This document shows, piece after piece, positions 1-64,000 of a stretch of 64,000 bases of DNA. The position numbers and the translations under genes are program-made. Location of the stretch: the NCBI RefSeq assembly GCF_024502345.1, contig NZ_JALDNN010000001.1. One strand, 5' to 3'. This stretch comes from Escherichia coli. GTDB lineage: Bacteria; Pseudomonadota; Gammaproteobacteria; Enterobacterales; Enterobacteriaceae. The notes beneath the pieces were generated by a model, which ran no database searches, had not been told where the DNA came from, and saw only the letters and a program-made list of their open reading frames with translations. Each line of letters starts with the position of its first letter. The first letter of the stretch is position 1.

Positions 1-31
1 GGGCAATCGTTAATGGACGCTGTTCAGTCAT
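1..31 (-). CDS. lpxB: lipid-A-disaccharide synthase LpxB, N-terminal 10 codons only (gene continues past the window start)
   Basis: Minus-strand ATG at 31..29 followed by codons [10 protein letters not shown]; the ATG overlaps the lpxA stop by 1 nt, as at the known lpxA-lpxB junction. Confidence 0.6.
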   Translation of the reverse strand, partial: MTEQRPLTIA

Positions 32-819
32 TAACGAATCAGACCGCGCGTTGAGCGTGCAAAGAAATCGGTAAAGGCTTTCACTTCCGGATATGTTTCC
101 GCCAGTTCAGCAATTTCCGGTTTCACTTCATCGAGCGTTTTACCGCTACGATAAATCAGCTTATACGCATTGCGGATAGCGGTAATCGCCTCACGGCTGA
201 ATCCGCGGCGCTTCAGCCCTTCGATATTGACACCGAACGGCGTTGCGTGGTTACCCTGCGCAATGACATAAGGAGGGACGTCCTGCGCCACACCGGAGCA
301 GCCGCCAACCATCACGTGCGCACCAATGATGCAGAACTGATGGACTGCGGTCATGCCGCCGATGATCGCGAAGTCGTCAACCGATACGTGACCCGCCAGC
401 GTTGCGTTGTTGGCGAGAATACAGCGGTTACCTACCGTACAATCGTGCGCAATGTGCGCGTTGATCATCAGTAAGTTGTCGCTGCCCACCTTCGTCAATC
501 CACCGCCCTGGACTGTGCCACGATGAATGGTGACGCTTTCGCGAATGCGGTTACGATCGCCGATTTCCACACGGGTCGGTTCGCCAGCATATTTCAGATC
601 CTGGTTAACTTCGCCGATGGAGGCGAACTGATAAATCTCATTATCGCGGCCAATTTTAGTATGACCATTCACGACAACGTGAGATTTCAGTACGGTACCC
701 TCACCAATTTCGACATGGGGTCCAACGATACAAAAAGGACCAATGTGTGCGTTCGCGCCAATTGACGCGCCCTCTTCCACAATGGCGGTTGGATGCACAA
801 AGGCGGATTTATCAATCAC
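31..819 (-). CDS. lpxA: UDP-N-acetylglucosamine O-acyltransferase LpxA
   Basis: 262-aa ORF with left-handed beta-helix hexapeptide repeats; full-length match to LpxA as recalled; sits in the lpxD-fabZ-lpxA-lpxB cluster. Confidence 0.97.
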
Positions 820-822
820 GTA

Positions 823-1278
823 TCAGGCCTCCCGGCTACGAGCACACATCATCGTTGCTTCGCAAACTACTTTACCATCGACCAGAGCAACCCCTTTAAA
901 ACGGGTCAGGCCGCGGCGCGTTTTTTCGAAAGTGACTTCCATGATCATTTGATCGCCAGGCACGACCGGGCGCTTGAAGCGCGCTTCGTCAATACCAGCG
1001 AAGTAGTACAGCTCACCCGGTTCCAGTTTTCCTACGCTTTTAAACGCCAGAATACCTGTTGCCTGTGCCATTGCTTCCAGAATCAGCACACCCGGGAAAA
1101 TCGGTTTTCCAGGGAAATGGCCCTGGAAGAATGGCTCATTGACAGAGACATTTTTTACTGCGCGCAGAAAACGACCTTCTTCAAAATCCAGCACGCGATC
1201 CACCAGTAAGAACGGGAAACGGTGCGGCAGAAGTTCTAAAATCTCTTCAATCTGCAGAGTATGAGTGTTAGTAGTCAA
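823..1278 (-). CDS. fabZ: 3-hydroxyacyl-ACP dehydratase FabZ (TTG start)
   Basis: ORF-track 182-aa frame trimmed to an internal TTG (plus-strand caa at 1276..1278), giving the 151-aa FabZ product ending MMCARSREA. Confidence 0.93.
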
Positions 1279-1382
1279 GATACTCTTCCTGTCAAAATAT
1301 AAGAAACGACAATAATAACACGGCCTGCCGCAATCGTAAGAATGAGACAGGCCGTAAAGTTTGGCGAACAAAAGATGGAACG

Positions 1383-2408
1383 TTAGTCTTGTTGATTAAC
1401 CTTGCGCTCAAGCGATTTCAGACGCTTGCTCATGTCATCAATGTTCATCACCAGTGCAGCGGTTTTGCGCCAGACTTTGTTGGGTTGCAGCGGAATGCCT
1501 GAGGAATAGACGCCTGGTTCAGTGATGGGACGCATCACCATACCCATGCCCGTAACCGTCACTTTGTCGCATATTTCCATATGCCCGTTGATTACGCTGG
1601 CTCCGCCGATCATGCAGTAACGACCAATTTTCAGGCTGCCCGCCATAATGACGCCACCGGCAACCGCCGTATTGTCGCCAATCACGACGTTATGTGCAAT
1701 CTGGCACTGGTTATCAATGATCACGCCATTGCCAATAACAGTGTCATCCAGCGCGCCGCGATCGATGGTTGTGCAGGCACCGATCTCCACGCGATCGCCA
1801 ATAATTACGCGACCAATCTGTGGGATCTTCACCCAGTTACCACGATCGTTGGCATAACCAAAGCCGTCTGCGCCTACCACTGTTCCGGACTGGATCAGGC
1901 AATTCTGACCGATCTGGATCTCATGGTAAATGGTTACGTTCGCCCAGAGACGCGAACCTGCACCGATTTTGCTGTTTTTACCTACGAAGCAACCGGCACC
2001 GATAATCACGTTATCGCCCAGTTCAACGCCGGACTCAATCACCGCGTTAGCGCCAATCGATACGTTGTTACCCAGCTTCGCCGTCGCGTCGATCACCGCA
2101 CTGGGTGCAATGTTCTGCGCGGGCTGCGGCGTGGTATCTAAAATTTGCGCCATGCGCGCGTAAGTCAGGTAGGGATTCTTCACTACCAGCGCGGCACTTT
2201 TCGCGAAAGGAAGATCGTCCTGGGTCATGACAACCGCGGACGCCTGGCACAAGCCTAAATGCTCACGGTATTTTGGGTTAACCATGAACGTAATGTGACC
2301 TGTTTGTGCAGATTGCATGGACGCAACGCCGGTGATGACGATATCGCCATCACCGTGTAGTTCTGCATCCAACTGCTGCGCTAAATCAGCCAGTCGAATT
2401 GAAGGCAT
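1383..2408 (-). CDS. lpxD: UDP-3-O-(3-hydroxymyristoyl)glucosamine N-acyltransferase LpxD
   Basis: 341-aa ORF starting [13 protein letters not shown] with hexapeptide-repeat acyltransferase architecture; located between skp and fabZ. Confidence 0.97.
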
Positions 2409-2411
2409 TAC

Positions 2412-2897
2412 TTATTTAACCTGTTTCAGTACGTCGGCAGTGATGTCTTTTACATCGCTGCTGTTGTAAGCAACGGCGTTTGCATCAACAACCAGATCGA
2501 TATCCTGGCTGTTGGCAACGGATTTCACAGCAGTCTGGATACGAGTAACCAGTTTGCCGCGTTCTTCGTTGGAACGACGTGCGCGATCCTGCTCAAAAGC
2601 CTGCGCTTTCTGAGCAAAAGTCTGGCGCTGAGCCATCACGTCTTTTTCCAGCTTAGTGCGATCGCTGCCCGCTTTCATGGACTGCAGCTTTTTCATTTTA
2701 GCCTGCAGATCGGTTTCCATACGCTGCAGTTCGCTGGCACGGCCTTTGAACTCATTTTCCAGCGTGTTAGAAACACCGGTTTTCTGCGCTACCTGCTGGA
2801 ACAGGCTGCCCATATTGACGATTGCAATTTTGTCAGCCGCCTGAGCAGAAGTTGCCAGTGCTAAACCGAGACCTGCCGCTAATAACCACTTTTTCAC
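2412..2897 (-). CDS. skp: periplasmic chaperone Skp (OmpH)
   Basis: 161-aa ORF with signal peptide [20 protein letters not shown] and a lysine-rich coiled-coil body; immediately downstream of bamA. Confidence 0.97.
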
Positions 2898-3018
2898 AAT
2901 AAACTCCTTACCATCCCATTTGCACCGGAGGGTGCAGTTCTTTGCGTGGCCCGGCGATCTTATATTGATCGCCTAAAGTCATCGCTACACTACCACTACA
3001 TTCCTTTGTGGAGAACAC

Positions 3019-5469
<2,451 letters not shown>

Positions 5470-5480
5470 CTAACTAACTC

Positions 5481-6833
5481 TCATAACCGAGAGAAATCAT
5501 TGAAAAGTGCAAGCCCCATTAACAGCACCAGCAGAATCGAGCCAATGCGATAACAAAAGTCTTGAACCCGCTCGGATACCGGTCCGCCCTTGATCTTTTC
5601 GATCGCAAGGAACAGCAGATGCCCCCCGTCAAGTACGGGCAACGGAAACAGGTTAATTATCCCTAAGTTCACGCTAATAAGCGCAAGAAACGGCAGGTAA
5701 TAAACTACCCCGAGTTCCGCTGTCATCCCAGCCCCCTTGGCGATAGAGATCGGCCCACTGAGGTTGTTCAGTTTCACATCACCGGTGATCAATTTTCCCA
5801 GCATACTGACCGTCAGCTTCATCAGCTGCCACGTTTTGTCCGTGGCTTCGACGATGGCGTTGAACGGCCCATACTGGCGTACAACTTTATACTCATCTGG
5901 CAAAGGAATGACTTTCGGCTCAATACCGACAAAACCAATCGCTTTACCATTACCCGGTTTACTCTCCGGGATTAATGTCAAAGACAAGGGACTCCCCTGC
6001 CTTTCGATTTCTAACGCTAAGGATTTACCCGGGTTATCCCGGACAAGCATCACAAAGGTCACCCACTGCGTTAAGGGCTGACCATCGACTTTAACGATCC
6101 TGTCGCCTGCTTGCAAACCTGCCTTGCTTGCCGCCGAGTTTGGCTGCACATTTTCCAGTACAGGTTCAATTTGCGGCCCACGAGGACGAATCCCCAGCGA
6201 AGATACCGGATCTTCTTTATCAGGCTCAAACGCCCAGTGACGTAAATCGAGCTTTACATCCCGCCGTTGGTCGCTGCCAAATGGCGCTACTGTAATGGTG
6301 GTGCTTTCATCGCCAATTTTATCGACCAACTGCAAACGCACGGCATCCCAATCAGGCGTTTCGATACCATCTACGGCTTTTAGTTCCGTACCTGGTGCAA
6401 TTTGTGCTTCCGCAGCTATCGAATTGGCTGCTATTTCACCAACCACCGGACGTACGCCAGGCACACCAATAATAAAAACCAGCCAGTAGGCTAAGATAGC
6501 AAAAATGAAGTTTGCAACCGGACCTGCGGCAATAATCGCCGCTCGTTGGCCAACAGATTTATTATTGAAGGCATGGTGGCGGAGTTCCGGAACGACCGGT
6601 TCTGCGCGCTCATCCAGCATTTTGACATAACCGCCCAGCGGGATCAGGGCGATAACATATTCGGTGCCGAGCTTATCAGTTCGCCGCCAGAGCGCCTTAC
6701 CAAACCCTATTGAGAAACGCTCAACGCGAACACCACAACGCCGGGCAACCCAGAAATGACCAAATTCATGCACGGTGATAAGTACACCCAGTGCAACGAT
6801 GAACGAAGCCAAATCCCAGAGAAAACTCAGCAT
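5481..6833 (-). CDS. rseP: regulator of sigma-E protease RseP (site-2 protease)
   Basis: 450-aa product from the internal ATG (plus-strand cat at 6831..6833); HEFGH zinc-metalloprotease motif near the N-terminus; PDZ-containing membrane protease. Confidence 0.95.
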
Positions 6834-6844
6834 ATTACCTTCCG

Positions 6845-7702
6845 TTAAAGCGTCCTGAATACCAGTAACAACAAGCAAGCAAAGACCGGTACCGCAGCCG
6901 TCAGGCTATCAATACGATCTAAAATACCACCGTGTCCTGGAATTAAATGACCGCTGTCCTTAATTCCTGCTTCACGCTTAAACATACTCTCGGTCAGATC
7001 GCCGAGCACTGAGGCTAACGCTGCGACAATAGAGCAAATGAGTAAGGTGACGGGAGCGACGTCGAGATTCGCCCACATGCCATAACCCCATGAGATTACC
7101 GCTGCGGTCGCTAGTCCACCTATAAAGCCTTGCCAGGTTTTACCCGGAGAAACCTTCGGTGCCAGCTTATGTTTACCAAACAATTTGCCAAACATATATG
7201 CGCCGGAGTCAGCGCCCCATACCAGGATCATGACATAGAGCAGCCATATTGCGCCACTGTAATGATTCTCGTCATAGTGCCAGGCCCGTAACGCCAGCAT
7301 GCCCCAGAAGAAGGGAACAATGGTTAGCACGCCAAAAATAAGGCGCAATGTTTTAGAGTTACGCCAGATTGCTGCGGAACCTGGGTAAAACAGCACCAGC
7401 AATAGCGCGACAATCCACCAACCCAACGAAGCCCAAAGTGAGATTTCAACCAGCGGTTGATGAATATTTCGGTGATATTCCGGCAACAGAAAAAGCATCA
7501 GCGCCAACAATAACCCGCATAACACCGCCAACCATACTCGCTGCGAACGAGTGGTAAAACCGCTAAGCTGTCCCCATTCCCACGCTGCCAGCATGCAGAC
7601 CACCAGCGTTACGATGGCGAACCCCACCGGCGGCAACAGAAACAACGCCGCGATGACGACGGGTATTAACACAAAAGCAGATATCAGGCGATACTTCAGC
7701 AA
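6845..7702 (-). CDS. cdsA: CDP-diglyceride synthase (phosphatidate cytidylyltransferase) CdsA
   Basis: 285-aa multi-pass hydrophobic ORF between uppS and rseP, the conserved position of cdsA. Confidence 0.93.
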
Positions 7703-7714
7703 AAGCGACCCCCA

Positions 7715-8476
7715 TCAGGCTGTTTCATCACCGGGCTCGGTGCCGCCGAAACGACGCTCTCGATTAGCAAAGGCATTTAACGCCCCTTCAAAGTCTTGTT
7801 CATCGAAATCGGGCCAGAGAACATCTGTAAAGTAAAGTTCGGCATAGGCAATTTGCCAAAGCAAAAAGTTACTAATGCGATGCTCCCCCCCAGTCCTAAT
7901 TACTAAATCTACAGGGGCCAGTTCATGCATACAGACATGCTGGTTTAGCATCTCTTCATCTATCTGATCTGGTTGCAGGTTTCCTTGCTGCACCTTTTCA
8001 GCCAGTTGCCTGACTCCCTGGACTATATCCCAACGTCCACCGTAGTTCGCCGCAATATTCAGCGTCAGACCGGTATTCCCGGCTGTTAGCGCTTCAGATT
8101 TACGAATACGTTCTTGCAAACGCGAGTTAAAGCGACTGGTATCGCCAATAATACGCAGACGCACGTTATGTCGGTGCAGACTTTTTACTTCGCTATCGAG
8201 CGCCCACACAAACAGTTCCATTAACGCACTGACTTCCTGCGCTGGTCGGTTCCAGTTTTCACTACTAAAGGCATACAGCGTTAACGCCTCAATACCGTTG
8301 TTGGCCGCAAAAGAGACAGCCCGGCGGACGGATTTTGCCCCGGCTTTATGCCCAAAGGCACGAATCTTCCCTTGCTTTTTTGCCCAGCGACCATTGCCGT
8401 CCATAATGATCGCAACATGACGGCAGCCATGCGCTGGCAATTTTTCGCTAAGTGGTTGAGTAGCAGACAACATCAC
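7715..8476 (-). CDS. uppS: undecaprenyl-diphosphate synthase UppS (IspU)
   Basis: 253-aa ORF with the cis-prenyltransferase motif HVAIIMDGNGRWA. Confidence 0.95.
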   Translation of the reverse strand: MMLSATQPLSEKLPAHGCRHVAIIMDGNGRWAKKQGKIRAFGHKAGAKSVRRAVSFAANNGIEALTLYAFSSENWNRPAQEVSALMELFVWALDSEVKSLHRHNVRLRIIGDTSRFNSRLQERIRKSEALTAGNTGLTLNIAANYGGRWDIVQGVRQLAEKVQQGNLQPDQIDEEMLNQHVCMHELAPVDLVIRTGGEHRISNFLLWQIAYAELYFTDVLWPDFDEQDFEGALNAFANRERRFGGTEPGDETA

Positions 8477-8531
8477 GCGTTTTTTATTCCCTGACAGGGT
8501 TTACGGTACTCAGGAATACTGAAGCCTATAC

Positions 8532-8556
8532 AAAAAAAAGCCGTGTAAAACCACGG
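8532..8556 (-). terminator. putative intrinsic terminator downstream of dxr
   Basis: Minus-strand hairpin CCGTGG-TTTTA-CACGG followed by a run of T (plus-strand caaaaaaaag ccgtgtaaaaccacgg). Confidence 0.5.
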
Positions 8557-8661
8557 CATACCTGACCTTATAAAGCCAACTACTTACGATCAGATGGCGC
8601 AGACTATATCACTGAAGCCCTACGCTAACAAATAGCGCGACTCTCTGTAGCCGGATTATCC

Positions 8662-9858
8662 TCAGCTTGCGAGACGCATCACCTCTTTTCTGGCGACTTC
8701 ACGCGCGTTCGCATCAACAGATAACACATCGTCCACACATTGTGGTTCGCGCATATCCATTTTTTCCAGTACCGATAAATTCAACGCAGCGATATCCGTA
8801 AAGCGGATTTGTTGCGCAAGAAAAGCAGCAACGGTGATTTCGTTTGCGGCATTCAATGCTGTCGTCGCTGCCTGACCTTGTTCGAACGCCTCCATCGCCA
8901 GTTTCAGGCATGGATAACGATCATAATCCGGTGCGGCAAATGTCAACGCACTTAGTTTGCAAAAATCGAGCGGCTTCACGCCAGAGTTCACGCGATTCGG
9001 CCATGCCATGGTGTGGGCAATTGGCGTACGCATATCCGGTTCCCCCAGCTGCGCCAGAACACTGCCGTCCTGATAGCGCACCATTGAGTGAATCACTGAC
9101 TGCGGGTGAATCAGCACTTCCATCTGGCTGGCGCTGGCGTTAAACAGCCAACGCGCTTCAATGTATTCCAGACCTTTGTTCATCATGGTAGCCGAATCGA
9201 CAGAAATTTTACGCCCCATCGACCAGTTCGGATGACGGCAGGCTTGATCCGGCGTCATTGTTGCCAAATCGCGCAATGGCGTCTCACGGAAAGGGCCACC
9301 AGACCCGGTAAGTAAAATGGACACCACGCCATTTTGCTCAAGGTCAGCGTATCCCAGATTATGCTGGATAGGTTGCGGTAAACTCTGAAAAATGGCGTTA
9401 TGTTCGCTATCGACCGGTAACAATTGCGCTTTGCTCTGCTTTACGGCGTCCATAAACAGACGTCCGCAGGTAACCAGTGATTCTTTATTGGCCAGCAAAA
9501 TGGTTTTACCCGCGCGGATCGCAGCAAGCGTAGGTAACAGCCCAGCAGCGCCAACAATGGCTGCCATCACCTGATCAACATCCTCAAGCGCTGCCATATC
9601 GCAAGCGGCTTGTTGCCCACTTAAGACTTCGGTGCGGCTACCCTGTTGCTGTAGCATCGTTTTAAGAAGTTTCGCACTCGCTTCATCGTCCATTACGGCA
9701 TAGCGGGGAGAGAATTCCAGGCACTGTTCTACCATGCGAGTGACATTTTTGCCTGCCACCAGCGCAACTACGCGGAAGTGTTCGGGATTATGGCGCACCA
9801 CGTCCAGCGTGCTGCAACCAATCGAGCCGGTCGAGCCCAGAATGGTGAGTTGCTTCAT
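8662..9858 (-). CDS. dxr: 1-deoxy-D-xylulose-5-phosphate reductoisomerase Dxr (IspC)
   Basis: 398-aa ORF starting [21 protein letters not shown] (NADPH-binding N-terminus). Confidence 0.97.
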
Positions 9859-9890
9859 GAAACATCCAGAGTTGAGACAGAATAAAAAGC

Positions 9891-9936
9891 AAAACGCCGC
9901 CAGCCGATCCGCAAGGATCTACTGAGCGGCGTTTTT
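9891..9936 (-). terminator. intrinsic terminator downstream of frr
   Basis: GC stem CGCCGC/GCGGCG enclosing an inner GATCC/GGATC hairpin, flanked by T-runs on both strands, immediately 3' of the frr stop. Confidence 0.6.
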
Positions 9937-9949
9937 GTCGTTCAAGAAA

Positions 9950-10507
9950 TCAGAACTGCATCAGTTCTGCTTCTTTGTCTGCCAGCGCCGCTTCAATTTT
10001 CTTGATTGCAGCATCAGTCAGTTTCTGTACATCGTCCTGAGAACGGCGATCGTCGTCTTCGCTGATCTCTTTATCTTTCAACAGTGCTTTCACTTTGTCG
10101 TTCGCGTCACGACGCACGTTACGTACTGCAACACGCGCTTGTTCTGCTTCACCACGAACGATTTTGGTCAGATCTTTACGACGTTCTTCCGTCAGCGGCG
10201 GCAGCGGAACACGGATGTCGCTACCCGCAGAGTTCGGGTTCAGGCCAAGATCGGACGCCATAATCGCTTTTTCAACGGCCGGAGACATTGAACGATCAAA
10301 CACGTTGATTTTCAGAGTACGGGAATCTTCTACCGTTACGCTTGCCAGCTGACGCAGCGGCGTCGGCGTGCCGTAATATTCCACGACAATGCCATCCAGC
10401 AGGCTGGGAGAAGCACGACCCGTGCGTATTTTGCTGATTTGGGTTTTGAACGCTTCTACGCATTTGTCCATGCGTACTTCAGCATCTTTTCTGATATCGC
10501 TAATCAC
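9950..10507 (-). CDS. frr: ribosome recycling factor
   Basis: 185-aa ORF matching Frr end to end as recalled ([20 protein letters not shown]…). Confidence 0.97.
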
Positions 10508-10798
10508 GTTACGAATCCTTGAAAACTTGTCTCAGTCAGACCAGACAGTCACACACAGTGGAAGTGTGCTAAGTATAGCCCTGATTAAACATATTACGGG
10601 TAATCGTCTGGATTATTAGGCTATTTTATTTGCCATTTTGGCCCCGGGCAGTGCTCGCCATCCTCACGTACTTGTGTACGCACCGGTTGCTGCGCGCTGG
10701 CCGTGACCAAACTGCCTGCAACAATAACGCCTTATAACCAGACTTACGCCCCCGCGATACTTACGCGGAATCTTACCCTTATTTATCCATCACGGGAA

Positions 10799-11524
10799 TT
10801 ATTCCGTGATTAAAGTCCCTTCTTTTTCACCCATTACCACACGGCGCAGCGCACCCGGTTTGTTCATATTGAAAACACGAATCGGTAATTTATGGTCACG
10901 AGCCAGCGTGAAGGCCGCCAGGTCCATGACTTTCAGCTCTTTTTCCAGCACTTCGCTGTAAGTCAGTTGCTCGTACATGGTTGCGGTTGGATCTTTCGCC
11001 GGATCAGCGGTAAACACGCCGTCAACTTTGGTTGCTTTCAGCACCACATCGGCTTCAATTTCGATACCACGCAGGCAAGCTGCTGAGTCGGTGGTAAAGA
11101 ACGGGTTACCTGTACCGGCGGAGAGGATCACCACACGGTTGTTGCGCAACAGGCTGATAGCTTCTGCCCAGCTGTAGCTGTCGCACACGCCATTCAATGG
11201 AATAGCGGACATCAGACGAGCGTTCACATAGGCGCGGTGCAGTGCATCACGCATTGCCAGGCCGTTCATTACGGTCGCCAGCATCCCCATGTGGTCGCCC
11301 ACAACGCGGTTCATACCCGCTTTCGCCAGACCAGCGCCACGGAACAGGTTACCCCCACCAATCACCACACCAACCTGAATACCCAGTTCAACCAGTTCTT
11401 TGATTTCCTGAGCCATACGATCCAGTATGCTTGCATCAATACCGAAGCCTTCAGTGCCCTGCAGAGCTTCGCCACTCAACTTAAGCAGAATGCGTTTATA
11501 GACGGGTTTTGCATTGGTAGCCAT
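10799..11524 (-). CDS. pyrH: UMP kinase PyrH
   Basis: 241-aa ORF with the amino-acid-kinase fold signature KLSGEAL. Confidence 0.97.
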
Positions 11525-11633
11525 GTTTCTTTCCTGAGACTGTCAACGATTGAAATGAATTAATACTAGCGACATTGTACGTCGCTTTTCAGCGCAGCCC
11601 CACAAGGGTTAGCTGAATTTACAAGATGGGCAC

Positions 11634-11660
11634 AAAAAGAAGCCGCCCTCAGGCGGCTCC
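11634..11660 (-). terminator. intrinsic terminator downstream of tsf
   Basis: Minus-strand hairpin GGAGCCGCC-TGAG-GGCGGCTTC followed by TTTTT, directly after the tsf stop. Confidence 0.7.
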
Positions 11661-11670
11661 TTTTTGATAA

Positions 11671-12522
11671 TTAAGACTGCTTGGACATCGCAGCAACTTC
11701 TGCTGCAAAGTCAGTCTCAACTTTCTCGATGCCTTCACCCACTTCGAAGCGGATGAAGCCAGTCACTTCAGCGTTATGCTCTTTCAGCAGCTGACCAACA
11801 GTTTTGCTTGGTTCCATAACGAACGGCTGACCGGTCAGAGAAACTTCGCCGGTGAATTTCTTCATGCGGCCTTCAACCATTTTCTCTGCGATTTCTTTCG
11901 GCTTACCAGACTGCATCGCGATATCCAGCTGTACCTGGTATTCTTTTTCTACCACTTCAGCGGATACGTCTTCTGGTTTGATGAATTCTGGCTTGCTTGC
12001 AGCAACGTGCATAGCGATGTGTTTAACCAGCTCTTCGTCAGCGCCTTTAGCAGCAACCAGAACGCCGATACGCGCACCGTGCTGATAAGAACCCAGAACG
12101 TCGCCTTCCAGCGCAGCAACGCGGCGAATGTTGATGTTTTCACCAATTTTCGCTACCAGCGCAACACGTTCTTCTTCGAACTGTGCTTTCAGAACTTCAA
12201 CGTCAGTGATTTTGCCAGCAACAGCTGCGTCCAGAACTTTGTCTGCGAACGCCTGGAAACCAGCGTCTTTTGCAACGAAGTCAGTCTGGCAGTTAACTTC
12301 CAGAATGATGCCGTAGTTGCCGTCGATTTTGGTTTTGATCACGCCGTCAGCAGCAACGTTGCCTGCTTTTTTCGCTGCTTTAATAGCACCGGACTTACGC
12401 ATGTTTTCGATTGCCAGCTCGATGTCGCCGTTAGCTTCAGTCAGTGCTTTTTTGCAATCCATCATGCCTGCGCCAGTACGCTCACGCAGCTCTTTTACCA
12501 GGGATGCGGTAATTTCAGCCAT
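11671..12522 (-). CDS. tsf: elongation factor Ts
   Basis: 283-aa ORF starting [27 protein letters not shown]. Confidence 0.97.
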
Positions 12523-12779
12523 TCTAAAATCCTCGGAGATGTGATCTGCCCGGCATTAAACCGCACAGATATAAAAGTGAAAAAGGGGGCCATATGCAGG
12601 CCCCCTAACCAAACGTGTACTACCTGGTCTATAAGGGCTCTCCCCCTTCATATTTCGCGCCGCAGATGCGTTATCTTCGCTCGCTCATCCCGGTCACTTA
12701 CTGATGTAAGCTCCCGGGAATTCTCGAGCTTGCCGCCTTTCTGCAACTCGAACTATTTTGGGGGAGTTATCAAGCCTTA

Positions 12780-13727
<948 letters not shown>

Positions 13728-13872
13728 TCAGACGTTGAATTTTCTATTATAGAAAACGTTCAGTGGCACGTTTGGCGAAATTCAGAATGATTCTCAATTT
13801 GCCCGGGTGTGATACCATTGACGGCACTTACATATATATTGTCGGTATCACCGACGCTGATGGACAGAATTA

Positions 13873-14667
13873 ATGGCTATCTCAATCAAGACCCCAGAAG
13901 ATATCGAAAAAATGCGCGTCGCTGGCCGACTGGCTGCCGAAGTGCTGGAGATGATCGAACCGTATGTTAAACCGGGCGTCAGCACCGGCGAGCTGGATCG
14001 CATCTGTAATGATTACATTGTTAATGAACAACACGCGGTTTCTGCCTGCCTCGGCTATCACGGCTATCCGAAATCCGTTTGCATCTCTATTAATGAAGTG
14101 GTGTGCCACGGTATCCCGGACGATGCGAAGCTGCTGAAAGATGGCGATATCGTTAACATTGATGTCACCGTAATCAAAGATGGTTTCCACGGCGATACCT
14201 CGAAAATGTTTATCGTCGGTAAGCCGACCATCATGGGCGAACGTCTGTGCCGCATCACGCAAGAAAGCCTGTACCTGGCGCTGCGCATGGTCAAACCAGG
14301 CATTAATCTGCGCGAAATCGGTGCGGCGATTCAGAAATTTGTCGAAGCAGAAGGCTTCTCCGTCGTTCGTGAATATTGCGGACACGGTATTGGTCGCAGC
14401 TTCCATGAAGAACCGCAGGTGCTGCACTATGACTCCCGTGAAACCAACGTCGTACTGAAACCTGGGATGACGTTCACCATCGAGCCAATGGTCAACGCGG
14501 GTAAAAAAGAGATCCGCACCATGAAAGATGGCTGGACGGTAAAAACCAAAGATCGCAGCTTGTCTGCACAATATGAGCATACTATTGTGGTGACTGATAA
14601 CGGCTGCGAAATTCTGACGCTACGCAAGGATGACACCATCCCGGCGATAATCTCGCACGACGAATAA
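13873..14667 (+). CDS. map: methionine aminopeptidase
   Basis: 264-aa ORF starting MAISIKTPEDIEKMRVAGRLAAEVLE with the pita-bread fold metal-ligand pattern. Confidence 0.97.
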   Translation: MAISIKTPEDIEKMRVAGRLAAEVLEMIEPYVKPGVSTGELDRICNDYIVNEQHAVSACLGYHGYPKSVCISINEVVCHGIPDDAKLLKDGDIVNIDVTVIKDGFHGDTSKMFIVGKPTIMGERLCRITQESLYLALRMVKPGINLREIGAAIQKFVEAEGFSVVREYCGHGIGRSFHEEPQVLHYDSRETNVVLKPGMTFTIEPMVNAGKKEIRTMKDGWTVKTKDRSLSAQYEHTIVVTDNGCEILTLRKDDTIPAIISHDE

Positions 14668-14672
14668 GATGA

Positions 14673-14696
14673 AGCCGGCGAATGCCGGCTTTTTTA
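14673..14696 (+). terminator. intrinsic terminator downstream of map
   Basis: Hairpin GCCGGCG-AAT-GCCGGC followed by TTTTTT. Confidence 0.7.
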
Positions 14697-14710
14697 ATGC
14701 GATAATTTAA

Positions 14711-17401
<2,691 letters not shown>

Positions 17402-17431
17402 TGTGTTTACTGATATGAAAAGAGTTTAACA

Positions 17432-18256
17432 ATGCAGCAGTTACAGAACATTATTGAAACCGCTTTTGAACGCCGTGCCGAGATCACGCCAGCCAACGCA
17501 GACACCGTTACCCGCGAAGCGGTAAATCAGGTGATCGCCCTGCTGGATTCCGGCGCACTGCGTGTAGCGGAAAAAATTGACGGTCAGTGGGTGACGCATC
17601 AGTGGTTGAAAAAAGCGGTGCTGCTCTCTTTCCGTATTAATGATAATCAGGTGATCGAAGGGGCAGAAAGCCGCTACTTCGACAAAGTGCCGATGAAATT
17701 CGCCGACTACGACGAAGCACGTTTCCAGAAAGAAGGCTTCCGCGTTGTACCACCTGCGGCGGTACGTCAGGGTGCGTTTATTGCCCGTAACACCGTGCTG
17801 ATGCCGTCTTACGTCAACATCGGCGCATATGTTGATGAAGGCACCATGGTTGATACCTGGGCGACCGTCGGTTCCTGTGCGCAGATTGGTAAAAACGTCC
17901 ACCTTTCCGGTGGCGTGGGCATCGGCGGTGTGCTGGAACCGCTGCAGGCTAACCCAACCATCATTGAAGATAATTGCTTCATCGGCGCGCGCTCTGAAGT
18001 GGTTGAAGGGGTGATTGTCGAAGAAGGTTCCGTCATTTCCATGGGCGTATACATTGGTCAGAGCACCCGTATTTACGACCGTGAAACCGGCGAAATCCAC
18101 TACGGTCGCGTTCCGGCGGGGTCTGTGGTTGTTTCAGGTAATCTGCCGTCGAAAGATGGCAAATACAGCCTCTACTGTGCGGTTATCGTTAAGAAAGTTG
18201 ACGCGAAAACTCGCGGCAAAGTCGGCATTAACGAACTGCTGCGTACCATCGACTAA
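17432..18256 (+). CDS. dapD: 2,3,4,5-tetrahydropyridine-2,6-dicarboxylate N-succinyltransferase DapD
   Basis: 274-aa ORF with hexapeptide repeats in the C-terminal half. Confidence 0.97.
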
Positions 18257-18569
18257 AAGTATGCACACGGGCAGCACGACGCTGCCCGATTGCTTTCTGG
18301 TTCAGAATAATTCGTCCTACTCATTCTTCCTCCCCCTTTTTTAAATACTTTTTCATCTTGTTTCGGACTGTCATGTAATTCGCAAAACGAAGATAAATGT
18401 GCTAATCCATCCCATGGAATATCGCCACAATAAAGCAGGTAATTTTTTGATTTTTACGCCATGATAGAAGTCTGGAAGAAAAAGGCTTTCTGCGATCACA
18501 GTCGAGCCGGGCGGGCCAGGCCAAATGCTAAAATAAGCACAATTTACTGACTCATTTTGAGGTAACGCT

Positions 18570-18956
18570 ATGTACGACAATCTGAAAAGTCTGGGTATTA
18601 CCAATCCTGAAGAAATTGATCGTTACAGCCTCCGGCAGGAAGCCAACAACGATATTCTGAAAATCTATTTCCAGAAAGACAAAGGCGAGTTTTTCGCCAA
18701 GAGCGTTAAGTTTAAATATCCGCGTCAGCGTAAAACGGTCGTCGCTGATGGTGTGGGTCAGGGTTATAAAGAAGTCCAGGAAATCAGCCCGAATCTACGG
18801 TATATCATTGATGAGCTTGATCAAATCTGCCAGCGTGACCGCAGCGAAGTTGATCTTAAGCGTAAGATCCTCGACGACTTACGTCACCTGGAGTCAGTCG
18901 TAACCAATAAGATCAGCGAGATTGAAGCCGATCTGGAAAAACTAACGCGTAAATAA
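18570..18956 (+). CDS. yaeH: UPF0325 family protein YaeH
   Basis: 128-aa ORF starting [35 protein letters not shown]. Confidence 0.9.
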
Positions 18957-19044
18957 TCCCGAATTGACGGTTAACTCGGGCATTCCCCTCTCCCCTTCGG
19001 GCTGAGGGGAATGAGCCAGCGCCGCCTCAACCTTAACGCATAAT

Positions 19045-20202
19045 CTACCGCTCTTCATCCAGTTGTAACGCCACATACAGCAGCAACCTGTCATCAAAAT
19101 TGCCCAAATCAAGCCCGGTCAGTTCCGATATACGATTAAGCCGATACTCCAGGGTATTACGATGAATAAACAGCGCCTTTGACGTAGCCAGCGGTTGCAC
19201 ATTGTGGCGAAACCACGCCGCCAGCGTTCGTCGCAGCAAGCCGTTATTGTCCATCGCTTTCAGCCGCGCCAGCGGTCGCGCCAGTTCGTTGGCCTGCCAG
19301 TCGCCACGCAAACTGTCGAGTAACACAGGTAACATCAGATCCTGATAAAAATAGCAGCGACTTTCTGGCATCCGCTGTTTACCCACCACCATCGTCGTTT
19401 TCGCCGTACGATAGGATCGGGCAATACTGCCAGGACCGGTAAAATAGTTGCCCAGCGAAACGCGAAAACGCAGCTGGCCGTACTCTTTCATGCGGGTAAT
19501 CAGTTGTTCAACTCGCTTACGATGATCTTCTGCATCCCAGCGCCCAAAAGAGTTCAACGCCGGTTTCAACACCACCATTTCGGTCAGCGAGACAATTGCC
19601 ACCAGATTATTACGCTCGGGCGTAGTCAGCGCGTTTTGCAGTTGCTGTAACTCCGCCATTGCGCTGTCCACGCCAAGCTGACCGCTGTCGACCTCAACAA
19701 TAGCCACCACTCGCGGTTGATTGAGATCGATCCCCAGCCGTTGCGCCCATTCCGTAAGTGCGGGAGTATTTTCCTCAGCCTGAATCAGGTTCATCACCAG
19801 TTCTTCCCGCAAACGGCTATCCTGCGCCAACAGGTGCATCAACCGCGACTGTTCCAGCATCATTTCAGCCGTCATGCAGACCAGTTCGCCATATTTACGC
19901 AGATTCTCTGGTTCACCTGTCAGGCCAATTACGCCGACAATTTCACCTTCCAGCCGTAACGGTAGATTAATCCCCTGCCGCACACCGTGCAGATGGCGTG
20001 CCACCGCGTCATCGATATCGACGACTCGTCCCTGTGAAAGTACCAGCAATGCACCTTCGTGCAATTCACCAATACGCTCACGATCGCCGCTGCCGATAAT
20101 TCGCCCGCGGGCATCCATTACGTTGATATTGGTATCGATGATGCGCATGGTACGTGCCACGATATCCTGCGCCATTTTGGTATCAAGATGCCAGCCAGCC
20201 AT
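19045..20202 (-). CDS. cdaR: carbohydrate diacid regulator CdaR (SdaR)
   Basis: 385-aa product from the ATG at 20202..20200 (MAGWHLDTKMAQ…); C-terminal helix-turn-helix; an upstream in-frame ATG at 20220 is a possible alternative. Confidence 0.9.
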   Translation of the reverse strand: MAGWHLDTKMAQDIVARTMRIIDTNINVMDARGRIIGSGDRERIGELHEGALLVLSQGRVVDIDDAVARHLHGVRQGINLPLRLEGEIVGVIGLTGEPENLRKYGELVCMTAEMMLEQSRLMHLLAQDSRLREELVMNLIQAEENTPALTEWAQRLGIDLNQPRVVAIVEVDSGQLGVDSAMAELQQLQNALTTPERNNLVAIVSLTEMVVLKPALNSFGRWDAEDHRKRVEQLITRMKEYGQLRFRVSLGNYFTGPGSIARSYRTAKTTMVVGKQRMPESRCYFYQDLMLPVLLDSLRGDWQANELARPLARLKAMDNNGLLRRTLAAWFRHNVQPLATSKALFIHRNTLEYRLNRISELTGLDLGNFDDRLLLYVALQLDEER

Positions 20203-20356
20203 AAGTCCTCCGTTATGCACGGCTTAGCATAAGGAAGTACGTAACGTACGGCATTGTGCAAATGCCCAAAGGATGATGAAGATGTATGGAGTTGTGGTGA
20301 AGTTCACAGATTGTAAGGAGAACCCCTTCCCGTTTTCAGGAAGGGGTTGAGGGAGA

Positions 20357-21781
20357 TTACTGCATTAACAGGTAGATGGTGCTGTCGCCGCGCTGAATGT
20401 TCAGTGCCAGCACAGACGGTTTGCTGTCGAGAACTTTACGCAGTTCAGCGATGTTTTTCACTGCCTGCTGGTTCGCGCCAATAATCACATCACCTTTCTT
20501 CAGGCCGATCTGCGCAGCCGGAGTGCCCGTTTTCACGTTGTTCACTACCACGCCCTGATCTTTGCCTTTGTTGCTCATTTCAGCACCTTCAATGCCGTTG
20601 AAGATGGAGCTGGAATCAACCTGATTCTGGCTGCTCTGCTGCAGTTCCAGATTCACGTTGACCTGCTTACCGTCGCGCAGCAAGCCCAGGGTCAGTTTGC
20701 TGCCCACCGGCATAGTACCCACCTGAGCACGCAGTGCGGCAAAGCTGCTGATTGGCTTACCGTTCAGTGAGGTGATCACATCACCCGCTTTAATGCCCGC
20801 TTTTGCAGCGGAGGAATTAGGCAGAACCTGGCTTACGAAAGCACCGCGCTGGGTGTCAACTTTCATCGCTTTCGCCAGTTCGGAATTCAGCTCAGTCCCC
20901 ATAATACCCAGCTCACCGCGTTTCACCTGGCCGTATTCCACCATCTGCGAGGTCAGGTTTTTCACCATGTTGCTCGGGATAGCAAAACCGATACCGATGT
21001 TGCCGCCGTCCGGTGCGAGGATCGCGGTGTTGATACCGATCAGTTCGCCGTTCAGGTTAACCAGCGCACCACCGGAGTTACCACGGTTGATCGCTGCATC
21101 GGTCTGGATGAAGTTTTCGTAGTTTTCGGCATTCAGGCCGCTACGCCCCAGCGCAGAGACAATCCCGGAAGTTACCGTCTCTCCCAGGCCAAACGGGTTA
21201 CCAATCGCTACGGTGTAATCACCCACGCGCAGTGCATCAGAATCCGCCATCTTAATTGCGGTCAGGTTTTTCGGGTTCTGGATCTGAATCAGCGCGATAT
21301 CAGAGCGCGGATCTTTGCCAACCATCTTCGCGTCGAACTTACGACCATCGCTCAGCTGGACTTTAATCACCGTCGCGTTATCAACAACGTGGTTGTTGGT
21401 GACGACATAGCCTTTATCGGCATCAATGATGACGCCGGAACCCAGCGCCATGAATTTCTGTTGCTGGCCGCCGCCATTACCGCCCTGGCCCCCCTGGCAG
21501 AACGGAGAGCTCTGGAACGGTGAACCTTCCTGGCAGAACGGAGAATCATCACCGAAGAACTGCTGGAAATTACGCGGCATACGCGGCGTATTAACGGTTG
21601 TGCTACCTTCTACGTTAATGCTGACCACTGAAGGCATCACCTTTTCGAGCATCGGTGCAAGGCTTGGCATCTGCTGGGCTGTCGTTGCTGAAGAAGTCTC
21701 AGCCGCCGTTGCAGAGAGCGGAGATAACGCCAAACCTAAACTCAGAGCCAGTGCACTCAGTGCTAATGTGTTTTTTTTCAT
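20357..21781 (-). CDS. degP: periplasmic serine endoprotease/chaperone DegP (HtrA)
   Basis: 474-aa ORF with signal peptide, trypsin-like catalytic motif GNSGGAL and two PDZ regions. Confidence 0.97.
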   Translation of the reverse strand: MKKNTLALSALALSLGLALSPLSATAAETSSATTAQQMPSLAPMLEKVMPSVVSINVEGSTTVNTPRMPRNFQQFFGDDSPFCQEGSPFQSSPFCQGGQGGNGGGQQQKFMALGSGVIIDADKGYVVTNNHVVDNATVIKVQLSDGRKFDAKMVGKDPRSDIALIQIQNPKNLTAIKMADSDALRVGDYTVAIGNPFGLGETVTSGIVSALGRSGLNAENYENFIQTDAAINRGNSGGALVNLNGELIGINTAILAPDGGNIGIGFAIPSNMVKNLTSQMVEYGQVKRGELGIMGTELNSELAKAMKVDTQRGAFVSQVLPNSSAAKAGIKAGDVITSLNGKPISSFAALRAQVGTMPVGSKLTLGLLRDGKQVNVNLELQQSSQNQVDSSSIFNGIEGAEMSNKGKDQGVVVNNVKTGTPAAQIGLKKGDVIIGANQQAVKNIAELRKVLDSKPSVLALNIQRGDSTIYLLMQ

Positions 21782-21826
21782 GTATTTCAGTCTCGATTAA
21801 CAGATAACGCAAAATTGCTGTGTTCT

Positions 21827-21854
21827 TCAGATTCGTTTTATAGCGCGAAGTTCC
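21827..21854 (-). promoter_or_regulatory. sigma-E dependent degP promoter
   Basis: Minus strand reads GGAACTT, 16-bp spacer, TCTGA, about 45 nt upstream of the degP ATG; matches the sigma-E -35/-10 consensus. Confidence 0.7.
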
Positions 21855-21910
21855 GAACTAAAGTTTCTGCAAAAGGTAAAAATTTATTGTTCGTCTTTAC
21901 AAAAGCCTGG

Positions 21911-23428
21911 TTATTGTTCTACGGCCATCAGACGTCGGTATTCATCCCACGCATAGAGGTCGGTCATACCGCTGATATAATCCTGCAGCAGGCGGCAACG
22001 GTAATAATATTCCCATAGCGGAAACTCAGGAGAATCTGACGGTAATTTACTGACAGCCTCGACATAGGCCAGCCGATGGCGCGTCGAGAGTTTGCGGAAT
22101 AAGCGCGACTCAATAGGGAAACGTTTCACCCGTTCTTTTTCTACCAGTTCAGTAAAGTCTGATAACGACAGGCTTAATAAAGGACGATAAATCTCTAATA
22201 ATCCGCTAATGACCCGATAGCCCTGCAATTCAAGCTGCTCGACATCCGGATGGCTAAACACATGTTTTACAGCGACATTTTTATATAGCTTAAGAAGATC
22301 GCTGCATTCGCTGGCATCTTCCAATAATGCATGATTAAACGTTCCGGCGAAAATCGCAGGCAGATTATCAATAAATCGTTGTGCCGCGTAGGGTACCAGT
22401 TTATTTAGGGTGTTTACCCGTAAATACATAAAAAACTGATCTTCCGTACTGCGGCTTAAACTATTTGAGCGTGATTTTTCCCAGGCATTTTCAACCACCA
22501 GCGAAAAGAGCGAACCTTTCTCATGCTGACCCCACGCCTCGTGCAAATGATGATAAAGCTGCTCAACGGTAAATATTCTTTTCTCTACCGCATCTTCAAG
22601 GTCTGCCACACAATAGGAGATGTCGTCGGCAGCTTCCATAATCCACGTTAATGGAAAACGACTGTAAAGCGCCAAATTAAGTTCTTTACGCAACCGGGCA
22701 ATATAGGCTTCTTCAGAAAGATAATAACCCGGCTTTTTCATTAAATAGTGATGTGTCTCAGGCGTTTCGCCACGCCACCACGCCGGACGGGTATATTTTA
22801 AAATACCGCCAACCTGTGCCCAGGTGAGATTCATCCGCATCAATGTATGCACCAGACGAATGCCTTGTGCATTCCCCTCAAAATGACATAAGTCCTGACG
22901 AATCTTGCGCCGCAGCTCGTTAAGCGGTTCTTCCCCGTCCCGTAAACGTAGTGCCGCCACGCTGCAGCGATCGTCAGTCAGAGGCTGGCTTTCGGCATCT
23001 TCCGGGTGCAAACGTTGGCGAAACCAGTCATTTATCGCTGCTTCGCCAAAATGACCAAACGGCGGATTGCCGATATCGTGCATCAGGCATGACATCTCAA
23101 CAATGCTTTCAAAAGGTCCGGTCAGTTCATCCAGGCCGTATGCTTCCAGCAATTTAAGCTCTTTCAGACGGCTTAAAATTTCTTTGGCGATGTAGCGCCC
23201 CACCTGCTGGACTTCCATCGAGTGGGTAAGACGCGTGCGCACGGCGGCATTGCGCTCCAGTGGAAAAACCTGCGTCTTTTGTTGCAGACGACGAATTGCC
23301 GGAGAGTTGATGATACGCCCGCGATCGCTCTCGAAGATCCGCAGGATCTCATGTTCGGTTTTAACGCCCTGCGGTGAACGGTAACGACGATGCCAGTTTA
23401 TTTTTTTTCGGAAATCAATCTGTGCCAT
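21911..23428 (-). CDS. dgt: dGTP triphosphohydrolase
   Basis: 505-aa ORF with HD-domain motif (…[13 protein letters not shown]…). Confidence 0.97.
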
Positions 23429-23511
23429 GTCCTCTCCCGCGTGAGAAATACGCTTCCCCGTAAGCGCATGGTAAACTATGCCTTCAAATCGGGCTTATCG
23501 CGAGTAAATCT

Positions 23512-24210
23512 ATGAAAATCGGCATCATTGGTGCAATGGAAGAAGAAGTTACGCTGCTGCGTGACAAAATCGAAAACCGTCAAACTATCAGTCTCGGCGG
23601 TTGCGAAATCTATACCGGCCAACTGAATGGAACCGAGGTTGCGCTTCTGAAATCGGGCATCGGTAAAGTCGCTGCGGCGCTGGGTGCCACTTTGCTGTTG
23701 GAACACTGCAAGCCAGATGTGATTATTAACACCGGTTCTGCCGGTGGCCTGGCACCAACGTTGAAAGTGGGCGATATCGTTGTCTCGGACGAAGCACGTT
23801 ATCACGACGCGGATGTCACGGCATTTGGTTATGAATACGGTCAGTTACCAGGCTGTCCGGCAGGCTTTAAAGCTGACGATAAACTGATCGCTGCCGCTGA
23901 GGCCTGCATTGCCGAACTGAATCTTAACGCTGTACGTGGCCTGATTGTTAGCGGCGACGCTTTCATCAACGGTTCTGTTGGTCTGGCGAAAATCCGCCAC
24001 AACTTCCCACAGGCCATTGCTGTAGAGATGGAAGCGACGGCAATCGCCCATGTCTGCCACAATTTCAACGTCCCGTTTGTTGTCGTACGCGCCATCTCCG
24101 ACGTGGCCGATCAACAGTCTCATCTTAGCTTCGATGAGTTCCTGGCTGTTGCCGCTAAACAGTCCAGCCTGATGGTTGAGTCACTGGTGCAGAAACTTGC
24201 ACATGGCTAA
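23512..24210 (+). CDS. mtn: 5'-methylthioadenosine/S-adenosylhomocysteine nucleosidase
   Basis: 232-aa ORF starting [25 protein letters not shown]. Confidence 0.97.
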
Positions 24211-25003
24211 GTCACTGTTCAGGGCGCTGGTCGCCCTGTCTTTTCTTGCGCCACTGTGGCTCAACGCCGCGCCGCGCGTCATCACGCTTTCTCCCGCCAA
24301 CACTGAACTTGCCTTTGCCGCCGGGATCACGCCGGTTGGGGTCAGCAGCTATTCCGACTATCCTCCACAAGCGCAAAAGATTGAGCAGGTTTCCACCTGG
24401 CAGGGGATGAATCTGGAACGCATTGTCGCGCTGAAACCCGATCTGGTGATTGCCTGGCGTGGAGGTAATGCCGAGCGGCAGGTTGACCAGCTGGCTTCGC
24501 TGGGAATAAAAGTGATGTGGGTCGATGCGACAAGCATTGAACAAATTGCCAATGCGTTACGTCAACTGGCCCCCTGGAGTCCGCAACCAGACAAGGCCGA
24601 ACAAGCCGCGCAATCCCTGCTGGATCAGTACGCGCAATTGAAAGCGCAATATGCTGATAAACCTAAAAAACGTGTTTTTCTGCAATTCGGCATTAATCCG
24701 CCATTTACCAGTGGAAAAGAGTCGATTCAGAACCAGGTACTCGAAGTTTGTGGCGGAGAAAACATCTTTAAAGACAGCCGGGTTCCCTGGCCGCAAGTTA
24801 GCCGCGAACAGGTGTTAGCACGCTCGCCACAGGCGATTGTCATTACAGGCGGACCGGACCAAATTCCTAAAATCAAACAATACTGGGGTGAACAGCTCAA
24901 AATTCCCGTTATTCCTCTCACGAGTGACTGGTTTGAACGTGCAAGCCCACGTATTATCCTCGCTGCACAACAGCTCTGTAATGCGCTTTCACAGGTAGAT
25001 TAG
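24203..25003 (+). CDS. btuF: vitamin B12 ABC transporter periplasmic binding protein BtuF
   Basis: 266-aa product from the ATG at 24203 ([22 protein letters not shown] signal peptide); overlaps the mtn stop by 8 nt. Confidence 0.93.
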
Positions 25004-25040
25004 CGCCTGACCTTTTCAGGTGCTCAGTGGGGATTGAACA

Positions 25041-25664
25041 ATGCTCGTCTATTGGCTGGATATAGTCGGCACAGCGGTATTTGCCATCTCCGGCGTTTTG
25101 TTAGCCGGAAAATTGCGTATGGACCCTTTTGGTGTTCTGGTACTGGGCGTGGTAACCGCAGTAGGCGGCGGGACAATTCGCGACATGGCGCTGGATCACG
25201 GCCCGGTATTTTGGGTGAAAGATCCCACCGATCTGGTCGTTGCAATGGTCACCAGCATGCTGACCATCGTGCTGGTGCGCCAGCCAAGACGCTTACCAAA
25301 ATGGATGTTGCCGGTGCTGGACGCCGTTGGTCTGGCGGTGTTTGTCGGCATTGGCGTGAATAAAGCCTTTAATGCGGAAGCCGGTCCGTTAATCGCGGTT
25401 TGCATGGGCGTCATTACTGGCGTTGGCGGCGGGATCATTCGTGATGTACTGGCCCGCGAGATCCCCATGATTTTACGTACAGAAATCTACGCAACTGCCT
25501 GTATTATCGGCGGTATTGTCCACGCTACGGCTTATTACACATTTTCCGTACCACTGGAAACAGCCAGTATGATGGGCATGGTCGTGACGCTATTGATTCG
25601 GCTGGCGGCTATTCGTTGGCATCTTAAGCTACCGACGTTTGCGCTGGATGAGAATGGGCGTTGA
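25041..25664 (+). CDS. yadS: UPF0126 inner membrane protein YadS
   Basis: 207-aa hydrophobic ORF with two internal repeats each containing GGG(T/I)IRD. Confidence 0.9.
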   Translation: MLVYWLDIVGTAVFAISGVLLAGKLRMDPFGVLVLGVVTAVGGGTIRDMALDHGPVFWVKDPTDLVVAMVTSMLTIVLVRQPRRLPKWMLPVLDAVGLAVFVGIGVNKAFNAEAGPLIAVCMGVITGVGGGIIRDVLAREIPMILRTEIYATACIIGGIVHATAYYTFSVPLETASMMGMVVTLLIRLAAIRWHLKLPTFALDENGR

Positions 25665-25710
25665 AGAGAGAAGATGTGCCGGATAGTTTATCCGGCACAT
25701 GAACAACAGA

Positions 25711-26055
25711 TTAGATGCTAAAGGAAGAACCGCAACCGCAGGTGCTTTTCGCGTTCGGGTTGGTCACGATGAAACGAGAACCTTCCAGTCCTTCGGTGTA
25801 GTCAACGGAACCGCCGACCAGATATTGCAGGCTCATCGGATCAACCACCAGGCCAACGCCCTGTTTTTCGATGGTCATATCGCCTTCGTTCACCTGATCA
25901 TCAAAGGTGAAACCATACTGGAAGCCGCTGCAACCGCCACCGGTGATATACACGCGTAATTTCAGATTCGGGTTATCTTCGTCAGCGATCAGGCTTTTAA
26001 CTTTGTTGGCTGCTGCGTCGGTAAACTCCAGCGGCAGTGCTACGTCATCACTCAT
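25711..26055 (-). CDS. erpA: iron-sulfur cluster insertion protein ErpA
   Basis: 114-aa product from the ATG at 26055..26053 ([11 protein letters not shown]…); A-type carrier with C-terminal CGCGSSF. Confidence 0.95.
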
Positions 26056-26136
26056 ATTTTGCTCCAAACGACATCGGCAATTGGGCAAATTCTAACCCAA
26101 TAATAATCGCCATTATCTAATACCCTGGTATTTCGT

Positions 26137-27576
<1,440 letters not shown>

Positions 27577-27782
27577 TCATACAAATAAGATGACGGCATT
27601 TTACTCGCACGTTCCATGAAAATCCTTTGCAAAGCGTAATGTTTCAAATGCACAAAACTTTTATACTCTAAGAAATCAGGATTGCACCAGTACAAGCAGC
27701 CTGATGTTTGACGAGTATTTAACTTGTTATGAATAACATAGAATAGCAGCCATTCACTTTTTCTACGAATCAGGAACCCTCC

Positions 27783-29063
27783 ATGAGTAAGTCTGAAAAT
27801 CTTTACAGCGCAGCGCGCGAGCTGATCCCTGGCGGTGTGAACTCCCCTGTTCGCGCCTTTACTGGCGTGGGCGGCACTCCACTGTTTATCGAAAAAGCGG
27901 ACGGCGCTTATCTGTACGATGTTGATGGCAAAGCCTATATCGATTATGTCGGTTCCTGGGGGCCGATGGTGCTGGGCCATAACCATCCGGCAATCCGCAA
28001 TGCCGTGATTGAAGCCGCCGAGCGTGGTTTAAGCTTTGGTGCACCAACCGAAATGGAAGTGAAAATGGCGCAACTGGTGACCGAACTGGTCCCGACCATG
28101 GATATGGTGCGCATGGTGAACTCCGGCACCGAGGCGACGATGAGCGCCATCCGTCTGGCCCGTGGTTTTACCGGTCGCGACAAAATCATTAAATTTGAAG
28201 GGTGTTACCACGGTCACGCTGACTGCCTGCTGGTGAAAGCCGGTTCTGGCGCACTCACGTTAGGCCAGCCAAACTCGCCGGGCGTTCCGGCAGATTTCGC
28301 CAAACATACCTTAACCTGTACTTATAACGATCTGGCTTCTGTACGCGCCGCGTTTGAGCAATACCCGCAAGAGATTGCCTGTATTATCATCGAGCCGGTG
28401 GCAGGCAATATGAACTGTGTTCCACCGCTGCCAGACTTCCTGCCAGGTCTGCGTGCGCTGTGCGACGAATTTGGCGCATTGCTGATCATCGATGAAGTAA
28501 TGACCGGCTTCCGCGTGGCACTGGCTGGCGCACAGGATTATTACGGTGTGGAACCGGATCTCACCTGCCTGGGCAAAATCATCGGCGGTGGAATGCCGGT
28601 AGGCGCATTCGGTGGTCGTCGTGATGTAATGGATGCGCTGGCCCCGACGGGTCCGGTCTATCAGGCGGGTACGCTTTCCGGTAACCCAATTGCGATGGCA
28701 GCCGGTTTCGCCTGTCTGAATGAAGTCGCGCAACCGGGCGTTCACGAAACGTTGGATGAGCTGACAACACGTCTGGCAGAAGGTCTGCTGGAAGCGGCAG
28801 AAGAAGCCAGAATTCCGCTGGTCGTTAACCACGTTGGCGGCATGTTCGGTATTTTCTTTACCGACGCCGAGTCCGTGACGTGCTATCAGGATGTGATGGC
28901 CTGTGACGTGGAACGCTTTAAGCGTTTCTTCCATATGATGCTGGACGAAGGTGTTTACCTGGCACCGTCAGCGTTTGAAGCGGGCTTTATGTCCGTGGCG
29001 CACAGCATGGAAGATATCAATAACACCATCGATGCTGCACGTCGGGTGTTTGCGAAGTTGTGA
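27783..29063 (+). CDS. hemL: glutamate-1-semialdehyde 2,1-aminomutase HemL
   Basis: 426-aa ORF starting [26 protein letters not shown] (class III aminotransferase). Confidence 0.97.
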
Positions 29064-29070
29064 TGATTTT

Positions 29071-29091
29071 GCCTCGCCCACCGGGCGAGGC
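29071..29091 (+). terminator. hairpin terminator between convergent hemL and fhuB
   Basis: Perfect inverted repeat GCCTCGCCC-ACCG-GGCGAGGC followed by a T-rich run on the plus strand. Confidence 0.5.
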
Positions 29092-29097
29092 ATTCTA

Positions 29098-31080
29098 TTA
29101 ACGGCTCTGCTTTCTCAACAAATAGATAAAATATGGCGCGCCGATAAAGGTCGACAGCAGCCCTGCCGGGATCTGGAATGGAAACAGCACCATCCGCCCA
29201 CACCAGTCAGCGAACACCAGCAGTAAACCACCCACCAGCGCCGAAATTACGATGTGTGGCATCGTCCGTCGAAAGCCCATCATCCGCGCAATATGCGGTG
29301 CCATTAAACCAACAAAACTCAACGGTCCAATAGTCATCGTCGCGGTCGCCGTCAGGCAAGCCGCTAACAGCAGCAGCGCAATTCGCGTCGGCGTCAGCGC
29401 CATTCCTACGGCTCGGGCGGTATCACCACCCAGCGGTAAAATGGTCAGCCAGCGGCGGCACAGCGGGGTAATCGCCAGCAAAATCACCATCACAATTCCG
29501 GTGCGCCAGACCTGCGCATCGGTCGCGTTGTAGGTCGAACCGGAAATCCAGGTCAGCACTTGCGCCATTCGCGGGTCACCACTTGCCTGCAACATCATCA
29601 AAAGCATGGTGAACGCGGTGCTTAACGCCATCCCCGCCAGTAACATGCGGTGTGGGGAAAATCCACCGCGGCCGGCGGCGATCATAATGATCAACAGCGT
29701 CACCGCCGCGCCGAGACTGCCTGCAGGTAACAGCCAGCCAAAGGCATTACCCGGCACCAGAAACAGCATCAACACCACGCCAAACGCCGCGCCGGAGCTA
29801 ATCCCCAGCACTTCCGGGCTTGCCATCGGGTTTCCGGTCAGCCGCTGAATAATACAGCCCGCCACCGCCAGCATGACGCCCGCAAACAGCGCCGCCATAA
29901 TTCGCGGCCAGCGCCAGGGCATTAAATCCTCGAGCAACGCCCCGCTCGCCCACGTCCAGCCGTGCGCATCACGACCAAACGACAGCGCCACTACCACAGC
30001 CATCAACAGCAGCACGCCGCCCGCGAGGGCAAACGCCAGCACATGTTGGCGTTCAGTCGCGACACGATCGTTGACCTTCATATCCGGCGCGCTAATGCTG
30101 CGTAAACGCGGCAGCAGCCACAGTAGCAGCGGCGCACCGATCAACGCAGTGACCGAACCGGTGGAAACTTCCATCCACACGCGAGTCAGCCAGAGGATGA
30201 TTTGATCAGAAAGCCACAGAATTAACGCACCAATCAGCGACGCCAGCATCAACCGTGGCAACAAACGCCGCGCCCCCAGCATTTTTGCCAGCAGTGGCGC
30301 GAACAACCCGATAAAGCCGATAATCCCCACTGCGTTCACCAGCAGCGCACTGATGACTATCGCCAGCGACAGCGCCGCCAGACGCGCGAGCGACAAGGCC
30401 AGCCCGAGATTGCGCGCCACGCCATCATCAAGCCCCATCAGGGTTAACGGGCGAAGTAGCAATAACGTCAACATCACGCCGCCCAGCAACTGCGGCCATA
30501 AACGCTCAACGCCGCCCCAGTTGGTTTGCGTCAGCGTTCCGGTGCTCCACAGGAACATGCTTTGCAGCTGGTCGTGATGGAAGATAACCAGTAGCTGATT
30601 AATTGCCCCGCAATAAAGGCTCACCACCAGCCCCGCGAGAATAAGCGTAACCGGCGAAAGCCGTTTCCCCCACGCGACGCCAAAGACGATTAAGCCAACG
30701 ACACAAGCGCCCACCAGTGCGGCAAACTGGCTCGCCATAGCACCTGGGATCGCCCAAAGTGTGGTGACGGTAATTCCCAGTTGCGCGCCTGTAGCAACGC
30801 CAAGTGTCGTCGGTTCCGCCAGCGGATTACGCAGCACTTGCTGAAACAGCACGCCCACCAGCCCCAGGCCTGCGCCCACCAGCAGCGAAATCGCCAGACG
30901 CGGCAACAAGCTGTAGTGAAAAATCATCTGCTCGATGACGTCAATATCCGGCGACCAGGCGGCCTGCGCCCACTGACTGCGCGGCAGCGCCTGTGAGAAG
31001 TTCATCCAGGTTAGCGCCGTAGCGACAATCACTAACAGCGCCAGCAATAACGCCGGGAAAAGCGCAATTCGTTTCCTCAC
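29098..31080 (-). CDS. fhuB: ferric hydroxamate ABC transporter permease FhuB
   Basis: 660-aa double-permease ORF; start overlaps the fhuD stop by 4 nt. Confidence 0.97.
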   Translation of the reverse strand: MRKRIALFPALLLALLVIVATALTWMNFSQALPRSQWAQAAWSPDIDVIEQMIFHYSLLPRLAISLLVGAGLGLVGVLFQQVLRNPLAEPTTLGVATGAQLGITVTTLWAIPGAMASQFAALVGACVVGLIVFGVAWGKRLSPVTLILAGLVVSLYCGAINQLLVIFHHDQLQSMFLWSTGTLTQTNWGGVERLWPQLLGGVMLTLLLLRPLTLMGLDDGVARNLGLALSLARLAALSLAIVISALLVNAVGIIGFIGLFAPLLAKMLGARRLLPRLMLASLIGALILWLSDQIILWLTRVWMEVSTGSVTALIGAPLLLWLLPRLRSISAPDMKVNDRVATERQHVLAFALAGGVLLLMAVVVALSFGRDAHGWTWASGALLEDLMPWRWPRIMAALFAGVMLAVAGCIIQRLTGNPMASPEVLGISSGAAFGVVLMLFLVPGNAFGWLLPAGSLGAAVTLLIIMIAAGRGGFSPHRMLLAGMALSTAFTMLLMMLQASGDPRMAQVLTWISGSTYNATDAQVWRTGIVMVILLAITPLCRRWLTILPLGGDTARAVGMALTPTRIALLLLAACLTATATMTIGPLSFVGLMAPHIARMMGFRRTMPHIVISALVGGLLLVFADWCGRMVLFPFQIPAGLLSTFIGAPYFIYLLRKQSR

Positions 31081-31967
31081 GCTTTACCTCCGATGGCGTT
31101 ATCCAGAACACGCACAAAGTGCATTGCCGAAAGCGTTGCACCATAAAACCAGACTGCGGGTACGTGCTGAAAGCGCCCTGTACGGACAAACGGCATGGCC
31201 TGCCACAGCGGGGTCGCCATTAGCGCATCCATGTCTTTGCTGTTGTCGTGATCAAAACAGAGCACATCAACGTCTTTATACGCCGCCAGACGATCGATAC
31301 TGACGGCGGTACTGCCCCAGAAGTTGGTTTCCCCTTGCCAGGCATTTGGGATGCCGTACTCATCGAGAATTTCCTGGAACAAGCTGTTTGGACCGAAGAC
31401 CAGCATATGGCGCGGATCGATAAGCGTCGTCAGCAGTAACGGGCGTGCACCACGCTTCACAAAGCGGGGTTTCATGCTGCGGATAAAGTCTTCGTATTGC
31501 GCTAAATGCGTTTCCGCTGCGCTTTGCAGGTTAAGTAAATCTGCCATTTCCGTCAGCGATTTACGCGCCATCGCCAACGGCTGTTTGCCGTCACTGAAGT
31601 TAAATCCGCGCCCCGGCGCAATACGTGCCAGCATTTCTGATGAAGGGCCATATCCTGCCGACCAGACCATAAACGACGGTTTCATTTCGGTCAGCAGTTC
31701 AAGGTTAGGTTCTGTACGCAAACCGACGTCAATCACTGAGTCCGGCAATGGTGGTTCGCTGACCCACAGGCGATAGTTGATGGTATCCGCCACGCCGTAA
31801 GGCACGATGCCGAGCGCCAGCAGTAATTCCACCGGCAACCACTCCAGCGCCACAATACGATTGGGGTCAATAGCCGCCGCGTGGGCGGTATTCATCTGCC
31901 ATAACAACGGAGAAAGCGCCATCGCCGTTAACAGTCGACGGCGCGAAATAAGAGGTAAGCCGCTCAT
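31077..31967 (-). CDS. fhuD: ferric hydroxamate periplasmic binding protein FhuD
   Basis: 296-aa product from the second ATG (MSGLPLISRRRLLTAMALSPLLW… Tat-like signal); its ATG overlaps the fhuC stop by 1 nt. Confidence 0.95.
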   Translation of the reverse strand: MSGLPLISRRRLLTAMALSPLLWQMNTAHAAAIDPNRIVALEWLPVELLLALGIVPYGVADTINYRLWVSEPPLPDSVIDVGLRTEPNLELLTEMKPSFMVWSAGYGPSSEMLARIAPGRGFNFSDGKQPLAMARKSLTEMADLLNLQSAAETHLAQYEDFIRSMKPRFVKRGARPLLLTTLIDPRHMLVFGPNSLFQEILDEYGIPNAWQGETNFWGSTAVSIDRLAAYKDVDVLCFDHDNSKDMDALMATPLWQAMPFVRTGRFQHVPAVWFYGATLSAMHFVRVLDNAIGGKA

Positions 31968-32764
31968 CAATAAACAAAACTCACAGGTGCAGCACCCGCC
32001 GGATGCGGCAAAATACCCATCGGGATGCCATAAATCATTTCGAGGGTTTCGCCGCGCATAATTTCCGCAGGCGTTCCCTGAGCAATCATTTCACCACCGC
32101 GCAGGGCGACCAGATAATCACAGTAGCGTGCCGCCATATTGATATCGTGCAGCACGGCAATGACCGTCAGGCCACGTTCCTGACTTAAACGGTGCACCAG
32201 CGCCAGCACATCAACCTGGTGGGCGATATCCAGCGCCGAAGTCGGTTCGTCGAGCAACAGACAACGGCTATCCTGCGCCACCAGCATGGCGATCCACGCC
32301 CGCTGACGTTCGCCGCCAGAGAGACTATCGACCAGCCGATGCGCCAGCGGTTTTAAGCCAACCAGCGAGATAGCTTCCTCGACCTTTTCGCGATCTGCCG
32401 CACCAAAGCGCCCCAGCGCGCCATGCCACGGGTAACGACCAATCGCCACCAGTTCACGCACGGTCATCCCTTCTGCCGGAGGAAGCTGCTGCGGCAAATA
32501 AGCCACTTTGCGGGCAAACGCTTTGCTGCTCCAGCTTTCCAGCGGCTGGGCATCAAGAAGAATCTCCCCTTCTGACGGAGGCTGATGACGGCCAAGCATT
32601 TTGAGCAGAGTGGATTTACCAGAACCGTTGTGACCAATCAGACCGGTCACTTTCCCGGTAGGAAAGGTTAACGACAGCGGATGCAAAAGCGTGCGCCCGG
32701 GCACACGAAAGGAGATATTACGCAGTGCAAAAGTGGTATCGGAATGATTCGTGTATTCCTGCAT
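31967..32764 (-). CDS. fhuC: ferric hydroxamate ABC transporter ATPase FhuC
   Basis: 265-aa product from the ATG at 32764..32762 (MQEYTNHSDTTFALRNISF…); Walker A GHNGSGKST and ABC signature LSGGERQR. Confidence 0.95.
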   Translation of the reverse strand: MQEYTNHSDTTFALRNISFRVPGRTLLHPLSLTFPTGKVTGLIGHNGSGKSTLLKMLGRHQPPSEGEILLDAQPLESWSSKAFARKVAYLPQQLPPAEGMTVRELVAIGRYPWHGALGRFGAADREKVEEAISLVGLKPLAHRLVDSLSGGERQRAWIAMLVAQDSRCLLLDEPTSALDIAHQVDVLALVHRLSQERGLTVIAVLHDINMAARYCDYLVALRGGEMIAQGTPAEIMRGETLEMIYGIPMGILPHPAGAAPVSFVY

Positions 32765-32814
32765 AACAGCCAACTTGTGAAATGGGCACGGAAATCCGTG
32801 CCCCAAAAGAGAAA

Positions 32815-35004
32815 TTAGAAACGGAAGGTTGCGGTTGCAACGACCTGACGTTCTGCGCCCCAGAAGCAGCCATAAGTCTGGAAGCAACTGGCAACATACT
32901 CACGATCGAGCAAATTGTTGACGTTCACAGCAAGGCTGGATCCCGCCATACCAAAGCGTGCCAGATCATATTTTACAACAGCATCCATTACAGCTGCGCT
33001 ACCCACTTTAAAAGTGTTTGCCGGATCACCATAGCTGGAACCAATAAAACGACCACCTGTTCCCAATGTTAAACCAGAAAGCGGCCCTTCATTGAAGGTA
33101 TAATCCCCCCAGAGAGATGCCATATGCTCCGGTACTTGTTCTGGAGTTTTACCTTTGAGATTGGTGTCTTTGGTGTATTCCGCATCGGTGTAGGTATAAG
33201 AAGCCGTCAAGTTAATATTGGCATTTAACGCCGCTTTTGCTTCAAGTTCCACACCACGAGCGCGAATCTCACCTGCTGGGACTTGCGCTAATGGGTTTGT
33301 TGGGTCTGCTGTCAGGTTATTTGTTTTCGTCAATTGATAGACTGCGCCCGTAACAACGACCGGCATATCATTCGGAACATATTTTACGCCAGCTTCATAC
33401 TGTTCACCTTTCGATGGCTTATAGGAAATGCGCGGGTTGCTCCACAGATCGAAAGCACTCGGTTCAAAGGACTGGCTATAGCTAAAGTAAGGTGAAATAC
33501 CATTATCGAATAAGTAATTTACACCACCGCGCCAGGTGAACTGATGATCATTGCGCTCAATATAACCTTCAGTCGGCGTATAAGAGTTTTCACGAACAGT
33601 GGTCGCTTGCTTAGACCAATCGTAGCGTCCCCCCAGAGTGAATACCCATTTATTCCATTCCGCCTGATCCTGAACATAAATACCTGTTTGTTTGCTTTCA
33701 TTCATCTGGTATGGCTCTGCGCTACCAAATGCAAAGTATTCAGGGTGATATTTGTTATAAAGATCGATGGATGGTGCGGATCCAAAGCTGGCATTGATAT
33801 CATTACGCATCCGCATGAAGTCTACCCCTGTCAGCAAAGTATGCTCGACGTCACCTGTAGCAAACTTACTTTCAAGTTGGGTATCAACGCTAAAGTTTTG
33901 TAGACGCTCATTATCCACCACTGTCCCGCGGTTTAGGGTATGACCATCACCAGCAATCCCTGTGCCATAAACACTTTTCTGTGAGGTTTTCATTTCACTG
34001 AAACGCAGATTCTGACGCACGGTGAAGGTGTCATTAAAACCATGTTCAAAACTATATCCCACCATTTTCTGGTTACGGGAGTATGTATTATTCGATGCAC
34101 CTTCATTGAAGTCAGTCGGTAGACGCTTACCATTAGGCAATGGCTCAACGGTCCCCTCTTTCGGCAACCAACCGTAATAACCCGTTTCTGGTTCATTCTG
34201 GAAATAGGACAGGAAAGTAAAATTGGTTTTGTCGTCTGGACGCCATGAGAATGATGGAGCAATGGTATAACGCTGAGATTCAGAGTTTTTCTGCTGTTCG
34301 TTTGTTGAGCGAGCGAGGCCCGTCAAACGGTAAGAGAACTCACCGTTATCATCCAGTGCATCACTGAAATCGAATCCGGTCTGAAACAGATTATCCGTCC
34401 CCATTTTAAACTGAATTTCTTTCAGGGGTTCAGTGGTCGGACGTTTACTCACCATAGAAATAATCCCACCAGGATTACTTTTTCCATAGAGAACAGACGT
34501 CGGCCCACGCATCAGTTCAACCCTCTCGAGCATGTAAGGATCAATCACAGCATCGTTATAAAAGTTGCCCTGAAGTTTTAGTCCATCAAGGTAATTATTT
34601 TGATTCAGACCAACAGATGAGAAACCACGAATGATAACAAAATCATATGTATTAGAAGCACCACGACTGCTAACCGTAACGCCAGGTGTATAACCTAATG
34701 CTTCTTTTACAGACTGAAATTGATGCATCTGCATCTCTTCATTTGTCACAACCGAAATAGACTGCGGCGTTTTTTCAATTGGTGTATCCGTTTTAGTCGC
34801 AGTAGCAGAGTGCTTCGCCGCAATAGTTGCAGCAGGCCCCCATGCGCTTTCTTGCGGCGCAGGTGCAGCGGTAACGGTGATAGTGTCTTCTTTCGGTTCA
34901 ACCGCTGCCTGTGCATAAACAGACATGCCGCTAACCGCTGTGGCTACTACAACTGCGATTTTACGCAGTGAGTGTTTTGGCTGAGCAGTTTTGGAACGCG
35001 CCAT
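32815..35004 (-). CDS. fhuA: ferrichrome outer membrane transporter FhuA, divergent mosaic allele (729 aa)
   Basis: TonB-dependent receptor with signal peptide and C-terminal …VVATATFRF; the N-terminal ~60 and C-terminal ~30 residues match the K-12 protein as recalled, while the central plug/barrel/loop region is substituted throughout and shorter. Confidence 0.93.
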   Translation of the reverse strand: MARSKTAQPKHSLRKIAVVVATAVSGMSVYAQAAVEPKEDTITVTAAPAPQESAWGPAATIAAKHSATATKTDTPIEKTPQSISVVTNEEMQMHQFQSVKEALGYTPGVTVSSRGASNTYDFVIIRGFSSVGLNQNNYLDGLKLQGNFYNDAVIDPYMLERVELMRGPTSVLYGKSNPGGIISMVSKRPTTEPLKEIQFKMGTDNLFQTGFDFSDALDDNGEFSYRLTGLARSTNEQQKNSESQRYTIAPSFSWRPDDKTNFTFLSYFQNEPETGYYGWLPKEGTVEPLPNGKRLPTDFNEGASNNTYSRNQKMVGYSFEHGFNDTFTVRQNLRFSEMKTSQKSVYGTGIAGDGHTLNRGTVVDNERLQNFSVDTQLESKFATGDVEHTLLTGVDFMRMRNDINASFGSAPSIDLYNKYHPEYFAFGSAEPYQMNESKQTGIYVQDQAEWNKWVFTLGGRYDWSKQATTVRENSYTPTEGYIERNDHQFTWRGGVNYLFDNGISPYFSYSQSFEPSAFDLWSNPRISYKPSKGEQYEAGVKYVPNDMPVVVTGAVYQLTKTNNLTADPTNPLAQVPAGEIRARGVELEAKAALNANINLTASYTYTDAEYTKDTNLKGKTPEQVPEHMASLWGDYTFNEGPLSGLTLGTGGRFIGSSYGDPANTFKVGSAAVMDAVVKYDLARFGMAGSSLAVNVNNLLDREYVASCFQTYGCFWGAERQVVATATFRF

Positions 35005-35026
35005 TGGTATATCTCTGATGTAAAGT

Positions 35027-35077
35027 GAATGATAACGTAAACGAGAATGATTATTATAAAGATAAGATAATATTCGA
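35027..35077 (-). promoter_or_regulatory. Fur-box region in the fhuA promoter
   Basis: Overlapping GATAAT/ATTATC hexamers (gaatgattattataaagataagataatattc) 25-75 nt upstream of the fhuA ATG. Confidence 0.6.
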
Positions 35078-35223
35078 AACGCTGGCGGGTTCGCAAGCGG
35101 TACGCAATCTGAGCGTTCCTGAAGGGTTAATAAACAACCAGATGAAAAGAAAGGGTTAATATCTTAGATGGGATGTTATTTTACCGGATGGCAACTCGCC
35201 ATCCGGTATTTCACGCTTAGATG

Positions 35224-37758
35224 TTAATTACTACCAAACATATCCTTGATCCAACCGGCTACACCGTCTCTGTCTTTCTGCTCTTGCTGAGCAGGTTGCT
35301 GTTGCGGCTGTTGCTGCGGCTGAGAAGACTGATCAAACGGATTGCCTGACGGCTGCTGCTGCATCTCACTCTGCTGGCACAGCGATTGCGGATCGCTGGT
35401 CCAGACCGGCAAGACACGCATGCCACCGCTGCAAACAAAGTTGCCGTCGTAGTCCACGCCCATATCTGCAATATCTTCTGGCGGAACAAGATTCAGCGGC
35501 GTTGGCGTCTGGTTAGCCAGATAACGCTGATAAATCGACATTGCCCCGCTGGCTCCATACAGTTTGGTCGGCTGGTTGTTATCACGGCCTACCCAGGTGA
35601 TGGTCACCGTGCTGCCGTCAATGCCTGCAAACCAGGTATCTACGTTATTGTTGGTAGTCCCTGTTTTCCCTGCCAGATGCAGGTTCGGGTATTTCGCCCC
35701 AAGCTGACGACCCGTACCACGTTGTACCACCTGCTGCATGGTCCATAGTGTCAGATACGCCGCCTGCGCCGGAACAGCGCGTTCTGCCTGCGGGAAGCTC
35801 TGATACAGCACCTTGCCATCTTCCGCGATTACCGAACGCAGTGCAGAAAGCGGTGCACGGTTACCACCGCTGGCGATGGTCTGGAACGCCTGCGCCACTT
35901 CGATTGGCGTTAAGTTCAACGCCCCCAGCAGCATCGCCGGAACCGGATGCAGCTGATCTTTCGGTACGCCCAGTTTGATCCAGGTATCCGTAACTGCAGG
36001 CAGCCCCAGCGCCATCCCCAGATTTACCGTCGGCACGTTCATCGAACGGGTCAACGCATCCACCAGCATCACTCTGCCGCTTTCGCTATAACGACGGTCA
36101 TCGTTCTGCGGTGACCAGACCTGGCCATTCGGCTGACGCAGCGCGATTGGCGCATCGGCAATCCACGTGTTCAGGCGATAGATTTTCGGCTGGCTTAAAG
36201 CCGTCAGATAAGTCGCTGGTTTTGCAAGGGAACCAATCGAACGACGCGCCTGCATCGCACGGTTGTAGCCCGCAAACTGCGGCTCAGAACCTCCGACCAT
36301 CGCACGAACTTCACCACTAAAGCGGTCGACGACCACAATCGCAGTTTCAAGATCGCTCAACTTACGCTGTTTCTTCAGTGCCGGAATGCCTTCCACGGCG
36401 GCTTTTTCTGCCGCGTCCTGGGCCACCGAGTCAAAGGTAGTGAAGATCTTCACGCCGGAGAGATCTTTTACCTTATCGCCCAGTTTTGCCTGCAGCTCCT
36501 GACGCACCAGTTGCATAAAGGCTGGCTGAGGAGAGATCACCCCACCGCGCGGCTGAACCCCCAGCGGACGGGCACTCAACATGTCATAGAGTTCTTGATC
36601 AATAATCTGTTGCTGTTGCAGCAGACGCAGCACCAGATTACGTCGCTCCAGCGCCAGTTTTGGGTTACGCCACGGGTTGTAGATGGACGCCCCTTTCACC
36701 ATACCGACTAACAGCGCCTGCTGGTCGAGGCTTAGCTCTTCTACCGGGCGACCAAAGTAATACAAGCTTGCCAGCGGGAAGCCGCGGATTTCGTTGTCGC
36801 CGCTCTGACCGAGATACACCTCGTTCATATACAGCTCAAGAATACGGTCTTTGCTGTAACGCGCGTCCATGATCAGCGCCATGTAAGCTTCGTTCGCTTT
36901 ACGCCAGTAAGAACGCTCGCTGGAGAGGAACAGGTTTTTCACCAGCTGTTGCGTCAGCGTACTCGCACCCTGTACCGTGCGACCTGCGGTCAGGTTTGCC
37001 AGCACCGCACGTCCGATGGAGTAGAGGCTGATGCCGTCATGCTCGTAAAAATGACGGTCTTCTGTCGCCAGCAAAGTATCCACCAGCAAATCCGGGAAAC
37101 CACTGCGCGGCACAAACAGACGCTGCTCACCGTTTGGCGAAGAGATCATGGTGATCAGACGCGGATCAAGACGGAAAAAGCCGAACTGACGGTTGTTCTC
37201 CATATTGACGATCGTCGCCAGATGATCACCATCAAAGGTCAGACGCGCACGCACCTGCCCTTCTTTACTGTCCGGGAAATCAAACGGACGGCGGATCATC
37301 TCAATGCTGTTGGCCTGCACGGTAAATTCGCCAGGACGGGTCATTTTCGACACCTGGCGATACTGGGTCGCCTCCAGCAGCTTCACCATCTCGTTCTTGC
37401 TGATGGTCATGTCTGGCTCAAGGTTGACCATTCGGCCATAAACTGCCGCAGGCAGTTGCCAGACCTTGCCATCAATACGGCTACGAATTTTTTGATCGAG
37501 ATAAACGCCGTAAATGGCGATCAGCACGGCAAAAACGATAGCCAGTTTTAACAGCAGCCATAGCCAGCCGCGTTTGCCACGAGGCTTACGCCCTTTGCCT
37601 TTGCCCTTACCTTTGCGCGGCATCGGTTCTTCATCCTCATAGTCATCATAATCGTCGTAATCATCGTCATCTTCGTAACGACGACGGCTTACCTTTTGTT
37701 TGACCGGACGCGTCGGTTTCCCTTTGCGTCCAATTGGCTCGCGGTCATTCCCGGCCAT
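35224..37758 (-). CDS. mrcB: penicillin-binding protein 1B (bifunctional glycosyltransferase/transpeptidase)
   Basis: 844-aa product from the ATG at 37758..37756 ([15 protein letters not shown]…); acidic and lysine-rich cytoplasmic tail, transglycosylase then transpeptidase regions. Confidence 0.95.
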
Positions 37759-37855
37759 GCTTTTTCTCCGCAATATTCAGGCGCAAAAGCCCGATTTTCT
37801 GTTCTTCTGTTGCAAGACAGAAGAAGATATCTCTCAAAATTTGTGCTCGATCGGT

Positions 37856-37941
37856 CCCCTCTCCCTTGAGGGAGAGGGTTAGGGTGAGGGTGAACGTGCG
37901 CGCTGATGCCCTCACCCCGGCCCTCTCCCACAGGGAGAGGG
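37856..37941. repeat. GC-rich nested palindromic element in the hrpB-mrcB intergenic region
   Basis: Three consecutive GC hairpins: CCCTCTCCC-ttga-GGGAGAGGG (37857..37878), GGGTGAGGG…CCCTCACCC (37882..37917), CCCTCTCCC-aca-GGGAGAGGG (37921..37941); the outer arms can also pair with each other. Confidence 0.5.
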
Positions 37942-37953
37942 AGAAAACCAACC

Positions 37954-40383
37954 TTACGAATACTTTTTCGTCCGTCGCGTCGGTGCCGTGTTTGCCGGGT
38001 CGTCCGGCCAGACGTGTTTGGGATAACGCCCTTTCATCTCCTTTTGCACCTCACGATACGCCCCTTTCCAGAAGGCCCCCAAATCACGCGTGATTTGCAG
38101 CGGCCTTTGGGCAGGGGAAAGCAACTCCAGCACCAGCGGCACGCGCCCCTGGGCGATCGTCGGATTGGTGGCCTCACCAAACATCTCCTGCATTCTCACC
38201 GCCAGCGCGGGCGGGTTATCTTCATGATAACGAATGGCGATCCGGCTTCCCGTCGGCACAGTGTAATGCGCAGGCAATTCACTATCCAGACGTTGCTGCA
38301 TTCCCCAATCAAGTAATCCGCGTAGTGCCTGATAAATGTCGAGTGATTTCAGGCCGCGTAGTGAATGCACGCCGGTCATATGTGGCAGCAGCCACGTTTC
38401 CAGCGTCGCCAACAAACTTTCATTATCAACCGCAGGCCAGTCATATTCCGGCAACCACTTTGCGGCGCATAACAAACGCAAGCGTAGCTGTTCCGCTTCC
38501 GCCGTCCAGTTGAGCATGCTTAAACCTTTATCACGAATGCCATTAAGCATCGCCTGATGCAACTCGTCTTCCGAGGGTTTCGCCAGCGGCTGCACTTTCA
38601 CCGTCAGCAGACCGATTTGCAGCCGACGCCAGGCTTTCAGCGTACCTTGCGCGTCATCCCACTCCACAGTGTCAGACTGCTGTACCAGCTGCGGGCAGCG
38701 TTGTACTAACTCATCAATATCGACCGGCAGCGCCAGTAAAATCCGCGCATCCGGCGAGGCGCTGCCCTGCAATAATAACGGTGCGATCAACCATTCGTGG
38801 CGGCTTAGCGCGTCGTCGGCATCGAGCATCGCTCCCATGCCGTTTGCCAGTTGATAGCGTCCATTTTGCCCACGGCGATGAGCAATGCGATCGGCAAACG
38901 CCCCGGCAAGTAGCGGCGCGATAAGCGAACTGTCTGCCTCACCGCCGCGTACGTTTAAGCGTTTTAACAGTTGCTGACTACGTTGCTGCCAGGCTGGTTG
39001 ATTGCGCGAAAACGCCACGCCCAGGTCACTATTGCCCATCCGTGGCGGCTCTTCGAGAATGGCGGCAATTTTTGCCGCGGTAGCAGCTTCGTCGTCGTTC
39101 TTCGCGCTAACCAGCATTGCCGCTAAACGCGGATCGTTACCCAGCGCTGCCATTTTTTGCCCTTGCGCACTAAGCCGTTCACCCTCCAGTGCCCCCAGCA
39201 TTTGTAACAGACGTTTCGCGGCCAGTAGATTCACTACTGGCGGTTGATCCAGCCAGCTCATCTGCGCCGGATCGCTGCATCCCCATTGCAGTAATTCCAT
39301 CAGCAAACCGGAAAGATCGCTTTGTAAGATCTCCGGTTCACTTTGCGCCGCGGCGCGTTCTGCTTGTTCTTTGGCGATTAAATGCAGGCTGATACCCGGC
39401 TCCAGACGCCCGGCGCGCCCGGCACGCTGCGTCATGGATGCCTGGCTAACGCGTTGAGTAATCAGTCGCGTAAGCCCCGTGCGCGGATCAAAACGCGCCA
39501 CACGCTCCTGGGCACAATCCACCACCAGACGAATACCTTCAATGGTTAAACTGGTTTCAGCAATATTGGTCGCCAGCACCACTTTGCGCATCCCTTGCGG
39601 TGCCGGGAGGATCGCTTTTCGCTGATCGTTCAGCGACAACGCGCCATACAGCGGGCAGAGCAACACATCACTGCCGATGCGCGAAGCCAGTTGTTCCTGC
39701 ACACGCTGAATTTCTCCGACGCCAGGTAAAAATAACAGTAATGATCCGCTTTCCTGACGCAGCATTTCGGCGGTGGCTACCGCAACGGCTTCGTCAAAAC
39801 GCTGATGCGCGGGCAGCGGTAAATAATGGCGTTCAACCGGAAACGAGCGCCCTTCTGAGATGACGACGGGCGCTTCTGGCAGCATTTGCTGCAAGCGGTC
39901 GTTATCCAGCGTAGCCGACATAATCAGCAGTTTAAGGTCATCACGCAGACCTTGTTGCACATCGAGTAACAGCGCCAACGCCAAATCCGCCTGCAAGCTG
40001 CGCTCATGAAATTCATCGAGGATCACCAATCCAACACCGCTCAGTTCCGGGTCACGCTGGATCATGCGCGTCAGCACGCCTTCGGTAACCACTTCCAGGC
40101 GGGTATTCGGCCCGACGCAGTTTTGCGCACGCATCCGGTAGCCAACGGTATCGCCTGGCTTTTCGTTAAGCAGCTCCGCCAGTCGTTGCGCGACGTTACG
40201 CGCCGCCAGACGACGCGGCTCCAGCAGGATAATTTTCCCGTTAATGCCGGGATGCGCCAGCAGTTGCAGCGGCAGCCAGGTTGATTTCCCGGCCCCGGTC
40301 GGCGCACTTAATAATACCTGCGGCGCACAATCGAGAGCGGTAAGTAATTCAGGTAAGACGGCAGCAACGGGCAACGACGACAC
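37954..40383 (-). CDS. hrpB: ATP-dependent RNA helicase HrpB (DEAH-box), GTG start
   Basis: 809-aa product from a GTG (plus-strand cac at 40381..40383) giving MSSLPVAAVLPELL…; Walker A GAGKST and DEFH motif. Confidence 0.9.
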   Translation of the reverse strand: MSSLPVAAVLPELLTALDCAPQVLLSAPTGAGKSTWLPLQLLAHPGINGKIILLEPRRLAARNVAQRLAELLNEKPGDTVGYRMRAQNCVGPNTRLEVVTEGVLTRMIQRDPELSGVGLVILDEFHERSLQADLALALLLDVQQGLRDDLKLLIMSATLDNDRLQQMLPEAPVVISEGRSFPVERHYLPLPAHQRFDEAVAVATAEMLRQESGSLLLFLPGVGEIQRVQEQLASRIGSDVLLCPLYGALSLNDQRKAILPAPQGMRKVVLATNIAETSLTIEGIRLVVDCAQERVARFDPRTGLTRLITQRVSQASMTQRAGRAGRLEPGISLHLIAKEQAERAAAQSEPEILQSDLSGLLMELLQWGCSDPAQMSWLDQPPVVNLLAAKRLLQMLGALEGERLSAQGQKMAALGNDPRLAAMLVSAKNDDEAATAAKIAAILEEPPRMGNSDLGVAFSRNQPAWQQRSQQLLKRLNVRGGEADSSLIAPLLAGAFADRIAHRRGQNGRYQLANGMGAMLDADDALSRHEWLIAPLLLQGSASPDARILLALPVDIDELVQRCPQLVQQSDTVEWDDAQGTLKAWRRLQIGLLTVKVQPLAKPSEDELHQAMLNGIRDKGLSMLNWTAEAEQLRLRLLCAAKWLPEYDWPAVDNESLLATLETWLLPHMTGVHSLRGLKSLDIYQALRGLLDWGMQQRLDSELPAHYTVPTGSRIAIRYHEDNPPALAVRMQEMFGEATNPTIAQGRVPLVLELLSPAQRPLQITRDLGAFWKGAYREVQKEMKGRYPKHVWPDDPANTAPTRRTKKYS

Positions 40384-40456
40384 AAAACGCTCCAGAGGGT
40401 TAACATTCTTCGCGCCACATTGTAGCATCGCGGTAATTCATAACCGAGTGCCTCAC

Positions 40457-41706
<1,250 letters not shown>

Positions 41707-41883
41707 TAAAGTAAGTAACTGGTTAATTTACATTCTGGTCGCGTGCGCAAATACGCTTTTCCTCACACAGTTGTCAAGTGTTACGTTTAGATAATTGCTA
41801 TCCGGAAAAGCATCTGCTATTTATAGCGGCCTCATTTTTCCCCCGAACATGGGGATCGATAGTGCGTGTTAAGGAGAAGCAAC

Positions 41884-42339
41884 ATGCAAGAAGGGCAAAA
41901 CCGTAAAACATCGTCCCTGAGTATTCTCGCCATCGCTGGGGTGGAACCATATCAGGAGAAGCCGGGCGAAGAGTATATGAATGAAGCCCAGCTGGCGCAC
42001 TTCCGTCGTATTCTGGAAGCATGGCGTAATCAACTCAGGGATGAAGTCGATCGCACCGTTACACATATGCAGGATGAAGCAGCCAACTTCCCGGACCCGG
42101 TAGACCGTGCAGCCCAGGAAGAAGAGTTCAGCCTCGAACTGCGTAACCGCGATCGCGAGCGTAAGCTGATCAAAAAGATCGAGAAGACGCTGAAAAAAGT
42201 GGAAGACGAAGATTTCGGCTACTGCGAATCCTGCGGTGTTGAAATTGGTATTCGCCGTCTGGAAGCGCGCCCGACAGCCGATCTGTGCATCGACTGCAAA
42301 ACGCTGGCTGAAATTCGCGAAAAACAGATGGCTGGCTAA
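41884..42339 (+). CDS. dksA: RNA polymerase-binding transcription factor DksA
   Basis: 151-aa product from the ATG at 41884 ([15 protein letters not shown]…); C4 zinc finger [25 protein letters not shown]. Confidence 0.97.
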
Positions 42340-42367
42340 TTACAGCCGTTCCATCACGTTTACCACA

Positions 42368-42395
42368 GGCGGGAAATGCTCCCGCCTTATTTTTT
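42368..42395 (+). terminator. intrinsic terminator downstream of dksA
   Basis: Hairpin GGCGGGA-aatgc-TCCCGCC followed by TTATTTTTT; the first in-frame ATG of the gluQ ORF lies in its loop. Confidence 0.7.
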
Positions 42396-43302
42396 GTTCA
42401 AAGAGATGACAGACACACAGTATATTGGCCGCTTCGCCCCCTCTCCTTCCGGCGAGCTTCATTTTGGCTCTCTGATCGCCGCGCTCGGCAGCTATTTGCA
42501 GGCTCGCGCCCGGCAAGGTCGCTGGCTGGTACGCATAGAAGATATCGACCCGCCTCGTGAAGTTCCCGGTGCCGCAGAAACTATCCTGCGCCAGCTGGAA
42601 CATTACGGTCTGCACTGGGACGGCGATGTTCTCTGGCAATCGCAACGTCACGACGCCTATCGTGAAGCACTCGCCTGGTTACATGAACAAGGACTAAGTT
42701 ATTACTGCACCTGTACGCGTGCGCGTATTCAAAGCATTGGCGGTATTTACGACGGTCATTGCCGGGTGTTGCATCATGGACCAGACAATGCCGCAGTGCG
42801 TATCCGCCAGCAGCATCCGGTCACGCAATTTACTGACCAGCTGCGCGGCATTATTCACGCCGACGAAAAACTGGTACGGGAAGATTTTATCATTCATCGC
42901 CGTGATGGGTTGTTCGCCTACAACCTGGCTGTTGTGGTTGATGATCATTTCCAGGGCGTTACAGAAATAGTGCGTGGGGCTGATCTGATTGAACCAACAG
43001 TAAGGCAAATCTCGCTGTACCAGCTTTTTGGCTGGAAAGTGCCAGATTACATTCATCTGCCGCTGGCGCTTAATCCACAAGGCGCTAAACTTTCCAAGCA
43101 GAATCATGCGCCTGCGTTGCCGAAAGGCGATCCACGCCCGGTACTAATCGCGGCACTTCAATTTCTGGGGCAGCAGGCAGAAGCACACTGGCAGGATTTC
43201 AGCGTCGAGCAAATCCTTCAGTCAGCCGTCAAAAACTGGACGCTGACCGCCGTGCCCGAGTCGGCAATTGTAAATTCAACATTCTCAAATGCGTCATGCT
43301 GA
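42376..43302 (+). CDS. gluQ: glutamyl-Q tRNA(Asp) synthetase GluQ (YadB)
   Basis: Truncated GluRS-like catalytic domain without an anticodon-binding domain; longest ORF is 308 aa from 42376; a downstream ATG at 42406 ([10 protein letters not shown]…, 298 aa) lies outside the dksA terminator and may be the real start. Confidence 0.88.
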
Positions 43303-43361
43303 GCTATGATTAGCCGCTATTTTTTTGTCCTGAATGATGTTTGACACTACCGAGGTGTACT

Positions 43362-44759
43362 ATTTTTACCCGAGTCGCTAATTTTTGCCGCAAGGTGCTA
43401 AGCCGCGAGGAAAGCGAGGCTGAACAGGCAGTCGCCCGTCCACAGGTGACGGTGATCCCGCGTGAGCAGCATGCTATTTCCCGCAAAGATATCAGTGAAA
43501 ATGCCCTGAAGGTAATGTACAGGCTCAACAAAGCGGGATACGAAGCCTGGCTGGTTGGCGGCGGCGTGCGCGACCTGTTACTTGGCAAAAAGCCGAAAGA
43601 TTTTGACGTAACCACTAACGCCACGCCTGAGCAGGTGCGCAAACTGTTCCGTAACTGCCGCCTGGTGGGTCGCCGTTTCCGTCTGGCTCATGTAATGTTT
43701 GGCCCGGAGATTATCGAAGTTGCGACCTTCCGTGGACACCACGAAGGTAACGTCAGCGACCGCACGACCTCCCAACGCGGGCAAAACGGCATGTTGCTGC
43801 GCGACAACATTTTCGGCTCCATCGAAGAAGACGCCCAGCGCCGCGATTTCACTATCAACAGCCTCTATTACAGCGTAGCGGATTTTACCGTCCGTGATTA
43901 CGTTGGCGGTATGAAGGATCTGAAGGACGGCGTTATCCGTCTGATTGGTAACCCGGAAACGCGCTACCGTGAAGATCCGGTACGTATGCTGCGCGCGGTA
44001 CGTTTTGCCGCCAAATTGGGTATGCGCATCAGCCCGGAAACCGCAGAACCGATCCCTCGCCTCGCTACCCTGTTGAACGATATCCCACCGGCACGCCTGT
44101 TTGAAGAATCGCTTAAACTGCTACAAGCGGGCTACGGTTACGATACCTATAAGCTGTTGTGTGAATATCATCTGTTCCAGCCGCTGTTCCCGACCATTAC
44201 CCGCTACTTCACGGAAAATGGCGACAGCCCGATGGAGCGGATCATTGAACAGGTGCTGAAGAATACCGATACGCGTATCCATAACGATATGCGCGTGAAC
44301 CCGGCGTTCCTGTTTGCCGCCATGTTCTGGTACCCACTGCTGGAGACGGCACAGAAGATTGCCCAGGAAAGCGGCCTGACCTATCACGACGCTTTCGCGC
44401 TGGCGATGAACGACGTGCTGGACGAAGCCTGCCGTTCACTGGCAATCCCGAAACGTCTGACGACGTTAACCCGCGATATCTGGCAGTTGCAGTTGCGTAT
44501 GTCCCGTCGTCAGGGTAAACGCGCATGGAAACTGCTGGAGCATCCTAAGTTCCGTGCGGCTTATGACCTGTTGGCCTTGCGAGCTGAAGTTGAACGTAAC
44601 GCTGAACTGCAGCGTCTGGTGAAATGGTGGGGTGAGTTCCAGGTTTCCGCGCCACCAGATCAAAAAGGGATGCTTAACGAGTTGGATGAAGAGCCGTCAC
44701 CGCGTCGCCGTACTCGTCGTCCACGCAAACGCGCACCGCGTCGTGAGGGTACCGCATGA
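43362..44759 (+). CDS. pcnB: poly(A) polymerase I, AUU (ATT) initiation codon
   Basis: 465-aa product if initiation is at ATT 43362..43364 ([11 protein letters not shown]…), the start reported for K-12 pcnB; the ORF track begins at an upstream TTG (43341); stop overlaps the folK start by 4 nt. Confidence 0.88.
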
Positions 44760-45238
44760 CAGTTGCGTATATTGCCATAGGCAGCAATCTGGCCTCTCCG
44801 CTGGAGCAGGTCAATGCTGCCCTGAAAGCATTAGGCGATATCCCTGAAAGCCACATTCTTACCGTTTCTTCGTTTTACCGCACCCCACCGCTGGGGCCGC
44901 AAGATCAACCCGATTACTTAAACGCAGCCGTGGCGCTGGAAACAACACTTGCGCCTGAAGAATTACTTAATCACACACAGCAAATAGAGTTGCAGCAAGG
45001 TCGCGTTCGTAAAGCAGAACGCTGGGGACCGCGCATACTCGATCTTGATATCATGTTGTTTGGTAATGAAACCATTAATACCGAACGACTCACCGTCCCG
45101 CATTACGATATGAAGAATCGCGGCTTTATGCTGTGGCCGCTGTTTGAGATTGCCCCGGAACTCGTGTTTCCTGATGGGGAGACATTACGTGAAATACTCA
45201 CTTCGCTAGCAGTACTACAACCTGCCATCTGGTATTAG
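44756..45238 (+). CDS. folK: 6-hydroxymethyl-7,8-dihydropterin pyrophosphokinase FolK, variant C-terminus
   Basis: 160-aa ORF matching HPPK through about residue 140 (…[13 protein letters not shown]) and then diverging from the K-12 tail as recalled. Confidence 0.9.
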
Positions 45239-45519
45239 CTGTATTATTTTATTTTCTTATCTTACTCCTCACTTCCCCTCTTACAGATTAAATATACTTA
45301 ATTTACATTTTAGTTTTTTTTAATTAATTCATGAAATAGCACTTCATGCAAATAGATTAGGCATTTTTTGTTTAAAAAACCTAGAATAACAACAATTCAA
45401 TACACCACGTAAATATATTCACACAAGTGATACCTCTCCCCCTATTACATCCTTCCCCGACTTTAAGTAATATCCGCTCGCAATATTAATTTCGTATAAT
45501 TTTTGTAAGGATGCATGTA

Positions 45520-46116
45520 ATGAAAAAAGCACTTCTCGCAGCCGCTTTAGTAATGGCTTCTGGTTCCGCCTTGGCTGTAGATGGTGGTCATATCGACTTT
45601 AACGGTATGGTACAGTCCGGTACCTGTAAAGTGGGTGTGGTAGATACCGGTATGCACAGCGTTACCACTGATGGCGTGGTTACCCTGGATACTGCGAATG
45701 TTACTGATACTTTTACTGAAGTAAGTGCAACTGCTGTTGGTTTACTGCCGAAAGAGTTCATGATTTCTGTTGAGTGTGATCCAGGTGCTCCGAAGAATGC
45801 TGAGTTGACTATGGGTTCTGCAAGCTACGCGAACACCAGCGGTACCCTGAATAACAATATGAACATCACTGTTAACGGTATTGCACCGGCTCAGAACGTG
45901 AACATTGCAGTTCATAACATGAAAAACAAAGCTGGCGCTGCTGAAATTAAGCAGGTCCATATGAACAACTCTTCTGAAGTTCAGGAACTGACATTAGACG
46001 CAGAAGGTAAAGGTCAGTACGTGTTTAACGCATCTTACGTTAAAGCACCGAACAGCCCGGCTGTTACTGCTGGTCATGTAACCACTAACGCACTGTACAC
46101 CATTGCTTATAAATAA
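45520..46116 (+). CDS. yadN: fimbrial major subunit (YadN-like, chaperone-usher pilin)
   Basis: 199-aa product from the ATG at 45520 (signal peptide MKKALLAAALVMASGSALA; an SD-like TAAGG lies 9 nt upstream); C-terminal pilin strand …YTIAYK; first gene of the operon. Confidence 0.8.
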   Translation: MKKALLAAALVMASGSALAVDGGHIDFNGMVQSGTCKVGVVDTGMHSVTTDGVVTLDTANVTDTFTEVSATAVGLLPKEFMISVECDPGAPKNAELTMGSASYANTSGTLNNNMNITVNGIAPAQNVNIAVHNMKNKAGAAEIKQVHMNNSSEVQELTLDAEGKGQYVFNASYVKAPNSPAVTAGHVTTNALYTIAYK

Positions 46117-46202
46117 TTAATGGTGTGTTGAGCATAAGGTTTGCCGCCAGGCAGACCTTATTTTCGCTAATTTAATCTTTCTACAGACAGCAAGGAGTGC
46201 TT

Positions 46203-46928
46203 ATGTTTCCCTTGGTTAAAAAAACGGTTAGTGCATTATTTGTAAGTACTCTGTTAGCCAGTGCGCCTGCATTCGCTGACATTATTATTTCCGGAACTCG
46301 TATCATTTATAACGCTGATAAAAAAGATGTTAACGTTCGTCTGGAAAATAAAGGGAATCGCCCCTTACTGATTCAGAACTGGTTGGATACTGGCGACGAC
46401 AATGCCGATCCCAGCCAGATCAAAGTGCCATTTACCTCTACGCCGCCTGTTTCACGCGTTGAGCCAAAACGCGGTCAAACCGTAAAAGTGATGTACACCG
46501 GTGCAACAGCCCTGCCTAAAGACCGGGAAAGTGTCTACTGGTTTAACGTGCTGGAAGTGCCGCCTAAGCCGAAAGATGCTGAGTCTGACAAAAACTTATT
46601 ACAATTGGCTTTCCGCACACGCATCAAACTCTTTTATCGCCCGAGCGGTTTACAGGGAGAACCGGCTGAAGCACCGGCGAAAATCACCTGGAAATTAAAC
46701 AACGCTCAGTTACAGGCAAATAACCCAACGCCATATTACGTGTCCTTTAATGAGGTCAAGCTGGAAAGTGGCGGCAAAACCTACAACGTCAATTCCAGCA
46801 TGGTCGCGCCGTTCAGCCAGGCAAGCTTTCGCGTAACCGGTCTACCAGGAAGCGTTTCATCCGGGAAAGTGATCTTTAAAGCGATCAACGACTTTGGCGG
46901 CAACATCGATGGTTCCGCAACATTGTAA
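46203..46928 (+). CDS. yadV: fimbrial periplasmic chaperone (PapD-like; EcpD/YadV-like)
   Basis: ATG at 46203 preceded by AAGGAG at 5-nt spacing; PapD-like chaperone sequence with the conserved block WFNVLEVPPKP…LLQLAFRTRIKLFYRP. Confidence 0.85.
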   Translation: MFPLVKKTVSALFVSTLLASAPAFADIIISGTRIIYNADKKDVNVRLENKGNRPLLIQNWLDTGDDNADPSQIKVPFTSTPPVSRVEPKRGQTVKVMYTGATALPKDRESVYWFNVLEVPPKPKDAESDKNLLQLAFRTRIKLFYRPSGLQGEPAEAPAKITWKLNNAQLQANNPTPYYVSFNEVKLESGGKTYNVNSSMVAPFSQASFRVTGLPGSVSSGKVIFKAINDFGGNIDGSATL

Positions 46929-46969
46929 AAAATAAACGGATTCTTTTTAACATCGCCAGGAATGCAACC

Positions 46970-49570
46970 TTGTACCAGTTTACTCATCAAATAAGCCGTA
47001 TCCCGAAAAAAACGCTACTTGCGGCCTGTTGTGCCCTGTTTTATAGCAGCAACGGTGCTGCGGCAGACACGGTGGAATATGACAGTTCCTTCTTAATGGG
47101 AACTGGCGCATCAACGATTGATGTTAAACGTTATGCTCAAGGCAACCCGACACCCCCGGGCCTCTATAATGTCCGCGTGTTTGTAAACGGTCAGGCGACG
47201 TCCAGCTTAGAAATTCCGTTTGTGGATATTGGCGAAGCCAGCGCAGCGGCCTGTATTACCCACAAAAACCTGGCGCAACTCCACATAAAGCAACCTGAAC
47301 AGCCTGTCACTTTACTCGCCAGAGAAGGTGAAGAAGAGGATTGTCTGGATTTGGCAAAGTCATACGAAAAGGCGGATGTGCGCTTTGACGGCAGTGACCA
47401 GTTTCTCGATCTGACTATTCCTCAGGCCTATGTTCTGAAAAACTACGGTGGTTATGTCGACCCCTCACTGTGGGAGTCAGGGATTAACGCTGCCACACTG
47501 GCATATACCCTGAACGCCTATCATACAAGTTCAAATAACGACAATAGTGACAGCGCCTATGGCGCATTTAACTCAGGTATCAATTTAGGAGCCTGGCACT
47601 TCCGTGCGCGCGGTAACTATAACTGGACAACAGATAACGGCAGCGATTTCGATTTCCAGGATCGTTACTTACAGCGTGACATTCCGGCAATCCGTTCACA
47701 GATAATTATGGGTGATGCCTATACCACCGGTGAAACATTTGACTCTGTCAACGTCCGCGGCGTTCGCCTGTACAGCGATAGCCGTATGCTGCCTTCGGCG
47801 CTGGCCAGTTACGCTCCGACCATCCGCGGTGTAGCAAACTCCAACGCCAAAGTCACCGTGACGCAAAGCGGTTATAAAATCTATGAAACCACCGTACCAC
47901 CCGGTGAATTTGTTATAGACGACATTAGCCCCTCCGGCTTTGGTAGCGAACTGGTCGTGACCATTGAAGAAGCGGATGGTTCCAAACGCACCTTTACGCA
48001 ACCCTTCTCGTCGGTTGTACAAATGCAACGTCCTGGTGTGGGCCGTTGGGATTTCAGCGCGGGTAAAGTCATTGATGACAGTCTGCGATCCGAACCCAAT
48101 ATGGGACAAGCCTCTTATTACTATGGTCTGAATAACCTCTTCACGGGTTATACCGGTATTCAGTTCACCGATAATAACTATCTTGCCGGGCTGTTAGGTG
48201 TGGGTATCAACACCAGCATCGGTGCCTTTGCGGTAGACGTTACCCATTCCCGTGCTGAAATTCCGGATGATAAAACCTACCAGGGGCAAAGTTATCGCGT
48301 GACCTGGAACAAATTATTCCAGGATACCGGGACATCATTTAACCTCGCGGCGTACCGCTATTCCACCCAAGATTACCTGGGCCTGCATGATGCGTTAGTC
48401 CTCATTGACGACGCCAAACATTTGTCTGCCGATGAAGACAAAAACACCATGCAGACGTACTCACGTATGAAAAACCAGTTTACCGTCAGCATCAACCAGC
48501 CGCTGAAAACGACTTACGAAGATTACGGTTCACTGTTTATTTCTGGTAGCTGGACGGATTACTGGGCGGCGAACAATAGCCGCACTGAATATAATGTTGG
48601 TTACAGTAAAAGCGTTTCGTGGGGCAGTTTCAGCGTCAACCTGCAACGTAGCTGGAATGAAGACGGCGAGAAAGATGACGCGATGTACGTCAGCGTTAGC
48701 GTACCTATTGAGAATATTTTAGGTGGCAAACGTAAGTCTTCTGGTTTCCGCAATTTAAATACTCAGCTCAATACCGATTTCGATGGTTCACATCAGTTGA
48801 ATGTTAACAGTTCCGGTAACACTGAAAACAATCTGGTGAACTACAGTGTCAACGCAGGTTATAGCCTCGATAAAAACTCCGGCGATTTAGCCTCTGTTGG
48901 TGGTTATCTCAACTATGAATCAGGGTTAGGCGGTATTTCCGCTTCGGCCTCGGCCACTTCGGATAACAGCCAACAGTACTCCATCTCCACCGATGGAGGC
49001 TTTGTATTACACAGTGGTGGTTTAACGTTCACTAACAACAGTTTCAGCAGTAACGACACGCTGGTGTTAATCAACGCCCCAGGTGCTAAAGGCGCACGAA
49101 TCAATAACAGTAATAACGAAATCGATCGCTGGGGATATGCCGTGACGTCCTCTGTCAGCCCCTACCGTGAAAACCGGGTAGGTCTGAACATTGAAACACT
49201 GGAAAACGATGTTGAACTGAAAAGTACCAGCGCCACCACCGTACCACGTAGCGGCTCCGTTGTTTTGACCCGGTTCGAAACTGACGAGGGGCGTTCTGTC
49301 GTGCTGAATATTACTGCCGCCAATGGCAAATCTATTCCGTTTGCTGCGGAGGTTTACCAGGATGACGTGATGATCGGCAGCATGGGCCAGGGTGGTCAGG
49401 CATTTGTGCGCGGTATTAACGACAGCGGGGAATTAATCGTGCGTTGGTATGAAAACAACCAAACCATTGACTGTAAGTTGCACTACCAGTTCCCGGCCCA
49501 GCCACAAACGCTGGGAAGTACCAACACCTTATTACTTAATAATCTTACCTGTCAGGTAGCAAATCACTAA
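46970..49570 (+). CDS. htrE: fimbrial outer membrane usher (HtrE-like)
   Basis: 866-aa ORF, TTG start, usher-family length and sequence blocks (…RMLPSALASYAPTIRGVANSNAKVTVTQSGYKIYETTVPPG…). Confidence 0.88.
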   Translation: MYQFTHQISRIPKKTLLAACCALFYSSNGAAADTVEYDSSFLMGTGASTIDVKRYAQGNPTPPGLYNVRVFVNGQATSSLEIPFVDIGEASAAACITHKNLAQLHIKQPEQPVTLLAREGEEEDCLDLAKSYEKADVRFDGSDQFLDLTIPQAYVLKNYGGYVDPSLWESGINAATLAYTLNAYHTSSNNDNSDSAYGAFNSGINLGAWHFRARGNYNWTTDNGSDFDFQDRYLQRDIPAIRSQIIMGDAYTTGETFDSVNVRGVRLYSDSRMLPSALASYAPTIRGVANSNAKVTVTQSGYKIYETTVPPGEFVIDDISPSGFGSELVVTIEEADGSKRTFTQPFSSVVQMQRPGVGRWDFSAGKVIDDSLRSEPNMGQASYYYGLNNLFTGYTGIQFTDNNYLAGLLGVGINTSIGAFAVDVTHSRAEIPDDKTYQGQSYRVTWNKLFQDTGTSFNLAAYRYSTQDYLGLHDALVLIDDAKHLSADEDKNTMQTYSRMKNQFTVSINQPLKTTYEDYGSLFISGSWTDYWAANNSRTEYNVGYSKSVSWGSFSVNLQRSWNEDGEKDDAMYVSVSVPIENILGGKRKSSGFRNLNTQLNTDFDGSHQLNVNSSGNTENNLVNYSVNAGYSLDKNSGDLASVGGYLNYESGLGGISASASATSDNSQQYSISTDGGFVLHSGGLTFTNNSFSSNDTLVLINAPGAKGARINNSNNEIDRWGYAVTSSVSPYRENRVGLNIETLENDVELKSTSATTVPRSGSVVLTRFETDEGRSVVLNITAANGKSIPFAAEVYQDDVMIGSMGQGGQAFVRGINDSGELIVRWYENNQTIDCKLHYQFPAQPQTLGSTNTLLLNNLTCQVANH

Positions 49571-49571
49571 T

Positions 49572-50132
49572 ATGGAAAATTCTATGAAAAGGATACTACT
49601 AACATCCGCGTTAATAGGCCTGGGTTTACCGGCGGTTGGCTCTGCAACAGATCTTAATGTCGATTTTACGGCCACCGTATTAGCCACCACCTGCACGATA
49701 ACTATCGTACAAGATGGTGGCCCAGTAGTGACGGGTAGTAACGGTGAATATAGCCTGACAATTCCCGATGTTGGCCTGGATAAAGTTATAACTGGAGATG
49801 TTGCAGCTCAAGCCAACTTTAAATTACTGGCTTCCGATTGCAGCAATGGTTACTCAAAGATTTTTACCACACTTACAGGTGCATCTGTTTCAGGTAAGTT
49901 GATTGTCAATGAAGCAAGCTCTGGCGCTACTGGTGTGGGTATGGGGATTAAGCGTAGAGATACCGCAGACTCAACTTTCTTTACACCCAATAATACTGAC
50001 AAATTTGAATGGACCACCGATGAGAAAGCTAACGGTGTGCCTCTAACCGTAGCACTGCGCGAAACAACGGCGGGAGCAGGACGCACCGGTGCGTTTCAGG
50101 CAAAAGCCACCTTTAACTTCACCTACGAATAA
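49572..50132 (+). CDS. yadM: fimbrial minor subunit (YadM-like)
   Basis: 186-aa ORF with signal peptide, a Cys pair and C-terminal …ATFNFTYE pilin donor-strand motif; second ATG at 49584 possible. Confidence 0.78.
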   Translation: MENSMKRILLTSALIGLGLPAVGSATDLNVDFTATVLATTCTITIVQDGGPVVTGSNGEYSLTIPDVGLDKVITGDVAAQANFKLLASDCSNGYSKIFTTLTGASVSGKLIVNEASSGATGVGMGIKRRDTADSTFFTPNNTDKFEWTTDEKANGVPLTVALRETTAGAGRTGAFQAKATFNFTYE

Positions 50133-50146
50133 CAGGGACAGCCACC

Positions 50147-50758
50147 ATGAAATTAAAAGTCATCGCTACACTGATTGCCACTGTTGCCGTGGGTGCCAGC
50201 GTTAGCAACAATCTCGCTTATGCGGGTACGACATCCGCCTCTTTAACCGTAAACAGTAACCTGACTATGGGTACCTGTAGTGCGAAGATACTGGATACCA
50301 GTGATACCGTGACCGATACCGTTGCCTTTAACAATGTTTATATTTCTGAACTGGCAGCCAAAAGCAAGGTACAACCATTTAAAATCCGTTTCAGCGATTG
50401 CGCCGGTCTTCCAGGAAAAAGTGCTCAACTCGTATTGGCACCCAAAGGTATCGGTTGCGCTGGCGGCATGTCTAACACTGCCGGCTTTGCAAATAAACTT
50501 AACTCCACCACCGAAGGTGGTTCAAGCGGAGCAGCTGTCGAAGTATGGACGACTACGACCCCCGGGGGAAGTGGCAGTAAGCAATTCAGTTGCATTCAGC
50601 GAAACGTCGTCAATGTCGATCTTTCTAATGCCAGCACAACACAGCCTTATGATTTCGATTTAAGCGCGCGGATGATTCTCGCTGAAGGGAGAACGGTTAA
50701 TGATGCATTACCGGGTAGTTTCCTCTCTCCTACGACTTTCACAATCACTTATCAGTAA
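50147..50758 (+). CDS. yadL: fimbrial minor subunit (YadL-like)
   Basis: 203-aa ORF with signal peptide and C-terminal …TTFTITYQ. Confidence 0.78.
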   Translation: MKLKVIATLIATVAVGASVSNNLAYAGTTSASLTVNSNLTMGTCSAKILDTSDTVTDTVAFNNVYISELAAKSKVQPFKIRFSDCAGLPGKSAQLVLAPKGIGCAGGMSNTAGFANKLNSTTEGGSSGAAVEVWTTTTPGGSGSKQFSCIQRNVVNVDLSNASTTQPYDFDLSARMILAEGRTVNDALPGSFLSPTTFTITYQ

Positions 50759-50778
50759 TAGCGGATAAGGATATTAGA

Positions 50779-51369
50779 ATGCTATGCAGGCATCATAAAT
50801 TTGTACGCTTTTTGGGGCTGGTAACAGCCCTCGTTACGCCTTTTGCCTATGCTGGCCAGGATGTGAATCTCACCGCGCAGATTGTGGCCAGTACCTGTCA
50901 GGTTGAAGTCAGTAATAATGGCGTTGTCGATCTCGGCACAGTGACGCTGGACTATTTTGCTGACAATGTGACCCCGACAACGGATTATGCGGGTGGCAAA
51001 ACGTTTAATGTTAATGTGGTCTCTTGCGATAACATTCAAACGACACAGTCGCAAATGAAATTAGATTTTCAGCCGCAGGCGGGATCGCTTGCGCAGGTGA
51101 ATAATCAAATTTTTAGTAATGAATATGAACAGCAGGCTACCGGGGCGAAAAACGTCGGCATTGTGATATTTTCGGCCCAGCCGAATCAGCAGACATTTAA
51201 CGTGCGAGGAACGGATGGTTCCTCAACAGCAATTTATTCGGTCGCGCCTGGCAACGCTGCTCCCTCAACCTGGACCTTTTATTCCCGTATGCAACGGGTG
51301 AATAATGCCCTTCCTCCTGAATCGGGAATGGTGAGAAGCCAGGTTATTGTTAATGTATCTTATGAATAA
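50779..51369 (+). CDS. yadK: fimbrial minor subunit (YadK-like)
   Basis: 196-aa ORF; SD-like TAAGGA 7 nt upstream; C-terminal …VIVNVSYE. Confidence 0.78.
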   Translation: MLCRHHKFVRFLGLVTALVTPFAYAGQDVNLTAQIVASTCQVEVSNNGVVDLGTVTLDYFADNVTPTTDYAGGKTFNVNVVSCDNIQTTQSQMKLDFQPQAGSLAQVNNQIFSNEYEQQATGAKNVGIVIFSAQPNQQTFNVRGTDGSSTAIYSVAPGNAAPSTWTFYSRMQRVNNALPPESGMVRSQVIVNVSYE

Positions 51370-51380
51370 TAAGGATAATT

Positions 51381-52493
51381 ATGCAAAGGAAAGGCAATAA
51401 ACTGTTAATTCAGTTATGCAGTGCGATACTGCTATTTTTTACCACATCCTGGTATGCATTGGCGACTGAATGTTATATAGAGAGCAATGCTGCAGGGGCT
51501 TATGATATTGTTATAAACCCAACTCCCTTCAGTATACAGTCAGCGATGGTCACAGTCCCGGAGGAAATATCTTTCGCGGCCTCGGATGTTCATATTGACC
51601 TTCGAGGGGATAAGATTGGCTGTAAATCCTTAGGTAGTAACACAAGCGCGGTACATTTTCTTAATACTGCTGATGCCAGTAACATATCTACCTACACTGA
51701 CAGTCACGGTAATGGTTTATTGAAAACAACCGTTACGGGTATTGTTTATTCAGTAGAATTACAATGTAGAAATTGTGGAGCCGCGGAGGATCTTAGTTTG
51801 ATGCTTCCAGCACAAAGCGGTGGAGATAATCATACAAGCAACTCTGATACAAAGTGGGCCTATGAGTATAGTGACGATAGCTGGTATTTACGATTTCGTT
51901 TTTTCTGGACCCCGGAATATAAACCCCAAAATGGGGTTTCAGAAGGATTTGCGATACCAGGTAAAATAGCCTCCTGGTATATAGGCAATGAGAATCAACC
52001 ATGGATAAATTTTTTCGTTGATACAAGCTCCCTGCATTTTTACGTGGAGGAACCCACCTGTCAAACAGTTGCCCTGGCACAAGATCAGGGTAATGTCAGC
52101 GGCAACCAGGTAACGCTTGGGAACAACTATGTTTCGGAAGTGAAAAATGGGCTTACGCGGGAAATTCCTTTTGCCATCCGCGCTGAATACTGTTATGCCA
52201 GTAAGATTACGGTTAAGTTGAAAGCGGCAAATAAGCCCAGCGACGCCACTCTGGTAGGTAAAACAACGGGCTCTGCTTCAGGCGTGGCTGTAAAAGTGCA
52301 TTCAACTTACGAAGACAGCAAAGTATTGTTAAAAGCAGATGGTAGCAACACGGTTGACTACAACTTCGCAATCTGGTCAAACAACCTGCTGAATTTGCCC
52401 TTTACGGCACAGTTGGTACCGGATGGCAGTGGTAATGCAGTCGGTGTTGGAACATTTTCAGGAAACGCGACCTTCTCCTTTACCTACGAATAA
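51381..52493 (+). CDS. yadC: fimbrial tip adhesin (YadC-like, two-domain)
   Basis: 370-aa ORF: N-terminal Cys-containing putative receptor-binding domain plus C-terminal pilin domain ending …ATFSFTYE; last gene of the operon. Confidence 0.75.
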   Translation: MQRKGNKLLIQLCSAILLFFTTSWYALATECYIESNAAGAYDIVINPTPFSIQSAMVTVPEEISFAASDVHIDLRGDKIGCKSLGSNTSAVHFLNTADASNISTYTDSHGNGLLKTTVTGIVYSVELQCRNCGAAEDLSLMLPAQSGGDNHTSNSDTKWAYEYSDDSWYLRFRFFWTPEYKPQNGVSEGFAIPGKIASWYIGNENQPWINFFVDTSSLHFYVEEPTCQTVALAQDQGNVSGNQVTLGNNYVSEVKNGLTREIPFAIRAEYCYASKITVKLKAANKPSDATLVGKTTGSASGVAVKVHSTYEDSKVLLKADGSNTVDYNFAIWSNNLLNLPFTAQLVPDGSGNAVGVGTFSGNATFSFTYE

Positions 52494-52516
52494 GTAAAAC
52501 GTCATTCCCTCCTCAT

Positions 52517-52550
52517 CGCACCAGAGTTCTGCTCTGGTGCGAACGTTTTC
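52517..52550 (+). terminator. putative terminator after the fimbrial operon
   Basis: Hairpin CGCACCAGAG-ttct-GCTCTGGTGCG followed by AACGTTTTC. Confidence 0.45.
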
Positions 52551-52627
52551 CCCCACGAAAAGCCATTGCCCCCTTGTTTTCGGCTGTTAGAATGCGATCA
52601 ATCTGACTTTAGCCATCAGGATACGTT

Positions 52628-53422
52628 ATGAAACCGACCACTATTGCTTCACTACAGAAATATAAGCAGGAAAAAAAACGCTTCGCCACCATCACCGCCT
52701 ATGACTACAGCTTCGCCAAACTGTTTGCTGATGAAGGGCTGAATGTGATGCTGGTGGGCGACTCGCTGGGCATGACGGTTCAGGGGCACGACTCCACCCT
52801 GCCAGTTACCGTTGCTGATATCGCCTACCACACTGCCGCCGTACGTCGCGGCGCACCAAACTGCCTGTTGTTGGCTGACCTGCCGTTTATGGCGTATGCC
52901 ACGCCGGAACAAGCCTTTGAAAACGCCGCAACGGTTATGCGTGCCGGTGCTAACATGGTCAAAATTGAAGGCGGTGAGTGGCTGGTCGAAACCGTAAAAA
53001 TGTTGACCGAACGTGCCGTTCCTGTATGTGGTCACTTAGGTTTAACCCCACAGTCAGTGAATATTTTCGGTGGCTACAAAGTTCAGGGGCGCGGCGATGA
53101 AGCGAGCGATCGACTGCTTAGCGATGCATTAGCCTTAGAAGCCGCTGGTGCACAGTTGCTGGTGCTGGAGTGCGTGCCGGTTGAACTGGCAAAACGTATT
53201 ACCGAAGCACTGGCGATCCCGGTGATTGGCATTGGCGCAGGTAACGTCACCGACGGACAAATTCTTGTGATGCATGACGCCTTTGGTATTACAGGCGGTC
53301 ACATCCCTAAATTTGCCAAAAATTTCCTCGCAGAAACGGGCGACATCCGCGCGGCGGTGCGGCAGTATATGGCTGAAGTGGAGTCCGGCGTTTACCCGGG
53401 CGAAGAACACAGTTTCCATTAA
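52628..53422 (+). CDS. panB: 3-methyl-2-oxobutanoate hydroxymethyltransferase PanB
   Basis: 264-aa ORF starting [33 protein letters not shown]. Confidence 0.97.
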
Positions 53423-53433
53423 GGAGTAACGTT

Positions 53434-63865: not shown

Positions 63866-64000
63866 TTATACCGTAAACCCTAACATCATCCCCGTATCTT
63901 CATGCTCCAGCAGATGGCAGTGCGCCATATAAGCATGTTCTTTCGGTGCGTCGTGATTAAACTTCACCAGCACTTCACTGACATTGCCTTCTACCTTAAC
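63866..64000 (-). CDS. cueO: multicopper oxidase CueO, C-terminal ~44 codons only (gene continues past the window end)
   Basis: Minus-strand translation ends …[32 protein letters not shown] with the HCH copper-ligand motif; stop at 63868..63866. Confidence 0.8.

Follow-up and report, generated by a model that had tools for sequence, protein, structure and literature searches.

The 3' end of folK probably forms the edge of an old fimbrial islet, of which whole-segment alleles are exchanged between Escherichia coli lineages by homologous recombination while the weakly constrained FolK tail travels along. In the scenario that we favor, a gamma4-type chaperone-usher operon would have entered the ~120-bp folK-panB spacer in the distant past. 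E. coli would now hold two deep whole-segment allele families, namely the K-12/B1/B2 'Yad' family and the O157 'Yad/locus 2' type, the latter being the one found in the window (the whole stretch of 64,000 nucleotides analyzed here). The window family would have relatives in the E. albertii and E. whittamii operons and in a Salmonella operon located at this site. Lineages would swap these alleles via RecA-type homologous recombination, with crossovers resolving in the nearest conserved DNA, i.e. on the left side the part of folK that is under strong constraint and extends to the FPDG codons. The last 17 FolK codons appear weakly constrained (L144, L148 and the terminal Trp) and, for that reason, would drift or be replaced along with the neighboring non-coding DNA and accompany the fimbrial allele. 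In the window, the imported or retained block would extend to folK codon 63 on one side and spill into panB and panC on the other. The 281-bp spacer would serve as promoter and leader of the operon and is a predicted H-NS target, comparable in this to the K-12 and ExPEC spacers, which are analogous but not homologous to it.

Organization of the locus

All genes of the locus lie on the + strand in the order dksA-gluQ-pcnB-folK, seven-gene chaperone-usher fimbrial operon, panB-panC (ORF list of the window). The segments from folK to the end of the operon are as follows.

44756..45238, + strand: folK (HPPK), 160 aa, from the ORF list and the RefSeq annotation of near-identical genomes; 4-nt overlap with the pcnB stop
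44765..44943, + strand: folK codons 4-62, identical to K-12 (0 mismatches in 179 nt); the outer breakpoint of the window's allele is at the 3' edge
44944..45166, + strand: folK codons 63-137, deep 'D/E-type' allele; ~16% nt divergence from K-12 and B2, nearly all of it synonymous
45167..45190, + strand: switch interval, codons 138-146 (...FPDGETLR), from a four-way alignment
45182..45238, + strand: variable FolK tail, codons 143-160 and stop; only L144, L148 and W159 conserved among 28 FolK sequences
45233..45238, + strand: TAT TAG at the end of folK; TGG TAT TAG in the window and O157, TGG TAA TAG in O145 and XH990
45239..45519, + strand: AT-rich spacer, leader/promoter region of the fimbrial operon, 281 bp, 28.8% GC
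45520..46116, + strand: fimbrial major subunit, counterpart of YadN, from the ORF list and the RefSeq annotation of near-identical genomes
46203..52493, + strand: remainder of the seven-gene operon, with the chaperone (to 46928), the usher (46970-49570), three minor subunits and the adhesin (51381-52493)

The start of the major subunit was set at the ATG at 45520, as RefSeq has it in near-identical genomes. Its product shared 39% amino acid identity with K-12 YadN, 85% with the E. albertii counterpart and 98% with that of O157. For the usher, the corresponding values were 60% (K-12 HtrE), 89% and 98%. The second minor subunit and the N-terminal half of the adhesin (50156-50756 and 51456-52056) were 25-39% divergent from O157 at the nucleotide level, versus only 2-9% for the usher and chaperone, and look like cassette-type replacements within the operon. 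In the duck isolate E. coli a7, an IS1 interrupts the major-subunit/chaperone region of the same operon type (window-equivalent 45520-46928).

A variable tail on a conserved enzyme

FolK residues 1-141 were mostly invariant or nearly so among 28 homologues, i.e. the HPPK catalytic core is conserved. The best match among solved structures in the PDB was E. coli HPPK (E = 6e-94), aligned over residues 1-152 only. An AlphaFold2 model, built on the shallow 28-sequence alignment (pLDDT 56), was too poor to show more of the tail than a hinted helix at 144-150.

K-12 FolK (W3110 record) is 159 aa long with the C-terminal end ...FPDGEMLRQILHTRAFDKLNKW, and the K-12 tail letters compared with the window are ...EMLRQILHTRAFDKLNKW. 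The initial annotation, according to which K-12 FolK ends differently, was right on this point: 12 of the 17 last aligned residues differ and, across lineages, tail and spacer were neither identical to K-12 nor conserved between strains. At the nucleotide level, the window and K-12 tails differed by 51%, which matches the neutral expectation since neutral sites differ by roughly half at dS ~1. The tail had a dN of 0.74 in the comparison with K-12 and of 0.29 in that with Salmonella. The protein database contained more than 40 variants of the tail, all nearly equal in length.

The window tail aligned in frame with the Salmonella and C. koseri tails at 39% nucleotide difference, the same as between those two genera. 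The K-12-family tails differed from Salmonella/Citrobacter tails by 55-76%: 55-65% for K-12, and 67-76% for B2 and SCPM, which is about the level of unrelated sequence. Because the window tail still aligns with the ancestral one, it is the K-12 tail that stands out as odd. The window tail is thus a diverged ancestral tail and the K-12 family tail (xFxxLxKW, 22-35% GC) the rewritten one. The additional residue Y160 arose by conversion of the ancestral TAA stop into TAT (Tyr), with the back-up TAG next in frame.

The AT-rich spacer

The gap of about 280 bp between folK and the fimbrial genes had been described as very AT-rich with long A/T runs, and the measurements bore this out. The window as a whole has 51.3% GC, and the spacer has the lowest GC of any stretch of such length; 281-bp windows with a GC as low made up 0.03% of the 64 kb and all overlapped the spacer. 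Its A/T runs reach 8-16 nt, and the string quoted in the initial annotation lies at 45308-45340. TATAAT-like hexamers (at least 5/6 match) numbered 10 in the spacer versus a window-wide mean of 1.4; in a promoter scan of the spacer, the number of sites was not above that of shuffled sequence. The following features were distinguished in it.

45249..45258, + strand: single copy of TTATTTTCTT, scar of a 59-bp deletion between 10-bp direct repeats
45358..45387, + strand: candidate sigma-70 promoter TAGGCA-18-TAGAAT (prediction; 9/12 consensus match)
45424..45462, + strand: ~12 substitutions found in the window sub-lineage only, relative to O157, O145 and XH990
45507..45511, + strand: Shine-Dalgarno AAGGA, 8 nt 5' of the ATG at 45520

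The candidate promoter displayed an invariant -35 and either TAGAAT or TAAAAT as -10 in four D/E-type genomes. The 59-bp deletion (45248/45249, directly 3' of the folK stop) is common to the window and O157; O145 and XH990 retain both copies of TTATTTTCTT and the 49 nt between them. Related spacers were found in O157, O145 and XH990 (89-100%), in E. whittamii (patches of 70-73%) and in E. albertii (proximal 83 nt only). Between window-family and K-12-family spacers no homology was detectable, and the K-12-family spacers aligned among themselves only in patches of 73-85% identity (dust-off blastn). These patches led us to soften the notion that K-12 and B2 spacers are wholly non-homologous 'switched' cassettes. 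A remnant of the ancestral folK-panB spacer was also sought after the window's stop and rejected: the similarity of CCCCTCTT was no better than that of shuffles, and a 15-nt match to the ancestral spacer (p ~0.03 among 36 tests) was dismissed. An Rfam scan of 44700-45700 gave no match, even at E <= 1, no terminator was predicted after folK, and the only small ORFs of the spacer on either strand were unsupported ones of 20-37 aa.

In strain 137, an O157-like cattle isolate, a Mu-like prophage (Mu transposase, Gam and related genes) was found within the folK-fimbrial spacer, at window-equivalent ~45420 and from 9665 onward in the strain's own locus. As the prophage was inserted downstream of the candidate promoter, the operon of this strain is severed from it.

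Repression of yad by H-NS has been shown in K-12, CFT073 and EC958 (PMC13245861). For K-12, a published table also counts the yadN/folK spacer among the promoter islands associated with H-NS (PMC3661553). The spacer of the window is a predicted H-NS target because of its extreme AT content, and silencing of its promoter by H-NS, as proposed by the initial annotation, is plausible from base composition and position. A literature search on H-NS at the O157-type promoter returned nothing specific.

The composition of the tail lends itself to another reading, which we regard as unlikely though worth spelling out: the last ~17 folK codons would double as a distal H-NS/promoter module of the fimbrial operon, be selected for DNA properties such as AT content and curvature, and be swapped with the promoter as a cassette. 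Tail GC is indeed 22-35% in the K-12, B2 and SCPM alleles and 43% in the window, versus 61% on average in species lacking the islet; tail and spacer vary jointly as one unit, and the K-12 promoter island maps to the folK-yadN spacer (PMC3661553). Yet the window tail shows only mild AT enrichment and can still be aligned with the ancestral one, so that selection at the DNA level is unneeded, and weak protein constraint plus linkage accounts for the same facts. If such an overlap did exist, lineage-specific control of Yad-type fimbriae (by temperature, acid or serum) would evolve by swapping a 'tail plus promoter' unit, tolerated by FolK as only the three anchor residues of its tail matter.

Divergence within folK and crossover points

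The 9.4 kb located 5' of the folK block were ~99.5% identical to K-12, with a divergence of about 0.5% in pcnB. Codons 63-142 of folK differed from K-12 at 38 of 240 nt, of which ~7 were protein-changing (dS = 1.05, dN = 0.04), and the alignment with K-12 ended after about 45195. The block differing from K-12 thus starts at 44944 (codon 63) in the window and not in the last 15 codons; the boundary seemed to sit in the tail because purifying selection conceals the synonymous divergence at the protein level. The initial annotation, which had placed a recombination breakpoint in the last ~15 folK codons, was accordingly mistaken for the window itself and correct at the scale of the population, where hybrid genomes switch at codons 138-146. 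It was also correct in counting the FolK tail as part of the variable segment since, in these hybrids, the tail travels with the spacer and operon.

Two further observations concern the immediate surroundings of this block in the window. T94I (ACA to ATA, 45035-45037) is a private change in the conserved HPPK motif GPRTLDLD, being encountered neither in FDAARGOS_944, the closest genome, nor in O157 or any other FolK examined. The 3' end of pcnB contains a patch (44660-44764) with 7 substitutions in 105 nt relative to K-12, six of them within 44656-44755, where the O157-type strain differs too. This patch looks like a small recombination tract of its own, restricted to the window's sub-lineage.

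Population counts were obtained from 5426 complete E. coli genomes. The tail and spacer allele occurred in 419 of them and the operon query was matched in 420, in 418 of these over at least 80% of its length; carriers included O157:H7, O55:H7 and O145:H28. Positions 44944-45238 (codons 63-160) were matched at 99% or more in 325 genomes, and another 95 were hybrids combining a K-12-like folK body with a window-type tail, spacer and operon. Together, the long-block and hybrid genomes make up the about 420 operon carriers. A 60-nt piece only (tail end and spacer start, 98%) matched the hybrid query in F8111-1SC3, with no annotated gene beneath it and no match to the folK body.

Two of the hybrids, O145 RM9467-C1 and XH990, displayed a K-12-like folK body (S64, R76, V106; 3% nucleotide divergence from K-12). 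The switch to the window-type allele fell at codons 138-143 in XH990 (folK nt 411-429, window 45167-45183) and at codons 144-146 in O145 RM9467-C1 (folK nt 432-436, window 45188-45190). As these switch points differ, at least two independent crossovers must have taken place within ~25 nt. Breakpoints by lineage were located at codon 63 (window and O157), at codons 138-143 (XH990), at codons 144-146 (O145) and inside pcnB (bat isolate A3). Mosaic genomes, abrupt changes of divergence and lineage-specific breakpoints were thus all found, as is characteristic of allelic exchange by homologous recombination. As for the long block, phylogroups D and E could have inherited it from their ancestor instead of importing it.

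Bat isolate A3 displayed a 15-21% divergent block that runs from pcnB, of which it covers the 3' two-thirds, into the 5' part of folK (window-equivalent 43856-44950); the isolate carries a B2-type tail and operon. This block may represent another deep import with a different left breakpoint, inside pcnB.

Purely vertical divergence, with a tail evolving fast under relaxed constraint and no junction within folK, would agree with the 51% difference between the window and K-12 tails, close to the neutral level at the dS of ~1 of codons 63-142. It is very improbable and was largely refuted by the hybrids, which join a K-12-like body to the window tail at two different junctions. The step from 0/179 to 16% is abrupt, the K-12 and B2 tails are 43% divergent for a body dS of only 0.36, and the whole region is far more divergent than flanking core genes such as pcnB.

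Insertion history and right end of the segment

One genome per species was scanned across Enterobacteriaceae, which returned 80 folK loci. In 68 species representatives folK and panB were adjacent, 70-131 bp apart; these included Citrobacter, Klebsiella, Enterobacter, Kluyvera, Leclercia, Raoultella, Kosakonia and two Salmonella subspecies. A fimbrial operon separated the two genes in nine representatives, belonging to Escherichia, Pseudocitrobacter and four Citrobacter. The panB promoter (TTGCCC-16-TAGAAT) and ~75 nt 5' of panB were kept in all, window included, and the operon is therefore an insertion between the 3' end of folK and the -35 of panB. The features found at its right end are listed below.

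52518..52540, + strand: GC-rich hairpin 3' of the adhesin gene, right end of the inserted segment
52566..52593, + strand: panB promoter TTGCCC-16-(TG)TAGAAT, conserved across Enterobacteriaceae; the ancestral spacer sequence restarts here

The hairpin is probably the terminator stem of the operon; a simple terminator scan did not call it because it has no T-run. Homology to K-12 restarted 13 nt 5' of panB and continued at 3-13% divergence through panB and panC.

The presence of the islet was associated with the type of FolK tail. The tail motif [A/V/P]x[K/R]PxxW (typically LNAEKPARW) was found in 66 of the 68 adjacent loci versus one of the nine islet loci (Fisher p = 2e-8, a value uncorrected for phylogeny, for non-independent species and a motif defined after the data were seen). 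Both situations occur within Salmonella enterica: the common FolK allele (...LAVEKPASW) has panB as its 3' neighbor and a deviant one (...SAMLKPSHWY) a fimbrial operon behind a spacer of 474 bp and 26% GC. In this deviant allele, folK divergence climbs toward the islet. The Salmonella islet-adjacent FolK also ends in W-Y-stop (TGG TAC TGA; Salmonella locus 4001-4957), in parallel to the one-codon extension of the window. This extension arose independently of Y160.

Prophage e14 brings its own replacement 3' end to icd, and a similar site-specific integration at the 3' end of folK, by an integrase-bearing element with a replacement 3' end, would explain why the tail is rewritten wherever the islet is present with its length (159 aa) and terminal Trp preserved. 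Such an event is hardly credible here. According to the ORF list and annotation, seven fimbrial genes and no integrase or other mobility gene lie between folK and panB, and no displaced folK 3' end was found at the right junction, where the best match (28/60 nt) was at chance level. Flanking direct repeats were not found and, moreover, the window tail is homologous to the ancestral tail.

Phase variation is common among fimbrial operons, and the spacer does contain a few A/T-rich inverted matches; an invertible (fimS-like) or Dam/Lrp methylation (pap-like) switch can nonetheless be set aside, since 45239-45519 contains no GATC (the pap type would have two), the inverted matches are low-complexity A/T runs only (e.g. 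17 nt at 82%), in keeping with the initial annotation, which had seen no flanking inverted repeats suggestive of an invertible switch, no site-specific recombinase ORF occurs between pcnB and panB (ORF list and annotation) nor any PapI/PapB-like regulator gene at the locus (ORF list), and each of the matches listed for the junction query was a single collinear piece.

Significance

Exchange of whole-segment alleles at an islet edge, our preferred interpretation, makes this locus a concrete and datable case of adhesin-locus exchange among E. coli lineages, with junctions located to within a few codons in an essential gene. The C-terminus of K-12 HPPK, a much-studied model enzyme, is moreover atypical for Enterobacteriaceae. 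The 'Yad-negative' strains of phylogroup E and most of phylogroup D have, at the same site, a deep sister allele whose promoter region is its own and unrelated, a point relevant to comparing Yad regulation and to typing schemes. Our literature search found no prior account of mapped folK junctions, of the rule linking tail type to the islet or of the atypical K-12 HPPK tail. These three points are incremental additions, as the operon, the AT-rich H-NS-type promoter and the mosaic flanks are of already known kinds, and ideas on how such loci evolve are unchanged by them.

Comparison with known systems

The Yad/'locus 2' operon of O157:H7 (Z0146-Z0152, ECs0139-ECs0145) occupies the same site and belongs to the same allele family as that of the window. 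It has been expressed and studied (PMC11287998, PMC7098969). Nucleotide identity between the two was 97.6% over the junction from folK to the major subunit and 96% over the major subunit and chaperone. The window differs from O157 by the substitutions at 45424-45462, by its replaced second minor subunit and by the replaced N-terminal half of its adhesin.

K-12/ExPEC Yad (yadN-yadC) shares with the window its site, gene order, gamma4 class and a very AT-rich spacer after folK. Yet the structural proteins are only 39-60% identical, and spacer and FolK tail are non-homologous. A 2026 survey (PMC13245861) scored phylogroup E and most D strains as Yad-negative at an 80% HtrE cut-off, by which the window allele is itself 'Yad-negative' since its usher is 60% identical to K-12 HtrE. 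As the O157 papers call the same locus Yad, a single name designates two deep allele families in the two bodies of literature.

The Salmonella folK-panB fimbrial operon was named Sta by Wurpel et al. (PMC3559732). It resembles the window by its insertion site, its AT-rich spacer (474 bp, 26% GC), the deviant WY-ending tail and the gradient of folK divergence. Its chaperone is also closer to that of the window (67%) than to that of K-12 (55%). In contrast, the major subunits are only 50% identical and the spacers share just their last ~19 nt.

Switched intergenic regions, reportedly described as horizontal regulatory switching by Oren et al. in 2014, display alternative, barely alignable spacers with sharp edges between the same flanking genes, a pattern that the folK-fimbrial locus shows in part. 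Within the K-12 family, flanks are conserved: between K-12 and B2 or SCPM the folK body was 90-97% and yadN 80-97% identical, with a patchily alignable tail and spacer in between. Between the window and the K-12 family, the spacers share no homology and the downstream genes are replaced too. Switched spacers and mosaic flanks beside variable loci are known phenomena (Piggy, PMC5890482). Two differences were nevertheless apparent: the switch reaches here into the coding 3' end of an essential upstream gene, and homology patches persist within each family, which points to hyper-divergence and exchange and not to clean replacement.

The gnd gene beside the O-antigen cluster exemplifies hitch-hiking divergence next to a hypervariable locus. 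As at that locus, core-gene divergence rises toward the variable segment on both sides and mosaic breakpoints are strain-specific. The difference is that, here, the C-terminus of the flanking gene itself has joined the variable segment.

Follow-up and report, generated by a model that had tools for sequence, protein, structure and literature searches.

A functional-looking chaperone-usher operon at the Escherichia coli yad site, probably a rare sub-variant of the O157:H7 ECs0139-0145 class

Introduction

Yad fimbriae in E. coli K-12 and UPEC are encoded by yadN-yadV(ecpD)-htrE-yadMLK-yadC and are assigned to gamma4 in the literature, and xylose and annexin A2 have been reported as ligands of their adhesin, YadC. 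Yad has been equated with Sta (Wurpel et al., PMC3559732). In work that defined Yad by an usher at least 80% identical to HtrE, with EC958 HtrE as the query, no Yad was found in phylogroup E (PMC13245861).

The Yad class of O157:H7 has been studied experimentally, by genetics as well as microscopy, and was also assigned to gamma4 (PMC7098969, PMC11287998). Heterologous expression of Sakai ECs0139-0145 gives thin, flexible fimbriae by electron microscopy, with no rise in adhesion to MDCK cells and lower adhesion to HeLa and Caco-2 cells (PMC7098969), so that a host-cell adhesive role is putative even for this operon, the closest relative of the one described here. For strain Crooks (ATCC 8739), 'ECs0145-ECs0139' is given in place of yadN-C (PMC3032704, Table 5). 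Here we describe the yad-position operon in a 64,000-nucleotide stretch of E. coli DNA (the window), which is very probably a functional-looking chaperone-usher operon of the O157:H7 ECs0139-0145 (locus 2, "Yad") class.

Results and Discussion

Seven intact genes between folK and panB

The operon comprises seven open reading frames, all intact and on the + strand (45520-52493, from the list of open reading frames with translations). They lie between folK and panB in the order pilin, chaperone, usher, three minor pilins and adhesin, as in K-12-type Yad, and the flanks are pcnB-folK and panB-panC, again as in K-12.

45520-46116, + strand: yadN-type major pilin, 198 aa
46203-46928, + strand: PapD-like periplasmic chaperone at the yadV/ecpD position, 241 aa
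46970-49570, + strand: outer-membrane usher at the htrE position, 866 aa, TTG start
49584-50132, + strand: minor pilin at the yadM position, 182 aa
50147-50758, + strand: minor pilin of the yadL/StaE family, hypervariable, 203 aa
50779-51369, + strand: minor pilin at the yadK position, 196 aa
51381-52493, + strand: yadC, two-domain tip adhesin, 370 aa

A preliminary description had read seven co-directional, tightly spaced, intact genes here, in the position and gene order of K-12 yad, and all of this stands: the intergenic gaps are 86, 41, 13, 14, 20 and 11 bp from yadN to yadC, and the RefSeq annotation of a 99.9%-identical genome has identical gene models. It had also ascribed signal peptides to all products and C-terminal donor-strand motifs to the pilins. 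The first part agrees with our reading by eye, in which each of the seven products has a hydrophobic, signal-peptide-like start ending in A-x-A or similar. The second part does not, because the C-terminal ...F/Y-x-Y-E/K/Q of the five pilin-type products is the last beta-strand, which is conserved and has Tyr as its penultimate residue, whereas the donor strand of a chaperone-usher pilin is its N-terminal extension.

Family models identify the structural and assembly proteins. YadN, which is 100% identical to RefSeq WP_001612359.1, matches Pfam PF00419 (Fimbrial; E 2.8e-8, residues 27-198) and ends in ...YTIAYK, a strand with the penultimate Tyr, as in a major pilin. PF00419 is matched by YadM as well (E 3e-15), and YadK scores 273 bits against the 132-bit cut-off of NCBIfam PRK15262 (fimbrial-like protein). 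The chaperone matches PRK09926 (fimbrial chaperone) over its full length with 419.6 bits (cut-off 285); in its translation, the equivalents of the conserved subunit-anchoring pair Arg8 and Lys112 lie in DIIISGTR at the mature N-terminus and in the motif RTRIKLFYRP. The usher reaches 1564 bits on PRK09828 (outer membrane usher; cut-off 830, residues 3-863), and in its homologues from the same position PF13954, PF00577 and PF13953 (PapC_N, Usher and PapC_C) are present. In the Pfam search, YadL and YadC had no match. Four of the seven proteins do not reach the cut-off of their nearest NCBIfam equivalog model: YadN on StaA (158 against 230 bits), YadM on StaD (167 against 228), YadL on the best of the StaE/YadL sub-models, which it matches over its full length (284 against 414), and YadC on PRK09723 (23.7 against 473, in the pilin domain only), a model on which K-12 YadC scores 885 bits.

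A sub-variant within the O157:H7-type class

Sakai ECs0139-0145 shares with the window operon its seven genes, its site and matching product lengths (369 versus 370 aa for the adhesin), and the 3' end of folK and the upstream region are nearly identical. Nucleotide identity to the Sakai-type class is 91.6% across the whole 7.4 kb. Five products are 91-99% identical to those of O157:H7 Sakai (YadN 99%, to ECs0145; usher 98%; chaperone 97%; YadK 95%; YadM 91%), which places the operon in this class. In contrast, YadL and YadC are only 67% and 79% identical and are anciently diverged alleles rather than the Sakai ones. Identity of yadL to Sakai at the nucleotide level drops to 57-73% at 50270-50664, and its product is 83-86% identical to those of other class members; in YadC, the receptor-binding domain is 66% identical, with a dS of about 2 there. 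Judged from sequence, the window operon is a rare sub-variant within the O157:H7-type class, one that very probably acquired its YadL and YadC receptor-binding domain from diverged alleles by recombination.

The class is present in about 429 of 5,426 complete E. coli genomes (~8%), and the variant itself, at 99% identity or more, in 11 of them. Strain FDAARGOS_944 has RefSeq entries to which each of the seven proteins is 99.6-100% identical, and the nearest genomes suggest phylogroup E for the source strain. The operon class is known already; what is uncharacterised is confined to the rare alleles of YadL and YadC.

Relation to K-12 Yad

The K-12/UPEC operon has the same chaperone-usher mechanism in addition to the same gene order and site, but its products differ widely from those in the window. 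From yadN to yadC, amino acid identity to K-12 is 41, 61, 60, 49, 41, 39 and 23%, and the K-12 lengths are 194/246/865/189/201/198/412 aa against 198/241/866/182/203/196/370 aa here. The strong divergence and the differing lengths that had been suspected at the outset are therefore real, and near-identity to the K-12 proteins is excluded. At 60% identity to K-12 HtrE, taken here as a proxy for EC958 HtrE, the usher falls short of the 80% used to define Yad. A megablast search with K-12 htrE does not retrieve the window's class as a full-length match, and the PGAP name 'Yad fimbria usher protein HtrE' is confined to the K-12 class.

The preliminary description had taken the locus for an allelic fimbrial variant. 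There is indeed a complete, diverged operon at the yad site, but it belongs to a separate, deep class and is not derived from the K-12 operon. Its usher shares 89% identity with that of E. albertii, 82% with that of E. fergusonii and still 70% with that of Salmonella Kotte, more than with K-12 HtrE. A small usher tree, with the gamma4 usher YehB as the root, groups the window usher with those of E. albertii, E. fergusonii and Salmonella and leaves the K-12 class outside them in 199 of 200 bootstraps. If the operon were instead a K-12 yad allele altered by the drift of point mutations, with YadC truncated and a somewhat different receptor, the shared gene order and chromosomal site would be expected, as would an adhesin pilin domain distantly homologous to that of K-12 YadC. 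However, synonymous sites of chaperone and usher are saturated between the classes (yadN dS 2.57), whereas the dS of the neighbouring pcnB is only 0.04 between the window and ATCC 8739, two E. coli strains of different classes. The usher identities and tree, hhalign (below) and the dS comparison refute such drift in this form, and we regard it as the least probable of the alternatives weighed here.

The tip adhesin

YadC consists of a signal peptide (residues ~1-28), a receptor-binding domain (~29-200, nt ~51465-51980) and a pilin domain (~201-370). This last domain lacks an N-terminal extension. The 370-aa, two-domain tip adhesin described initially is confirmed. A sequence search of the PDB with YadC gave no match, and since Pfam gave none either, fold prediction was needed. 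Modelling of the N-terminal domain predicts the fold of fimbrial receptor-binding domains and lectins (Abp1D, MrkD, GafD). Identity to the solved receptor-binding domains of tip adhesins is only 7-14% (Abp1D, 8df0; MrkD1P, 3u4k; GafD/F17c, 1oio; AtfE, 6h1q; UclD, 7mzp; LpfD, 5afo), and their binding-site residues are not conserved or identifiable in YadC.

In BLASTP and hhalign comparisons with K-12 YadC, the alignment is confined to the pilin domain (26-28% identity; residues 169-370 in hhalign), and neither method detects a sequence relationship between the two receptor-binding domains. Perna et al. 2001 reportedly described yadC as one of the K-12/O157 orthologue pairs that differ most. The shorter adhesin is not a shortened K-12 YadC: its receptor-binding domain is a different one, and class members from four species all have adhesins of 366-376 aa. 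A receptor specificity different from that of K-12 YadC is plausible, and because the domains show no detectable relationship in sequence, the ligands reported for K-12/UPEC YadC are not transferable to this adhesin.

A megablast match of strain H9Ecoli to the pilin half of yadC had suggested a lectin-domain swap. We rejected this candidate, because in this strain an IS1-mediated deletion has removed the whole operon except for the final 381 bp of yadC.

Age and origin of the operon classes

In E. albertii, E. fergusonii and Salmonella, too, the folK-panB site holds this operon with the short adhesin. Salmonella Kotte, at its Sta locus, has the same seven genes, order and site; its adhesin, of 366 aa, belongs to the same family (48% identical), and its usher (70%) and chaperone (73%) are closer to the window's than those of K-12 are. 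We do not call the operon Sta, because the window, K-12 and Kotte proteins all miss the Sta equivalog cut-offs; for Kotte these are StaA, StaD and StaE. As both window and Kotte proteins fall below them, S. Typhi Sta, the seed of these models and known here through them, would represent a further sub-class. The type found in ATCC 8739 and E. fergusonii shares the architecture and a 370-aa adhesin but differs in sequence (usher 81% and adhesin 55% identical, dS about 2); it is a sister class, carried by about 177 of the complete E. coli genomes. In E. coli, the folK-panB site is shared among at least three operon classes that have diverged deeply.

A recent horizontal swap of the ancestral yad operon for one from a foreign genus, by homologous recombination in the flanks, would account for a G+C content of 47% against 54% in the flanks and for divergence that starts abruptly in the 3' half of folK and stops at the start of panB. 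There is also a precedent of a kind in the ATCC 8739 class, which looks introgressed from E. fergusonii (usher dS 0.28 versus 0.6-0.7 in the flanks). For the window's class, however, usher dS against E. albertii is 0.82, similar to the 0.46-0.76 of flanking genes, as expected for vertical descent within Escherichia. The gene models at the locus include no mobility genes, and the K-12 class is found at the same site and with the same architecture in E. fergusonii, so that both classes are old residents of the locus. Such a swap is thus highly improbable.

Taken together, these observations are compatible with a model that we put forward tentatively, as somewhat short of an even chance, in which the folK-panB site carries an ancient, possibly balanced polymorphism. 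At least two classes, their receptor-binding domains without detectable sequence relationship, would have split before the Escherichia-Salmonella divergence of one of them and would co-segregate in E. coli and E. fergusonii, with YadL and the YadC lectin domain shuffled by recombination within the O157 type. If an ancient polymorphism is the right model, the "Yad" of the literature is several functionally distinct fimbriae, and the window holds a rare YadL/YadC allele with its own receptor specificity.

The operon is real but ordinary and opens no new kind of biology; it matters mainly for annotating such loci correctly and for transferring function between them. Operons that go by the name yad have adhesins with no recognisable receptor-binding domain in common, so ligands and phenotypes of K-12, UPEC or APEC YadC should not be assumed for the O157 type, nor the reverse. 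The window also explains how a 2026 survey can find phylogroup E without Yad while other groups study the "Yad" of O157:H7. As a clean case of very old fimbrial classes coexisting within species, the locus could be used in studies of adhesin selection.

Selection, assembly and expression

The assembly genes are under purifying selection: at a dS of 0.11-0.17, the genes for pilin, chaperone and usher have dN/dS values of 0.03-0.08, with the usher at 0.06-0.07 within the class. In yadL it rises to 0.22-0.40. Gene-wide dN/dS never exceeds 1 and thus gives no demonstration of positive selection; relaxed or diversifying selection, together with imported old alleles, fits the higher values in yadL and in the lectin domain of yadC.

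These values also bear on whether the operon could be cryptic and decaying, no longer expressed or assembled, its conservation owed only to chance or to recent ancestry. In laboratory culture, Yad-type operons are silent (PMC3559732), other strains have IS insertions and deletions at this locus, and the heterologous O157 Yad gave no gain in adhesion, all of which such decay would accommodate. Seven of seven frames intact over 7 kb, the low dN/dS, and intact copies in hundreds of genomes and three other species argue against it, and we consider it less probable still than a horizontal swap.

We therefore return to a functional-looking operon, for which gene content, intactness, families, folds, class relationships and population frequencies are shown here; assembly order, expression and receptor binding we infer from the protein families. 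All seven products would be exported by the Sec pathway, and the PapD-like chaperone would cap each subunit by donor-strand complementation. The usher would recruit the chaperone-adhesin complex first and then, through donor-strand exchange, polymerise the minor pilins (YadK, YadL and YadM positions) and the major pilin YadN. This should yield a thin, flexible fibre tipped by the two-domain adhesin, whose N-terminal lectin-like domain would bind a putative receptor, probably a glycan. Transcription probably begins in the 29% G+C region upstream of yadN. As other yad operons are reported to be, the operon is probably kept silent in laboratory culture and switched on by cues from the host or from stress.

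Upstream region and terminator

Two noncoding features flank the coding region:

45239-45519, + strand: folK-yadN intergenic, presumed promoter/regulatory region, 281 bp, 28.8% G+C against 54% in the flanks
52496-52549, + strand: stem-loop after yadC (RNA fold), probable operon terminator

The upstream region is 96-100% identical to O157 Sakai and just 57% identical, in part, to other class members. It contains one weak sigma-70-like match (45358-45387), and consensus scans of the operon for promoters (10 versus 11.5 in shuffled sequence) and terminators (9 versus 8.0) were not above chance. AT-richness and published work on yad operons (PMC13245861, PMC11287998) suggest an H-NS-silenced promoter between folK and yadN. 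The stem-loop after yadC escapes the simple terminator scan, but its predicted folding energy is -24.4 kcal/mol (z = -6.0 versus shuffles), and its 12-bp, G+C-rich core (52516-52542) is followed by a short U run, as in a probable operon terminator.

Structure of the operon

The operon at 45520-52493 is real, intact and ordinary, and its class is already known. The preliminary description proposed seven intact co-directional reading frames between folK and panB, as in K-12, and both points hold. Our reading frames agree with the RefSeq models of FDAARGOS_944, whose locus is 99.9% identical and carries an identical set of seven gene models (proteins 99.6-100% identical), and the flanks, pcnB-folK upstream and panB-panC downstream, are those of the K-12 yad operon.

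Genes of the operon, with amino acid identity of each product to K-12 and to O157 Sakai (ECs0139-0145)
45520-46116, +, yadN, 198 aa; K-12 41%, Sakai 99%
46203-46928, +, chaperone, 241 aa; K-12 61%, Sakai 97%
46970-49570, +, usher, 866 aa, TTG start; K-12 60%, Sakai 98%
49584-50132, +, yadM, 182 aa; K-12 49%, Sakai 91%
50147-50758, +, yadL, 203 aa; K-12 41%, Sakai 67%
50779-51369, +, yadK, 196 aa; K-12 39%, Sakai 95%
51381-52493, +, yadC, 370 aa; K-12 23%, Sakai 79%

From yadN to yadC the intergenic gaps are 86, 41, 13, 14, 20 and 11 bp, and a Shine-Dalgarno sequence is recognisable before most of the seven starts. Family matches of the chaperone, usher and pilins, together with the fold of the adhesin, establish that a complete chaperone-usher product set is encoded. 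The chaperone matches NCBIfam PRK09926 (419.6 bits; equivalog cut-off 285), and equivalents of Arg8 and Lys112 can be read off its translation (DIIISGTR..., RTRIKLFYRP). The usher matches PRK09828 (1564 bits; cut-off 830) and the pilin at the YadK position PRK15262 (273 bits; cut-off 132), both also equivalog models. YadN and YadM match Pfam PF00419; YadL has no Pfam match and matches StaE/YadL NCBIfam sub-models over its full length, with scores under their cut-offs.

The donor strand of chaperone-usher pilins is an N-terminal extension. The C-terminal ...Y-x endings of the pilin-type products (YTIAYK, FNFTYE, FTITYQ, VNVSYE, FSFTYE), at first taken for donor-strand motifs, are instead the conserved last strand of the pilin domains. 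As in other members of these families, the subunits would be exported by Sec, folded on the chaperone by donor-strand complementation and ordered at the usher with the adhesin first, then the minor pilins, then the YadN polymer.

The 281-bp region upstream of yadN has 28.8% G+C, in line with published H-NS silencing of yad operons, and this operon may be silenced likewise. A promoter consensus scan of the operon performed at chance level, and no promoter was called. Between yadC and panB, a strong G+C-rich stem-loop at 52496-52549 (-24.4 kcal/mol, z = -6.0) is probably the terminator of the operon; a simple terminator scan did not call it.

The tip adhesin and divergence from K-12

Searches of Pfam and of PDB sequences with the 370-aa adhesin gave no match. 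AlphaFold2 gave a confident model (pLDDT 88.2), for which the Foldseek matches are two-domain tip adhesins: FimH, LpfD, CupB6, FocH, PapG and CfaE. Against K-12 YadC, BLASTP aligns only residues 201-369 (with 232-411, 26% identity) and a profile from 21 homologues only residues 169-370 (with 191-412). Because both alignments are restricted to the C-terminal part, the N-terminal receptor-binding domains have no sequence relationship detectable by either method. The earlier reading, in which the operon was a K-12 allele and its adhesin had been shortened, was only partly right. Truncation is ruled out, as lengths across the whole family (E. coli, E. albertii, E. fergusonii, Salmonella and others) stay within 366-376 aa. 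Neighbours in AFDB are adhesins of the Sta/Stk type with lengths of about 360-380 aa; longer ones, about 405-430 aa, match more poorly (TM 0.4-0.55).

Divergence from K-12 extends from the 3' half of folK to the start of panB. FolK is only 90% identical to K-12 FolK (99% to that of Sakai) because the divergent block begins inside the gene. Across 44956-45238, nucleotide identity to K-12 drops towards the 3' end, from 97% through 84% to about 30% (aligned), so that an essential gene diverges along with the fimbrial class; FolK has 160 aa in the window and O157 versus 159 in K-12. Other members of the class (SM107, O145, ABW_A19) have the K-12-like 159-aa end, which places a recombination breakpoint in this interval.

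Relation to O157 Yad

The locus matches O157:H7 and O55:H7 genomes over its full length at 91.6% nucleotide identity and O145:H28 and various other strains at 93-95%; it is 99.6-99.9% identical in 11 complete genomes (FDAARGOS_943 and 944, O169:H41 strains and several poultry isolates). YadL and YadC are the low pair against Sakai, and within YadC the receptor-binding (lectin) domain is 66% identical and the pilin domain 91%. In a sliding comparison, identity drops sharply in patches at 50270-50664 (yadL) and 51420-52045 (yadC lectin domain). Their dS of about 0.9-2.0 against Sakai marks them as imported old alleles and not recent mutations. Values of dN/dS are 0.03-0.08 in YadN, chaperone and usher, 0.22-0.40 in YadL and 0.13-0.50 in the lectin domain; none above 1 was found in any tested gene or in the lectin domain. 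This rare combination of YadL and YadC-lectin alleles is the sole uncharacterised element of the operon, and both alleles are already in RefSeq as identical proteins.

The class itself is known, annotated and partly characterised, and by name is conflated with the K-12 type. Wurpel et al. regard Yad as a single core-associated type and equate it with Salmonella Sta, which lies at the same locus (PMC3559732), and Archer et al. report that strain Crooks has "ECs0145-ECs0139" instead of yadN-C (PMC3032704). O157 studies call the window's class Yad (PMC7098969, PMC11287998). A 2026 survey that requires 80% identity to the EC958 HtrE before scoring Yad finds it absent from phylogroup E, with few in D (PMC13245861). 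Binding of K-12/UPEC YadC to xylose (as cited in PMC13245861) and annexin A2 (PMC6921372) involves a receptor-binding domain different from the one here. When expressed heterologously, O157 Yad gave no increase in MDCK binding and lowered HeLa and Caco-2 binding (PMC7098969).

Operon classes at the folK-panB site

Among 5,426 complete E. coli genomes, about 3,780 have a K-12-type htrE at at least 80% identity, about 429 the window's class and about 177 that of ATCC 8739 (Crooks), which shares the window's architecture with an 81% identical usher and a 55% identical adhesin. E. albertii, E. fergusonii and Salmonella serovar Kotte also have a short-adhesin operon between folK and panB; usher identity to the window is 89%, 82% and 70%, respectively, versus 60% for K-12 HtrE. 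In an usher tree built by neighbour joining with K-12 YehB as the root (200 bootstraps), the window groups with O157, E. albertii, ATCC 8739, the other E. fergusonii type, Salmonella Kotte and E. whittamii, and the K-12 class and a long-adhesin E. fergusonii strain fall outside (199/200).

That long-adhesin operon occupies the same site, and the two E. fergusonii strains have ushers just 59% identical at a pcnB/panB dS of 0.02-0.05. Likewise, dS between the window and ATCC 8739 is 0.04 in pcnB and about 2 in the usher. Vertical descent of the window's class is suggested by its usher dS against E. albertii (0.82), which resembles that of flanking genes (0.46-0.76). For ATCC 8739 and E. fergusonii, the usher dS (0.28) lies under that of flanking genes (0.6-0.7), which suggests introgression or transfer of this operon between E. 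coli and E. fergusonii; YadN is 98% and the usher 94% identical between the two. A fourth arrangement, on an E. whittamii-like contig (3134-10227), combines a window-like assembly set (usher 69%, YadN 74% identical) with an adhesin of 408 aa that is a distant relative of K-12 YadC (35%); adhesin and assembly types are therefore not strictly linked. The tree and distances are simple and treated as indicative, and the apparent co-segregation of old operon classes within species at this site is a modest side result.

The locus is frequently hit by IS elements. In H9Ecoli, an IS1-mediated deletion has removed the operon and left just the final 381 bp of yadC; the ushers of JNEC-KY204 and M15 are each interrupted by IS3, and another hit (H93) has an IS3-family transposase inside the locus.

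Other features of the window

A short RpnC/YadD-family fragment (about 54381-54560, -) lies just upstream of intact rpnC (54659-55531). RefSeq annotates it as an incomplete pseudogene in the 99.9%-identical genome, and its counterpart in another strain is annotated as an intact 'RpnC/YadD family protein'. Three Rfam matches above gathering score are expected in this chromosomal region:
12585-12694, -, CssrA sRNA
13533-13619, -, t44 RNA
21776-21821, -, HtrA 5'UTR thermometer

What the first reader, a model, noticed from the sequence alone, without database searches (positions are those of the whole stretch)
51381..52493. Tip adhesin gene of the fimbrial operon looks like a compositional outlier
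Seen in sequence: the last fimbrial gene is noticeably AT-rich over its N-terminal domain (for example 51400..51900), and its product has a Cys-containing N-terminal domain unlike the pilin-like C-terminal domain. Inference: the receptor-binding domain may have been exchanged by recombination independently of the rest of the operon, as happens with hypervariable fimbrial adhesins.
Basis: inference. Interest (0 to 1): 0.45.

Follow-up and report, generated by a model that had tools for sequence, protein, structure and literature searches.

The report
Swappable lectin domain in YadC adhesin
The last gene of this E. coli fimbrial operon encodes a two-domain tip adhesin whose receptor-binding half has been exchanged between strains by recombination, a pattern typical of fimbrial adhesins; its AT-richness is real but is shared by every variant, so it does not mark a recent import.

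Summary
The N-terminal 660 bp of the gene (51381-52040) have GC 0.41 and GC3 0.36. The C-terminal part has 0.48 and 0.50, the operon 0.47 and the window 0.51.

The gene sits in the yadC position of the E. coli yad chaperone-usher operon, between folK and panB. This is the "O157:H7 locus 2" type, not the K-12 type.

Structure prediction gives a two-domain tip adhesin:
- an F17G/MrkD/Abp1D-like receptor-binding domain (residues 29 to about 220);
- a pilin domain (about 227-370).

The recombination reading is supported:
- Against O157:H7, DNA identity drops from 97% in yadK to about 60-69% across the lectin domain, then recovers to about 91% in the pilin domain.
- Synonymous divergence is saturated in the lectin domain (dS about 2.4, against 0.16 in yadK).
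- The two domains give incompatible trees, each with 95-100% bootstrap.
- The topology switch lies at 52025-52062, the interdomain linker.

The composition argument does not hold. Every allele examined, including ones only 67% identical, has the same low GC, so low GC is a standing property of the domain.

Lectin-domain hypervariability and recombination were already published for K-12-type YadC. This is an ordinary, rare allele of a known kind (11 of 5426 genomes).

The parts
51381..52493 (+). yadC-position gene: 370-aa two-domain fimbrial tip adhesin (stop codon included)
   Evidence: ORF. It is syntenic with the gene annotated 'fimbrial tip-adhesin YadC' in K-12 and 'fimbrial protein' in 100%-identical RefSeq genomes. 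AlphaFold2 pLDDT is 90. The best full-length Foldseek hits are FimH, LpfD, CupB6, FocH, CfaE and PapG.
51371..51375 (+). Shine-Dalgarno-like AAGGA, 5 nt before the ATG
   Evidence: Read directly from the sequence.
51381..51464 (+). Signal peptide (codons 1-28, ...WYALA|TECY)
   Evidence: Read from the sequence. Predicted helix 7-24 with low pLDDT. This stretch is conserved between alleles whose mature lectin domains differ. The cleavage site is inferred.
51465..52040 (+). Receptor-binding (lectin) domain, residues 29 to about 220: AT-rich, hypervariable, four Cys (31, 81, 119, 122)
51480..52066 (+). Hyperdivergent exchange block (outer limits of the two maximum-likelihood estimates)
   Evidence: Two-breakpoint likelihood scan. 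Window vs O157:H7: 51504-52066, 34% divergence inside and 6% outside. Window vs O78 strain 3: 51480-52057, 23% against 6.4%.
52025..52062 (+). Interval holding the recombination breakpoint between the domains (codons 215-228, linker ...HFYVEEPTC)
   Evidence: Last site supporting the lectin-domain topology is 52025. The run of sites supporting the pilin-domain topology starts at 52062. The GC3 change point is at 52026.
52059..52490 (+). Pilin domain, residues 227-370, with invariant C227 and C271 and the C-terminal ...TFSFTYE
   Evidence: Family alignment. Foldseek matches to FimG, FimA, FimF and PapA over about 155 columns. BLASTP to K-12 YadC aligns only residues 201-369. 91-100% aa identity across E. 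coli alleles of this type.
52516..52542 (+). Stable hairpin after the stop codon, followed by GAACGTTTT: likely operon terminator
   Evidence: RNA fold: -24.4 kcal/mol for 52494-52570, z = -5.7. The simple terminator scan did not call it because the T run is weak. Function is inferred.
50779..51369 (+). yadK-position minor subunit: conserved upstream flank that can anchor crossovers
   Evidence: 93-96% DNA identity to other alleles. dS 0.12-0.31. NCBIfam PRK15262 scores 273 bits, above its cut-off of 132.
50147..50758 (+). yadL-position minor subunit, with a second hypervariable block at about 50300-50650
   Evidence: 58-74% identity to O157:H7 in 150-bp windows. dS 0.91. Its tree differs from those of both yadC domains.
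45511..50132 (+). Rest of the operon: major subunit (yadN position), chaperone, usher (htrE position) and yadM-position subunit
   Evidence: ORFs, RefSeq annotation, NCBIfam StaA/StaD-like hits. 92-97% DNA identity to other alleles of the same type.

Best explanation
The gene encodes the tip adhesin of a Yad-type (gamma4) chaperone-usher fimbria. A signal peptide is followed by an N-terminal receptor-binding beta-sandwich domain, which contacts the host or surface ligand. A C-terminal pilin domain plugs the adhesin into the fibre through the chaperone and usher encoded upstream.

In the E. coli population the lectin domain behaves as an exchangeable cassette. Homologous recombination crosses over in the conserved sequences on either side. 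These are yadK plus the signal peptide and first mature residues upstream, and the PTC motif plus the pilin domain downstream. Very divergent lectin domains are therefore placed on a nearly constant pilin scaffold.

The cassette lineages are older than the divergence of the surrounding operon. They evolve under purifying selection when distant classes are compared, and they show a raised amino-acid replacement rate between close relatives. This fits selection for different receptor specificities.

The low GC, especially at third codon positions, is a long-standing feature common to all cassettes and to the related low-GC operon types at this locus. It is not a trace of a recent foreign insertion in this strain.

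Shown here: the architecture, the mosaic structure, the breakpoints and the shared composition. Inferred: the ligand-binding role, the selective agent, and the cause of the AT-richness.
For: Locus and architecture:
- The locus is syntenic with K-12 yadN-yadV-htrE-yadM-yadL-yadK-yadC.
- The two-domain model is confident, and its best structural matches are two-domain tip adhesins and lectin domains.

Mosaic structure:
- Per-segment DNA identity to O157:H7 is yadK 94.9%, lectin part 73.2%, pilin part 90.9%.
- 150-bp windows fall to 59-69% only between about 51500 and 52000.
- Window vs O157:H7 dS is 2.4 in the lectin domain, 0.16 in yadK and 0.34 in the pilin domain, with dN/dS about 0.11.

Incongruent phylogenies:
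- NJ bootstrap for the lectin domain gives {O78_3, DSM103246, O157H7} at 100%.
- For the pilin domain it gives {O78_3, DSM103246, window group} at 100% and {ES5, Res13, O157H16, O157H7} at 95%. These splits are incompatible with the lectin split.
- Quartet informative sites are 26/5/7 in the lectin domain and 2/18/2 in the pilin domain. Fisher p = 2e-7.
- The PHI-type test gives p<=0.001 for yadC, 0.13 within the lectin domain and 0.65 within the pilin domain.

Domain combinations at protein level:
- Window vs P0054: pilin 97%, lectin 71%.
- O157H7 vs P0055: pilin 97%, lectin 64%.
- P0055 vs P0059: lectin 84%, pilin 76%.

Ongoing short patches: DSM103246 differs from O78 strain 3 almost only inside yadC, and at 52246-52280 it carries the O145 bases.

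Composition: lectin-domain GC is 0.41-0.44 and GC3 0.31-0.39 in all 11 alleles examined.

Literature: the lectin domain is less conserved than the pilin domain, recombination occurs between phylogroups, and the AT-rich locus is repressed by H-NS in K-12-type Yad (PMC13245861). The O157:H7 operon of this type is expressed from native promoters and affects virulence gene expression (PMC11287998).
Against: - Only about 10 distinct DNA alleles and about 30 protein cluster representatives were analysed. No formal recombination package (GARD, 3SEQ, ClonalFrameML) was run.
- The dS of 2.4 is at saturation, so it sets only a lower bound on age.
- The PHI-type statistic is my own implementation.
- No donor was found for the window's own lectin domain. 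Its nearest relative is 82% identical in protein and 87-89% in DNA. The direction and date of the exchange that made this allele are therefore unknown.
- Between close alleles dN/dS reaches 0.4-0.58, so point substitution under relaxed or positive selection contributes part of the variability.
- No ligand is known for this adhesin type.
Confidence: 0.85

Rival explanations
1. There was no exchange. The lectin domain simply evolves faster in place, through diversifying or relaxed selection on receptor-binding residues, while the rest of the operon is constrained.
For: dN in the lectin domain is about 10-fold higher than in flanking genes. dN/dS rises to 0.40-0.58 in the closer comparisons with O145, O157:H16 and ES5. 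In 89% of protein pairs the lectin domain is less identical than the pilin domain.
Against: Faster amino-acid change does not raise synonymous divergence 10-15-fold (dS 2.4 against 0.16). It does not produce incompatible splits with 95-100% bootstrap in adjacent domains. It does not produce pairs in which the lectin domain is more similar than the pilin domain, such as P0055 vs P0059 at 84% against 76%. The boundaries are abrupt and recur at the same codons.
Confidence: 0.08
2. The AT-rich N-terminal half is a recent horizontal import from a low-GC donor into this particular strain. Its composition has not yet drifted towards that of the host genome.
For: GC 0.41 and GC3 0.36, against 0.48 and 0.50 for the pilin part and 0.51 for the window. 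The compositional change point coincides with the recombination breakpoint. The allele is rare: 11 of 5426 genomes carry a near-identical gene, and only 5 have the lectin part at 99% or more.
Against: All 11 alleles tested have the same low GC and GC3 in this domain, including alleles 67% identical to each other and found in unrelated lineages. The second operon type (ATCC 8739) and K-12 yadC are at about 0.37-0.43 throughout. No closer relative outside E. coli was found among 5.8 billion clustered proteins or 1.84 billion representatives. E. albertii is 74% identical in this domain and Escherichia sp. E2661 is 77%. No mobility genes flank the block.
Confidence: 0.05
3. The gene is decaying. 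The low GC, rare codons and variability reflect loss of function in a cryptic, H-NS-silenced operon.
For: - The operon is broken in some relatives. ES5 has an internal stop in yadC, Res13 has an IS3 in the yadM-position gene, and H9Ecoli has an IS1-associated deletion that leaves only the 3' 381 bp of yadC.
- Rare codons reach 9% in the lectin part.
- K-12-type Yad is cryptic in the laboratory and repressed by H-NS (PMC13245861).
Against: The window's reading frame is intact, and gene length is conserved at 366-376 aa across the family. dN/dS is well below 1 (0.11-0.5). The cysteines and core motifs are conserved. The fold is predicted with pLDDT 90-94. The O157:H7 operon of this type is transcribed from its own promoters (PMC11287998).
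Confidence: 0.02

Closest known systems
[not shown]
   Same: Same chromosomal site, same seven-gene order and same gene lengths. Usher 98%, chaperone 97% and major subunit 99% protein identity. Adhesin pilin domain 93% aa identical.
   Different: The lectin domain is only 66% aa and about 67-73% DNA identical, with saturated synonymous divergence. The yadL-position subunit is 67% identical. The window's allele is rare, found in 11 of 5426 complete genomes.
YadC tip adhesin of K-12/UPEC Yad fimbriae (reported ligands: D-xylose, annexin A2)
   Same: - It occupies the same position as the last gene of the operon between folK and panB.
- It has the same two-domain lectin-plus-pilin organisation.
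- Profile-profile homology covers the pilin domain and most of the lectin domain. hhalign gives probability 99.9% and E 2.6e-36, with C81 aligned to K-12 C88 and KTxVPGIVY aligned to NTSVPGLYY.
- The published pattern is the same: the lectin domain is less conserved than the pilin domain, with recombination between phylogroups (PMC13245861).
   Different: - Global protein identity is 23%, and pairwise BLASTP aligns only the pilin domain at 26%.
- The protein is 370 aa, against 412-421 aa.
- The usher is 60% identical, so the 80% HtrE criterion of PMC13245861 scores such strains as Yad-negative. That paper reports phylogroup E as 0% positive.
- NCBIfam PRK09723 scores 23.7 bits against a cut-off of 473.
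- The ligands reported for K-12/UPEC YadC cannot be assumed here.
Receptor-binding domains of F17G/GafD, MrkD, Abp1D, AtfE, UclD and LpfD adhesins
   Different: Sequence identity is 8-12%, and no sequence-level match to any PDB chain was found. Binding-site residues cannot be transferred. The resemblance is of fold only.
FimH, the type 1 fimbrial adhesin, and its population genetics
   Same: It is a two-domain tip adhesin, and Foldseek's best full-length matches include FimH. Allelic variation is concentrated in, or functionally tied to, the lectin domain.
   Different: From general knowledge, FimH alleles differ by a few percent, mostly through point mutations. Here the lectin domains differ by 18-50% in protein and are swapped as blocks.
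Salmonella Sta/Stk fimbrial operons (StaA-G, StkG)
   Same: These are the best NCBIfam matches for the operon's subunits: StaA, StaD and StaE for three of them and StkG for the adhesin (residues 67-370, E 7e-15). A Salmonella serovar Kotte protein is 48-54% identical.
   Different: All these scores lie far below the curated cut-offs (StkG 54.8 bits against 329). They are related families, not equivalents.

Membership tests
Two-domain tip adhesin of a classical chaperone-usher fimbria | Encoded in an operon with a periplasmic chaperone and an outer-membrane usher, usually as the last subunit gene | tested here: met
   Chaperone 46197-46928, usher 46970-49570 and four other subunit genes lie upstream. 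RefSeq annotation of identical DNA agrees.
Two-domain tip adhesin of a classical chaperone-usher fimbria | N-terminal receptor-binding domain with a lectin-type beta-sandwich fold | tested here: met
   [not shown]
Two-domain tip adhesin of a classical chaperone-usher fimbria | C-terminal pilin domain (Ig-like, conserved disulfide, conserved C-terminal aromatic motif) | tested here: met
   C227, C271 and Y369 are invariant in the family alignment. Foldseek matches FimG, FimA, FimF and PapA over about 155 columns. BLASTP aligns residues 201-369 with the K-12 YadC pilin domain.
Two-domain tip adhesin of a classical chaperone-usher fimbria | Match to Pfam PF00419 (Fimbrial) | tested here: inconclusive
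   My hmmscan of the window protein gave no PF00419 hit at E<=10. Precomputed annotations list PF00419 for relatives that are 38-86% identical.
Two-domain tip adhesin of a classical chaperone-usher fimbria | Sits at the fibre tip and binds a receptor | not testable with these tools
   This needs immuno-EM and binding assays.
YadC of K-12/UPEC (orthologue in the strict sense) | Same chromosomal locus and gene order | tested here: met
   folK-[7 genes]-panB-panC-rpnC in the window and in K-12.
YadC of K-12/UPEC (orthologue in the strict sense) | Sequence similarity at the level of the curated family model or of the usher-based definition used in the literature | tested here: not met
   NCBIfam PRK09723 scores 23.7 bits against a cut-off of 473. 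YadC is 23% and HtrE 60% identical, below the 80% HtrE criterion of PMC13245861.
YadC of K-12/UPEC (orthologue in the strict sense) | Homology of both domains | tested here: met
   hhalign of two alignments with no shared sequences gives probability 99.9% and E 2.6e-36, aligned from window residue 77 to the end. Most of the score comes from the pilin domain. The lectin-domain part rests on a few shared motifs.
YadC of K-12/UPEC (orthologue in the strict sense) | Binds D-xylose or annexin A2 | not testable with these tools
   These ligands are reported for K-12/UPEC YadC (PMC13245861, PMC6921372). No inference is possible at 23% identity.
StkG (NCBIfam NF011833) | Score above the curated cut-off | tested here: not met
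   54.8 bits against a cut-off of 329.
Mosaic (recombinant) gene | Adjacent segments give incompatible, well-supported phylogenies | tested here: met
   Bootstrap 95-100% for conflicting splits. Quartet sites 26/5/7 against 2/18/2, with Fisher p = 2e-7.
Mosaic (recombinant) gene | Localised breakpoints and a jump in synonymous divergence | tested here: met
   Blocks 51504-52066 and 51480-52057. dS 2.4 inside, 0.16-0.34 outside.
Mosaic (recombinant) gene | Significant homoplasy-based recombination test | tested here: met
   PHI-type permutation test gives p<=0.001 for yadC, and is not significant within either domain. The implementation is my own and uses eight sequences.
Recently acquired compositional island | Composition deviates from its surroundings | tested here: met
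Recently acquired compositional island | The deviation is specific to the lineage that acquired it | tested here: not met
   The same GC and GC3 occur in all 11 alleles examined.

The most novel reading that the evidence does not exclude
The lectin-domain cassettes of this adhesin, and the hypervariable core of the yadL-position subunit, may be polymorphisms older than E. coli itself. Their synonymous divergence is saturated, and related types occur in E. albertii and a cryptic Escherichia clade. They would be kept by balancing selection for alternative receptor specificities and shuffled onto a constant pilin scaffold.

Their uniformly low GC3 would then be a consequence of this state. One possible cause is that very divergent cassettes cannot recombine internally and so escape GC-biased repair. 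Another is that AT-richness is selected to keep the operon under H-NS control.

A side consequence is that surveys using an 80% usher-identity threshold overlook a second, deeply divergent Yad family present in about 11% of complete E. coli genomes.
Probability: 0.3. Interest if true: 0.5.

Novelty: new member of a known kind. Interest (0 to 1): 0.25.

Why it matters
For annotation, this gene should be read as a Yad-type tip adhesin whose ligand cannot be copied from K-12 or UPEC YadC. The receptor-binding domains share only remote, profile-level similarity.

For population genomics, the folK-panB interval is a recombination hot spot. Identity thresholds on whole genes or on the usher hide a second operon family there. 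One published survey reports phylogroup E as Yad-negative although O157:H7 carries this syntenic operon.

For adhesin biology, the set of lectin-domain classes on one pilin scaffold is a natural panel for mapping receptor specificity.

None of this changes current understanding of how fimbrial adhesins evolve.

Tried and rejected
1. A megablast hit covering only the 3' third of the gene (H9Ecoli) looked like a natural chimera. The annotation shows an IS1-associated deletion of the operon, so it was rejected as evidence.

2. A protein-database search with the lectin domain alone returned only six fragmentary hits and was uninformative. The full-length search and the exhaustive representative search were used instead.

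3. Pfam gave no hit and PDB sequence search gave no hit. Fold comparison was needed.

4. The seven clustered differences between the window and strain F9792 (51533-51580) were checked for a donor among the sampled alleles. The F9792 bases are unique and the window carries the common state. They say nothing about the window's own history.

5. My first profile-profile comparison used two alignments that shared one sequence (P0034). I repeated it without overlap.

6. ES5 was dropped from the codon analyses of yadC because of its frameshift or stop.

7. The simple terminator scan did not call the hairpin after the stop codon. Folding supports a stable stem-loop, but its function remains inferred.

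8. Recent import from a low-GC donor was considered and rejected because all alleles share the composition.

Full report
**What is there**

The finding's coordinates match an intact ORF, 51381-52493 on the + strand, of 370 aa. An AAGGA lies 5 nt upstream of the ATG. It is the last of seven co-oriented fimbrial genes:
- major subunit, 45511-46116;
- chaperone, 46197-46928;
- usher, 46970-49570;
- three minor subunits, 49572-51369;
- this gene.

The operon lies between folK and panB. In K-12 the same interval holds yadN-yadV-htrE-yadM-yadL-yadK-yadC, and the last gene is annotated "fimbrial tip-adhesin YadC". Identical or near-identical DNA occurs in a few RefSeq E. coli genomes, where the gene is annotated only as "fimbrial protein". 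A stable hairpin follows the stop codon (52516-52542; -24.4 kcal/mol for the folded stretch, z -5.7). It probably ends the operon.

**Checking the observation**

| Segment | GC | GC3 |
|---|---|---|
| N-terminal 660 bp (51381-52040) | 0.412 | 0.359 |
| C-terminal 453 bp (52041-52493) | 0.477 | 0.497 |
| Other operon genes | 0.45-0.49 | 0.39-0.53 |
| Whole window | 0.513 | not computed |

The N part falls in the lowest 1% of 660-bp windows of the 64 kb and contains the operon's minimum. It differs from the rest of the operon at p=0.002 for GC and p=0.0005 for GC3; both tests are post hoc.

Inside the gene the best GC3 change point is codon 215 (position 52026). By permutation it is only borderline (p=0.059). 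Rare codons are commonest in the N part.

The whole operon is below the flanking housekeeping genes (0.53-0.57), and the major-subunit gene and its upstream spacer are also AT-rich.

On cysteines, the mature N domain has four (31, 81, 119, 122). The C domain also has an invariant pair (227, 271).

**What the protein is**

Pfam and PDB sequence searches found nothing. NCBIfam's best hit is Salmonella StkG, far below its cut-off.

An AlphaFold2 model built on a 28-sequence family alignment is confident (pLDDT 90). Its best full-length Foldseek matches are two-domain tip adhesins: FimH, LpfD, CupB6, FocH, CfaE and PapG.

The gene therefore encodes a signal peptide, a lectin-type domain (residues 29 to about 220), a short linker and a pilin domain (about 227-370).

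**Relation to K-12 YadC**

The window's operon is syntenic with K-12 Yad but deeply divergent from it:

| Protein | Identity to K-12 |
|---|---|
| Usher (HtrE) | 60% |
| Chaperone | 61% |
| Major subunit | 41% |
| Adhesin (YadC) | 23% |

Pairwise BLASTP aligns only the pilin domain. A profile-profile comparison of two alignments with no shared sequences gives probability 99.9%. It extends into the lectin domain, pairing C81 with K-12 C88 and KTxVPGIVY with NTSVPGLYY.

A second subtype of the same 370-aa family occurs in ATCC 8739 (usher 81% identical). About 620 of 5426 complete genomes carry a yadC of this family. Only 11 carry the window's allele.

**Testing the recombination idea**

*Identity by segment.* Against other operons of the same type:

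| Segment | DNA identity to the window |
|---|---|
| Major subunit, chaperone, usher, yadK-position gene | 93-97% |
| Pilin part of yadC | 90-92.5% |
| Lectin part of yadC | 73-89% |
| yadL-position gene | 73-91% |

*Sliding windows.* Against O157:H7, 150-bp windows run at 97-98% through yadK. They fall to 59-69% between about 51500 and 52000, then return to 89-94%.

*Synonymous divergence.* Window vs O157:H7, dS is 2.4 (saturated) in the lectin domain, 0.16 in yadK and 0.34 in the pilin domain, with dN/dS about 0.11. Faster protein evolution alone cannot produce that. Closer alleles show dN/dS of 0.4-0.5, so a raised replacement rate also contributes.

*Tree conflict.* Neighbour-joining bootstraps give {O78_3, DSM103246, O157H7} at 100% for the lectin domain. 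For the pilin domain they give {O78_3, DSM103246, window group} at 100% and {ES5, Res13, O157H16, O157H7} at 95%. These splits are incompatible.

*Quartet sites.* For the window, O157:H16, O78 strain 3 and O157:H7, informative sites supporting the three possible topologies are:
- 26/5/7 in the lectin domain;
- 2/18/2 in the pilin domain;
- mostly the third topology in yadL-yadK.

The switch lies between 52025 and 52062. Fisher p is 2e-7.

*Breakpoints.* Two-breakpoint likelihood scans place the divergent block at 51504-52066 (vs O157:H7) and 51480-52057 (vs O78 strain 3). That runs from just after the mature N-terminus to the PTC motif that opens the pilin domain.

*Homoplasy test.* A PHI-type permutation test is significant for the whole gene (p<=0.001) but not within either domain.

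*Protein cluster representatives.* Pilin domains of E. coli alleles are 91-100% identical, while lectin domains fall into distinct classes. Both kinds of discordance occur:

| Pair | Pilin domain identity | Lectin domain identity |
|---|---|---|
| Window vs P0054 | 97% | 71% |
| O157H7 vs P0055 | 97% | 64% |
| P0055 vs P0059 | 76% | 84% |

*Ongoing short patches.* Short-patch exchange still happens. DSM103246 and O78 strain 3 are nearly identical across the locus except for patches in yadC. One of these patches carries O145-type bases.

**What the composition means**

The low GC and GC3 of the lectin domain are present in all 11 alleles examined (GC 0.41-0.44, GC3 0.31-0.39). This includes alleles about 67% identical to one another, while their pilin domains sit at about 0.47-0.48. 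The ATCC 8739-type operon and K-12 yadC are at about 0.37-0.43 throughout.

The dip is therefore a long-standing property of this domain, not a mark of recent import into this strain. The compositional boundary and the recombination boundary coincide because both follow the domain boundary. I could not test why the cassette stays AT-rich.

**Known or new**

PMC13245861 (2026) already reports four things for K-12-type Yad:
- YadC has a lectin and a pilin domain.
- The lectin domain is consistently less conserved.
- The YadC phylogeny shows recombination between phylogroups.
- The AT-rich locus is repressed by H-NS.

That study defined Yad by 80% or more identity to the EC958 usher and reported no Yad in phylogroup E. 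The operon type in this window was therefore outside its scope.

The present case extends a known pattern to a sister family and to a rare allele. It is an ordinary example of lectin-domain cassette exchange in a fimbrial adhesin.

**Verdict**

- Novelty: new member of a known kind.
- Interest: low to moderate.

Noticed in passing
window 50300-50650 (middle of the yadL-position gene, 50147-50758): This is a second hypervariable block in the operon. Identity to O157:H7 is 58-74% in 150-bp windows and dS is 0.91, while both flanks are about 90-97% identical. Its tree differs from those of both yadC domains.
   Followed up: partly
window 44756-45238 (folK) and 52628-54285 (panB, panC): The housekeeping genes flanking the operon are unusually polymorphic. 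folK is 99.6% identical to O157:H7 but only 88-91% to K-12 and most others. panB is 88-97% identical, with local patches such as 53170-53300 at 87-89%, and 52900-53150 at 83-85% against O157:H16. pcnB is 94-99%, and 96% or more in 12 of the 14 genomes compared. The whole folK-panC interval looks like a recombination hot spot.
   Followed up: partly
window 45239-45510 (folK-yadN spacer): This spacer is very AT-rich (GC about 0.31 in 45250-45549) and lies upstream of the major-subunit gene. It is the likely promoter and H-NS target region of the operon. It is 100% conserved in the window's clone but only about 70% identical, or unalignable, in other operon types.
   Followed up: no
loci L004 (ES5), L007 (Res13), L013 (H9Ecoli): The operon is inactivated in several strains. 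ES5 has an internal stop in yadC. Res13 has an IS3-family insertion splitting the yadM-position gene. H9Ecoli has an IS1-associated deletion that removes everything except the last 381 bp of yadC.
   Followed up: partly
literature vs locus L002 (O157:H7): PMC13245861 reports that no phylogroup E strain carries Yad genes, using an 80% usher-identity threshold. O157:H7 nevertheless has a complete syntenic seven-gene operon at the yad locus, with an usher about 60% identical to the K-12-type HtrE. PMC11287998 calls this operon Yad.
   Followed up: yes
window 54659-55531 (- strand) and the short ORF remnant annotated next to it in related loci: The rpnC (yadD) gene for a recombination-promoting nuclease lies just downstream of panC. 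Several genomes carry an adjacent truncated Rpn/YadD-family fragment. Its closeness to a recombination-rich interval may be coincidence.
   Followed up: no
window 51533-51580: Strain F9792 differs from the window by seven substitutions within 48 bp of the lectin domain, in an operon that is otherwise 99.7-100% identical. The F9792 bases match no sampled allele. By identity band, six of the 11 genomes with the window's pilin domain have a lectin part only 95-99% identical; F9792 is the one that was aligned.
   Followed up: partly
window 30000-42000 (fhuA-fhuB-fhuD, hrpB, mrcB region): Only 3 genomes match this 12-kb stretch at 99% or more, and K-12 is at 94.8%. The best match here is a different strain (MFDS1016424) from the best matches at the yad locus (FDAARGOS_943 and FDAARGOS_944). 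This suggests further mosaicism around fhuA.
   Followed up: no
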